Assembly (NCBI GenBank): GCA_036172245.1
Contig: JAYWIR010000005.1
Location: 682,001-746,000, forward strand
DNA from: Raillietiella orientalis
Taxonomy: Eukaryota
DNA: 64,000 nt
Direction: 5' to 3'
The notes beneath the pieces were generated by a model, which did not search any database, was not told the DNA's origin, and saw only the letters and a program-made list of their open reading frames with translations. A program made the translations under genes and the position numbers. Positions 1 to 64,000 of this stretch are shown piece after piece; the stretch's first letter is position 1, and each line of letters opens with the position of its first letter.

Positions 1-1422
1 TTGGACATCACCACGCTGGTCGAGTTCATGTCCATCGGTAAGTCCGTCTATCCGTCCTGCCGCGTGGTGGGGTAGGAGGGTGTAGTAGGAGTGCGGTACT
101 CCGCACCTCTCCGAGCACACGCTCGACCCCCCGGAGGGGTCTCTTGGAGGCGGACACGCTACCGTCAGCGGCCGCTCTTGCAGGGACTCTCATGGCCTAC
201 GCCATCGTCTCCGCAGCAGTCGTCGTGCTCCGCTACCAGGACCTGCTAGGCAACGGCGGCGCGCCGGACCACTCCAGGAAGGAAGCCGAGGATTCGCCCA
301 TCGTAATGACCTTTGATCCGTCCACTGGTTCCTCCTCCTTCTCTCCTCTTCCCGTATCCCGGTCTGTCGTCCCGTTCACTTCTTCACATTCCACCCCTAC
401 CCCTGTCCTTCCTTCCTTCTTTCCTCCTCTTCTCTTCCTTTTCCTCCCTTCTTCCTCCTCCTCCAATTCCCTTCCTCCTCTTCCTCCTTCTTGCCCTTCC
501 TTTTCCCTTCTTCCATTCCTTTCTCCTTTTCCTTCCTTCCTTCCTCTTCCTCCTCTCTCCTCCTCCCCCCCTTCTTGCTCCCTCTTTCCCATCCTCTCCC
601 ACGCTGGTCCTTCTCGATTCTCACAGCGTGTCCCCTTCGATCTCCATCCACTTCGACATGCTGTCTTCGCTCTCCCCCTCTCCTTCTTTCTCCGCCCACC
701 CTTTATTCGTGTTCTCCGCCTTCCACTAGGCACCTCGCCCACTCTGCTCCTGTTCCTCCTCCTCTGTCCTCCCCTTGCCCCAGAGGCCCGACGCGAGTCC
801 CTTCCCCCGCCTCAACGCCTTCTCTTTGGCAGCTTCCGGTGGAGACGGGAACTCTCCGGGTGAGTTGGGGGGTGTTGCGACCCCTGGTGCGGTTCCCCCC
901 GGGTCGCGTGGTCCTCGTCTGCATCTCCGTCTTCGCCGTCGGCGGCGTCTTGCTCGCCGTGGCCGTCAAGCACTTCTCCGCGACGCTGTGGGGCGTCGCG
1001 GCCGTCGTCCTCCTCTCCGCCCTGCTGTTCTCCTGTGCGTGCGCCTCTGCCGCCGTGCTCCCACCCGCTCCCTGCTGCGCTTCCAGGCGGCCTTCTCATC
1101 GGCCTCCACCGCCAGAGTCGGAAGGGCCCGTCGCTCGGTTTTCGAGTGCCCTTCGTCCCGCTGCTGCCCCTGGCGAGTGTCCTCGTCAACGTAACGCTCA
1201 TGGTCTTCCTGAACATCCTGACCTGGGTCAGGTTCGCCATCTGGATCGTCATCGGTAAGGAGACCCTTCCGCCTCCTCATTGACCCCCTCACAGGGATGG
1301 TCATCTACATGACCTACGGGATCCGCCACAGCAGGGCCGACGCCGACGCCCAGGAGGGCCAGGACGCTAGCGGCGCCCAGGATGCCCCCGGCAAGGAAGC
1401 GCCCGCACGCCTCCAGGAATAA
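1..1422 (+). CDS. SLC7A4: Cationic amino acid transporter (SLC7A/CAT family, SLC7A4-like), 3' part only
   Basis: Exons 1-37, 184-302, 833-1034, 1087-1254 and 1295-1422 join at phase-consistent GT-AG sites. Protein includes LDITTLVEFMSIGTLMAYAIVSAAVVVLRYQ and the CAT C-terminal motif [51 protein letters not shown]. Stop TAA 1420-1422 overlaps an AATAAA. The 302/833 junction and the SLC7A4 subfamily call are less certain than the family call. Confidence 0.88.
320..780. repeat. Pyrimidine-rich (CT/CCTT) low-complexity tract in a transporter intron
   Basis: Long, nearly pure C/T stretch; it generates the S/P/F/L-rich and R/G/E-rich ORFs in the track. Confidence 0.85.
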
Positions 1423-3844
1423 AAGGGGGTCATCCGACGCCAGCCTTTTTGTCTTCCCATCCCCCTTCCGACCCCGTCCGAGGGGTGCGGCCCACTGAGG
1501 AGCACGTGGGGACGCTCTTCCCCTCCCTTGCGCCAGGAGGTTACCGGCGCGGGAGACCCCTCCTCCCTGTTGCATTGCGCGCCCCCACTCCGTCCCACGG
1601 CTCCGCCTCTACTCCATGGCCACACCGGCGGGTCATCCCCTCGCCATGGACCGCAAGACCTTCCACCGTCGAGGAGGTCACGTGGCACGCCTTGTTCCCT
1701 CCTCATTCTTCGAGCCGACGCTTGGCTGGGCTCGGCTCACTGGAGGCACATCCCTTCCTGGACGTGCCTCCAGTGAGGCCTGTGGCCTGAAACCCCAGAC
1801 AAGACGCCCCCGCGGCGTGGGTAGGGGGAAACGAGGGTGAGGAGAGAGCTCGAGGTCACGAGGAAGAGGAGGGACAGATGCCTCGGGGTGGACATCGGTC
1901 CGAGAGGGGGTGGTGGTCGCTCTCTCCCCCCTCGACCTTTTTCCTCGACGCCCCCTCGCAGTCCTAGAGTTTTTCTCCCAGGGACGTCGGCATCGGCATG
2001 ACAGAGCACGCCATCCCTCCCTCCTGCACTCTCGAGACCCCAGAAGCCGCAGGAAGGACCATGGGAACGCTCTCCTCTCGGCCCTCGTCTCCCGGTCCTT
2101 CCCGCAGCAGAGTCCTTGCCGGCCGTCACCCGTCCCGCTCTCGTCGGAGGGCGCTGCGTCCCGAGGAACATTTGCCGGGAAGACGGGGAGTCGGGTCACC
2201 TCCCTCTGCTGACTCTTTCGCCCTCGCCCTCCGAGGAATTCCGGTAGACGTTTCGCGCCTCGGTCGTCGGTCACCCGCCGCCGCTTCCTCGGGCGGGCCG
2301 TTATGATCACCCCCTTTGGCGCAAGGGGGAGGGAAGCCGAGGCCGCCCTTCACCCAGGGCCCTCGTCTCCGTGGAAACATCCGTAGGCAGCGTTCCTTTC
2401 CTCCACCGCCATTGCCGCGGCAATCCTCCTCCCTGCCCTGCGCCGCGCCGCGAGCAGCACCGCCGGGTCTCGTCCCGCCGTGAGGGCGAGGCCCGGCTGC
2501 TCCGTCGAAACCAGACGCTCCCCTCCGGCCAAGTGGGCGACGGCGGCCCCGTCTCGGGTTTCACGGGGGCGATCGAGTAACGCCCTTTGATTCCATGCAT
2601 CGCTCCGGTGGCGGGGGCCGGCCGTTCTCCCCTCCCCCCGCCTTCCCTTCGTGGTGCTTTCTCGCGGGGCAGCGACGGGCGGCTCGCCCCTCCGGCGGCG
2701 CCGGGTGACGCCACCGGAGCAGATGGGTGCGTCCGCCAGGTGGCGGTGGGACGGGGGAGGGAGGAGGGGAAAGAGGGAGAGGGCCAGCGCCTGCTCTTCG
2801 TCTCCCCTGGCCAAGACCTCCTCCGCAGGGAGCGACCGTGGCCGTGGGGCGCGCGAGAGAGACTTCGAAACCTCAGCGAGGTCTGCGGGCCCCACGGCTT
2901 CCTGAAAGGGCGGTGCCCTGTTCCTTAGGGCAGAGCGGACCAGGGATGCTGCTGCTGCTGCCCATCGGACGGCGATGGCGGGCCGCCCGGGAAAAGAGGC
3001 AGGGAGAAACCGTGGGGATCCTCCTGCCCTCTTCCGCCCGTCCGATCACATCAGCCACAGGAACTCGCCTTGATGGTTGTCCACCCGTCCCCTCACATCC
3101 GGCAACCCAGAAGGACGCGCGCGCTCGAGGCTCTCCGGAGCCTCTGTGGTGGAGCCACCGCCGAATGTGGACCTTGGTCCGAAGGCGGTCGAGGGCATAG
3201 GGAGGAGTGTTCTTCGGTATGGGAATCTGGGGGGGATCGAAGATCGGGAACTCTTCCTACGGAGCGCTCCTGGATCCTCTGCGACGTAGGTGGCAGGGAA
3301 GCAGAGTTTCTTCTTGCGTTCTTCGACATCGACGACACGAGGACAGCCTGCACGCTGCCCTCCCACACGTCCCCTTCCGCCGGCAATCACGCGGGGGAGT
3401 CGCATCGCGCTGGACGCAGCTGCGCTCCGGCGTTCCCTTGCGGTGAACGGAGAGGGGAGGGAAATTCCCCAGAAGCGATGCACCGCCCGTGCAGGGGCTG
3501 GGAACCTCGCGACAGCAGGCGGGGCAGGCCGAGAAGCGGGAGCAACGAGGACCAACGGCAGAAATGTTCGGCAATGGTGATTTTGGGGGGGGAGGGGGGA
3601 AGGGGGTTCCGGCAAGCTATTGGAAGGGAGATGAAAAACTTCACGTCCTGACGCTCCAGAATCGGAACGGAGGGTGGAAAAGCGGGGGAGAGAAAGGAGG
3701 TGAGGTGTCCAGACGAGATTGGTAAACGCGGAAGGAGATCGGACCGGGGGAGTTTTGGAACTCATGTCCTCGCTTCCTGTCTTTCAGAGAGGCGGGTCAT
3801 GAGAAAAGCGGAAGCTGGCCACCAACAATGCTCAACGCGCCTTT

Positions 3845-3986
3845 GTGCGGCTGTTTCTTCGGCTGCCGCCATGCCGACGAGCTGCCGTGTCGCCGACAAC
3901 AATGCTTAATGCTTACGCGTCTCCGTGAGGCTGTTTCTTCGGCGGTCGCCATGCCAACGTGTCGCCATGTTGCCTACAACAATACT
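3845..3986. repeat. Diverged tandem dimer, 80-bp period
   Basis: gtgcggctgtttcttcggctgccgccatgccgacg...gacaacaatgct at 3845 matches gtgaggctgtttcttcggcggtcgccatgccaacg...tacaacaatact at 3925. Confidence 0.75.
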
Positions 3987-5564
3987 GACGCGTAGCTGCA
4001 CGCTGGGAGCCAGGCACACCGCTTGCGTTACGTGCCGTCTGACGATCCATCCTCTCCCCGTTACCTTCTGGAATTCTCTGCAGTTAAATTCCGTTTTCAT
4101 GTTCGAGTGCTGCTCCCGCGTGAATGCCGTGCGAGTGGGAAAACGGGCACAGATACATCAGTCAAGTTAAAACAGTCGTTTTAGTGGAGAGCGAAACAAA
4201 GTGAGATAAGATTCATGCGCCTTGGAAAATGATCAGTTTGTTAAGCAAAGTGACAAATATACATGTAATGAGTTATTTGGGTGACTTTCCTCACTTAGAA
4301 TTGACAGCTACGAGCGCACGAACATTCCGAGTCGAAGTTTGTGGGGCAATCCCTAAGCCAGCCAGGAACTTTTAGCTTATAATAAAGTTATTCGACGTTC
4401 AAGAACAATTTCCTAAACGATTTTTTTTTTGTGTGTGTGTTCCTTTTTCGACGACTGGTACTTCCGAGTGTTTAGAAAGTGCCTGTGATTAATCAGTTCC
4501 TTTTAATGCGATTTCTTCAACATGTTGGTCCATTCTTCTGTTAACTCTCACATTTTCCCATGCATTTGTTCAGAAATGCTGATAATCTGAAATGAACTAA
4601 CAATCACTAGCTACACTTCGTGACTTTGAGAGAATGAAGACAAAAATGGAATAATACACGATTCTTCTCTGAAATTACCATGCAGCAGTTCCGTTTGCCA
4701 TGATTACCAGCCAGGGATGTATACACTTATACTGAGCCACACGTTATCATGTGTCAGATTTGATTCGTTGTCTCCAATTAAATGCTCACGAAGAAGCTAA
4801 AAAAAAAAAAAAAGGAAAAAAAAAAGGCCCTTTCTAGCTGTGATTAGCTTAAAACAGATCCATATCAGCAAGCAAATCAGATTGAAAGGAAAGATGAATA
4901 TCTTTTGTATCTTTTGATTGGGGCATTCGAATACAATAGTGAAAAAGATACTCCCAATTAAAAACATGCAAACTCCAGGCTTCGACATGAGAGTCCAGGG
5001 AAGCACCCGATACTAATTCCAGACGCCAATGAAGAGTAAACTAAAGTATGTAGTGTTCCAAGAAGGGAAAATCTCGTGGCACGATCTAGGCAAGAGTTGG
5101 ACACCTGTGTTAAATTTCGCTGCGCAAACCGCCTGCTCAGCAAAGAATATTTAAATCCCCGTCGTCGCCCGAGAAGCACTGGTATTTGGAAGAAATCCAT
5201 ATTCGTGGTGGGAATACGTTGCCCGTTCTGCCTGCGTGGATCGCATAAACAGTTTGTGTCCACCGTGGTCGTACTGGTGTTCCGGCCGAAGTGCTTCCAC
5301 TGGTCGTACGAAACTCTTCCCCCCCCCCCCGTGTGTCTTACGTCACAGCCTGCGCTCTTCCCTCACCAATCCCTCCGGTTCGCAGTCCCATTGTTGGAAA
5401 ACCCCTCTGTTGTAAAAATAGATTTCCGGAAGAACAGACCGGCTTGTTCTTCGCGACCGCATTCCGTTGGGCGTAATGGAGATGAAGGAAACGGTGCTGG
5501 TTGTATCCAAGGGAAAAAGTTTTTTTTTTCTTTGGTTTAGAGATGATGCAAAGAAGAAAAGAAA

Positions 5565-5640
5565 AACACACACACACGCACAGAGAGAGAGAGAGGGAGG
5601 GAGAGACAGACAGACATCTGTTTCTCTCTCTTTTTTTTCT
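5565..5640. repeat. Compound (CA)n/(GA)n/(CT)n microsatellite
   Basis: Dinucleotide runs visible directly in the sequence. Confidence 0.75.
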
Positions 5641-6247
5641 TGGTTCGCTCTGGCATTCCTGTCAGTTAGACTACAGTTAGCCTGCATAACAATGCTTTCG
5701 CGCGAACCCGTGCATTTCAAAGTTCTCCACGACGGATGTCGCACGTGTGGTGGGGTTCCCTTTCCGAGCAGGGAGCTTTCCGGGGAGATTCTGTGCTACA
5801 GAGACGAACACTTTGCTCGGCTGTAACCGAAGACCCTTGCATCCCGCCATCCATCACGGCGCGGAGGCGAGCAGGAGACGGGCATCTTCTGGAGGATCTC
5901 CCGCGACGCCCGGAAGGATCGCTTCTACTCCACACCGCGGACGGGGCAGCACCGGGATGAGAAACGTCCGTGGGATCCCGCGAGGGGGAAAGCTGGATTT
6001 TCGGGGGTCGTGACAGCGCGGAACCCCTGTGTCCCCCTTACCGCCGAATACAGTGAGCAGCCCAGTCCTGTGGGGGGAAGGAGGAGGGGGGGTCCCGAGG
6101 AGGGAGGAAGCCCTCTCCTCTCCTCCTGTGCAGCTCGTCCGGGGAGCCTTGCTCTCGCTCGCTCGCTGTCGTCAGCACGTGCGCACCGGTTCGCCTGCTC
6201 GCTCATTCCTTCCTACTCGCGTGCTCTTGGGCCGCGCGCGCGCTCGG

Positions 6248-6600
6248 TGATTTACGAGCGACGGTGGTGTGGGTTACCCGATCCTCTCCCTCTCTGGTGA
6301 GCGATGCAACCTCGCCTAATTGCTCAAATATTTTGCTTCCTCGTCCGCTCCCCCCCCTCCTCTTTCTCCTCCTCCGCACGCCCTCCCTCGTTCCCTTCCC
6401 TTCCCATTTCTCCTTCCCCTTCCTCCTCCTCCCATCCCGGCAGCACCAGCGGCGGCGACGACGACGACGACTACGACGACGAAGACGACAGCTGATTTAT
6501 GGCGGCAGGGAAACGACGCCCGCCGCCCCCTCTCCCCTTCGCTCTCCTCCGCGTGCTCTGGGTCCCGCCTTGTGAGCTCATTGCGCGCGCAGCCAATCAG
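6248..6600 (+). promoter_or_regulatory. Candidate FoxL2 promoter/proximal regulatory region
   Basis: TGATTTACGA (6248-6257), TGATTTATGG (6493-6502) and AGCCAATCAG (CCAAT 6593-6597) in CpG-rich DNA, 0.4-0.8 kb upstream of the candidate first coding exon at 7019. Confidence 0.45.
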
Positions 6601-7018
6601 GGCTCTCTGGGCCCTCTCGGTACCTCCGGTCTGCCTATGTCGGACCCCCCAACGCCCGGCGTGCGGCAGGCGACGGCGGGTGCGCGCTGACGGGAGGGGC
6701 AGGCAGGTCCGCCCCAGCTCTTCTCTCCCTCCCTTTCTCCGGCGCGCGCGAGCGCGCGCGCGGTCCCTCCTCCTCCTCGCACCCTTTTCCCTCTTCGTCT
6801 CCCAGGAGACGGGTTCTCGCCGTCGGCTCACCCGGAGGATCGGTCGTAGCCTCCCTGCCTCCTCCTTCCTCCTCCCCTTTTCCCCTCCTCCCCCGTCCTG
6901 GTGTCCTTTCCCCTCCCTTCCGTCCCGGCCTCCCCCGCTCCTTCTTCTCCCCTGCTTCCCGCGCGCGCGCGCCCCTTCTCAGGAGAGGTCGTTTGGTCGG
7001 GCGCGCCCGCGGCACCCC

Positions 7019-10000
7019 ATGCAGGTACCCGACCATGACGTCGCGAAGGCGAAGGTCGACGTCCCGGCTACTGCCGGACAGCGCCAGGAGACCGGTGAGT
7101 GGGTGTGGCTGTGTTTTCCCGAGCCCTCTTCCCGGGGGTTCTCCAGTCTCTGCCTCTCCCTGTCCCCTTTACGCCCTGCGGGGACTGCAGCGGACAATGA
7201 GTGAAGGGCACTCGAGCTCGGTTCTCCGGGAGGGGGTCGGGAGGAGGGGGGTAAGAACGGACGAAGGGGAGGGGGAACGAGAGACCGCGGGAGGAAGGGT
7301 TCCTTCTCCCCAGAAGTCCCTCGTCCTCCAAGAAGTTTCCAGTGAACGTCGCGCGCGTGGGGAGCATCCCTTCCCGTACCCTGGCCAAAAGGCGGTAGCC
7401 AGTCCGGGCGGATCGCCATGAAGACGACGGCGTCTTCCCCGGAATACAGCGAACGGATCGGCGACCCCCAGTGGCGCCTCCACAAAAATCTGACCTACGA
7501 GAGGGGGGAGCGGAAGGGTTTGAGAAGTCTTCCTGAATCCACCCCCTCCTCTGATCGATGGCGCTGCCGAAGAGGTAGCGGAACCGTTCCAAGATCTGCC
7601 CTCCCCTCTGCCTCGGAAGGCATGGAGGCGTGACCTTGCCCCTCTCTCCCGGCCTGCGCCATCGATCCCTCCTCCCTCCCCCGGGGCTTCCCTGGAGGCG
7701 CTTTTATTTCTCTCTCTCGCAGTTCGGGAAAAAAAAAACGCCTCTAGAAGTGTCCTTGGGATCCCGCAGAGCGTCCCGGAAGCGGCACGCGCTTTGCGGC
7801 CCACAGGCACCACCCTGAGACCTATCCAGGAGGGTCACCGGTGCCTTCTCTCATCCGCCGCTCCCGGAAGCAGTAGAGGAAGGGGAGAGGTGCGCCCCTC
7901 TCGCACCACTCTGAGGGGGCGACCCGAGACTTCTCCCCTTTCCCCCCTCGTGCCCCTTTCCGCGCGGGCTCAGAGCGGGAGCTCGGCGGAGCCCGCGGTC
8001 CAGACTCCCCCCCTCTGCTCGGTATCTCCCGGGTCTTCCGGCCAAACTCGCGAGTGTCGCTTGGCTGTGCGTAGGTGCGCGGGGTGGGAAGAAAGGAAGG
8101 GATACCCTCCTTTGACGCCGCGAAGGAGGAGGCGGCCGTACTTCTTGCGCCATAGCCATGCCACAAACCGCACGCCGGAGCAGTCCAAGAGGAGGAGAGG
8201 GAGGAAGCATCTTCGGGGGGCGAGTCGCGCAGTATCCGAGAAAACGGTCGCCCGCGAACCTCCAGAGGACGCCGCCGGTGGGGCCCAACGGCGAAGACCG
8301 TTTCCTCGGCGCCGCCCTTTCTCAACGCGCGCTCGTGGCGTCGACCCAAAGGCGCTCCCGCGCACTTCAACCGGTGGGCGAGCTGTTCCTCCGCCCTCTC
8401 CGGGGAAGAAAAGGAAGGGAGTAAGGAGGATGGCGACCCTGCGAGCTCGGTCAGGAGAGGTTTCCAAGGATACGTTCTGGATATCCGCGGGCGCTCCATC
8501 CGCGGGTTGCCGGAGCTGCTCAGGCAACGACCAGAGCAGAGGGCTGGCGTCCCCTTTCGGTGCGGAGATCACATCGCCGTCTCATCGGGCAACGGGACGG
8601 AACCGGAACTGAGGAAGGCTGCTGCCGCTTTCCCAACCACTCCCTGCGCACAGCTCCGGTGGAGCAGCCCGGTCCCGCCCCAAGTCGCAGGGCGACTCTC
8701 ACGCCCCCTCTTTCCTCCCGGACTCTTCCGCCGCGGCACCACTCCCGAGCGTGCCAAATGTGTCCTCGGGCTGCTGCAAGCAAGAAGGCGACTCGTCAGC
8801 TTCTTTGGGGCGTTTCTTCCTCAAGGGCATCTTCCGGAGGGAGGGGACAGCATCGGGGCTTCTCTGGGGCCCCTGATACGCAGCAATGCGTATACTTCTC
8901 TGAATCTTCCTTTTGCCGGCGAAGTGCGCTCTGGCGGGAGCTCGCCGAATCCCCTGCACACGCGGTCACGGGTGCTCCAGGTCGCCCCTCGGGCTCGGCT
9001 GGTCACGGCCATCGCCACCGTCTCCACGGGTGCTCCAGACCTCTGTCTCTCCTCGTGGAGCTCCCTCGGAGGAGAAGGGGTCGAAGGCCCCCCATGTATG
9101 GACCCGCGTTGCGCTTCCAGCGTGGCGGCTCCCTTCGTTCCCCTGCCGGTCCCTCGCTCAGGTCTCCTCGAGACTTATCGCAGGTCGCAGCGCACCCCCA
9201 CGCGCCCCGCAAGTTTCAAACCGGAAGATCCTCCGGTCTCCGAGGATCACCGAGGTTTCCCACCCCCTCACGTGGACGGACTCTCCCGCCCTCGGCGATC
9301 CCGGAGATGAGAAGCCCTGACCCAGCTTTTCCCTCCGGGACGGAAGCAGCAGCGCCTGCGGTGCAGTCACGCCCTTCGGTCGTCTCCCGGGAGACCGCTC
9401 GCGTGGCTCGTCCCAGTGGGATGATCGCTGCTGCGCGTTCGCGTCGGCCTCGTCCCTGTCCGCTGACGAGTCCACGGAGGTGAAGCGCCTCTCTCTCTTT
9501 TCCCCTTCTTTTCCGCGAAACCGGCTCGCGTTTCCATGTCAACCGACCGCCTCTGGGGCGCCCCCTCTCGCTCCGTAGCCGGTGTCCTCAAGGATTCCGG
9601 GGATGTAGGGACGCTCTGCAGTGCCGCAGCCCGACCATCGCCATCGAGGGCGACCATCCTTCGCCGCACTCCGTTCGCGTGTGACGCTGCCCGCCGGTCC
9701 TTCCGCCCGCGGGCGGGAGCCGCCTTCACTGGCCCGCTCGCGCCGGGCAGAGTGGAGCGCCCGAGGCGCAGGGGGCGTGGTCGTGGAGGAGAGGTGATGG
9801 AGGGGGGAGCGAAAGGCGCGTTCCGCCGCTCCTTAGCGTTGGCACTGCGACACTCCCCAAACGCCCTCCAGGGGAAACCTGCAGGAACCCCGAAAGGGGG
9901 AGTGGGAAGATCCATCCGGAGTGCGGACGCTCGTTCCGTCCTCGGAGGAGATCCAGGGTGAGTTCTCCTGCGTAGGCTGAGCAGAGGAAGTGACCTGACC

Positions 10001-11607
10001 ACTACCTTGAAGCGGTGAAAAAATGAAGCGGAGGCAAAAAGGCGGAAGAATGCGGTGAGGGAGGGGAGGGAGTTGGAAGTTTCCTCCCCTTGGAGAGAAC
10101 GTGATCAGTGATCTCCCGGGCTGGTGAGGGAAGGAAAAGAAGGGAGGGTCATCAGGAACGGCTGCGCCTGCCTGCGAGCAGGAAGGCAAGGCGAGAGAGG
10201 GGACGTCCGCCCCACCCCACCCATCTTCACCTTACTTTCCGCGAGCATGGGAGCGCTGGATGGCTTTGCAGGGGATCCTGAAGCCTCCGCCGACCCCAGC
10301 GTCAAGCCTCCCTACTCCTACGTGGCCCTCATCTGCATGGCCATCGAGTCGAGCGCCGACCGCAAGCTCACCCTGTCCGACATCTACGCCTACATCCGGG
10401 ACCGCTTCCCCTACTACGAACGCACGAAGAAGGGCTGGCAGAACTCCATCCGCCACAACCTCAGCCTCAACGAGTGCTTCGTGAAGGTGCCGCGGAGCGG
10501 CGCTGGCGACCGGAAGGGCAACTACTGGACCCTGGACCCCCAGTTCAAGGACATGTTCGAGAACGGCAACTACAAGAGGAGGAGGCGCATGAAGCGCCAC
10601 CACCACCACCGCCACCACCACCCGCACCACCACCACCACTACCACCACCACCATCATCACCGCGCCCACCCGGGCCTCTCCAAGCCGCCGCCGTACGTCG
10701 GCAACCCCGCAGCGGCGGCTGCAGCGGCGGCGGCGGCGGCAGCAGCGGCGGCTGCGGCGGCCTTCCTGCCGAGGACCCTCTTCCCGCCGCCGCCGCCGCC
10801 CCCTCCCGCGCCGCCACCCCCGCACCACCACCACCACCACCACCACCACTACGACAGGCTGCCCTTTGTCGCGCCTCCGGGCGCTCCGCCTGCCTCTTCC
10901 TCGCTTCCCCTTATCCCCCCCTCTTCCCCGTCCCCGTCCCCGTCCTCCTCGCCCTCGTGCTCGGCCGCCGCCGCCGCCACAGCAGCAGCGGCGGCGGCGG
11001 CCGCCTCCGCCGCGTCCTGGGGAGGAATGGGCACGGCGGCGGTGGCCTACGGAACGACGAGCGCTTCGTCCCAGTACTGCGGCTCCATCTCCTACCCCCA
11101 GTTCCCGTCTCAGGTACGAGGAAAGAGGGAACGAGGGAGCGGCCTTCCCTCGACCCTGCGTCCGCCCCAGACCCTCTCCACTCTCTCTTTCCAGCTGCAG
11201 ACCGTGTCTCTGCCCGGAGTCTCCGGCTACAGCCAGATCCCCGCCGCAGGTCTCGGCTCGCGTGAGTACTACGGCCCCGAGAGCAGCACGCCGCTTCCTT
11301 CCGACCCTACGGCTCGTCCCCGGGAAACGCGATCGCGACCTGCGATCCGGTCCGGGCAGCCTCCGGGGGGCGCCGCCGACCGTCGAACTCACCCGACGCG
11401 GAAGGCGGCCGCCCTCCTCCCTACCCTCCGCGTGCTGACCAGTGCACTCGCGTGGTGACCTCCCTCCCGAGTTCCCTTTCCCTTTCAGTCGGCCACGCCC
11501 CCATCTCGACGCCCGGATCCAACTTCGTGCCCAACTTCAGCGCCTACAGGCAGCCGGAATGCAGGCTAGGTCCATCCGGAAGGTACCACCCTTACTACTC
11601 CCAGTAG
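7019..11607 (+). CDS. FOXL2: Forkhead box L2 transcription factor, spliced model of about 367 aa
   Basis: Forkhead domain [14 protein letters not shown]...[57 protein letters not shown] has FoxL2-type features (KKGWQNSIR, [13 protein letters not shown], DMFExGNY.RRRRMKR). Exons 7019-7094 (tentative), 10272-11113, 11195-11261 and 11489-11607 total 1104 nt in frame. An alternative in-frame ATG lies at 10247. Confidence 0.9.
10598..11015 (+). repeat. Coding trinucleotide tracts (poly-His, 18x poly-Ala, poly-Pro, second Ala tract) in FoxL2
   Basis: CAC runs from 10598; GCN x18 at 10709-10762; CCG runs; second Ala run at about 10964-11013. Confidence 0.9.
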
Positions 11608-13549
11608 CTACTTCCGATGACCCCGGGGCATCTGCCCGGAAACTGCACGTTGAAATACAAGTGCAGGATAAAGTCCAGTCGTCTCTTCCTCTTTTCCAGT
11701 TCTCCTGGCAGGGGTCGGGAGGCCATCGGAGCGTCCGGTCAGCACGGATGGGTGCTTTTCTGCCACGAGGAAGCTTGGGCGCCCCATTTTTCCTGCTGCT
11801 CCCGGGCGTCCAAGGAAGAGAGCGGAGGAAAAGCGGCGCGCCACCTCGTGCTGGCATGCCCCCGAGGTGGCGCCTCCGTTCTCCTGAGACAGCAGCGGGG
11901 GGGCGGGAAGATTTGCTCCCGTCTTCCAGGCGAGTGCTCGGAAGGTCGACCTGGTCGAAACGGGCGCAGATCGAGCCAGCACGTGGAGGGGGCAGCGTGC
12001 ACGACAGTGGGAAGCGGGACGTGTCCCTTCCTCTCCGCACCGACCCGCTATCGGAGACGCGCACTGAGGTACGCGCAGCGGCAGGAGGCGAAACCTTCGG
12101 GTCTGTAGGATGGCGCGCGCGAGAGCGGTGATTCTTCCGCTGGAGGAGGCGCTGCGCGGGGAAAGTCCCGGATTTACTCGCCCTGGAGTCAGAGAGGAAG
12201 ACCCTCGGGAAGCCCGCGATCCCAGTCGTCCGCCGTCTCTTCATCCTTACGTCCTCAGCCATCTTGCTGGATTCTTTGCGAAGCTCGCATCGCCCGCGAA
12301 GACGACCTACGCCGAACCGGAGCAGCGCTCTCCACGGCCACCGCTCGCACCTCGGCACGAAGGTCGGCAAAAGAACCATCCTCACCATGGGGAAAAGAGG
12401 AGCAGAAGCGAGAACAGGCGCAGAGACGCCTCATCGTCTTCGGGTATATCGATCAAAGGAAATAAAAATCATCCCCTCACCTCTCTCTCCTCTGCACACG
12501 TGTGTGCACGCACAAACGACAGGCTTTCACATATTTTATTTTTGCTGCTGAGAATCAGCTTTTGCGCACCTCGGCGCTTGCGTGAGGCAACCCTGTCAGT
12601 CGGCTCCCGTCCGTCGGTGAGCCTTCGCCGGCAAACGGCCAGCCCCGGGGCGCATTCGATTTGGGAACGGTAAGGAAAGACAGATGTCCTCTGTGCTCGC
12701 GAGATCGCCGCAGGAGAGCAGCGCGGAGGTGCCGCGCAGGGGCGGTGCGGCCAGCGGGCGATCGTCTCGCAGAGGCAGGCCAGGCGGTGCCATCGAGGGA
12801 AGCGCGGAGCCAAGGAACGGCGTCCTTCAAAAGGAGAGTGGCAGCTATCGGGCTCCTTGAAAGGCCGGCCCTTCTTCCCCTAGAGGTTGCGCTTCTCGGC
12901 TGCTCCCTGACTCTACTGGGACGCGCGGTGGAACCTAGGCGCCCGCACACGGATCCCGGCGGGATGCAGCGCGCGGACCAAAAATTCTCGTGGCATCGCG
13001 CTTCAGCCCACTGACGCAGTGGCGGAAGCCAGTCGGGAAGTTCAGGGCACCCGTGTCTGTGCAGGCGAGCGGGAGGGGCAAGGGCCTCGTGCTATGCGGG
13101 CGCGCGACGCAGCTGGCCGGGAAGGCAGGTGCAGACAGCCGCCCGACAACGCGCGCCAGGCTGCAGCCGGAGGATGGACGACCTGGAGTCTCCTCCGACC
13201 TGGCAGGAGCAGCCTCGCGGGACGGGTCCTCGTCTTTCTGAGCGGAAGCTGCTCCAAAGCGATGCCGCCCCTGTGCCTTCGACGGAATCGGCCGAGAAGG
13301 GGCTCAGCAGCCCCGTTGCTGTTGGCGCGCGGTCACCGCCAAGGTGAAGAGCCTCCTCCGCAGGGGGCTCTTCACCTTGGCCCGCCACGCGCTCGCTTGG
13401 CCGCACTCTGCTTTGCACTCCCGTCGCCCTGGAGACCGCGCTCCTCCTGCCTCAGGCCAGTCAGGTCTTGGACCCGCTTTGGCATGTTGCCTCAAGAGAC
13501 CTTATCCAGAAGGTACCCCTCGATCCCTCCTTTCCTCACGAAACTCACC

Positions 13550-13634
13550 TTCGACCTCCGGGAGCTCCTTTGACTTCCGGGAGCTCCTTCGACCCCTGAG
13601 AGCGCTTTCGACCTTCGGGCGTGCCTTCGACTCC
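13550..13634. repeat. 19-bp minisatellite, about 4.5 units
   Basis: ttcgacctccgggagctcc / tttgacttccgggagctcc / ttcgacccctgagagcgct / ttcgaccttcgggcgtgcc / ttcgactcc. Confidence 0.85.
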
Positions 13635-16600
13635 AAGCGCAACCAGAGAAGGTGACTCGCCATCTGCGCCCGTCCCAGCAGCCGGAGGCGGCGGTTCTGT
13701 GGGACGGAGGCTGCCGACTTTATCCGCTTCCTTCCCTGCAGCCATCGCGGAAGTCGCCTCGAGGTCGCTCGGATCGCCCTGCTAGCCACCTGCCTCCTGA
13801 GCTGCGTCGACCCGGGACCGTCTCTTGATGTCACGGGCCCCTCCTGGCCCGCTTCGAAGCTTCCGTGGCTCTCGTCGCCTACGTCCCCTACTGTCTGGGA
13901 CCGCGGAAACATGGGGGCCGGAGGATCCCGAGGGGTGGCGGCGGGTGAGCGCGTGGCCAGGAAGAGAAGCATCAGCCCCGCCTGCCTGCGGGGGCGGCAG
14001 CGGCGCTGCTTTCCTCCGGTCCATCGCGGCAACGAAAACTCCCGGTGTCTTCCGGCACCCTCAGAACTGCCGCCTCGCGACCATTCCCCAGTCCCCCTTC
14101 GGAATGCCGGCTTCGGCGGGGCGTGCGCGCGGAGCGATACGCACCGCCCACCTCCGGCGCCCCGGCTTCCGGAGAGAGCGGCAGAAAGTGTGGCGCCGCC
14201 TGCGGCAGGATCGATTGCGACTCGCATCCGGGACCCGGAAGTGGCGATCCGCTTCCAGGCTCCTCGCGCCTCCGAGCCGATGCTCCTCTCTTGACGACGC
14301 AATGCGAGAGGAAAGCCGACGCCTCTTGGACAGGTGTCAGGCGCTCGACCGGGACGCTCGGAGAGAAAAAGGAAGAACCAACCGTTTTGCCGAGTTCTTG
14401 GGTATTCAGGAAGAAGAGGAGGAGGCAGCAGGATGTCCCCAGGTAAGCCCAGCAGAGAGGCTCCAATGCCGCCCCAAGCTGGCTGCCGCGAGATCGGGTG
14501 CGGCGGCCGACCTGGGATGGACCCGGGACACCACGCGAAAGGGACGCGCCCGGAACGATAGGGAGGAACGTAGGACGGCGCCTCAGGAGGGTCGCACTTT
14601 CCGAGTCGGTCCGGCTCAGGAAGCTAGGAAGTCCTCTCTCTCGGCGGGATCACGGCGAAGTCAGCTTCCTTCTTTAGGTCGCTTTTGGAGATATGCTGGA
14701 GGGGCGCGCGGGAACGGGGAGTCGCCGGAGAGGAGGAGGAGCTACCTGCCTTGAGGAGGTCCCGGCAGCAGCGCCCGGAAGACGACCCGACAACCTCTGG
14801 AAGAGAGAGCGCGGGCGGGAGAAGGCGTCCGTGCCGAAGCAGGGGTGGGGTCCCGGCGCGAGTGCGGAGGTACCCTCCGGACGAAATCATCCGTACGGGA
14901 GTGACGCGAAAAGCAGGTCGGCTGACGGAGGGGCGCGCCGAGCACGGGAGCCACACTGCTCCGGCAGATGGACAGCCAAGCAGAGGAATCACGGGGAGGG
15001 AGAAGTTCCGAGAAGTCCCGAAAGATGGAAGGCGGAGCGGCCGCAGACGTGCACTCTCGGGAGTGGCGCCTCTTCGGACTCCATTAGAAGTGCCCGCGAG
15101 CGGGCGTCTCGAGGCGGATGAAGCGGGGACCAGCCGGGAGGAGTCGGGGGCGGAAACCCATCCTTCTGGTCGCCAGGCGACGGGGATGAGGGAACCGGCG
15201 GAAGAAACGAGCACGCGGAGCGCTTTGGGCTCCTGGCCGGGTTTCGGTGCCACGACGCCCGCACTAGCCAAGGAGGAGTGGCGTTCCGCCGAGTTCCCTC
15301 GGTGGAACGCCACTCCTCCCTAGCAGCCAAAAGAGCACCCGATGACGCGTTGTTCTCACGGTGCGCAACCCTCTGCTCTGCTCCCGGAACGCAACGCATG
15401 ATGGGAAGAACATGAAGGTTGCGGTCCCTTCGAGAAACTCCAAGCCGGTGCTGATGGGACTCTGGAGAAGAAGGTGCGTAAACTTCCTTGAAACGAAGGC
15501 AGCAAAGGCCTTCCGCACGTTCATTGGCACTCTGGTCCCTCTCGAACAGACCCCCCCCCCACCGAGGTGGACGGCATGTGGGAGACCATGCGAACCCACG
15601 GAGGCACTAACACTCGCCACAGCACGCACCGCAGAGGAGAGCAGCCGCCCAGCACACCAGGACACGCGTCGCAGCACGCATCTCAGAGAAAGGCAGCGCC
15701 TGTCGTGCACGTCAGGGTAGGACTTGTGTCGCACACGAGGACACTCCTTGCAGAACGCACACAGGAAAACACGTGTTGCTGAAGATAGACGGGACACGCT
15801 GAGACCTTCGAGTGCGCACACGGTGGATCATTCTGTAGAGTGGCTGAAGAAGGCTGTTGACTGTTGATGGCGGCACACATCGGAGCTGCTGCGGGTCCCC
15901 TCTGCTTAATCCCATCGCGCGGCTGGGGTCCCTTGGTCGTTCGGGGGAGACAGCCTCGGGCGACGGTCGTGCTGAGCCCGGGCGGAGGGCGTGCGTGAGC
16001 TCCGCGGACGCTGGGCACTCTGTCGCTCGGGCCTCGCGTGGCGAGTAGGTCCGAGGGCGCCCACTCACGCGCCGGATCGGACGCGTCCCGGGGGCCCGCC
16101 GAGGTTGCGGGTGCCCTCGCCGCGGTCGCGTAAGGGATGTTCGACGCCACGTCGGCGGAGAGCACCTAAGCGAACCGTCGCGTTGCCAAGGTTTCGGCGC
16201 AGGTGGTCGTCACGTTGCGCCGTCTTTCGGCGGCGCTCCCGACGCGGCGTCCGCCACGGATGACGGACGGGGCGACCGGAAGATCGCTTTTCCAGGACTA
16301 GCGCGCGCGCGGGTGCCCAATGCCGCACCGGGAGAGGAGCGTTACCGGGGCGCGCGCGGCGCATCCCGCATCATCCACGGGGACTGCTATCGCGGAATTT
16401 ACGGCTCTCGGCGTTTCTTTATTTAGTCGTCCGGGAGAGTTTTTATTCCCGCAGTCAGGATGAACTCTCGGCTTTCCATCCATCCAGGAACTAAAAGCGG
16501 CGGGGACGATATATCCACCAGGACAGCTGAGAGACTGCTTCCTCCAAGGATCGTCTAAATTATGGATCATTTGCTGCTGCCTGCACCTGACGCTGCTCGT

Positions 16601-18489
16601 CACCCGCAGCAACGGATCGCTACGCTCCTCCTCCGCCTCGTGTGGAGAGGAATTCCCCTCTCTCCCGGCGTTGTCGTGGTCGCAGGGACTGTAAATAACA
16701 TCTGACAGGGCGGTCCCGGCTCTCCCGCCATCTCTCCCCTCTTCCTCCTCCTCCTCCTCCTCCTCCTGCTCCCTGAGCCACCCGGGGGACGGATGGAGAA
16801 GCAACGGATGAAGGCAAGCAGGTCTGAGCGCGCCGTACCGCGTGCGGCCGGGACGAGAGTGGTCGCCTCGAGCGATCGCCTCCGGCGAAGGCGTGGAGCC
16901 CACTCGACAGATTCAGGGGTAAAAGATGAAAGCCGAGGGAAAAGGAAGGAGGGGAGAGAAGAGAGGAGGAGGAGGAGGAGGGATGAGACCGAGCTGCAGT
17001 GTTTGAAGAGGCTGAGACTTCCAGGGGTGATGCTCTGCTTCACTTGCCTTCCCATTTTTTCTGTGTGTGGGGGGAAGAGGGGTTGTAAGGGTTTCCTGTA
17101 GCCACCCTTTCGTCCCCTCCTCGTTTCCCTCGAAGGGTCGGCGGCCCTTCACAAGGAGGTGGTTCCTCCCTGCGTCTGTGCGCGAGGCGTCCTGTGCCGG
17201 CGGTGTCACCCTCAGCCGCTACCAGGGCTCTGCCGCTGCCCAACTCCTTACCCTGAAGGGGTGGGGGCCGCTCTTCCACTGCTGCGGCGGCGGAAGGACG
17301 ACTTGCTGGCTCCTTCCTCACCCTCCTGCGTCCCCGACTCTGCGTTCCTCTCGCCTGAGAGAGGGTGCTCCTGGTCCTGGCAGGAGCGCGGGGATCGGTG
17401 ACTCCCCACCCCCATCCTCGCCGCCACCACCATCACAGCCGCCGCCGTCGTCTGCTGCCGCTGCTGCTGCAGCAGCAGTAGTGAAGCAGAGTTGCCACCC
17501 GCCGCCACAGGCGGCAGCACTGGTGCAGCCGCTGACATCGCTGTCACGACATCCTATGGAGGCGGCAGTACCCAGCCGCATCCGCGCAGTCACGAAAGCG
17601 GGACTCCTCTCCAGGAGCGCAAGTCGGACGGGTTCTCCGGGACCCGTTGCTGCGCTCCCGCCTTCGCCCGGGGCAGGGCACCCGTCCGTCTTTCTCTAGA
17701 CGTCTCTCCGAAGCGAGGCACGCGCCGCACGTGCGCCACCTTCCGGCGACACGGACGCAAAGCTGCCAACTGTTCCGGGAGCTCAGGAAGGAATGAAGAA
17801 ACGATAAATTACCCCCCATCCGATCCGTGTGGGTCGAGATCCACCACCGCCATCTCGGAGAGCTTCTCAAAACGAGATGCGATCCTCCGTAAGGAGCGTC
17901 CCTAGCTCCTCTCCCAACCTACAGCGACAACCCTGCGACGGGCACCTGTCTTCTGCAAGAAATCCCGAAACAGGGAGGAAGAAAAAAAGTTTTCAAGAGC
18001 CCTCGCTCAGGTGGGAAAATTTCCCCGTTCCCCTTGGCAGATCTGAGGATTTCGCCCCCGGAAGGGAAGTCGGGTGCCTAGGCAACTGCGCGAGACCCCC
18101 AACGGACAGCGCATTAGCCGCCTGCGAAAGTGGTATGCGAGACGCGGTGATCGACGATGGGCTCGTCGCCTCCAAGAGACGCCGCGAAGAGCGCCGTCCA
18201 GGCATCCCCCCTCCCCCCCTCCTCTGCACTCGTGACACAGAGGCTGCGAAAGAGAGTCGCCCGCAGCCGTCTACGTAGGGGCGGTTGCCATCAGCGGGGC
18301 GGCTCCCCGGTTCGATTTTTTTCGTTTTTTCGCATATGTATATGCTTCGGCTGTGCACGTACGAAAATGGGGACGATTGTAGACGGAGTATCCCAAAACC
18401 GGAGATCGCGTCCCATCCATCCCTCTCGCTTTGGTTCCGCGACGGCACATGTAGACCCTTCTCTGGCCGAGTACATTCCTATTTATTTG

Positions 18490-19060
18490 TGTTACATAAG
18501 CGACCCGGCAAGCTGGCATGAGGTGACCGCCCCGGGTAAGCACGAGCTCTGGGACTCGGGTTGCTATTGGAAACGGAGATGGGACAACCGTGTCCTCCTT
18601 GCCCCTGGACACAACTGTGTCCCTCCCATTCCGTTGCTGAGCCAATCTCGTGATCGTAGCCTCCCCTCCCTACTCACTATTACTCCTTCATCTCTGAAGT
18701 AATAGGGAGTAGTGCTGAAGAACCGTCCGCCTCCTAATTAAGGGGGGGGAAGAAGGCGCGAAGCTCCTCTTTGATACCGCCCACACCACACGGGAGGCGT
18801 GTGACTCTTCCAATTATAAAGGGCACCTCGACAGTGGTCCACCCTATGAATCCAGGAAAGGCCCCGTAGGAGTTCCTCTCACTCTTAAGGGGGGACCTTA
18901 AAGGGAAGCACCTCTTACTCCGGAGTCACCTCCTGGTTTGTGGAGGTCTCTCCACCATTTCCTGTCCGAAGAAACCCGGATGGAAACCCGGATCCGCTCT
19001 TGGAATTTCTTCTCCAGAGGGAGCCCCCGGAAAGGATCCGCTCCAGGTCACCCTGCGGTC
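18490..19060 (+). mobile_element. Dispersed repeat, possibly a solo LTR (copy 1)
   Basis: Begins TGTTACA, with CCAAT (18642), GC box (18777) and TATAAA (18815). 18845-19000 is clearly homologous to 38455-38620 (gttcctctcactcttaagggg...ccttaaagggaa...ctggtttgtggagg.ctctccaccatttcctgt). Right end undefined; LTR identity is inferred. Confidence 0.5.
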
Positions 19061-19606
19061 GGTGGAATAGGACGGCTTCCAAGCGAAACCAAGCAACGGG
19101 AACCCCGACGTGAACCAAGCGAGATCCACGCGTCCTCTCTCACACATTCGGGACCTAGTCACGAGTTCAAAAAGTTCAAGACGCAGTGTGGTTCAAGAAT
19201 CTCTTTCCTCAGCATCCTCTTCATGACGTGTCTCCGGCCGTTGCCTGGATACCTCTTGGGCCCATCCCTCCCCAATCACCTTGGGGAGTCCTCTGCGGCC
19301 GTCCCCGCCATGGGGTAATGCAGGGGAGCATCTCCTCTTCCTCCCAGACAAACGTGACCAACGGCAAGGATTCCCCTTCAGGGTTGTTCCCAGGATCCAA
19401 CGGCGCGGTCACGTGATTTGCTGCCCTCGGAAAAGTCCTCGTACTGCCTGCAGATCCTCCGCATCGTTTTCGTTTCCGGTGGCCTCAAGGGAGCGGCGAC
19501 TCCTTCCCCCTTCCATTTCGTGGATGGGCTTCGTCTACCGTCTCTGGTTCCGTCCATTCCTTACCGGGTTTCAAACCTCCATCGAGATGGCGGCGTCTGC
19601 AATGGT

Positions 19607-20377
19607 TTAACACCCGGGTGAGCCGGGGCGTTTATTTTAACAATAAACAAACATGTGTAGGGCCGTCGGCCCTACAACGTCCCGAAAGAGTTCGGAACTT
19701 GCCGAGTCACCGGCACGCAGGCCGGAAAGGTTCCCCTTGGCAGCGGAGCGGTAGAGGGACAAACGAAAATAAAAATAAAAACACTATTTACGAAAAAAAT
19801 GGGACGGTTGGGGGAGGGATCGCATCCTTTTTAGGATGCTGGCAAGTCCCATCGTCCCAGGTGGGGCCATTTGGCTGCCGTCCTCAGGAAGCGAAGGGAT
19901 GATGACGGCGTCCCTGTCTTCCCCTCGCGTACCTACAGGCTGCCACCATCGCACGTAGGCAGCCAAGGGGGATACGGCAGGCGAAAGGGCATCGCGCACG
20001 AAGAGGCGCTTCAACACGTCCCTGGGATTGCCCGTCGGTGCACCAAGGGCTGTTGCGTAGAGCAACCGCAGGGGGCGGAGGGCAACACAGTCAGGTGCAG
20101 GAGCTGGGATTCCCGTTCCCCGCACCTGCAACAGTTGGCGTCCACAGCTCTCCTCGTCCAGTGGGACCGGCGGGCGTTGCTGAGGAGGCCCCGGTGCAAC
20201 AGCGGAAGTGTTGATTCCTGCCACTTCAGGGGAGGAGGGCCCGGTTGTCCTTCAGCGCTGGGGGCTACCCGAGGTCTTCCTGCGCGATTCCCAGCAGCTC
20301 GCCCCAGCGCAATAATCCCTTCGGAGGGGAACTTTGGGTCGCAGCGTCCATGAGCTGATCCGTGATCCAACCACCTA
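19607..20377 (-). mobile_element. Left arm of long inverted repeat; decayed Tx1/L1-like non-LTR retrotransposon 3' end
   Basis: Reverse complement of 29059-29829: paired coordinates all sum to 49436 and three overlapping ORF translations are identical. Encodes a broken C-terminal zinc-knuckle-like segment (LLHRGLLSNARRSHW...NCCRCGERESQLLHL) followed by an AATAAA-bearing tail. The repeat is certain; the clade is inferred. Confidence 0.85.
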
Positions 20378-22590
20378 TCTCTGTGTGCCACCGATCTCAC
20401 ATCAGACCTCTCATTGGGTCAGCTGACTACTGCCCAGGTGCTCCCTAAGATAGGACAGAGTCGCGTCTAGGGAGGTCCTTTCTGCTCAGGCACGAGTGGT
20501 GGGCTGCACGATGACATCCTGCAGCGAGACGCTGTTATAGAAGCTCCTGCAATGATGGTGCGCGGAGGATGACGACGCTCTCTCTCTGTTCCCACGCCTC
20601 ACCGTCTGAGCTCCGTTGGTGCGGCCCTTCCGTTCTCGGACCGGGTCGTGCGCTGCTGCGGATTCGCCGATCCGCACCCCACCGCACGGTCGCTCCCTTT
20701 CACTTCCGGCGGAAAGTTCATCAGGCGGAAGGCTGTTTTGGACTGCGCACCACCAAGACGCACTCTATGGATTGCAGCGCGGTCTCGGTGGTCGGCGTCA
20801 AGAGAAGTGCTCTTTCTATTCGTTGTTTAGAAACCTAAAACAGGCCCGTCTGGAGCTTGGCTACACTCTACCGCGGTGTCGGAGACCTGCGGTGGCCCGC
20901 TTTCAAGTCGCTCGCCGTGCTTTTTTAGATTGCCTTGTTGGCTACCATGCCAATCGCGTTTGATGCCGTCACGCCGCAAGGTTTTCCAAGTTCCTGTCAG
21001 GGGCGACCTTGCACAACTTCCCGGGGAAGGTAGCCGAGCACCTGATCAAAGCCCCAGAGAAAACCACTTATGGGGAGGAAGGAAACCACGAGTGAGGATG
21101 GAGTTTTCCTGCCGGCCGCGCCAGGAGGGAGGCACCGGCTCGAGTGGATTGGCACACGTCGCCATGCTGCAGGACTTAAGGAAGCCCGTCAGGCACGTCG
21201 GCGCTTGGGACGAGTGGCCGTGCGTGTCCCACTGAGTAAAAGAGGGGGCTCAGCTGATCCCCGTGTCGCTGGCTCATCTCGGGAGCATCGGCTGATCGCC
21301 GTGTCGAAGTCTGATCATTGCATGTTCAGCTCATCTCCGTGTGATCCTCCAGGTCGAAGGCTGGCTAGCCTGCGACACTTCTTCGCAGCTCCAACGGTCG
21401 TCACGGGTTTCCGGAGGCTGGTCCGGCAGACCGTCCGTCCGTTCTTGCGCTGCCTCTGACTTTGCCCTTCGTCGACCTTGGCTCCACCGTCGTCGCTCCT
21501 GAAACTCCCCCCCCCCCCCCCACACACACATTCCCAGTTTCCTGAACGATTCTCGCTGACGCATCCTCATCCGGTTCGGCCACGCAGTCTGGTCCGGTTC
21601 TCGTCTTCTCGTATCGCTGCTTCCTGCCCTCGAGGGCGTAGTCTCAGAAAAAGGGTGCTATTCATCCGGTAGCCGAGGGACTCCCGTCCCCGCGGCCCGG
21701 ACGACAAGCCAACGATCAGGGGACGCCCGTAGGAATGAGCATTCAACAGCCAAGGGACGCCCGTCCCAGACATCGCAAATGATGATGATGAGAGGGGACT
21801 CAACATGTCCAACGGCCACGTGTGCTCCCATTCCGGACTGCCGGGACAGTGGAGCAAGATGGACCCAGCTTGGCACAGGAAGTTTTTTTCGAAAGGAGTC
21901 ACGAAAACAGGTTTTTCGATCCAAGGACTTTTGTGCCAGAATTTAGGAGGAAAAAAGAGGATTGATGGGATGGCATGGTCCTCGACAGGGGGAAGAGTGA
22001 CGAAATCGTGTTAGAATTGGCGCAGCACGGAGATGTCCCATTTTGTTCGAAGCACAAGGTCGGTATCGATAAAATCCAGGAGCTACTGAGTGTCCATTCA
22101 TCAAATAATAGCAGACTCCATATAAGACAGAACCATTCTGGCAGATGATCATATCAGAATAGAATGCAAGTTAAGACTTCGGCGGACTTTCATTCAGTTA
22201 TTCTCTACAGCGGCTATACACTCATTTACTACATCCAAGATTCTATCACTTGTAGAGCACAACTTTTTAATGCTACACGATCGAAACTTAAATTTCGTTC
22301 CTGACTCGGCATTTTTCGGTTGTCGAATATGCACTTTATTAAGTGTACAAGTTTGGGACATTGCTTATCTAAATACCGTTTCTAGTGAACAATCAAGTAA
22401 ACCACATGGACAGTGTACTTATTAAGGAATGATAAAACCAATGAAGAAACGATGAATTCACGGACACCTATGTTGAGAACTACTGCGGAAGGTCCTTCAT
22501 TCGGAGACACGTTAATTGGAATTCCACTATGGGCTTAATTTTGTACTTGCATTTCTCAATAATCAAAGGACTTAATGAACAGAGTACAGA

Positions 22591-23370
22591 TTTATTTATG
22601 AAAGGGTTCAAAAAAAGGTTTAAGAATTAGCCACTGTGGCTCTACCCAACCTTCCCATTCTTTCCTTCTGATCGATGATCTGCAACGGTTTCCACATGGT
22701 TGTCAAGGTTGCTTCGGAATCCAGGAACTCCCTCGGGTCGCAGGCACCGTCTGGTGCACGTCCTAATCGATGAGTCCAGTCCTGCTGCAGCGAATGGCGG
22801 AAGAGACCACGACCTTTTTCATTTTATCCGCATCTTCTAGGGATGTCCATCTGCCTCAGGGCTCCATCATTCTTAGGATCCCAAGATCCTAAGACTCCAA
22901 CTATAATGGCATGGACCTTCACTCACTCCTCGGGAGAGTAGGTGCGCAATTTGTTGGTATTTTTCTTCTTTCTTTCGCCTGGCAGTGAGAAATGCTTCCT
23001 CTCCATTCTCAAAGGGACAAGAAACATCCAACACCACCATTCTGCTATCTTTCTGGAGTACAAGGTTTGGTCGCAATGGTGAATCCACACCCGGGAATTG
23101 CTGGTTCGCAGAGATCAGCCTCCATCCAGCTGTTGAAATGGAGGCTCTCTTCATCCTATCCACGATGACATTGTGCTGTTCTTTGTACAGGGGGGAATGC
23201 CTCATGCAGCGGTTTAATATATGAGGCAGAGTTTCATCCCATGTACCACATCATTCTGGTCTTCTTAGCATTCCTCGAATCGGCAAGAGGTTTAACCCTG
23301 CCGGGTGGATAAAACGGAAATCCGCGAAACGCAGCTAGTCGCCACTTGTTAGAAAGAAGCTGCAGACTTG
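22591..23370 (-). mobile_element. Decayed RLE-type non-LTR retrotransposon (Utopia/NeSL-like), 3' fragment
   Basis: Minus strand reads SFFLTSGD*LRFADFRFIHPAGLNLLPIRG / CGTWDETLPHILNRCMRH...QHNVIVDRMKRA...LRPNLVL...VVLDVSCPFENG..AFLTARRKKEEKY / AIIVGVLGSWDPKND: a zinc knuckle plus restriction-like endonuclease, with stops and frameshifts. AATAAA on the minus strand at 22591-22596. Confidence 0.85.
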
Positions 23371-24782
23371 ATGGATACTAACATAAATTCTCCAAACGAG
23401 CCTACCTCCAAGAATAAGAGATCCAGCATATGGGATCAAATATGTATTGCTCGCTGAACATGGCGTGTTTCCATTTTTTGCATTTTGAACTCCCTGAACG
23501 AGATACCTTCTATTACATAAAAGAGATGAAAATCATAGCGTTGAGAAATCCACCCATTGGGAACTAGTAAAAAATTCCAGAGAATGTCCCATTCTTTCAA
23601 TGATGGGTATTTTCGGAGGAGGAAGTTGAGACCGAGATGGACTAATTATGAAAATTTTCGAAGAGCAAACTCATTCCAGACTGAAAGCAAAATGCCTTCT
23701 ACTCGGGAACTAACCTGGTAGTCCTCCCATGTGCAGAAAAACGGTACATAAATTTAATGGAACTTATTCTGCGTCTCAAATACCGCGTCCACTCACACTC
23801 TCACAACTTGATGTTTCCCTGTTCTTGAAGCTCCTGAATGTCTGGATTTTATGTCGAATCTGTCCGCGCTAGTTAAGGGGGACAATAAATTCAACGGAAG
23901 CCAACTGATTTGGACAAATTATGTATAGGTAGGTAGGCAGGTGTGTTCGGCAGGCTCTTTCACCGAGCAGGGCAAACTCGTTCAGTACCGTGCCGCTTAC
24001 CATGGATGACATTTTTATTAGTGTATAAATCGTACGTCAAAAAATGAGTCTCTGTGTTCCAACAGGTTCCCCGTGGTGGTTGAGCGTTCCCCCCCCCCCC
24101 TCCTCTGTAGTGGCGATTCTTTCCGTAAGCCCCAGTAATGGTGGAGGTCAAGCTTGCCACTGCCTGTTTTCGAGCATTTTCCTTTTTTTTTTTGCTGCCA
24201 GAAGAAATGAAAGTTCATCCCGGTAATCCGTTAATTTGTAGAGTAATTCCAGTTTCGGCGTCGCGGCCTGTTCGGTGAAGATCGCTGAAACTGGAGACTC
24301 GTTATTTTCAGAAGTCAGTCATTCCTAATTCACGTTTCTTAACATCTTTCGTCACGTAATTACGTACGTGGTAATTTATTTTGAGGGTGCTGGAAGCGTT
24401 TTCAGTGCCTGCATGTTTTTTGGTTCGTGCCATCATTTTTCCGTTTCTTTCCTTTTTAATGTAAGCCATTTTGATGTTTCTGCAGCTGGATGCATCCAAG
24501 TGATGCTCCGGGCCCAAGATGTGCTCGGCGGGCGTTTTCTCTTCTTCTTCCCTTTCTCGTGTTGTTTTGAATGTGGTTATGTAATGAAGAATTGTCGTAC
24601 CGAGTAAAAATTCAAAATGATGTATGGAGAAATGAGCCAAAGTAAGTCGAGAATCGTGGATGCAAATGAGCATAAAAGTACTGTGGTTGGGGTCGGACCT
24701 GTGTTTGTCGATTGCAGATGGGTTTTCGTTTTGTGAGAAATAATGTCTCATGGAAGTGTTTCGAGGTAGTAGAGAAAGGTGC

Positions 24783-27700
24783 ATGCTTGGCTTACAGTTG
24801 GGGATGTTAATATTCTTATCGGTGTTATTGCCATGCCTTTTTTTACTTTGGTGTTTAGCTGTTCTGGTTGGAGATGATGATGATGATGGTATGCAAATTT
24901 TTTTTTTCTTTTTTTCTTCCTTCATGTGGGATATTTCTACTTAATGAAGGAACATCCTGTAAATTTTTAATGCAGCTAAGATGCATATGGTTAAAGTGAA
25001 ATGCATTTATTCATAAAATAAACAGCTCATTTAATATGTCGTGTTTTTGAAGAATGCAAAATATTTGAACATCCCTTTAGAAATTTTTTCATGGTATCGT
25101 GAACTATCGATTCGGCCTACTGTTGTGATATCCACAGTTCTTAGTCATTCGAATGGCCCAGAACTTATTGATCAACAGAGATTTCTTTGTGGTAAATCAT
25201 TCAGTTAAAACGGAATTTACACCAGCATATGTTGAAAATATGTGGTCTTGTTTCTAGGGCTGTATCAGTGACCAGATTTCTCATTGTTGTGGTTTTAGTT
25301 CACAGTTGTCAGTTCCCAAACAGATGGATGATCTCTGGATTGCTCCCAGTGGTTATTATCCTGAGGGCCCTAAAAAATAAAAGTCTCAGTTGGTCTGGTG
25401 CTGTTGCAGGTACTGATTAAAACGATTCCATTTGAGTAAATATGCTTTCAGCTTATTTCATTGGGTTTTTTATGACTCTAAGCAATTATGCGTTTTTATG
25501 TTGTATGCTATGCTTCTTTCTTACATCCTCTAAGATGACCAGGTTTCGTTCTGCATCAAAGACAAATTTGGATCCCAATCACAAAGAAGGTAATTTTCAA
25601 TTCATTGTCTTTTGTACAATAATTAAAGAGTACAGTGCTTGCTGTTTTCAATGAGCATATTATGAATGAATGTGTAGTAACTTTGCTTCACTGTAAATAG
25701 TAGCTTCATTTGAATCAAACATACTTGACATTCACATCTAAAAAAATACCTATCAGACCATTCAAAGAAAGATTCTAACTGCACTGATAATTTGCCCTCT
25801 TTCTATCCACTTGAAAACATTAATAAATCATCAATTAACATGAGAGTCAAGTCATCACTTCCATTCATGTTTGTTGCTTCATATCCCATCCAGGGAACAC
25901 ATAATGTATAACCTCGGAGATCAGCTTGTAATTTGACTTCTTGTTCACATATTTTCCAGCTTGACCACATGATGTGGTTTAAGCATTTTTTGACCTGGCA
26001 TTTGGCCAGGTTTTTGGGTGCCAAAATTCAGCATTTTGGTAGGCAGGTATTGATGTGGTGTTAATGTGAATTTCTAAGAAATACGCTTAAATAAAGAGCT
26101 TTCGTTCTGTCCATTAGTATGTATTATAGTAGCATGAATACGTTGAAAGACAAACTGAAAGAACATGACTATTGATGAGAGTAAAAACAGAAACATAAAA
26201 ATATGATCAAGTAAGCATTGTGATGTGCTTTGATTTAATAATTAAAACAAAGTAAGTTCTTCTCTTACTCCTCCTCCTCCTTTTATGTTTTTGCTTTATC
26301 TTGTTTAGAATGCATGGCATCTTTTTCATTTAATTAAATACTATCAAAGAAAAATGAACAAATCCAGCATAAACAACAGTAAATAAAAACATATGTAATG
26401 CAGTAACTTTGAATTTGGACTGAATTTACGAGCTTTAACCCTTTGTGAAGATGGTAGTACTTTCCTTGATTGCTTTCTTTAAGTTCTCATGTTCGTGCAA
26501 TGTATTCCATCATTTGTAGGTTGCTGTTTCCTCATATTGTCATCAATCATTAAGAAAATATGTGAAACTTTAATTTTTTTCTTTGAAAAAAATAAAAAAA
26601 AAAGAACGAAAAAGTTGCTTTCCATCTCACTGGGCCCATGCCATTCCGAATCGAAATCACCATCCCAGAATATTCATCTGATCACTGAAGGTTCCATTTT
26701 GTCACCATGTTGATTGAGGTGATGCCTGGTAGCAGACAGTGATGAATGTAATTTCTGTGCAAAGGGTCGATTAGCACAATGTTTATTTTATTTTATTTTT
26801 TTCTTTTTGAACGCCAGATAACTATCTGGCGTTAAAATTTAAGATGTGGTATGAAAAAAGTCTTTGCATTCAGGTGGACAGCGAAACTGGATCCAAGTGA
26901 TTTGTAACGGTGCTATTCCAACCATCTTGTCAATCTTCTATCTTGTGGACTGTGGTTGCGCAGAAAGACCAGTTGATTTCGATAAGAATTTCAAGTGCTC
27001 TTGGTTGAGTCTCTCCATCCTCGGTAAGATCTCACCCTGCAATCCTGTTTTTCATAGCAAACTCTTTCGTGCTGCAGGAGCAATCTGTTGTGCATGTGGA
27101 GACACGTGGGCGTCAGAGCTGGGTTCCGTGATCAAGACTACCTCAACTCGTTTGATCACAAATTTTAAACAAGTGCCCAGAGGTAAATGAAATGTTTTCA
27201 GGATAAATAATATTCACGAATTTATAAACATTTTGTGAGCCTACCTGTGTGTGTCTTTCCCCCACGACCACTCGAAACCATTTTGCAGCCCAGATTTTCA
27301 GAATATCTTGAAAGCCTCGATGAATTTTGCGCCACGGAAACCATTTGTAGGGACTGTAGTTTTTAGTGGAGATTTTATGTAGGGATTGTGGCTTCCTTGT
27401 GTTACCCCTTCCCGATTTCTTGCTCCTGATCGGGTGCCCTTCCAGGTTTACCGCTTCCTCGTGACCTTTATTTCGCGTCTCCCATGGTCTTGAGTTTTCG
27501 ACATAACGTTCGTTCGTTCGTAATCGGAAAGGTTCACCCGCGTCAATTCCGCATTGTGGGGTCGAATTGCCCGAGGCTGGAGTGGCCTGTTTCGTTTGGC
27601 ATTCTGTTGCCCCGCGCGGCGTGTGGGTGCCACCTGTCACGAACTTGGTCGCCCGGTCATCGGGAGAGTGCGTTGACAGGCGGCGCCGTGGCGCGTCCGG

Positions 27701-28458
27701 GAATTCGCGTTCTCCCTCCGAACGGCGCGGTATCTCGCGCCCGGGTCACGCGGCCTGGGTCGCCCGTCACCGCGATGAGGGAAGACTTAAGCCCCGGTTC
27801 ACGCCCCCAGCAGGAGCACACCGATCGAGCGCCATCGTGTGTGCTCGTGCTCTTCCGTGAAGGCCTTGACGCTTCCTGGAAAGTCTGATCTCGACGTGGT
27901 TTCTCGTTTTGTTTTTGAGATTGCACGATTTCGTTTGGGAAAATAAGACTGCGGATCTGATATCTTAAAAAAAAAAAAATAAAAAATAAATAAACTGCAT
28001 TTCAATTTAGGCCCTAAATGATTTGATTTTAGGTACTAATGGGGGCATCACTTTAGGCGGCATTATTTTTAGTTTTCTTGGAGGTGCATCCGTAGCTTAC
28101 GTGTACTGCTTTGCCATCAGCTACTTTGGAAGATACGTGGTTCGCAACAGCATTCGCCAGCTACCACTGATTTCGTATGGAGCACTCTGCGGAGGGCTTG
28201 GAAGCATGATCGATTCCTTTCTCGGGGCAACGATCCAGTACTCAGGTTCACTCACACATCTGAAATGCACCGCATGCCCCCGCTTCTTTGTTTTCAGGTC
28301 TGTTGAAGAACAGGATCGTAGAGAAGGGAGGCCCTGGCGTCAAACACATCTGCGGCTATCAGATCTGCGACAACAACACGATAAACTTCATCTCGTCCCT
28401 GATTGTCGCCTTGACCATGCCGGTCATCGCCTCGTATATTTGGAAAATCAATGCGTAA
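24783..28458 (+). CDS. TMEM19: Transmembrane protein 19 (DUF92 family), about 327 aa
   Basis: Exons 24783-24888, 25299-25409, 25452-25589, 26874-27023, 27078-27182, 28033-28245 and 28298-28458 (984 nt, all GT-AG). Motifs KNKSLSWSGA, KEGGQRNWIQVICNG, GDTWASELG, VPRGTNGGIT, GSMIDSFLGATIQYSG and DNNTINFISS. The start could instead be the in-frame ATG at 24750. Confidence 0.93.
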
Positions 28459-29058
28459 AGAAAGCTTGGCCCGTGCGTTTGGTGGTGGTGGGGGCTCCCT
28501 AGTTCCTCAAGCGCGCTCCCTTCGTCGAGGGAGCACCCCAGAACCCCGCCCCCGACATGCGAGAATTTGCTTCCTTCACCCCCGTTCCCCGTGGGAGTCA
28601 CGCAGCAAGCACCGGAGCGCGCTGTTTCAGGGACACCGGACTCTTTTCAAAATTGTGGATCCATGTTTCGAAGTGTAGCGCCCGCACGTTATTTGAGAAG
28701 ATAACACAGCCCCCAGTCTGCAGCATGTGGACGTTTTATTATGATTACTATGATTTTGTTGTTATGGTCGTCGTCGTGCGTGGATCCGCAGATCCTATTT
28801 GTTGGCGGTTCCCCATGAGAGATCTTGTTCATTAAGAATCATTGCCGTGATTACAAAATTTCCTCCAGGAGCTGCTTGAGTTCTTTGTTTGGCTTTTCCG
28901 AGGGGAACCTTTTGACGTGGGTGTTTTAGGAACCGACTCTTGGCGACGGCGACGTGACATGCAACGCAGCCGTGCGTCGTGGCAAAGCGTTGTTGCTTCT
29001 GCTTGCACGCGTTTCTTTCAGTCCCTACCTGCCGCCGTCCACCACCAAGGACTTTTAC

Positions 29059-29829
29059 TAGGTGGTTGGACCACGAGTCAGCTCACGGACGCTGCGACCC
29101 AAAGTTCCCCTCCGAAGGGATTATTGCGCTGGGGCGAGCTGCTGGGAATCGCGCAGGAAGACCTCGGGTAGCCCCCAGCGCTGAAGGACAACCGGGCCCT
29201 CCTCCCCTGAAGTGGCAGGAATCAACACTTCCGCTGTTGCACCGGGGCCTCCTCAGCAACGCCCGCCGGTCCCACTGGACGAGGAGAGCTGTGGACGCCA
29301 ACTGTTGCAGGTGCGGGGAACGGGAATCCCAGCTCCTGCACCTGACTGTGTTGCCCTCCGCCCCCTGCGGTTGCTCTACGCAACAGCCCTTGGTGCACCG
29401 ACGGGCAATCCCAGGGACGTGTTGAAGCGCCTCTTCGTGCGCGATGCCCTTTCGCCTGCCGTATCCCCCTTGGCTGCCTACGTGCGATGGTGGCAGCCTG
29501 TAGGTACGCGAGGGGAAGACAGGGACGCCGTCATCATCCCTTCGCTTCCTGAGGACGGCAGCCAAATGGCCCCACCTGGGACGATGGGACTTGCCAGCAT
29601 CCTAAAAAGGATGCGATCCCTCCCCCAACCGTCCCATTTTTTTCGTAAATAGTGTTTTTATTTTTATTTTCGTTTGTCCCTCTACCGCTCCGCTGCCAAG
29701 GGGAACCTTTCCGGCCTGCGTGCCGGTGACTCGGCAAGTTCCGAACTCTTTCGGGACGTTGTAGGGCCGACGGCCCTACACATGTTTGTTTATTGTTAAA
29801 ATAAACGCCCCGGCTCACCCGGGTGTTAA
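29059..29829 (+). mobile_element. Right arm of long inverted repeat; decayed Tx1/L1-like 3' end
   Basis: Inverted copy of 19607-20377; ends AATAAA-cgccccggctcacccgggtg-TTAA. Confidence 0.85.
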
Positions 29830-32800
29830 GCCACGGACCGGTACCGTCCCGAACGTCCCCTCTCGTGGTACGATTTCATCCTGGAACACGACCAGTGTGT
29901 TTCTCTTGATCAACGGCGGTGGCAAATCTGCGAGGCACATCGGCGCCGAAGACTCCGAAGACCGAACAAATCGTGCGAGGCTCCGATTGGTGGTGAAGTG
30001 CAACACGGCGCATTCTGTCTGAGGTGACAGAATTCTGTCTAAGTAAATATGTGCTTTCACAGCAATGTTGCCTTTTACCCACTGGTTCTTTTTTTTTAAA
30101 AAAAAAAAAACAAAAAAAAAAGGTCAAGTAATGTTATGTAAACGAGGTAAGAAAAATCACAGGGATGCAGTTTATGACAGAGAGGCAATTTCAGATGACG
30201 CGAGGCGTGAAGGGAACACCCGCAGCTTTCGTTACCGTACTTTCGACAGCAATGCACAGCAGAGGCACGCTGATTATGCCAAAAACACGCAGAAGACGCG
30301 TGCATGTGTGTTGTGCGTAACCCTCGAAGGTAACGGTCACTCGTTAACTCGGTGTTGTTTTCAGGTCGTATCGACCTTCGTATGGTAAGAACAGTGCAAG
30401 ACATGCAGCCAAGGAATTGACTCAAGATGGGCTCGGTTGCATTGGCATGCAGGAAGCCTTCACACGGGAAATTTTCGAGATGTTCGTTTTTGCATGCCAT
30501 GGAGGATCTGCATCGTTTCGTCTCGTGTCGTTCCTCTTATCTGGTTGAGAATACACGAATGCGGTGAACCCACAGGTCACACCTCAATTCTCAAATCGCC
30601 GACACTAGGAGAGGGGAGGTTTGGGTGTGCTTATGCATCCCAGGTGAATGGACCAGAGTTCGCATCCCAGACCAAGGACGTTGCATCGTGGTGTCGAAGT
30701 GCGATGGGGGAATGTAACTGTCAGGTTACGCCACTTCACGGTTCTTGGAAAACGAAAAGGCACACACAGCAAGGAGAAAAAAACAAAAGAAATGGAAACA
30801 CTCGAGCATTCAAATGTAAATATCTGATTTTCTAAAAAAATAAATAAATATATAACCGGAAAGACAGAGACGTCGACGAAATAATTCGTTCCGCGTCTCT
30901 GCGTAATCACACATTCCGCATCCTTTAGAAACGCCCTTCTTGCTGTAAAGGGGTGCTGTAAGGAGATCCCACCGTGATCCTTGACCTCCTCCCAACTTTA
31001 TTTAAGGGGATCGAATCCCCGGATCAAGCTAGCGGAAGATGAGACTCCTGATTCTGTGACTCGGAGGTCAGAGAGCCGCACTTTTCGAGCGCACATCCCC
31101 GCATGCCCAACGTGGGGGTGCAGAACCACCGGATGTACTTGAGGATGCTCCTTGCTCGCAGCATGGTACTGCATAGCTCTCTCTCTCTTTGATGCTGGAG
31201 CGTTACTTTGGTATGTGAATCCTCCTCCGGTGGAATCCCATCGCCTGCGGAAGCGACCCTTTTCCGTTCGATCCCTCTAGTCGCACACGGACACAGCGAG
31301 GAGCGAGCGCGCGGCGGGAACACGAAGCAGATGATAACAGAAGCTTCTTGAAGGCGCACGCGCGCAAAACACGGGCGAAGGTGTGATCCAGAAATGCGGA
31401 CCTCCTGTGTGCAGATCCAGCATCGCGCCAACGAACGACTTTCCCGCTGCAGTTCCACGGAAGATTTTCCTCGCATCGAAAGGCAGTGCCGCGGCTCGTG
31501 CCTTCCACCCAATCACGTACCTTCGCTGCACTTTCGGCACCAACTGGGTTTCTGCCCCCCTCCCCCCCCCGGTGACTCCCCGGCGCATCGATTAAAAGCG
31601 GATTCGCCCAGAGTTGGGTTGCCGATGACCAACGCGGGAGTCTCGCCACCACAGCACCCGAGTCGAGATCAGCCGGAGCTGTCCCGGAAACCTCATGTTG
31701 CCTGGTTGCGGCGGGTTCGCCAGCTGGGGTCCAGTCGAACGAAGCGTTTCAAGCACCGAATCCGAAACCGCACAGCGATCGATCCTTTAGGCGCTGGAGC
31801 AAAAGGAGTACGAGAGACGCCCTCGCCCACCCAACAGCCTCGATCTACCGCGAGAAGACACGTGAAAGGCTAAGACGAAGAGCAAGGAGCGACCGGGAAA
31901 GTGGGGGCTCCCTGCTTGGAGGACTTGAACTCTTTTCCCTCTCATGGGTCCCGGATGGGGGAAACTCGAACCTTTCGGAGGAGCGGGTTTATTCTAATAA
32001 ACCCTGCCGAAATGCACGTGTCGTCCCTTTCGGACGCCGAAGAGCTTTCAGGATGAACCAGAGCAGATATGCGAACATCTATGTCGCAACATCCGGGATC
32101 TTGGCATACAGCCATGAATTTAGTGCCTACCAAACTCTTTGAGCCGAAATCCTCCAACGAGACTGAGTGCGGATCGACACGCCGTCAACACCCTCGACGA
32201 TGTTGTTAAACGACAGAAGTTCCCGCGAGTTCCGAAAAGACGGGTGCAATTAGCGTGGAACTCTGAAGCGAAACTTCATCTCGAGAGGGAAACAAAGGCG
32301 GGGATGATCGGCATGTGTCAAGTGGACGAAAGTTTCTACGCCTACAACTTACAACAGGAGACGCAAAGATTGATTTCCAAGATTTCGAACGGCGCCACCT
32401 CGTACTTCGGAACGGAAGCTCCCGTCACAAGACATCACGGAGACCAACCGAAAGGTCGGATGATTCCTTTATTTGTGGGTGGTCAGGCCGATGCCGTGTC
32501 TGCGCATTCAAACTGTCTCCCAATCCTCAACTACCAAGGAACGCACACAAAGAGGAAGCCGGGCAGGGAGCAGGCGTCAGCAGGTCCACTTCAAAACTGA
32601 TCAGAGAGCATACTCCAAATCAGTTGCTCCAGCACGAGGAAAAAACTCAGCAGGAGAACCATCTGACGGCAATTTTCCGAAGAAGGAAAGAAAAAGTCCG
32701 CGAGCACCAAAGGCGCGTAGTGTAAACCGGAAGCGTGCCAGTGACCTCGTGCTACGGGGAAAGCCTTCATAGGGTGGAAAGGAGGCGGCCATTGACATTT

Positions 32801-34049
32801 TCACGCCTTGGCTACAATCACGACGTCGCAGCACATGACCAGCAGCAACACCTTACACGAACCACAGCAAGCATCTTGATGGTTCGGGCTGTCTTGAAGG
32901 CTCCTAAGAGCCTTGGAAGAACGAAAACAAGGACCCCACGAATGCATGAGGAACAAGAGTTCGCATGGCTCAGACGCCGAGAGGACGAAGTGTTGAAGGC
33001 ATTAAGACGTAAAGCATAGAAAAGTGAATCGATGCCTTGGACTCTTAGCATGGGATCGAGAAGCTGCGCGCGAGCAGCAAACGTGTGCACCCACCAGTTT
33101 GCCTCGGCGCTGGCAGAAAATCAAACCCAAGGACAGATCAAAGAGTCCCGAGCATCTGAATGAGCTCCTTAAAATCCTCAGAAACTTTTGCTGTCGTAGG
33201 ATTGCCGTTCCACCTCGTCTTCCTCAATGATGGCGGCTGCACCTGTGCTCGTGCACGTGTCAGCAAGAGGAATTGCTACAGTAAACAGTCTTGTAGGTTT
33301 TATCTTCAGGCTGTTTACTGTTCAACCACTCACGTGTCCTTTTTTCCCCTGTATTCGATGGACTGACCATAACCCATAACCATCTCCGTCCAACCCGGGG
33401 GGACGTGCCCGTCACCACGCGATTCTCCCAGCAACAGACACCTGCCGCACAGCGGCACATTTCGTTCGCAGGCCTCTGGTGCGTTGATTGCATTTCCAGC
33501 GACTGCCGGAGAGGGAGCGCGCGGGGTCCCACGTCAGGGCATGCAAACGACGGTCTTCCATTTCGAGAAATGTTCCCCTTTCACATGTGCGTCTCAGCAG
33601 CGGCTCGAGACAGCACTGCGCCGAAGAGATGTCTCCACTGGGATGCGTTCGCCGCGTGGCTGCTGAACCGAAGGTCCCCCCCCCCCCTTCCCCCGTTGGA
33701 GCAGGCGCGCACGCACGTCCCCGAAAAAACCGTCGTGCCACTAAGTGGGAGTATCTTCTGCCCACGGGTTCCGCCTCCCTGCCGTCGCGAAGAAAGGATG
33801 GCAACAGGGTCGACAGATCCTTTTGGCAGGGGGAGGGGAGGAAAATGGAAGTTCCTCCCCGGACTAGCTGAACTGGAAGGCGAGATTACCCCAACACCTC
33901 AAAAGCCTCGTTTCGATGGACCGGGAAGGTTTGTTTCTTTTTTCCCCCTACATCAGTCCAGAAGATTCTTCGGCTCCTTTACATGCATCCGTTCCTTTAG
34001 GGAGTCCCAAATGGTAGGGATCAGAGAAGACCGAGATCTTCCATCAAAC

Positions 34050-34868
34050 ATGCGGGAAGTGACGAACGCTGCGATCCCAAGTGTCCCACTCCAAAGGTCC
34101 TTCTACTCTGGGGAGAGCTGCTTGACGTCCCTCCGGAGGAGGGGAAGCGGCCCTCAGTGTGCTGGAACAGTGGCGCCCTCCCCCTCAAGTGACGGGAGTT
34201 GGCATTGCAGGTGGTGCATGGGGGAATCCCATGCAAAGCGCGCCTTCGACGCTGGACACGGGGGGAGGGAGCGTGGACGCTCAGGGTGGGGCAGGTGCGG
34301 GAAGAAGGAGACCCTCCCGCGCCTGCTGTTGGACTGTGTTGACCGACCCCTTTGGGATTGCCTCGAGACGACCTAGGATCCCCGGTGGGCAACCCCAGGG
34401 ACATTTTCAAACGCCTCTTCGTGAGCGGTGCTGCACTGCCGCCATCTGCGTGCGTCCTTCGCAGTCTTCTGCCGTCCTCGCGGAATCATGGCGTCCTGGA
34501 GCGCCAGACGAAGAGGCCGAAATGGCAGGGATGCCATCCACCGGGCACGGAGCTTCCTGAAGACCGCCTCGAGGTGGCCCCACCTGGGCGAGACACGCAA
34601 GGAACTTGCCAGCATCCAGAAAACAGGATGCAGGGGACGCCGGACAGCGTACCGTGATCCCTTCCTCGCTCCCCCCCCCCTTACCCTGTTTTGTGGATGT
34701 TTTTTTTTTTGGGGGGGGGGAGATGGTGGTGTTTTCCCTTCTCCCCCCTCCCACAGGCTGCCGAAGCGGACTTCGCCTTGGGCAGGTTCATCACGCGTGG
34801 TAGCACCTACGGTCCTACGACACTGTTTTTATTAGGTCATGTAAAAAACGTCCCGGCATAACCGGGTG
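34050..34868 (+). mobile_element. Third, diverged copy of the same Tx1/L1-like 3' end family
   Basis: RCGKKETLPRLLLDC zinc-knuckle remnant; GNPRDIFKRLFV versus GNPRDVLKRLFV in the arms; shared ggccccacctggg and acttgccagcatcc; similar terminus cgtcccggcataaccgggtg. Left boundary approximate. Confidence 0.75.
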
Positions 34869-35734
34869 ATGATCACACATGCGAGAGGGGGAAAAAAAAC
34901 TCCCAGTTCTTTGTACTGCGGACTTCCCGCCCTCTTGGCTTGAGAGGAGGCGAATGAGGGCTTCGAAGAGAGCGAGCTCTTTTTTCCCTCCCCGAGACCT
35001 CAAGGAGCACGAAGACTAGAAGAACCGCACCGGAAGGTTCTCGGTACCGCGCCTGACTCGACCAGCACGACGACGAGGCATCAGCGTTGGTGTTGGGAAC
35101 CAAGCTGTCAGCAGCGCCTCGACGAACGCCTGCGGCTCTTCCTGTTCCCGAACCTAATGGGGAGCGAAACGGGGAGGTGGAACCAACCGATGGAACCGGT
35201 GGAACCGCCGTCGCGTGTGAAACACGCGACGGCGGCGCGGGCGTCAGGACTCCATGGCCAAGTCCTCGCAAGCCGCAAGATCCGACTCTGCTCGTGGCAC
35301 GCACGCAAGAGGGAGGGGCTGGAAAGAGTTGGCCTCTCGGGCCAGCCCTGCCTTCGCAGGTCCAACCACGCAGTTCGTTCTTCTTGTTTACCAACCCGGA
35401 AAAGAACGGCGGGCGAATTCCTCAAAGCGTTCGCTCACATTCCATGGAAGAAGCAAACGCGCGGAGGTACTTTACGGGTCGACCCGTCCAACGACCTCAG
35501 GCCCACAATCGAAAGGTCGAACCACAGTCTTCTCAACCCGCTGGAAACAACATGGCGCCCTCGACGTTAATTGCAGACACGACGGGCTCGTCCAAGCACA
35601 GATGCACGCAACCTGTGTTTACGAGAGAGCAAGGAAAACACCAACGGCGCGAACCGTTCGGATCTTCCAAGTGGGCCGTTCCGCTCGGTGTGCAAAAAAA
35701 AGAAAAATGACGAAGATGCTGGACAAAATCCATG

Positions 35735-35740
35735 TTTATT
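35735..35740 (-). terminator. Candidate NMT polyadenylation signal
   Basis: AATAAA on the minus strand 150 nt after the NMT stop codon. Confidence 0.5.
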
Positions 35741-35889
35741 AAAAGTAACTAGGAACTGCACGAAAGCAACAGGTTCATTTTTTTTTTTTTCCTTCACATG
35801 CTCCGACAGTATGGCCCCGCACACGCATGCTCGTTTAGAAAAAGCCAGTCTTTGCTCCAGAGGTGACGCATGGAAGAGAATCTGCAGCC

Positions 35890-38800
35890 TTACTGAAGCA
35901 CCAAGCCTACCTGAAAAACACAAGGGGAGAGAAAGGGGAAAAAAAAAACAACTCATTAGAAACGAGCAAGAAATCAGACACTTCGCAAGCGCTATCAGTG
36001 CAACCGACGATGTAATACTAGCCGTATCCTACTACACGATTAAGTAACAAATGGTCTACTAGAAATTGCGATGCACGCAGCATGGGGGGCGCAGCTGATC
36101 GCTGATCATCACGTGAAGAACACTGACGGATCCAGTTATGAGAGCAACACCAATTAGGAATGTTCGGGCAAATCGTCAACTGCAACTGCGCTTGGAAAAC
36201 ACGAGAACGCCTGCACGCGGAGGGAAAACTTTCGGGCGAAGGCGCGCGCACTGGGGCGTGCAGCGAAGACATATTTTTCCTTTTCGGTCCTCAAGGAGTG
36301 CTGAAGAACCGCTCGTCTCCCTAGAGGGGGCTCACGAAACTCTCCAGCGCTGCTCCACGCCGCCCGAGGGTGCGCGTGTCGCTCTTCAGGTTGGGAAGCA
36401 CGGCCGCCCCACGAATCCAGGAAGGGCTCGGGAGTCCGTTTCTCCCACGCCTGGGGAGGGATCCTCGAAGGGAACACCTCCGCCCTGGTCGTCTCCGAAG
36501 GGAACAAGCTCCTTCCTCATTCCCTCCGGAGGAACCTCCCGGTTTGTGGGGGGTCGCTCCTGGTTTCCGTTTCTGAAGAGAAACCCGAAGCGGAGCTTCC
36601 CGATTTTCCCGGAAGGGCGCTCCCCGAAGGGAGCAGCGCGCTTCTTGCACTCTCGGCAAGCCCTCCAGGGGAGAGAGAACGGTTGGGTATCAACCATTTT
36701 TTCGGAAAAAAAAAAAAAAAAAAGTGTGTGTGTGTGGAGAAATACGGGGCGCCGTTGCCTTTGAAGAATTCGGTTTGGGGCTGTAAACGCACGAACCAAA
36801 ACGGGGGGGGGGGGGACAGCGCTTTCCCGTCACGACAGGAACGTTCTTTGCGCATGCGGACAAAGGCAATGCGATGGCTCATCCTGGATGGACCACTTTG
36901 ATCTACACGCAGAGGGGCGGCGCGCACACGGACGATGGGCGCCTTGCACGTGCAGCAGCGACCACCGCTTGCTTTGTCCTTCTGTCGATCGTCCGACCGC
37001 CGACCATTGAAATTCCTCTTCCAGCACAGCTGACACGACGGGAACCTGCGGGGACGACAGACACGACTCGGTTTCGGATGATGGAACAGACGCAGCTTTC
37101 CGTGTTGCAGATGGCACGAAGCGGAACGCAAGTCGGGCAGGGCGAGCAAAGTGGGCTGGAACGCCTCTGGGAAAGTTCGTCGCGCGTGCGAACAGCGCAA
37201 CTGTGGCACGCGAGGACGGGATCGGGAACAGGGATCGACGGACGCAACGACGCGCACAAGGTCTGCATGCGCCGGAAGCATGCACGGCACGGGCCGACAG
37301 TCGGTGGCTCTGGCTGCAAGAGAAAACAAAAGCATCGCAGGAAAGGGCGGCCCGCCTCAACTCGAGCGGGGCCATAGGCTGGAAAAAAATGCAACTCTGT
37401 GATCTCCATGATTCCGTCGCCGACAAGCAGCGGCTCCCGCACGGGGCAGATTCCCGTCCCGAGCTTCCCAGCACTTTCGAAGCAGGGAGCGTCTCCTCGA
37501 GGGGAGACCACGCCAACGTGAAGGCACGCGCCAGCGGCTGCGTTCCCAGTGGGAACCACAGCAGCCCAACATCGCGGCCAATGGTACGCCTCTTTCTCAC
37601 CCAGCAGGAAGCACATCGACTGGGGTACAGCTGGCCCACAAGCAAGGGCGTTCCTTGGGGTCACGCCCGATCGCCATTGGCACGAAGACTCCGGAAAAGT
37701 CCGAGCCAGTCTGAGATCCCCTTAAGACCACTCCTCTTGGATTTCGACGCTGACGACGGAGCCGCGTTTCGCCTTCCGTCAACAGCCTGAGCAGGAGCAA
37801 CGTGAAGTTCTTCCGCGCTGTTGCCGTAAGGCCGCGCCTTGGATCCGCTTGTGGGGAACAGGAAACAGGGAGTGCGTCTTGGCCACCTTTCGAATCTGCG
37901 GCCGTGGGTTCCGAGATTGGAGCCGTCTTGAGTTCGCAGTGAGCTGGCCAAGTCGCACACGTATTTTTTTTGTTTTTTGTTTTTTTTTTAAAAAAGGGGA
38001 CGCTTGCTGGCAAAGATGCACAATAAATTGGATTGTGGTGAAGCTGGCAGTCCTGTCAATGAAGAAGGCAAGGAGGCATCGAGAGAAACGTGGGCCAGCG
38101 GGATGCAAACTGTTTCCTCGGACGTTTTCGAGCTTCGGGTCATCCGAAGAGCGCGGCCGGTGTGCACGCGCGTCATCCCCAGAAAAAACCCCACCAGCAA
38201 CGAGGACAGATGTAAAAGTGGACTCCCACCCGAGCCCCCGAGGTACTCGCGCGACGCCTGACCCTACCCGCGGGTTTGAAGATCTTCTCCCAGCATCCCA
38301 ACGTGATGTTTCCCCTCTTTTTTTTTTTCTTTGGTTCGCTGGGCACGCGAGAGCTGTTCGCCCAGGCGCTCGCGAAGCTCTTCGGCGCTGTTCCACGCCA
38401 CCCAGGGCGCGCGCGTCACTCTCCAAGTTTGAGGATAACCCGGGAGGGAACCAATCCATGAATCCAAGAAGGCATCCGGATGGGGAAGGAGTCCGTTCCT
38501 CTCACTCTTAAGGGGAAACCTTAAAGGGAACCACCTCTTCCTTCGGAGGGACCTGCTGGTTTGTGGAGGCCTCTCCACCATTTCCTGTGTCCGAAGAGAA
38601 CCACGAAAAAATCGGCTCCTTGCTCCTCCTCCTTTGAAAAGGATTCCGAAGGGGCGCTTCCCGATTTTCCCTGAAGGGCGCTCTCCGAAGGGAACAGTGC
38701 GCTTCTTGACAATCTGGAGAGGCGACCATCGATAGCGGTATCGACCAGCTCCATGGTAACCGATAGAGGGGAGTCCCGAAGGGCTCCGTGATGCCCTGGA

Positions 38801-41800
38801 AGGACCCCACCCACTAGCGCCCCCTCGTTCAGTCCCGGCCAGCCAACAGGGGGGGGAGCATTCGGGGATTTCCGCCAGCGTGCCGCACCCGAACAGGCCG
38901 ACCAGCATCATCTTCCGGGGGGGACATTCGAACGACACGACTCCCTCTCCGTTCTTGGCGCCATCCTTCCCTCCCCCGGGGGGGGGGGGATTCGAACCCG
39001 CGACGCCAGATGTCCCCGACCGCGGAAACGGGGGCCAACGTGAGGCAGGAGGGCAAACTTACGCGCACACGCAACCTGCCGCGCGCGCACGCAGCGGGTC
39101 GGCTCCAAATTCGACCGTCTGCAAGTTGCCGGTTCTAAAACGCAGGCAAAGCGCGGCAGCCACACGGTCAAGGTCGCAGCGGACTTTCCATCTTCCCCCG
39201 AGGCACTTCCGATCACCTCCGATCCTTCCCGGTCCTTTGGAAAACGCAAATCCCTGGGCTGTTGCTGTCCACCGCTCAAACGTTCGAACGCGTTCCGCGC
39301 TACGCGCCGCGGGATGCTCACTCGCGTCCACGAGGCGGCAACGCCTTCGCAGGCCGAACCAACGCAAAGAGTTCCCTCCTAGTCCCCTCCCCTGCGGGTG
39401 AACCGCCGCTGCTTGGCCGGACACCGAGTGGCGCAGAGCTGCTGCCGCGAAACAGAGGCAAGGGGCGCGCGCGTGCGCGTCCGCACGCAAGGCGCGGTAG
39501 GAGGTTGGCTCCTAGGACCTTGGGATGACTTCCAAGAAGACTCAGTGACGATGGCGCTTCGGTTTGCGCGTGGATGGCACGTCGAACTCGATTACCTTTT
39601 CTGGAGGCATGGAAGGGCAACGCCAGTTGAAAAAATAATACTGCAGGTGGCCGTCTCCGATCCCGAATTTAAGTTTGTCCAGGAATTCCTTGTTGTTCAT
39701 GAGGTCCAAAGCGTTGAAGACGTCGTAACCACTCTGAGGAAGAGGACAAAAAAACCGTTACTACACACGAGAAAGCACACTGTAAACATCGCTGCAACGG
39801 AAGCTGTAGCGCTGACGATGGCAGCCTTCGTCGACCGGGTTTTTTCGCCAAGGGTTTTTTTTCGACGCGCACACCTCCGCGCAAGGCTTCCCCAATCCGA
39901 AAAGCTGAGCGTCGATGCCCCCCCCCCCGCCGGCCCTACCGGATACTGCCCGCCTGCGTCGGTCGCCATCATGGTTCAGAGCACCCTAAAAAAAAAAAAA
40001 TCGACCACCGCAAAGCACACGAATGCGCCTCGAAGTATCGCCAAGCCACGCATCCGTTACCACTACGGGACTCCTCGGAGCATTCGGGACCAACACCCTG
40101 CATTTGGAACGCCGGTGGTGTACTCAGCTTCGGTGGGTCACATCCACACCAACAGCCGCTCTTTTTATCTCGAGAACCCGGACACCTTTCGTACGCACAC
40201 TTCACACCTTGCAGAAAAAGTCCAAAGGGACGACGCTTCGTTTGTTTTGACCTGGTTCGGAGTCTAAACATTTGTCGGGGGTGGGGAAGAAAACGCTCCA
40301 TACATTCGCACTTGCAGGGAAAAAAAGAGGTCTTCCTTTCTTTTTCCGCCATGGCGCATCTCCAACTGGTGCAGCATCCAAGTCCCCATCGCGCCGATAA
40401 CCACGGCCGCCAGGTGTCTGGACGCAATGACCTGCTGACTGGCACGGGGTCAGAGGAGCGCGCACTTCTTGTTATCCATTCGTGCCGTACTCGACCTTCG
40501 TGCTCGCTTCCCTCTGACGCTCCTCGCGGCCATCCGAGGAGTGTCAAAGCAGCGACGGTCTTTCCGAGCAGACCGCAGTCATCCACTTCGGAGCACCCTC
40601 CAAAGCCGCTGGGTCTCTCGCAGGCGAAGGAAACGACTCGCGTTCCTCCTCGACTGTCGCGTGGCCACCCTTCCGCTTCCGTTCTGTGAAAGCCGAGTGG
40701 GAAACAGCGCCTGCAGCTCCGACTGGTGTTTCCTCCTCCTCCTCTTCCTCTTCGAGAGCGGTTCCAAGAATTCTGGGCAACGTCCTCGGTGAAGGTCCTC
40801 GAGGCGGAACACGCGCTGTCTCACGGGCTCCCTTTCCGGAGGTGCCATGCACGCCGGCCATTTGCATTCCACGGATGCTCGAAGGCAACCGGAAATTCAT
40901 GCGCTCGATGATCACAGTTTCGCTTGCGCCTTTCAGGATGTCAAGGGAACGCACCTTTTCAGATCAGAAAAAAAGAAGAAAGAAAACTTCGTTCCGCCGC
41001 GACGACAAAGACCACACCACCCCTACGCCTGTAGGTGGACTTGCACTCGAAAGTCCTCTCTACCGACATGACGAGACGCTTCGTGCGCTCTCACACGAGG
41101 GAGTTCCGCGTGATACCGAGAAGCGAGGATTTAAAAAAAAAAAAAAAAAAAACGGAAGAGCTCAATGGCTTCCGCAAAATCGAATTCCGAAACGCGGAGC
41201 TACGCTGCAAGAAAGAAAGCAGTGACTCCGCAAGTGCTGCAATAGGACGCCCCGGGGGACGACCGACGAAAAACGCTCTGCGACGTCCACTTCCGGTGGA
41301 CGTGGTCATTCACTGCATTCGGGGGGGGGGGGGAAGGGGTTGTGCATGTTCACCTCGCACCCCTTACAAAGGCAGCGGCGGATTCAGAGATCCGTGACGT
41401 TCGTAAATCGCCACGGGTGCTTGAAGACCATACACAGACAGCAACGTCTGTTCACTACCACTTAAGATGAGGAGATGCTTACGTTCTTTGCAGTAATTAA
41501 GCAGTCCAGCATGAGGTCTGGCCACGGAATGCTAGTTGCAACGTTATAAAAAGAGTAGGCAGCTTTTATGCTCTTGTGCTGCGGATGGTGCATCACAGTC
41601 GACGGAAGATTATAATAACTGAACATATCTGAAAAGCAAAAACAAAGGAAAGTGAAAGTGAAAACGAAGAATGGGGTGAAATTTTTCTGCGACCGTGAAT
41701 CGATGAAAGCAACACGCCCAGAATCGACGGTTCGATGCTCTTGAATCTTACAGCGTCGTACGTTAGAAACACCCCGCGTGTCATAACATTCTTTCCCAAA

Positions 41801-44800
41801 GAGCACGACGGAGGATGCGGGGATGACGAGAAATCTCGCCCCTCCTCGTTGACGGCGCCGACCCTGGCGGTCGAGTGGCTGGTCGGTGGTCCTTCAGCAC
41901 GCCCTCCGTGAGACTTCCCCCCTCCCCCTTTTTTTTTTGCCACTTGCCAATTTCCTCCGCATCTTGGGTTTTCTGTTAGCACCCGCCGCTGCCCGTCGCG
42001 TCATCGAGCGAGTCACCCAACATCGGCGGTGCAAACCTCCCCGTTTTCCCCAAGCGACCCCGTCGACGACACGCGACCAGGTGCTCGTCACGGAAGGGCT
42101 AAGCTCGTTGTGAAACGAACCCGGACCAACTGAAGACGTAAACGGAAGCCACTCCGAACGTAAACTCAGCTGAATGGTCGATGCGGAAAGGGGCGGCACG
42201 GGTCCCATAAGAATTTCTTTTTTTGCGCCTTTCGTCCGGAAACGCGGCTCATCGAGTTCACGCTGGGGATCACCCGCTACCCCAAGCGCCCTCCCGAGCT
42301 GGGAACGGGAGGAAGCGCCGGACAGCGCAACGGACACGCGCAACACCAGCTCCTGCGGAAGCGCGCCGGAAGGAACAGCGGCGCGAACACCCTCCGAAGA
42401 AGACACATCGGCAGCTGCCCTGCTTCCGGAGCAACGGCGAGAGAGCGCAGGCGGCGAAGGAGCGGAAGCGGGACCGAGGAAGACGAGAAAAACCCTGCCG
42501 CGGAAGCGACGCGCAACGGGAAAGCGCAGAACCGGTAGAACCCCACAACGACCGGAGTCTATCGGCCGATGGAAGCCTCGCCTTGGCGGGAAGCCCACCA
42601 AAAGCTACAACAGACGCTGGAAAAGTGAAAGTTGGAAACTCCCGCAGAGCAGAGGCTGCCGGCAGGTGATGGCAGACGTCGACACTCTCCGGGTTTACAA
42701 GAGCTCGACAGCCTCAAAAAATACGACTGGCTGCGCCCCCCCCCCGCATCAAACCTCACCCACTGCCCCTGATATGCAAAACACCCAGGAGGAAACTCCT
42801 CTGCGGTCGCAAGTAGGGAGGAAAGAACCACTGGATTCGACAACGGCAGGAGGCACGCTTTCACACACTGGCACTTCTCTTGGCAGGCCCACGTGAGCAA
42901 AAGCGGCTCTTCGCGTCCAAAATGGAAACCCCCCGCGCGCACACAACGGAGAACTCGACAGGCCGCAGGAATTCTGATTGGACTGGTAAACACACACTCA
43001 AGTCCCAAACCACTTCAGAAGGGAGTGGAGAGGGGGAGGGGACACTCTGGTCCACAGCGAATCGGCTTTCGGATGAGGCGGCGGCAAAAGATTTCACCAG
43101 CCATGCATTCGTACCGAGTTCTGGAAATCCGCGAAGTGAGGCGATGGTGGAGAGGGCTCCACCGGTGGACACGTGAAGATGCATTTTGCACGAAGGCTTG
43201 GATTACCAAAGGAAAATGAGCAGGGGGGAGAAAGGGGTGGGGAATTGGAGCGCAACCAGCCTGCCGTCTCCGGAAAAGAGCGATGAAGGAAGCCCTCCCT
43301 CCCTCTACCCGCCAACTCGGTGAGAGACTTCCTCTTGCAGCACGTCGGATGGTGCAAACCGCGCGCATTCACTCAAGAGAGCTGCAGCATTCGCGGACTT
43401 TGCGGATCGCGTCACAGCCTCACCCCCGACAGGGGGGGGGAGGGCACTCTACCAGCGAACGTTCCCTGTCCGTGTGTTGTTTGTGGACGGGCAGCTTCCA
43501 CTTCCGACGTGGAGAGACCACGCACCCACCGCTCCGAGAAAAACAGCCCAAAATTCAAAACCGCCGCAGCAGCCTGCGAGACGCACTTTGCCGATCGACT
43601 CCGCACGCATCTGCATTTTTACGTTCCGCGGTGCGTACAGAAGGCACACGCCGTGTTATCCGAAGCACGTCGGAATTGCGATCGACATCATCGGAGGTAC
43701 ACGTCCCGTAGGGTGCGCGCCCGCTTGGCTGGCATCGCTCCCTACGGGACGTCCCTCAAGAGCTCACCAGCCTCTCGTAGCGCTTCCTTCACACCGGGAG
43801 GAAGATGCGAGTCTTCGCAGCAGCCGGCGAGAGCCACTTGAGATGGAAACGGCGGGTTGCCGGATACGAAAGCGAACGAGGTCGAATGAGAGCGCGCCCT
43901 GACCCGGGCCCACGCCCATTCGCTTCGACTCGCGCCCTCACCCGAGCCGGCATGGCCCGCTCGCCTTCCCGCCACAAGCTGGACGACGTGAGACCCAACC
44001 GAGCGAAGAGATGCACTCCTCAGCACCTCAAGAAAAGAAATCCATGAGTTCCGGCTTCCGAACGCCGGCCCGCCCCGACACCAGGAGCAACAGCTGCCCC
44101 CCCCCCCCCCGCTTCTCGAGAGTGATTTTCTGCACCACCTCACGCGCCCTCCTCCTCGCCAAGCGACGAAGGCTCGCTGGAGGATCCCACGAGCGCGCGC
44201 CGCCGCCGCTCCGCTGCGGAGACGGGCGACGGGAACTGCGGCTAAGGAGTGCGCCTTTTCCCACAGATCGCGTTCCGCGACCTGGCCAGTCGGCCGCGGG
44301 CGGTCGAGCGGGAAATCCTTCCCAGCCGACTGCCACTTTCCCGAGGAGTCCCTTGGCTCGCGGACCCTCCACCGCACCGACCCCCGTGACCTTTCCCCCG
44401 CGATACAGCGCAGTGGCGCGTCCCTCTCGGAAGAGGGAAAAAATCCAACCACTGACCGCCGCGGACGCAACCGCCCTTTCCCGCTTTCGGGATCAAGGGC
44501 ACAAAACCACACCACTGACCCATTCTTCAAATGCTCCACCATCCACTGCAAACCTGACCGACACTCATGCATGTGCACGTCATCCCATCCGTCCGAACCG
44601 CCGCCGCCGAGAGTCTGGAAAAACACTCTTCACCGCCATGGAACTTAAAATGGAACACACATGTAGGAACACCAGTCGATAAGGCGGACAGGTGCACAAC
44701 ACATTTATTCTTCACATGGAAAAGTAATGCAACGATTTTCTGAATAATACCTGTTACGATTCCGTTGTTTTCTATTACATAACAATCGATAATATTTTTC

Positions 44801-47800
44801 TGGGGTAAAAACCAATGCTTAAATTCTTCTTCCGTAAACACAGGAACCAGATAGAAATTCTCCAAGTACTGAAAGCACAAGCCGCAACTGGACTCCATGA
44901 AAGATTTAGATCACAATAAACAGATGAAAATGACTACAATTTTGTTTTTTACATTTTTTTTTTTTTTTTTTTCGAGGGAAGCAAAGGGAACGATATCAAG
45001 AGATTCATCAGGAGACAACGAGCAGTAACAGGCAAAAGCGCAGAGAAGTGCTTGTCATCTGATGATTGGCAATCTCTCTCGTCTTGGTACGCGTTTCTCG
45101 GTACGTTTGGGTGGCTCGGTGTCAAAATTCAGTGACAGGAGGTGGGGGGGGGGGGGAGAGAGAAGAAAAAATGCCACCACGTCTTCGAAACGGCTCGAAA
45201 CTACTTTGAAAAATGGGGAGGGCAAATGACACGGGGACTCTCCAGCACAGTTGGCAGAAACGACTGGCAAGGCCAATGTGCACTTTCCCATTACTCGTAC
45301 GCTAAAAGCACACATGGCACACGCGGTTGCAAAAAAGCAAGCAAACAACGGGATGTGTGCATCTCCACTCGTGTGGACCGCGAGTGTTTGGATCTTCAAA
45401 TGAAAACGAGAGCTCGGTGGCAATCTCCACGGGACGAAAGGCGAGGGAGGAAGCGGCTGGATTCTCCAGACCGGAGGGGGAGCTTCGAGATTGAAACTGT
45501 GCTGGGAAAACCGGGGAGATCACTCTTTGCGGACATCACGGCCGTCTCGTCGCCTTTCTCACGCTACGCGATTTCCGTTCACTTGCGTTGGGGGGAAGGG
45601 GGGAGGGGTGCAACGGAACGGACCGCTTGCTTTCCAAACCATCTCGGAGGTCTCTCGTGCTTTGCTTTCGACTAAACGACGGCAAATCTGCTTTAAAACA
45701 ACTGGCAAAAACTTTCCTGGGGGCAAACTCGTGAGCAGCGCAAGGCATGCATGAGAAAACCGTACGCCTGGATCGTACATTGAAAAATCCATACCAAGTG
45801 GCATGAAGACAACGGGAAAGCAAGGGGACGGACTTTACTACTGAACTGTGGGATCTGTTTCTTTTGGGGGATTTCCGTTTCCTCGACCGTCTCCTGGATT
45901 CCGAGGACGCGAAGCTCGCGGTTCCTTTTCATGGGTTTTTGGGATTACAACAAATTCTTACCAACCAGAGGTCGGTTACGTGTTCACCAAGTGGCAAGGA
46001 GGGAACCTGTACTCACTTTTGACAGCAAGGCGTGGGCTTGCGGAACATCTGCCAAGCACAGCGGCCGGAGACCAGGCTGCCTGGGGTGATCTGGTAATCT
46101 GTTCAACTTCAATGTTCTTTGCAATGTCATATTGCGTCCGAGATGCGAAAATTTGACATCAATCAATTTCTTAGGGTTCAAGGAACGATGCCAATACCTG
46201 AAATTGGGTTCTGGCTGTTGGGACTTTCCGGCTGGAAGCCGAGACACGAATACCTGCAAGTGGCTACTGGTTTCGGCAATATCACCCCCGCTGTGTACAC
46301 GGCTTGGAAGATGCCAGTGAGGTTTACTCTGCGTGTGATTTCACGTATGAGGACGGGAGCGACTCGCTTGCTCCTCAACTTTTTGTACACACACAGAAAA
46401 TTTATTTCCACCAGTTTTCGAATACTTTGAAAACAAAAAAAAAAAGAAACACACACACATTAATGAATACACAAAATCTTAACAACTACATGCAGTTTCA
46501 GTTTTTTTCCGAGAAAATCAAAAATCTTACTCGGAATAGATTCGGATACAAGCAGGCACCCCAGAGATAAAACCAACCAACTTTCGGGACTTCGTCACGC
46601 GCACACCACAATGCCAATCTGGAACCCAACCAGGAGGCTGCAGAGCCCTATCCACATGAACGAGAAACAGCTCAATGATTTCACAGCATCCTTACTTACC
46701 AACGAAGAAAGTCGGCCGAATAATCAAAGCGAAACATGTTGTCATCATCTTCAACGTAATTTTCAAACAACAGCTGGTATACCTCTTGCAACTACGATTA
46801 TAACAAAGCTCAATGCAGGATGCTCAATTTCTCTTTAGTACTTGAAGATGGATGCACAATCAACTCAGAATCACCAACAGCCACAGTTCATACAACTTGG
46901 TGAACAGGAAGTGACACCGCAACACTACAGAGCTAAGAGAAATCCCCAACGAATGAGTACGCCGTGCATCCCAAACGGATTTGCAGGAGCTTCGGGAGAA
47001 ATACCACCCTCACTGAACTTGCCCTCATATGCAGGCAAAAAGCACAGAAACCTATCATCATAAACCTACATCATGAAATGCACCAACAATTGAGGATCCC
47101 TAATGAGTGTCCGGCGAATCAAGACTTCAACCAAAGGCAGATGTAGCGATACAAACCACCATGCCCATCAAGCAATTTAATGGATTACAATGTACCTTTT
47201 CCCTTCAATGTCACAATACCTGCACCGGGAAAGTAGCTACAGTGCAATAATCAATTGTCTACAATTAATACACCCTCAACAAATGCTTTTCCATTTTCCC
47301 CTTTTCCATGTTCCTTCCAATGATTTTCCTCTTACAAATAGCAAGGTCAAGCAACTCAACAGCTTATAAAACGAAAGGATTCACATTTCAAGGACATGGC
47401 AAAGCATTTATTTATGGTTACTTTGGTGAAACGAATCAAGCATCAAAAGCTTGCTTGTGGCATTTCACCAGAGTCCTCTGATCTAGGCTGCTCCTGATCC
47501 ACCCTTTCATATAATCCCATGTATTTATAAATAAAATGTCTACCATCACAAAATATTTATGTGTGCATGCACAAGCAAAGAAAAATCCTTGTGCACAAAG
47601 AATGCATTTCTCTTAATGATGAGTGTACTTAATTCTATATGTCCTTGGAAAAAAGAACTCCTTTCTTGCATTTGTTTTTTTGTTTCTTTTTCTTTTACGA
47701 ACTTTTTCGGCGAATTTCCAAACAAAATTTCCTGGATTTTTTTTCCACTGACTATTTATCACATCAATCCAAAGATTCGAGTTGAAAGGATATTGTACGA

Positions 47801-49883
47801 TCTTACTAAACTTAGTGCCAGTTTCTCGATTACCATTATAAGAATATAAATAACAAAATACTTGAAAGGAGCTTTTCATCTCCAAGTGCGAAACTGAAGT
47901 GAGTGAAATCAGATATGCTCACAAAGATACTTAGAGGGTTGCTAACAAGTGGTGGGAAAGGGAATCCTATTAAATTTCATTTCATACAAAACTCGAAAAG
48001 AAATTAAAAAAAGGGAAAACAAAACGTTACCACTGAAGGAACATTCAGATCCAAGGTATCCCATTCAAATCCATCTGGTAACGAATATGGCTGCTGCCTT
48101 AATTCTGATACATCTTTATCAGGCTCTATTGCTTCACTTTTAGTGGGTTCTTCACCTAATCCACAGAACTTTTATATCAAATCTTCTCTTAACTAACTTA
48201 TTATTAAAGCAAATTAACTCACTGAACTTAGTGACAGGCTGAGTGTCCCAAAATTCATAAGTCTTCTTCCCACTTTGATGAACAGACTTGCTTACATCAT
48301 CATTAAATGACAACTGCTCCATGGCAAGTTTTAATTTCTGCAATATTAATAACAAAAATCAGTTCTTAGAGGAATCAAAATTAGAAGCATACTACACTAA
48401 TAGTGTCAGTAAAATGACTGCCTAAATACCCTTTTCCAAACATTTTCAAATAATAACAATTCTTCCTGATGACAAGAAAGCATGAGCTGTTTAGGTTTGT
48501 TTGAGCAATTTTTTGAAACAATAGTTGTAAAAATCAGAATTTGCATTTTTAATTCCGCCAAAGTAAGGCCACATGGAAATAGGGACAATGATATAAATGC
48601 TGAAATATACAACTGCAACAGGGATGGTGATTCATGTGATAATTCATGTTTGTTTCAATATGATGCATGGACACAAATTTCAACACTGATGGTTACAGAA
48701 TGCTGAAATCAACAAATGATGCAAACAGTACTTAATCATATCTTGTGTTATGTATATGCAGACTCTTATGAAGTCTGCAGAATGTCTCTTATTAGTAATA
48801 AATTTGTGTGCCATAAACTGAGCATATACATTCAATACAATTATGGAATCTCAGTTCACTGATCTGGTGATCTGCTACTTTACAAATTGCATCTTTCGAA
48901 CTGAAGCAAAGGAAATTCCTGATGCCAGATTTTCATAAACATTCATTCACGTATATACATATAATATCGAATCTGCACAAATATTTAAAATACTTAAATA
49001 AATTTCAGAAACACACACAAAGAAAAATTATTGCAATGATCTTGAAACAGTTTACTAATCAATGCTCCAAGAAACTACCAGAAATCTGAAGTAACATAGG
49101 TGCTGTTTTTCAATATTTTCCTCTCTAATAGTAAAATAGAATCATTGATTTGTCAAATTCGACTGGATTACTTTTAAGCAAGAAAGGAAGGCTTGAATCT
49201 CGAATTTATAGCTTGGTTCACAGTACTCTACATACATGAGGCTTTCATGATGATGAAATTTTCATTTTTATCATTCTTATTTACCTGCACATAGTTTTGA
49301 TTAACAAATGCATTTTCAGCTTTGGAGCTTGTATTTTTATTCACTGATTTGTTAGCAACCTTATCTTCAGCTGATGATGACTTCCCTGAGCTTGTAGATT
49401 TCTTATTCTTGCCTTTATTTTCATCAGATTCTCTAAAAAGACAAATGTTATCATCAGAATCTGGAAAAAATTTGACTTTACAGAAAATAGAAGAAAAAGA
49501 AAACAATTCAATTTAGAAATGCTTCCACAGTGATATAACCTGTCTAACAAATGTACTTTGAAAACTTTGCAAACTCAAAGACACTTTAAAAGTGATTCAC
49601 TTTTGTTAAAGGATAAGTACTGTCTATTTCAATGGAAAACACCTGAGAACTTCCTAGGAAAAAACGATGAAATGAAGCACTTGAACACTGCAAACCAAAC
49701 AACCTTCCCTTCTATGTCCAAGGTATGTATATTTTTTAAGGCGAGAATTATTAAAAAATGGAAAATTTGAAACACATGAAATTTCGATACTCTTTCAGAT
49801 GCAATAGTTAACACAAGGGGAAGCATGTTCCCTGAAATGGGGACTCACCCTTCTACTGAGGATTCATTTGTGTCGGGATCCAT
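35890..49883 (-). CDS. NMT: Glycylpeptide N-tetradecanoyltransferase (N-myristoyltransferase), about 468 aa
   Basis: 12 exons: 49849-49883, 49285-49432, 48223-48337, 48031-48155, 46700-46791, 46531-46647, 46254-46424, 46017-46197, 44751-44868, 41483-41628, 39596-39733 and 35890-35910 (1407 nt, in frame, GT-AG). Motifs [82 protein letters not shown] and C-terminal VGLVLQ*. Confidence 0.96.
36320..36665 (+). mobile_element. Dispersed repeat copy (same family as 18490 and 38330) in the last NMT intron
   Basis: gcttcccgattttcccggaagggcgctccccgaagggagcagcgcgcttctt matches 38656-38707; the upstream block matches 38365-38425. Confidence 0.65.
38330..38730 (+). mobile_element. Dispersed repeat copy (possible LTR family) in the last NMT intron
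   Basis: Shares blocks with both 18845-19000 and 36320-36665. Confidence 0.7.
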
Positions 49884-50881
49884 GTTGAAAAGCAAAGTAA
49901 AATCCCAGGACGAACTGAAATTGGCAGATATTTTCAAATATATCACCTGAAATCTTTCGTGATACTTACAAAATTTTATATAATTTCTGTGGAATGGTTC
50001 AGGACGCTAACATTTCCTACGGATCCTGATTACTGCCATTTGACTGATGCTCATTAGCATACTTAAAATGCTCAACATAACATATTAAATACAAATATTT
50101 GAAAGCTGAAATAAAATAAACATTCAGTAAAAGGGAACCAATCTTTCGTACTCTTGGTCGTACAAAACCCGTTATTGTTATGTTTTATCATTTTTCCTAT
50201 TTATGCACAAGTGCGTTGACAAGCATTTTGGCATTAAAAGAGAAAAATTCATTTTTCTCTATCCATACCTGATACGCACTTATTACAAAACTCATCTCCT
50301 TTTCGTAAAAAGTCTTTTCCACTCAAACTGATCTTTTACATGAAGGTTCTTACATTAGCAAGATTCCCAACGGTCCAAACTTTAGCTTCCTATGCAATGG
50401 AAACATCGGGAAAATAGTAGTCCGGTTTGAAAAGGCTAAATTCACACGAAACCCTAAATCACCAGTGATTCCCACTGGGAAATAATTTACAAAAAGGAAG
50501 AATCATGTTATCGGGCAGAAAAATGGATTACGACCCAAACATTGGCACATTTTTGTTACCAGCACATACAAAACATAACCGAAACGAGATCAATATCACA
50601 TGAGTACAGTAGTATCAAAATGGCATGTTCCCCTTTTTAAAATGGTTCCTACATTTTTCTATAATCCCCCCTTATTCGTTGGCTCCATTTCTGAATTTAA
50701 AAAATCTTCAGTTCTATTTATTTCCATGTATTTACGAAAGGCCGTGCAAGGTGTGGTTGCAGTACCCTGTTCGAAGAAAACACCATTCGTGTAGCCTTTG
50801 GTTTCCAATGAGGATATTATTTTGCAAGCATCAAATCCATTTGTGATTGCCGTGGTAACAACCGTGAGTGCATTCCTCCAA
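49884..50881. promoter_or_regulatory. Candidate bidirectional promoter region NMT/calaxin with an RFX X-box
   Basis: Divergent ATGs about 1 kb apart; ATTGCCGTGGTAAC at 50846-50859 resembles the X-box GTTGCCATGGCAAC. Confidence 0.6.
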
Positions 50882-53800
50882 ATGAATTCCCTGAAAGTCA
50901 GGGCAAATTCCAAAAGCCATTCTCGATTCATCAATGTTCTCATTAAAAAAACTCATTGTAAGTAGTTTCGTTGTGTTTCCTAAGCCAGCAACTGTTCTAC
51001 ATTTTTATTTTTTCTTTAGAAATGTGCCTTAGATTGCGTTCTATTTACCCCGTTTAGCTGTCTTTTCCTACGTAGTCCTTTCCGATGCTTTCATTCCGTT
51101 GATACTTGAAAATTGAAAGCGGTACAAAAGTATATGGGCATAACCAAAATGTAGGACTGGACTCATGAGTGTTCAAAGTGTTTCAAAACAAGTACACAAC
51201 TTTCAATAGAAGGAGTGGACATTGTCATGTCCAACCACAATACAATTTGCAACTTTGAGAATTAAATCAGTGCAGCATTCGCAAAAAAAAAAAAAAAGAG
51301 GAAACTTTTCGACCCCGAAGAATCCCAGGAATATTTGGATCACACATTGAGTTTCTGTTCGTCAAAGGCAGTCGCATTCTACAAGGAAAACTTTTAGAAA
51401 ATGCAAATGAATGGCAGCGAGTGCATAAAACCTGCCCAGTTGCTCAATTTATTTACTCGAGAAGCCAGGAAAGGCTGAGCAAGGCTAAAGAAAGAAAGGT
51501 GGCATGCTGCTGAAGAATATGAGCTTTATTAGATGAAAACGACCTTCAGTGCATTTGAAACAACGTCTTTTGTTGCTTCTCACTTCCTTGTAAAAACCAA
51601 AAAAAAAAAATAGCGTTTCCATACAAAGCATCCTAGTAACGGCAAGATTTTCGATCAGTCAGCATTTTTCATTTGTTTTTTGGTTGATAGGGTTGGTATC
51701 AGCATCCCGGGTTTGATAGACGACTTAAAGAGAAGTTTCATGAATGGATTGACCAAGTACTTCACCGTTTCGACTGAAATGCTTTTCCTCCAGGTAAAAT
51801 AGGTTTCTTCGCCAGCAGTAGGCGATTGTAGGATGCACATGTACCCTGCCGATAAGGGAATTTTTTTTTTTTTTCTAGTGATGCGTAACGATCCATTTTG
51901 AAAAGCACTTTCGGCTCGATTCCTGAATGTAACCTTGAGGTTTTAGCATTTCCAAAGATGTACTTAAACAATGAGCTCCGAATCACTGATTTCTCCAAGC
52001 TGAGAAATACGGATATGATTGCCTCCCAAATCAGATGATGCCATGAAAAATCAGGAGTTACTACTGCTTTTTCGTTAGAACTGAAGATGGCATTCCAAGA
52101 TGATTTTCATTTTTCGTTATCATATTGAACCCAAAAGATCGTTTCATGATTTTTCTTTGAGTTGAAGTTCCCTTTGACTCAAGGACTAATCATTTGACAG
52201 CATTCAAGATCGGTCTGGTAAATCTCAGGGATCTTCTCATAGATTTGCTAAGTCTTCTTCCAGTACCAGAAAATGCTGAATGTACAGTGAGTTTTGGAGC
52301 ATATGTTTTCATCCCCTTCATTTAGATGAAATCACAGATTCTCAGTCCATTGTGAATTTCAAGATGTGTTCTTATCGTGTATATGAATAGGAGATTGTTA
52401 TTCATTTTATTTCCAGTCAACAAAAAGGAAATAGAAACCCTGCTTGCCTTATACGATGACATCATACAGAATTCTCCCAACAAGCAGTTAAATCAGAGCA
52501 TATTCCGTGGATTTCAACACAATTCCTTTGGCATAACAGACGATTTTATGCTGGATCGCATTTATTGTGCTTTCTTGACGAGTAATGAACCAAACATCAC
52601 TGACTCTGACTGGGTGATTGCGATGTCCATCATCCTTCGTGGAACACTGGAAGAAAAAATCCAATGTGAGTGATCGCTACTTTCCTTCTCGGCAATTCGA
52701 AAATATGGTAACACTGAAGTGTTTTTTTCCGAAATGAAATTCAATGCTGCGTATTCGAAACTGCCTATTATGATAAGCCGAAAGGTTCACAGAGTCTAGT
52801 AATACCAAATTCATATTTAAATTGATTACTTTTCATTCTTGCCATTCTTCCGAATTACCAAACAAGGTTCCCAGACCCTGCAATCATCACCATGAACCAG
52901 AAATACAGAGTTTACTATAAAAGTCTTTTCCGGTTTCCTCATTCCAAGATGCAATCTAGAATGCTACTTGGTATCAGCGCGTAGAAACATGGTGTATTGC
53001 AACTTTGGTAAGCCAGCAAATTTATGAATTCTCGACTGGAAGAATCAGTGACTAATGTGATAGGTCACAGCTACAGGAGGAAGCACTGTACCTCACGTAA
53101 ATGTACTCAGATGTACTTGTTCGAGGAAGACAACTATTGCGAACGAAAACAGGGAGGGATAAATTCCGTGCTTTGTACAAAATCAGCCTTGCACACAACT
53201 AACGTATTTAAAAGCTTCCTTGCAAGAAAATCAATCGTGATCTCCGGCTGGTACGGAGGAGGAATCAGAATTATTTTCGGGAAGTTCTTTGCTATGTAGA
53301 ATTCGTGCAATAAGGGATGCAAGCTTCCGTGTCTCCGTGATTTCCGGTGAGCGATGCTACAGCACGCAGCCCAGCAGCATTGGACCACTCCACCATTCTC
53401 ACGCTCATCGCTGAATTCGGAGCAGATTCCCTCTCATAGGTTCAGGATTTCTGCATCCCGTCTTCTAAGGATGCTGGCGTTCCAATCGACGGAATGCAAC
53501 GGACTCTTATTCGCTCTCGTTTCCGGCCGCATCCATAAGAGTTGCACATGATCCGCACAGATGCTATCCCACCTTGTTATGTGGTTCCTGTGACTAGTCC
53601 AGTTGCATGAAAATGCGTTAAAATGTCCGAAGGTAGCTTGCTCTTCTTCGATGCATCCTCACGTTCTTGAGTGGTGCCCTCGGGTACGCAGTATCAAGAA
53701 AAGGGTGAATGGACTGTTCTTTAATAAGATCGTTCACCTCTTTGTTGGTTTTAGCGATTTCCAGGAAGAGTCGCAGTTTGCCCAACGACCCTTAGATATC

Positions 53801-56800
53801 GGGATCGGATGTTAATTGTTTTTCTACCATTTGACAGAGATGTCTCATAAAAGGCAGACGCTTTAATAGAATAACTTTTAGAATCATTTAAAAACTGTGA
53901 AAACGCTTCTTCCAATAACGTTTCGTTTGTTTTCATTTTGTTTTGTTTAAGCTTTCTCTCTCTCTCTCTCTCACTCTCTCTCTCTCTATCTATCTGCCTG
54001 CCTTGGTATCTGTATCAAGAATTGGCCACGCCAAGACTCTGCAAAGCTCGTTTTCCATCCTCAGGAATAGTTGAATGTGCTGTGGACCAGCACATTCAAC
54101 TGCACTTTTCTTGCTGGTTCGTGAGAAACGAGGAAGATGCATCAGGAGTGAGAGCTGCATCTTGTCTTTCAACTATGAGGCGAGCGAGCGCACTTAGGGG
54201 CAGAAGCGGAAGCTCTTACAGAAACAGCGATGCCTTGAGAGTGAAAGAATGCTGAAGAAGCGGGAAACCTACTGGAAGAGCCAGGTTCCCTCTTTCCACC
54301 TCGTGGCAAATCCTTAAAGTCCGCTGCGAAAGTCTGCGCATCAGCAATTCAGAAGAGAAGTAACACTTTTTCTAAATGCCCAGGGTCCATCGAACACCTT
54401 GAAACGATATTTTGGGTGCGCATCTCCTCACACGAGGGAAAATCAGAAAGAAAGAATGCATCTCGAAAATTGGATGCCTTTATTTCGGCACCGTTTTAAC
54501 AGGACAGTGGCTTCGATTGCGTCACTCCAACTGTGGAGACGCAAAAACTGATGTGCATCGGTCTGATTTCAAGATTCTCAGGGTCTCTGACCAAGGATGG
54601 TCTCAAAGTCTTCTGACCTGTAGTTTCTGTGACCAAAGATGAACCCAGATGGGAAGCGGAGTTACCTTCCACTGCCGAAGACTGCATGAGATCGAAAGAT
54701 GAAATTCCAAATAGGAACTGCACCGAGAACACGGCCGTTCCCCAAACATCGGAATGCTGAAGAAGGAGATGCTTGGGGGAGGAAATGTCTTTCGTTGGAA
54801 ATTGACCGGATGAACGGATGGGTATCAGCGAAGTTGTGCTTTCACACCAGTTCTTGGCTGGTACTGAGGTTTTCGTGGCTTAACCATGCTTTTTGAGTTG
54901 ATATCCCGATCCGTTCTCGTTGCGTTGAAATGAGAAGCTGCGCGTAGAGTATGCAAACGCATCTTCTTTGGGTCTTGGAGATTCCCGGATCTGAGTTTCC
55001 GATTCGATTTGATCTCCTGGTCTTTTTGGTTTTCTCCGCTGCCCTCTTTACTGCCCGACCTTCTCCGGATTAAATCTGGATCAAGAATCTTGGATTCTTC
55101 GATGTAGCCTTCACCTTGGGAACCTTTCCCGTGTCTTTCAAGCAAACCCCATCCCTCGTTCTTCGTTTCAGTCCACCGTTAAGCCAGCATTCATTTCCTT
55201 TCATTGAATGAGTTGAGGACGGATGATCTCCGCTCTTCATTTTCGTCGACGAGATTCTATGCGTTCACACACACACACACAAATTGACCTGAATCTTCGG
55301 GACGATATTTCCGGTTCCTTTTTCTGGTAGTAGAGGAATGCCTTCTAAACGGTTTCTTTACGGTGGAGTGTTTCCCCTTGAACAGAATGCAACACACTCT
55401 TGATATGAGATTTCTTCAGTTTGCTTCAGAGCGTATGATCTGAATGGAGATGGATTCATTACCAAAGAGGAAATGTACCCATTTATGAGGGGAAGTCTTT
55501 TTAATCCCGTCCCAGACGATGATCCCGAAGAAGGCATTAAGGATTTAATAGGTGAGATAACCGGATTGTACTTTATCACCACGTATGTGATGAATGACCT
55601 GCGCTTACATGACATTCACACATTGGTTCTACTTATATTCCTGCCGTACAACACAGATTTTCCTTTTGCCTAGTGAAAATCTATACGTCCAAGAGGATGC
55701 CCTCGATCCATGTGGCACGAACGAAAAAGGGAGTACACTTCCAGTCTTCTATAAACAAAGAGATTCCATGTTGATTTAATGCATGTTTCTTCTAAGTGGA
55801 GAGATACTTATTCATTATACGTGGTTAATTCTATGCTTACTGTGTGCATGTCTGGAAAAAAAAAAAAAAACATGCAATCAAACTGAAGTCAGTTTTCACT
55901 TACGTGACAATGCCTTGCTAGAACAACATCCTTCTACTGGAAAAAGTCTTCAATTTGTCCGATTTGAAAAGTCCTCCAAAATGAATTTTTCCGTGAAATT
56001 TTCCAATTCATCATACCGCAAAGTCGGAACGCGCTTCGGTTAGCAAGAAGTGAATGAAGCAAATCACATTCAAAGGAGCAGAAAACGCAAAAGAAGGCTG
56101 ATTGACGCTTTCCGGTTAAAATTATCCACTGTGTTGTGACAATGAATAAATATAAAGAAGCAAACGTCCGTATGATTCCCAAACACTTGTAGGATATGTG
56201 ACAACTTGTGAGCAAAATTCCTAGCATTCTGTTCAATCTATCGATCGAACTCAGCTTGATGAAAAAGTATGGGAATGTGCAAAAGTGCAGATTTTTATGC
56301 CTGTAGTTCAGAAACGAAACGTCGCCTGCTAATAGACAGGAGAAAATGCTTTCCTATTCATTTCGAATTCCAAGGAACAGCACGCAAAGGAATGTGGCAA
56401 GACTGATTGTTATCGATACCGCACGTTCGTGAACGAGCGTGCGTGGAAGTGAATGGTGTTTTTGAATGCAGGGACACTTTTGCATCTTACCACACTGGCC
56501 GTTTATGAGAGGTCATGAGGAAAATCACGAGGAAGGGAGCACGTGCATCAGGTGGCGAGGAGGAACATGTGCCCCGCGGATGGCATAAACGAAACCAAGT
56601 TTGGGCATCTCTCATGCTTCACAGTAAAACACGTCGAAGAAGCCTACGGGATGTGATTCCAGGGATGCACTCCCGAACGTGTCACCCCCTCCCGATGCAG
56701 TATGAACTCGATCACATCAGCATACGTATAAAGCGTGGCAAATAGAAACACAGTATCCCGACAAAACTGTGCTATGACACTGGGAACCCTGTGGCAACAC

Positions 56801-59800
56801 ACCTTTTGCGTGAGCGCCATTGGCAAATCCATCCATCCCAGAGATAAATCCAAACATCAGTCAGTTTATGGGAGGCCACTGTGTAATTTCGTTTGCTCCA
56901 GCGTGATTTCATTTAGTTTTTGCGGCGAGTTCTCTATTCGGAATTCCCAAGAGTTGACGGAAGTGATGCTGACATCCCATCATTTAAACACTTACTGATT
57001 CGTCTGATCCGGTCCTCCCTACGTAGCTTGAACGAAAATCGCATGGCATTTTACATTTCACATTCGAAAACTTCCCCATTGCGACTCAGTAGCCGGGACC
57101 CCTGCGGGTCAATGCAGGGGTCCCAGGTATCGCCATTTCGAACTGGGATTTTTGCCACTCGACCGGTGTGCTCTGCAATGGGTTGCTGTGGCGTGTGCAG
57201 CAATTCCCCATCGGCTGCTGTTTTCGAACGGGGGTCCACGCGAGACGCGCATGGAAAGTGGCCAGAAACCTCACTCGCTGTAGCTATCGATCCCACTGCT
57301 GCCGCTCGAAATGCGTCACACAGCAGTGCACGGGCCACAAGGTGACCAGCAGAAAACCAAAGGGGAAGGCAAAATTTTATGCCTTTTGACGGCTTCGATT
57401 TTCACCCGGACACCTTGGGGCGTTTAATGAAAGTTAATTCAACTCAAAAAAAGAAAACTTCATAGAATGCCTCTATAAAATTTAAATAAACGAATGAGCG
57501 AGGATGGGCGCCCAACTGTTCGTTTGTGACAGCATCGAAGGGAACAGATTTTGTGAAGATGTTTTATGCCTTCAGTGGAAGCACTCTTGTATAGTCAGCA
57601 TGCCTGAGGAACTGAATTCCAGCCGTTCAGGGCACTCAGCGAAGTGAAGTACTTTGGCATTTGTGAGAGAATGAGGATGCTGAGAGGTGCAGCACAATGG
57701 CAGATGCTGCCCATTCAGGATGCTGAGCGCCAAGAGATAGAGGTTTGTCCTCCGGATGCAGCGAAGACGTCTTCGTCGATCAAGGGACGGACTCGTTCAC
57801 GAGCTCATCTTGCCGAGTTCCCTGTCTTCTTTGAGCCGGAATGCTTTCAGCTCAAGAATGGAGTACTCGCAAAGCGGGTAGCAGCGAGTTTCAAATGAGG
57901 TCGAGTACTTGGGAACCCATCGCCTGATTGCACGTGCTCGTTAGTTGGTCGGCAGAAAAAAAAACAAAAAGGGAGTGCGCAGAAAATCGTTGAATCCGAA
58001 AAAAAAAAATAAAATACGCGCATACCAAAACGTCAAACCGGACTCCCTAAATCAATCGGTTACTAAATGGATTGGATGCGGAATGTGCTGGAGCAGCCGT
58101 GCAACTAAATACAAAACTGACGACGTTGGTATTTATTGGCTGTGCATGAAGAAAAAAGATCACCAAGAATGATGATTCAAGCTCTGAACCGGCAAAGATG
58201 AATTCGCATTATATCAATCGCCCTTATCATATCATTTGCAGCGTGGCGAACAGTAGGCATCTGGTATCCCTTACTATTTTCACAAGAACTGCCACGAGCA
58301 GTCCTTCCGAACATTTCGGCGCCTGATGATCAGGTGCACTGAGGCTACCGCGAGGAAAGGGATCTTGCGGTCATCACCACGGCCACCGGGTTGCCTCAGG
58401 CATTCGTTCGAGCGTCCGATGGCGAAGAGAGCGCGTGCTGGCGAAACGCCGGAGTTGTGTGTGCCCAGTGTGTTTTCTGCGGTGCGTTCGAGATGATTTT
58501 CCTCATCCGTTCCATGGGAATTGCGGAATGCTCTGTTATCGAGGATACACGAAATGAAGTGTTTGAATAACACCTTCACGGAAAACGGAGCAGCGGCGGA
58601 TGCGAGCCAAGTGTTGCCAAGTATAGACGCCTGGTTGATGACTGGTTGAGCAGTCCATTTCTCAGAGCCTTAAGCTCCGGAAGCGAAAATGGAAACGAGA
58701 AAATATGCATGGATTTCCGACAAGCCGTTTCTCGGAAACTGCGAGACTTTTCGTATTTTTGCTCAGATGTTTCAAATCGCGGCATGCCCCCGTATAACGC
58801 GGGCGGGTGCATGCGTTCCGCGCTATACGGATCCGCGTTGAACCAGCCCTACGGACTGCACACGGATCACAGGACAGTGACTACAAGAGGCAGGAAGTGT
58901 ATCTTGGGCAACGGAATGTTTGTCACTTCACTCTGAAACAGAAACGGGAGATTCAAAGTGTTCGTCTGGTGCCGAAACTGCTCTTTGAGCACTCCGCGTT
59001 TTCCGATGCGGGCGCTTCCTCCACGCAATGAGGGGAGAGGAAAGAGGGGACATCTCCACCGGGGTGAGAAGACGGGGAAAAAGGAGGAAGACCAAAGTTC
59101 CGTCTGCTTCTCTCTTTCCCGAAATCCCATGGGAACCCACCTCTCTCTGCAGCGGTGCAGCCTCGCCCTCCCGTTGGGGAGCCGAGACCGTAAGGTTCCC
59201 GAAGAGGGAGCGGAGCTCGGGCCGCCTCCGCGCTTCCGTGCTCTTTCTGGCCCTCCCGAGAGCAGTCAAAGGGTGAGACGGGGTTTCATCACCACCGGAC
59301 AGGCGCGTCGTCACGTTGGGGCGGCTTCGAGTTGGCCGCTTCCGCGCGCGGGCCCACGGGAGCGTCTTCTGACCCTCTCGACTTCCGCTTCTAGCGACCG
59401 GGGAATGCTGGCCGGGGGAAGGATCGCGGGCAGAGTGGGGAGGCGCCTCCGGGAAGCCGCGTGCTTGTAATCATTGGCCTTGGTCTTGGTTGGCGGTCGC
59501 CGAGGACGCCGGAATCACCTCCGTAGGGAGAGACGGAAGGAAGGCGCGGAGTAGATGCAGGGCGATGAGGCGAGCTGAGCGCCTGCCCGCCTTCAGCGGC
59601 CGCGCGACAACGCCAGGCGTCGCTGGTAATCGAATCCCCCTTGGAGAGGGGAAGGTCGACGCCGAGAACGGCAGGGGAAGTCGTGAGTTTCGATTGTCCC
59701 CTGCCCTAACCCCTCAAGATGATGCTGGTTGGCCTATTTGGGTGCTGCACCGGTGGCACTGGGAGCAGTAGCAACCTTGCCACTGCACCCAGTGGCAGGA

Positions 59801-61444
59801 TGAGTGGCACGCACCCTCGGGTGGCGTGGACAATGCCAAAGAGGAGCTTCGTGATCTGTCAGGGGCACCGATCTCGGAATACTTAGCTCGCTAAGTATTC
59901 CGAGGAAAGAAGGGAAGTGGCCAACGAAAGAAGGGTGCAGCAGGGGAGAACCAGGGTCCGCTTCCGGAACCGAAGGCGGCGTGCGCAAGAGCCACCTCCA
60001 CCAGGCGAGGTGGCTACAGTTGGAGGCGAATACGTGAGCCCGGTTGCGGCAGGAGGCTGAGGCGCCTTCCATGTGTGGACGGCGGGAACCTCTAAACACG
60101 CGCCGAAGTGCGCCCGCTCGGTCCGCAGTGGCTCGGCGGACTGCTGCGGTGCTCTCATGGCCAAGAAGCGCGAGGCAACCGCTGCCCTCGGCAGCAGCCG
60201 GAACCGCATCGGTGTGTCGGTTGGGCGCCGAAGAGGTGGCGACGTCGGTGCGCCCGCCGTTCCTACAGCATCGCAACATCCGCACAGAGAGCGAAGGAAG
60301 AGATCCAACATCTGCAAAACGCCTTCTTCCCTCCCGCGCGTGGCGCGAGGAGATTTATATATATATATAAATATATATATAAATATAAATATATACATTG
60401 ATTTGTTTCTTTCAATGCAGTACTTAAGAAATGTACATATATGAAAATGAGAAATGTACATACAGTAGATGCGAGGTGGAAACGATCTATCCATACAGAT
60501 CCGTACGCGTACCGAACGTATGCAGACAACCCTATTTGCGGCAGCGTCTCGAACGGGGCGAGCGAAAGTGCACCAACAGCCGAGTGGGGGAGAGGGGGAA
60601 GGTGCGTGCGCGGGGGTGGTTTGGAAAGACACGCCGGACGCGGGTTCTTCAAGTCCATGACCACCCGCCGCTGCCGAAGAGGGAGGGCGTGAGGGTTCGC
60701 GTAGCGGCCGCGAAAACCCCACGTACCACCTGCAAGCGGCGTCGAAGAGGTCTTTCGCCTTCCGGATGCGCTCCCACGGAAGAGCTCGAAAGGGACGCCT
60801 TGGAACGCCTTCGGCGCGTGTTCGGGTTTGCATCGGGAATGATGGTGTACGAGGAAGAGGGTAGGGCTGAGACCAGGAGGTGCAGAAGAAGATGAGGAAA
60901 GGAGGATACCCCTCGTCCACACGTGGAATACGCGACCACGGCGGCTGCTGCAGTTCTGCGATCTCCTCGACTCGTCCGCTCGTCCCGGGGACCCGTTCGA
61001 TGGGAAGTCGAGAACGAGTTGGGAACGGGGGGAGGGGGAAATGCTCCCCAGAGGATCACGGGCTGCTGCTGAAAGGCAGGGCGGAAACCGTGGCGATGCG
61101 TGCCTCGTCGAACGCGGCGAGCGGTCGCGCCGCCTACTCGAATCCTGCAGGTGGGAAAAGGTTGCGCCGTTCGTTCCCGGTGGGTTGGATGGCGTTCCAG
61201 GAGCGCGCCACCCGTGCAGAACCCACGGGGTCGTGCAGCCGGGGGCGCGTCTCCCGCCGCTCGTGCTGAACTTCCGGCCTCCAGGAGGGCATGCGCAGCT
61301 CACCTTCGTGCCTCGCCAGACATCGTCCTGCGGAAGTGCGACAAGGACCACGACGGCAAAATATCGGCCGACGACTACAAGAAGGCGGTGTCGGAGGACC
61401 CTCTACTGCTGCAGATTCTGGGGAAGTGCTTCCCTGAGTTGAAG
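50882..61444 (+). CDS. EFCAB1: Calaxin / EF-hand calcium-binding domain protein 1; last exon not identified
   Basis: Exons 50882-50957, 52417-52665, 55420-55551 and 61320-61444 (194 codons, phase-consistent). Motifs [107 protein letters not shown]. Confidence 0.92.
51050..52150 (-). mobile_element. Possible highly decayed CR1/Jockey-type LINE fragment in calaxin intron 1
   Basis: Scattered motif echoes in the expected order on the minus strand: VVTPDFSWHHLIW (GDFN-like), LVNPFMKLLFKSSIKPG..IP..KK and TAFD (KAFD-like). Weak. Confidence 0.3.
53955..53992. repeat. (CT)n microsatellite
   Basis: Visible directly in the sequence. Confidence 0.85.
56700..60150. mobile_element. Possible LTR-retrotransposon debris in calaxin intron 3
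   Basis: Integrase-like WMDLPMAL...P..F.R (minus, about 56760-56850), RT-like SEVKYFG and FQLKNGVL (plus, about 57640-57870), and a gag-knuckle-like echo near 60070. Fragmentary, with mixed orientation. Confidence 0.28.
60354..60396. repeat. (AT)n microsatellite
   Basis: tatatatatataaatatatatataaatataaatatatac. Confidence 0.85.
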
Positions 61445-62904
61445 GTGGGTCGCCCCCCCCGCTCAAGACGCGCTGCGGCCGCATTCCCCTCCTGCTCCGT
61501 GCTCAAGGTGGGCTCCCTGCGAGGTCGGCTCCTTTGGCGTGAGGAGAATGGCGCCGGGACTCTCGGACGCTCCCCCGCGCGTCCGAGAGTGCGTCCGTTC
61601 GGCGGTGCTTCGGCTGTTGCGCGACGGACAGCGGCCGAAAGAGCCGAGCGCCTCGGTGCGCCGTTGTCCTATCGGAGGTCCCTAAACGGCCCGGACGTGG
61701 GATTGGGCTGGACTGGGCGGGGAAAGGGTAAGATGCAGCGCGTTCCCTCGATCGCCGGCTGCCTCCGGCCGCCGTCTCGAGCGCCCATGGTGCCGCTCTG
61801 CCAGGCACGCCGCCTCACTACCGCGCGCGCGCGACCTCGTCCGTCCCGCGCGCACTTTGCCCCAGCCCTTTGTTTCCTCCTTTCCTTTTTCCGTCATGGT
61901 TGCCAGTTGTCTCGTTGCTTCGGTTTCCGTGAGGGCCGCTCGTGCACCAACGTAGGTTTCCGCGGTTGCGCGATACCGCCGCCGCGTTTGACGGCGCTCG
62001 CTCGCTCCGGTTACGCCGGACTGGCTGCTCCTGCACACTCGCGAGGCCCGCGAAAGGAGGTCCGGACGGAGCAGCCTCCGGGAAGGTGCCGACCCGCGTT
62101 CTGCGCGGCCCGGCCCGGCCCCAGCAGGCTGAACCCCCGGGCACGCGGAGGGAAACCTTGAGCGATCCGCGTCGGCGGGAGAGAACCGAGGTCCGCTTTC
62201 CGAGGCAACCGCCCCTCTCGCTGCTGGCGCGCGTCCCTGCGACCCCTGCGCGCACGCGGTCCCGAGACGGCGGCTTCGGGATCGTGAGCGGGCGCGCCAC
62301 CCCTTTCCGTCCCATCCTTCTCTCTCCCTGCACCCTTACTGGACGACCGCCGAAGATTCGAGAACCTGGCGGGGAGACCACCCAGTTTGCCCAATGCGAA
62401 AGCGTGTCACTCAGGGATTCGCTCTGTGGCGGACCGTTCATCCCCGCTGCGGAAGATGACGACGATGTCGTCCCCTCCCCCAGCCAGCGGGTGCCTCCGA
62501 TATCGGAACTGCGTGGACCATAAATGTGGCGCCCTCTGCAGCATGCTTGGTGACGCGAACTTCGGGAGGCGGCAAGGAGGAAATAGACGGGAAGCGGTTT
62601 CCTTCCAGCTTCCTCTGCTTCCATTATTTATGTCACGGGACATTATGTATGTAATCTAACCGCATAACCCTTGCATTGTGTGACCGCAGATGTGAGGAGA
62701 CCCCCGCCGTTTTTTCGACCTGCCAGTCGCGTTCCGGGTCGTGGCAACCAGAGAGCTCTGCGTGCGTCGGTCATCATCGCGTGTTATTTATTATCTGGCA
62801 ATTCATACATGTTGCTGTGAGTCTTCACAAGTAGTCATCGCCCTGCAGTTGTCACCAAAAAAATCGTCACTACATACAAGTAGTCGCTGCAATATGTCGT
62901 GGCT

Positions 62905-63245
62905 GCATGTTATTAGCTATTGCTGCGCATCATAAGTCGTTACTGTAATTAGTGACCACTATATATTATTACTGAGTACTAGTTACATCATCATTAGTTC
63001 TTAGTAGATCTTATGACTACGCGTCATTAGTTACTACTGCATGCTAGTGATTTTGAACTAGTGCGCATTAATAGCTATTACTGTCTTCTGTTAATAGTCA
63101 TTGCCATTTTATTATTAAGCAGCCATTACTACGTATTAGGAGTTGTAATTGCATCTTACGACCATTAGTTGATACTGCATATTATTATAAATAGTGATTA
63201 CCGTACATTATTACTAAATAGTTATCTTACCGCATATTATTATTG
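62905..63245. repeat. AT-rich degenerate TTA/TAC/TAG low-complexity island
   Basis: Repeated attatt/ttacta/ttag words; ends abruptly at a GCGC-rich run at about 63248. Confidence 0.6.
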
Positions 63246-63299
63246 CCTGCGCGCGCGCGGGAATCAGTCGCGTTTTCGCGGCGCACGGCGGAAGCGCCG

Positions 63300-63822
63300 A
63301 ACTCGCCACACTCACGCGAGAGGGTGCGCGCGTCCGCGCGTCTGCCGTGGCTTGCGCACCCGCGTTCAGCGGCACGTCGGCAGAGGGTGCTGCTGCGCCC
63401 CAGCTCGATCGCCGGGACGAGGCGGGACGGTCCCCCCCTCAACTCTCCAGTGACCGTCGGCAACTGGTGTGGTGGTGACCTCTGACCTCCGAGGATATTC
63501 CATTGAAACTCTCCCCGCCGAGACCCTTGGCGCCCTCTCTCAAACCCTTATCGCTGCTCTCTGTCCTCCAGCCCCCATTCCCTTCTGCTGCTCCGAGTTT
63601 TCTTCGAGGGCTGTTCTGCACCCTTACGGCATCCCTGCATCCAACTGGAGGTCAAGAATCACACGGGGCGGTTTGTTCTGTCGTCTCCTCCACCAGCCCA
63701 GGGCATTTTGGCGGAGCACGGGCCGACAACGGAGGAGGGAAACCAATAATGCATCAGGAAACCGATAATGTCAACTCGCCGCTCTCACGCGAGAGGGTAC
63801 GTGCGCGTCCGTGCACCTGCCG
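63300..63822 (+). repeat. Pair of about 50-bp direct repeats
   Basis: aactcgccacactcacgcgagagggtgcgcgcgtccgcgcgtctgccg (63300-63347) versus aactcgccgctctcacgcgagagggtacgtgcgcgtccgtgcacctgccg (63773-63822). Confidence 0.7.
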
Positions 63823-64000
63823 AACTCAGGACCAGCCGTCGCGATCGGCCCCTCCGGGCACGCACGATAAAAGCGTGCGCCGCCCTTGGAGGAGCTGACT
63901 AGCGAGGTCGTTTCCTGCCCATGGGGTGACACTAGAACAGGCATGCGTGCGAGGGACCTCCAGTCGCAGCCCAGGCCGGCGTTCGCGGGGGCGGCGGCTC

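Follow-up and report, generated by a model that had tools for sequence, protein, structure and literature searches.

Conversion between neighbouring Alu elements is reported to act over a range of about 10 kb (Aleshin and Zhi 2010, as related in portions of PMC6598467 and PMC8230782), and the mean tract of gorilla Alu conversions is given as 118 bp in the accessible part of a further report (10.1101/241356). For human gene duplicates, the available sections of a study of non-allelic gene conversion put the process at about ten times the mutation rate, with tracts of 250 bp and on average little effect on divergence (10.1101/135152); according to its title, a study cited there found GC bias in neither Drosophila nor primates.

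The window, that is, the whole stretch of 64,000 nucleotides analysed here, holds the gene TMEM19 between two inverted arms derived from a LINE. A preliminary description of this DNA offered three options for the arrangement: a non-autonomous gene-carrying element with retro-derived TIRs, an invertible cassette homogenised by conversion, or an assembly artefact. Here, the two arms are compared with each other, with other copies of their family and with other repeats of the genome.

Results

The arms and the sequence between them

An exact comparison of positions 19607-20349 with the reverse complement of 29087-29829 gave 743/743 identical positions and no indels, bearing out the identity that had been reported for the inverted arms. 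Homology outlasts identity, as had also been noticed: the innermost 28 bp carry four mismatches (offsets 744, 753, 754 and 759), and homology stops at offset 771 (20377 / 29059). In the left copy, family homology extends 165 bp farther inward (to 20542), a segment that is absent from the right copy. The TTAA described at both outer ends is present, and in each arm it is followed by CACCCGGGTGAGCC. The spacer between the inverted arms is 8.7 kb. The features are the following.

19593..19606, no strand: outer half of the left TSD, 11/14 to 20543-20556; 0/62 other copies' 3' flanks score as well
19607..20542, minus strand: left LINE copy by family homology, a putative 5'-truncated ORF2 3' end plus 3' UTR, 936 bp, 3' end outward
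19607..20349, minus strand: block that the left copy shares with the right one at 743/743 positions
20543..20556, no strand: inner half of the left TSD, adjoining the left copy's 5' truncation point
22650..23300, minus strand: second dispersed-repeat relic, whose ORF shows a CCHC-like stretch as well as a PD..D-like motif; other copies 64-84% identical; no twin
25259..28458, plus strand: TMEM19 (DUF92), six exons in a single frame that stays open up to a stop, GT-AG introns; first exon and start codon not pinned
29045..29058, no strand: inner half of the right, probable TSD, 10/14 to 29831-29844; 2/62 other flanks score as well
29059..29829, plus strand: right LINE copy, 5'-truncated, 771 bp, 3' end outward
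29059..29086, plus strand: unconverted inner edge of the right copy, 28 bp with 4 mismatches to 20350-20377
29831..29844, no strand: outer half of the right, probable TSD, pairing with 29045-29058
34062..34872, plus strand: third, distant relative, about 67% identical, 4.2 kb from the right arm, not homogenised, ending TGATGA

The claim that the arms enclose the full TMEM19 coding region holds for the six exons, which run in frame to the stop, and falls short at the start codon. Matches to DUF92 in a genome search were confined to this one locus, so that the proposed search for extra TMEM19 copies yielded none. We take the CCHC-like and PD..D-like motifs of the 22650-23300 ORF, recognised by eye, to be as in RLE-type LINEs; this ORF had no Pfam match. 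An Rfam search of the window at the gathering level, at which a short U2 fragment could escape, gave no match, U2 included, and the Utopia label given to this inner relic was not confirmed. NMT was not located among the ORFs scanned in the 45-59 kb interval (59/89) or in spot checks of 30-45 kb.

An old LINE family with a fixed 3' end

The arms correspond to the 3' end of ORF2 plus the 3' UTR of an old LINE, probably L1/Tx1-like. Longer family copies match zf-RVT (E 7e-6 and 0.003) and RVT_1 (E 0.002 and 0.007), all below the curated Pfam cut-offs and in 4/10 fragments, and two arm ORFs that were scanned gave no Pfam match. The zf-RVT and weak RVT_1 matches of longer copies agree with the earlier reading of the arms as a decayed Tx1/L1-like 3' end.

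Family copies have variable 5' truncation, a fixed 3' end and short TSDs. An own-TSD score of at least 8 was obtained for 27/63 copies versus 74/3,868 mismatched controls, with about half of the copies lacking a detectable TSD, and RCC follows the 3' end in 41/63. About 0.12 substitutions per site separate the copies from the family root, and the tree of the 63 copies is star-like, with all 13 twin groups supported 100/100 and no young subfamily. The family member at 34062-34872 is, as previously claimed, far more diverged than the arms and without TTAA; it is close to the right arm yet not homogenised, and nearness alone is therefore insufficient.

Elements of the piggyBac superfamily are characterised by a TTAA target duplication and TIRs. 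The block might be read as a non-autonomous element of this type, with LINE tails serving as TIRs and TMEM19 as cargo, given the TTAA at both outer ends and 74 matches to piggyBac-like transposase relics in the genome. However, in an alignment of the LINE family, solo copies included, TTAA and ATAA form the 3' terminus and are not a duplicated host target: by alignment-based ends, ATAA terminates 32/63 family copies and TTAA 8/63, and 44/63 end in TAA. The TTAA is thus a variant of the LINE terminus and not, as had been proposed, a piggyBac target duplication. The arm terminus (18 nt, at most 4 mismatches) was found in 0/20 piggyBac-like loci drawn from the 74 matches, their visible ends being a different motif, and a transposase with matching termini, which had been suggested as a target for searching, did not emerge from these loci. 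Additionally, an inverted repeat of the terminus was seen upstream, inside the locus, in none of the 63 family copies, TMEM19 is single-copy, which leaves no cargo copies, and the two arms differ in where they end on the inner side and are each bordered by a separate LINE-type TSD. A gene-carrying element with retro-derived TIRs therefore has a vanishingly small probability.

Separate insertions with common changes

The 5' truncation points of the two arms differ, and a separate, decayed TSD of about 14 bp flanks each of them (11/14 and 10/14); the arms are therefore read as two separate old insertions; the right-arm TSD is the weaker because 2/62 other flanks match as well. Own TSD scores are 0.79 and 0.71, versus 0.40 and 0.40 when halves are swapped between arms. 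In this assembly the TSD halves of both arms still border their own arm, and there is therefore no net inversion. Relative to the family majority, the arms have 80 substitutions and 14 indel events in common and none private in the core, and the closest other family copy is 82% identical to them. Together with the separate TSDs, these common changes support the earlier claim of DNA-level copying of an already decayed element.

Homogenisation depends on distance

Among 63 sampled copies, 18/20 pairings at most 160 kb apart have 90-100% identity; twins enter a top-40 list jointly, so that this fraction, like 29/63, overstates prevalence, and trios contribute pairings that depend on one another. 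At least 90% identity was reached by 1/60 pairings more than 200 kb apart on one contig and by 0/1,873 between contigs (maximum 87.7%). Searching again with a different query copy brought in eight further close pairings, of which seven are at least 90% identical. The close pairings that are not homogenised lie 35 kb (81.6%) and 142 kb (84.2%) apart, and neighbours of 66-74% identity are unconverted even within 1 kb. Homogenised shared lengths are 0.75-1.5 kb, with 97-100% identity at up to 157 kb and 92% at 323 kb. Most twins retain 0.3-3% differences, three pairs being exactly 100% identical; the relation of identity to distance among twins is not significant (rho -0.44, p 0.06, n=19). Twin cases occur on at least 11 contigs. 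A haplotig or segmental duplication as the origin of the LINE twins was rejected, the flanks being unrelated in the aligned pairs. Alongside L130 and L133 lies a common host repeat, 60-70% identical.

Other repeats were compared in 664 kb from three contigs, where 10/90 within-region matches (one being the TMEM19 arms) reach at least 90% identity versus 0/109 between regions; for several of these within-region pairs the sample contains no third copy, and they may simply be local duplications. Among piggyBac-like relic pairs, 4/5 have diverged ends around 98-100% cores, and one pair is homogenised at a separation of 1.46 Mb.

Twin edges are less alike than twin cores

Twin cores have a median identity of 98.4%, and in 15/19 pairings the last 60 alignment columns are at most 85% identical (non-twin mean 73%). 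Such tapered edges are the opposite of what fresh retro-copying would leave. The TMEM19 arms differ from these 15 pairings in being identical through the 3' terminus; their edge is diverged on the 5' side only.

That the right arm is a fresh cDNA of the left would fit its being a 5'-truncated subset of the left copy with the same 3' end. Yet the TSD of a newly made insertion should be perfect instead of 10/14, divergence in 15/19 twin pairings is highest at the 3' end, from which reverse transcription proceeds, and the tree contains no young subfamily; we give local retrotransposition almost no credence.

A recent local DNA-level duplication, in which one arm was templated into a break from the other without an older second insertion, would account for arms that are identical up to the 3' terminus and for a right-arm TSD of just 10/14, and the within-region pairs that lack a third copy point in the same direction. 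Similarly, in the pair L104/L107 the donor's TSD is also found at the other copy's 5' junction, and therefore at least one event either copied beyond the homology end or was a DNA-level duplication. Against such an origin at TMEM19, identity ends 28 bp short of homology on one side and exactly at the LINE terminus on the other, and TSD-like flanks adjoin both arms at their own ends. Furthermore, most twin edges are at the family background, and two pre-existing diverged copies are therefore needed. Local duplication is consequently an improbable explanation for the arms.

Orientation and base composition

The twin pairings comprise 9 direct and 10 inverted ones, and the notion that only inverted pairs are homogenised was rejected on these counts. 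Identical inverted arms of 743 bp at a distance of 8.7 kb are a plausible substrate for inversion. A recurrently inverting cassette, in which arm crossovers flip TMEM19 and homogenisation is a by-product, could draw on this substrate, and an even number of flips would erase the TSD trace; L017/L132 also give weak swap scores (6 and 5). However, there is no net inversion here, an own TSD survives in one or both members of 7/10 inverted pairings (three being unclear and none clearly swapped), and direct pairs cannot toggle, yet are homogenised as often (9/19). A recurrent flip is thus highly improbable, and of the invertible cassette homogenised by conversion that had been proposed, the conversion is supported, and the inversion finds no support in this assembly, where own TSDs are retained.

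The GC-to-AT rate is 0.080 in the 13 twin groups versus 0.114 in 34 unpaired copies, and the AT-to-GC rate 0.071 versus 0.062. This shift in core GC (Mann-Whitney p 2e-4) is confounded by flank GC, twin flanks being GC-richer (57.5 vs 54.2%, p 0.014), and its edge control is mixed: clean in one analysis, with twin AT-to-GC at 0.099 vs 0.075 in another.

The last few differences of the three exactly identical pairs, and likewise those between the TMEM19 arms, could have been lost in an assembly or polishing step that merged similar repeats into one consensus. As the source of the pattern as a whole, such an artefact is extremely unlikely: collapse does not affect copies of 80% identity, has no cause to obey a 160-kb range or to taper, and would not be expected to shift GC, and most twins keep 0.3-3% differences. 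The third option of the preliminary description thus fits poorly with twins that lie near each other, taper at their edges, are for the most part imperfect and have a shifted GC content.

Discussion

The arms are very probably two old independent LINE insertions that were later homogenised by proximity-limited, mostly non-crossover non-allelic gene conversion. TMEM19 is a bystander between the two insertions, in its ancestral orientation. Among the marks of conversion, common derived changes in copies of independent origin, mosaic identity, and dependence on distance and on similarity were all seen. We infer that homogenisation is a genome-wide rule of which the TMEM19 locus is one case.

In the proposed course of events, two members of one old L1/Tx1-like burst were inserted separately by ordinary target-primed retrotransposition, as their separate 5' truncations and TSDs show, one on each side of TMEM19 with the tails pointing outward. 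A break within one member would later have been mended with its neighbouring sister as the template in cis, for the most part without crossover, and flanks and orientation would therefore stay as they were. Conversion tracts must begin and end within homology, and edges are therefore the least converted parts. Same-subfamily copies within about 160 kb would evolve in concert in either orientation; distant copies and more diverged neighbours would not. Conversion that has been continuous since insertion is more economical than late long tracts between diverged copies.

It is conceivable, as a tentative and rather unlikely extension, that cis-confined homologous repair is unusually permissive here, keeping nearly every pair of sufficiently similar repeats within one chromatin domain in lasting crossover-free concerted evolution. 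If true, dead-repeat twins would be a fossil map of the range of the germline homology search (about 160-300 kb, occasionally >1 Mb). Loop extrusion confines the RAD51 search in mammalian cells, according to the available part of one report (PMC12701822), and on that basis the unconverted 35-kb and 142-kb pairs would straddle domain boundaries; twin pairs could be compared with Hi-C domains. Independently of this extension, hundreds of neutral pairs, with TSDs marking origin and orientation, make ectopic-repair range, crossover share and GC bias measurable from one assembly. Additionally, copy-to-copy identity is no clock here, as a dead family whose root lies about 12% away gives twins of 97-100% that resemble fresh activity. 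In the literature searched, which covered few subscription journals, there was no account of pairwise homogenisation of old transposon copies at such a range in an arthropod.

Compared with known elements, the arm family resembles L1/Tx1-type LINEs in its order of RT and then zf-RVT domain, 5' truncation, TSDs of 10-16 bp and target preference; unlike them, it is without a poly(A) tail, and its truncated copies show no endonuclease or ORF1. The likeness to the piggyBac superfamily is limited to TTAA at both outer ends, which in the TMEM19 arms belongs to the LINE; matching termini, cargo copies and equal inner ends are lacking.

The conversion process itself is already known from Alu elements and LTRs; its range, completeness and prevalence here exceed those in the portions of the Alu accounts consulted. 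As in Alu conversion, going by those portions, independently inserted retrotransposon copies are made alike at a rate that drops with distance and divergence, whereas here whole lengths of 0.75-1.5 kb are affected, up to 157 kb apart, in copies whose divergence from their root is about 0.12 substitutions per site. The available sections on human gene duplicates likewise describe GC bias (67% for strong alleles there), similarity dependence and the escape of diverged copies (10.1101/135152); in contrast to the duplicates of that study, conversion here dominates the divergence of the sampled neighbours. Finally, sex-chromosome palindromes, as partial accounts describe them, also have near-identical inverted arms about a spacer, kept alike by intrachromosomal conversion (PMC3403216, PMC8327919). 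Unlike those palindromes, so far as these accounts go, the arms here are dead repeats of short length that arose in separate insertions, and the gene occupies the spacer instead of the arms; direct pairs show the same behaviour, and the cases are spread over at least 11 contigs.

Two LINE tails around TMEM19

TMEM19 lies between two inverted arms. On direct sequence comparison, 19607-20349 and the reverse complement of 29087-29829 are identical at 743/743 bases, and TTAA is the outermost sequence of both arms, as reported in the preliminary description. Beyond the identical block, the same 4 mismatches in 28 bases were counted; homology stops at 20377/29059, and the left copy extends 165 bases farther inward than the right. 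The enclosed gene has one open frame (in a model without the first exon), with DUF92 matches in two of the six exons modelled. Extra TMEM19 copies had been suggested as a thing to look for, and a genome search found DUF92 at this locus only.

Features of the window
10112-11458 (+), forkhead gene (Pfam E 4e-38), a putative FoxL2 in the preliminary description, encoding long stretches of poly-His and poly-Ala
19607-20542 (-), left arm, 3' end outward
19656-19680 and 19821-19845, short near-palindromes in the LINE 3' UTR, mirrored in the right arm; possible RNA hairpins, judging by sequence
22000-28000 and 47000-53000, gene-body introns of 32-44% GC vs 55-70% in surrounding DNA
25259-28458, six TMEM19 exons
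29059-29829 (+), right arm, 3' end outward
55404-55670 and 61073-62158 (+), EF-hand exons of one gene spread over 55-61 kb

The right arm was searched against the 210-Mb own genome; 40 of 3,635 candidates were scored, and among these all except the two arms were 70-77% identical to it. A second search with another copy as query gave 23 new loci (7/30 were already known; 11 rows were not fetched), for a sample of 63 copies from both searches. Their 3' end is fixed and their 5' ends are scattered, longer copies have zf-RVT and weak RT matches, and target-site duplications (TSDs) score at least 8 in 27/63 copies vs 74/3,868 mismatched controls. The arms therefore belong to a 5'-truncated LINE family, which is putatively L1/Tx1-like, a label drawn from domain order rather than from phylogeny. 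The copies form a star-like tree whose end branches have a median of 0.11 (bootstrap not fully settled), and thus the burst is old. Two target sequences recur in the 3' flanks, in 12/63 and 6/63 copies; by eye, the first resembles ORF2 of a sister LINE in antisense.

Recurring targets in the 3' flanks of LINE copies
First: L009, L019, L020, L021, L026, L028, L101, L108, L135, L138, L141, L143
Second: L004, L014, L015, L133, L142, L146

The outer TTAA had been read as the target duplication of the piggyBac superfamily. Across the family, however, the final four aligned bases are ATAA in 32/63 copies and TTAA in 8/63 (TAA in 44/63), so TTAA is a variant of the LINE's own 3' terminus. RCC follows directly in 41/63, which accounts for the 3-of-4 match immediately beyond the arms. 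The genome does contain piggyBac-like relics (74 matches); at the 20 loci fetched, the arm terminus was absent within four mismatches, and visible ends carry a different motif. The piggyBac footprint was thus rejected. Of the LINE copies, 0/63 have an inverted copy of their own terminus upstream within their own locus.

Each arm is a separate insertion, flanked at its own ends by a duplication that has since decayed. The left TSD matches at 11/14 (19593-19606 vs 20543-20556; 0/62 other flanks equally good) and the right at 10/14 (29045-29058 vs 29831-29844; 2/62 equally good), and swapped combinations score 0.40. A gene-carrying element with retro-derived terminal repeats, proposed in the preliminary description, is rejected on the family-wide TTAA/ATAA end, the separate TSDs and the single DUF92 locus. 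Since flanks 20-30% decayed surround bodies with 0/743 differences, identity was imposed long after insertion. Relative to the family majority, 80 substitutions and 14 indel events are common to both arms, with none private in the core; no other copy comes closer than 82% identity. Had the arms crossed over, their inner TSD halves would have changed places. They have not, and therefore TMEM19 is in its ancestral orientation in the assembled allele (no flips, or an even number of them), with no net inversion. Of the proposed invertible cassette homogenised by conversion, the homogenisation stands and toggling is unsupported. An assembly artefact, also proposed, is an unlikely explanation.

Twins across the genome

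Twins (same-family copies at least 90% identical) follow a distance rule across the genome, and the TMEM19 arms conform to it. Among the 63 copies, core identity reaches at least 90% in 18/20 same-contig pairings no more than 160 kb apart (at least 96.7% in 17/20), in 1/60 same-contig pairings beyond 200 kb (92.4% at 323 kb), and in 0/1,873 pairings between contigs (maximum 87.7%). The rule was derived from the first 40 copies (11/12 close pairings) and held in 7/8 new close pairings. In all, 29/63 copies fall into twin groups, of which there are 13, all supported at 100/100. Such counts, the 18/20 included, overstate prevalence, since twins enter the best-hits list together and pairings within trios are non-independent. 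Neighbours from more distant subfamilies (66-74% identity) are unconverted even when less than 1 kb apart, as is the third copy in the window.

Ten pairings are inverted and nine direct. Of the inverted, 7/10 keep their own TSD in a member and 0/10 are clearly swapped; L017/L132, L023/L030 and L125/L127 score ambiguously. Twins are alike over the greater part of their shared length (0.75-1.5 kb), with a fall towards the edges; in 15/19 pairings, identity in the last 60 columns is at most 85% (non-twin mean 73%). Reverse transcription starts copying from the 3' end, and the twins therefore have the wrong shape for fresh retro-copies.

With changes polarised on the family majority, 13 twin groups (one member each) were compared with 34 unpaired copies. 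GC-to-AT changes are 0.080 vs 0.114 and AT-to-GC 0.071 vs 0.062 (Mann-Whitney p 2e-4), a test confounded by flank GC (57.5% for twins vs 54.2%) and by an edge control flat in one run and mixed in another. The shift is consistent, but not cleanly, with heteroduplex repair biased towards G and C; such a bias is reported for human gene duplicates (10.1101/135152).

A family-independent check covered 664 kb on three contigs (two chosen blind, one around the window). Of matches of at least 150 bases, 10/90 within regions (one being the arms) and 0/109 between regions are at least 90% identical. Some within-region matches belong to dispersed families with other copies about 70% alike; those lacking a third copy in this sample may be local duplications. 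Three further twins in the sampled stretches are 98.6-99.4% identical over 0.8-1.3 kb.

Further twins in the own genome (G000)
Contig C5, 605069-606409 / 617989-619330, no third copy in sample
Contig C1, 3042173-3042951 / 3047567-3048345, no third copy in sample
Contig C1, 3063363-3064503 / 3145730-3146870

In five piggyBac-like relic pairs, selected for matching search scores and spaced 44 kb to 1.46 Mb apart, the cores are 98-100% identical and the ends have diverged in 4/5. Among piggyBac-like twins, L119/L120 (C4, 1.46 Mb apart) and L117/L118 (C10, 252 kb) lie far past the LINE twins' 160-kb range. Within the window, the short pair 18872-18976 / 38495-38602, 19.6 kb apart, is 89% identical, above other repeat matches there, and is possibly a partly converted pair.

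Mechanism and comparison

The sequences establish separate origins, later identity, edge taper, limits of distance and similarity, and the lack of net inversion at TMEM19; in addition, we infer conversion in cis. A break in one copy would be repaired from a nearby sister copy without crossover, frequently enough to hold the median difference between twins to 1.6%, their stems measuring 0.06-0.14 substitutions per site. Conversion that ran continuously from insertion onward is the simpler reading; late conversion in long tracts, between copies of 80% identity, is a less simple but possible alternative. In the inverted pair L104/L107 (C27, 52 kb apart), a single 5' junction sequence is common to both members and contains L107's 14-bp TSD half; copying went about 16 bp past the element end and can therefore pass the end of homology. 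Plain local duplication thus stays a possible explanation for some pairs. As a hypothesis only, chromatin domains might confine cis conversion (cf. PMC12701822).

At TMEM19, two dead LINE tails homogenised by conversion thus stand on either side of a bystander gene. They clearly exemplify a local concerted evolution of repeats that is unusually strong in this genome. In the partly covered literature, no report was found of old arthropod transposon copies affected on such a scale. Conversion as such is already known between neighbouring retrotransposons. Relative to the range of about 10 kb given for Alu elements in PMC6598467 and PMC8230782, the range here, from sampled copies, is more than 10 times larger, and conversion dominates divergence between sampled neighbours.
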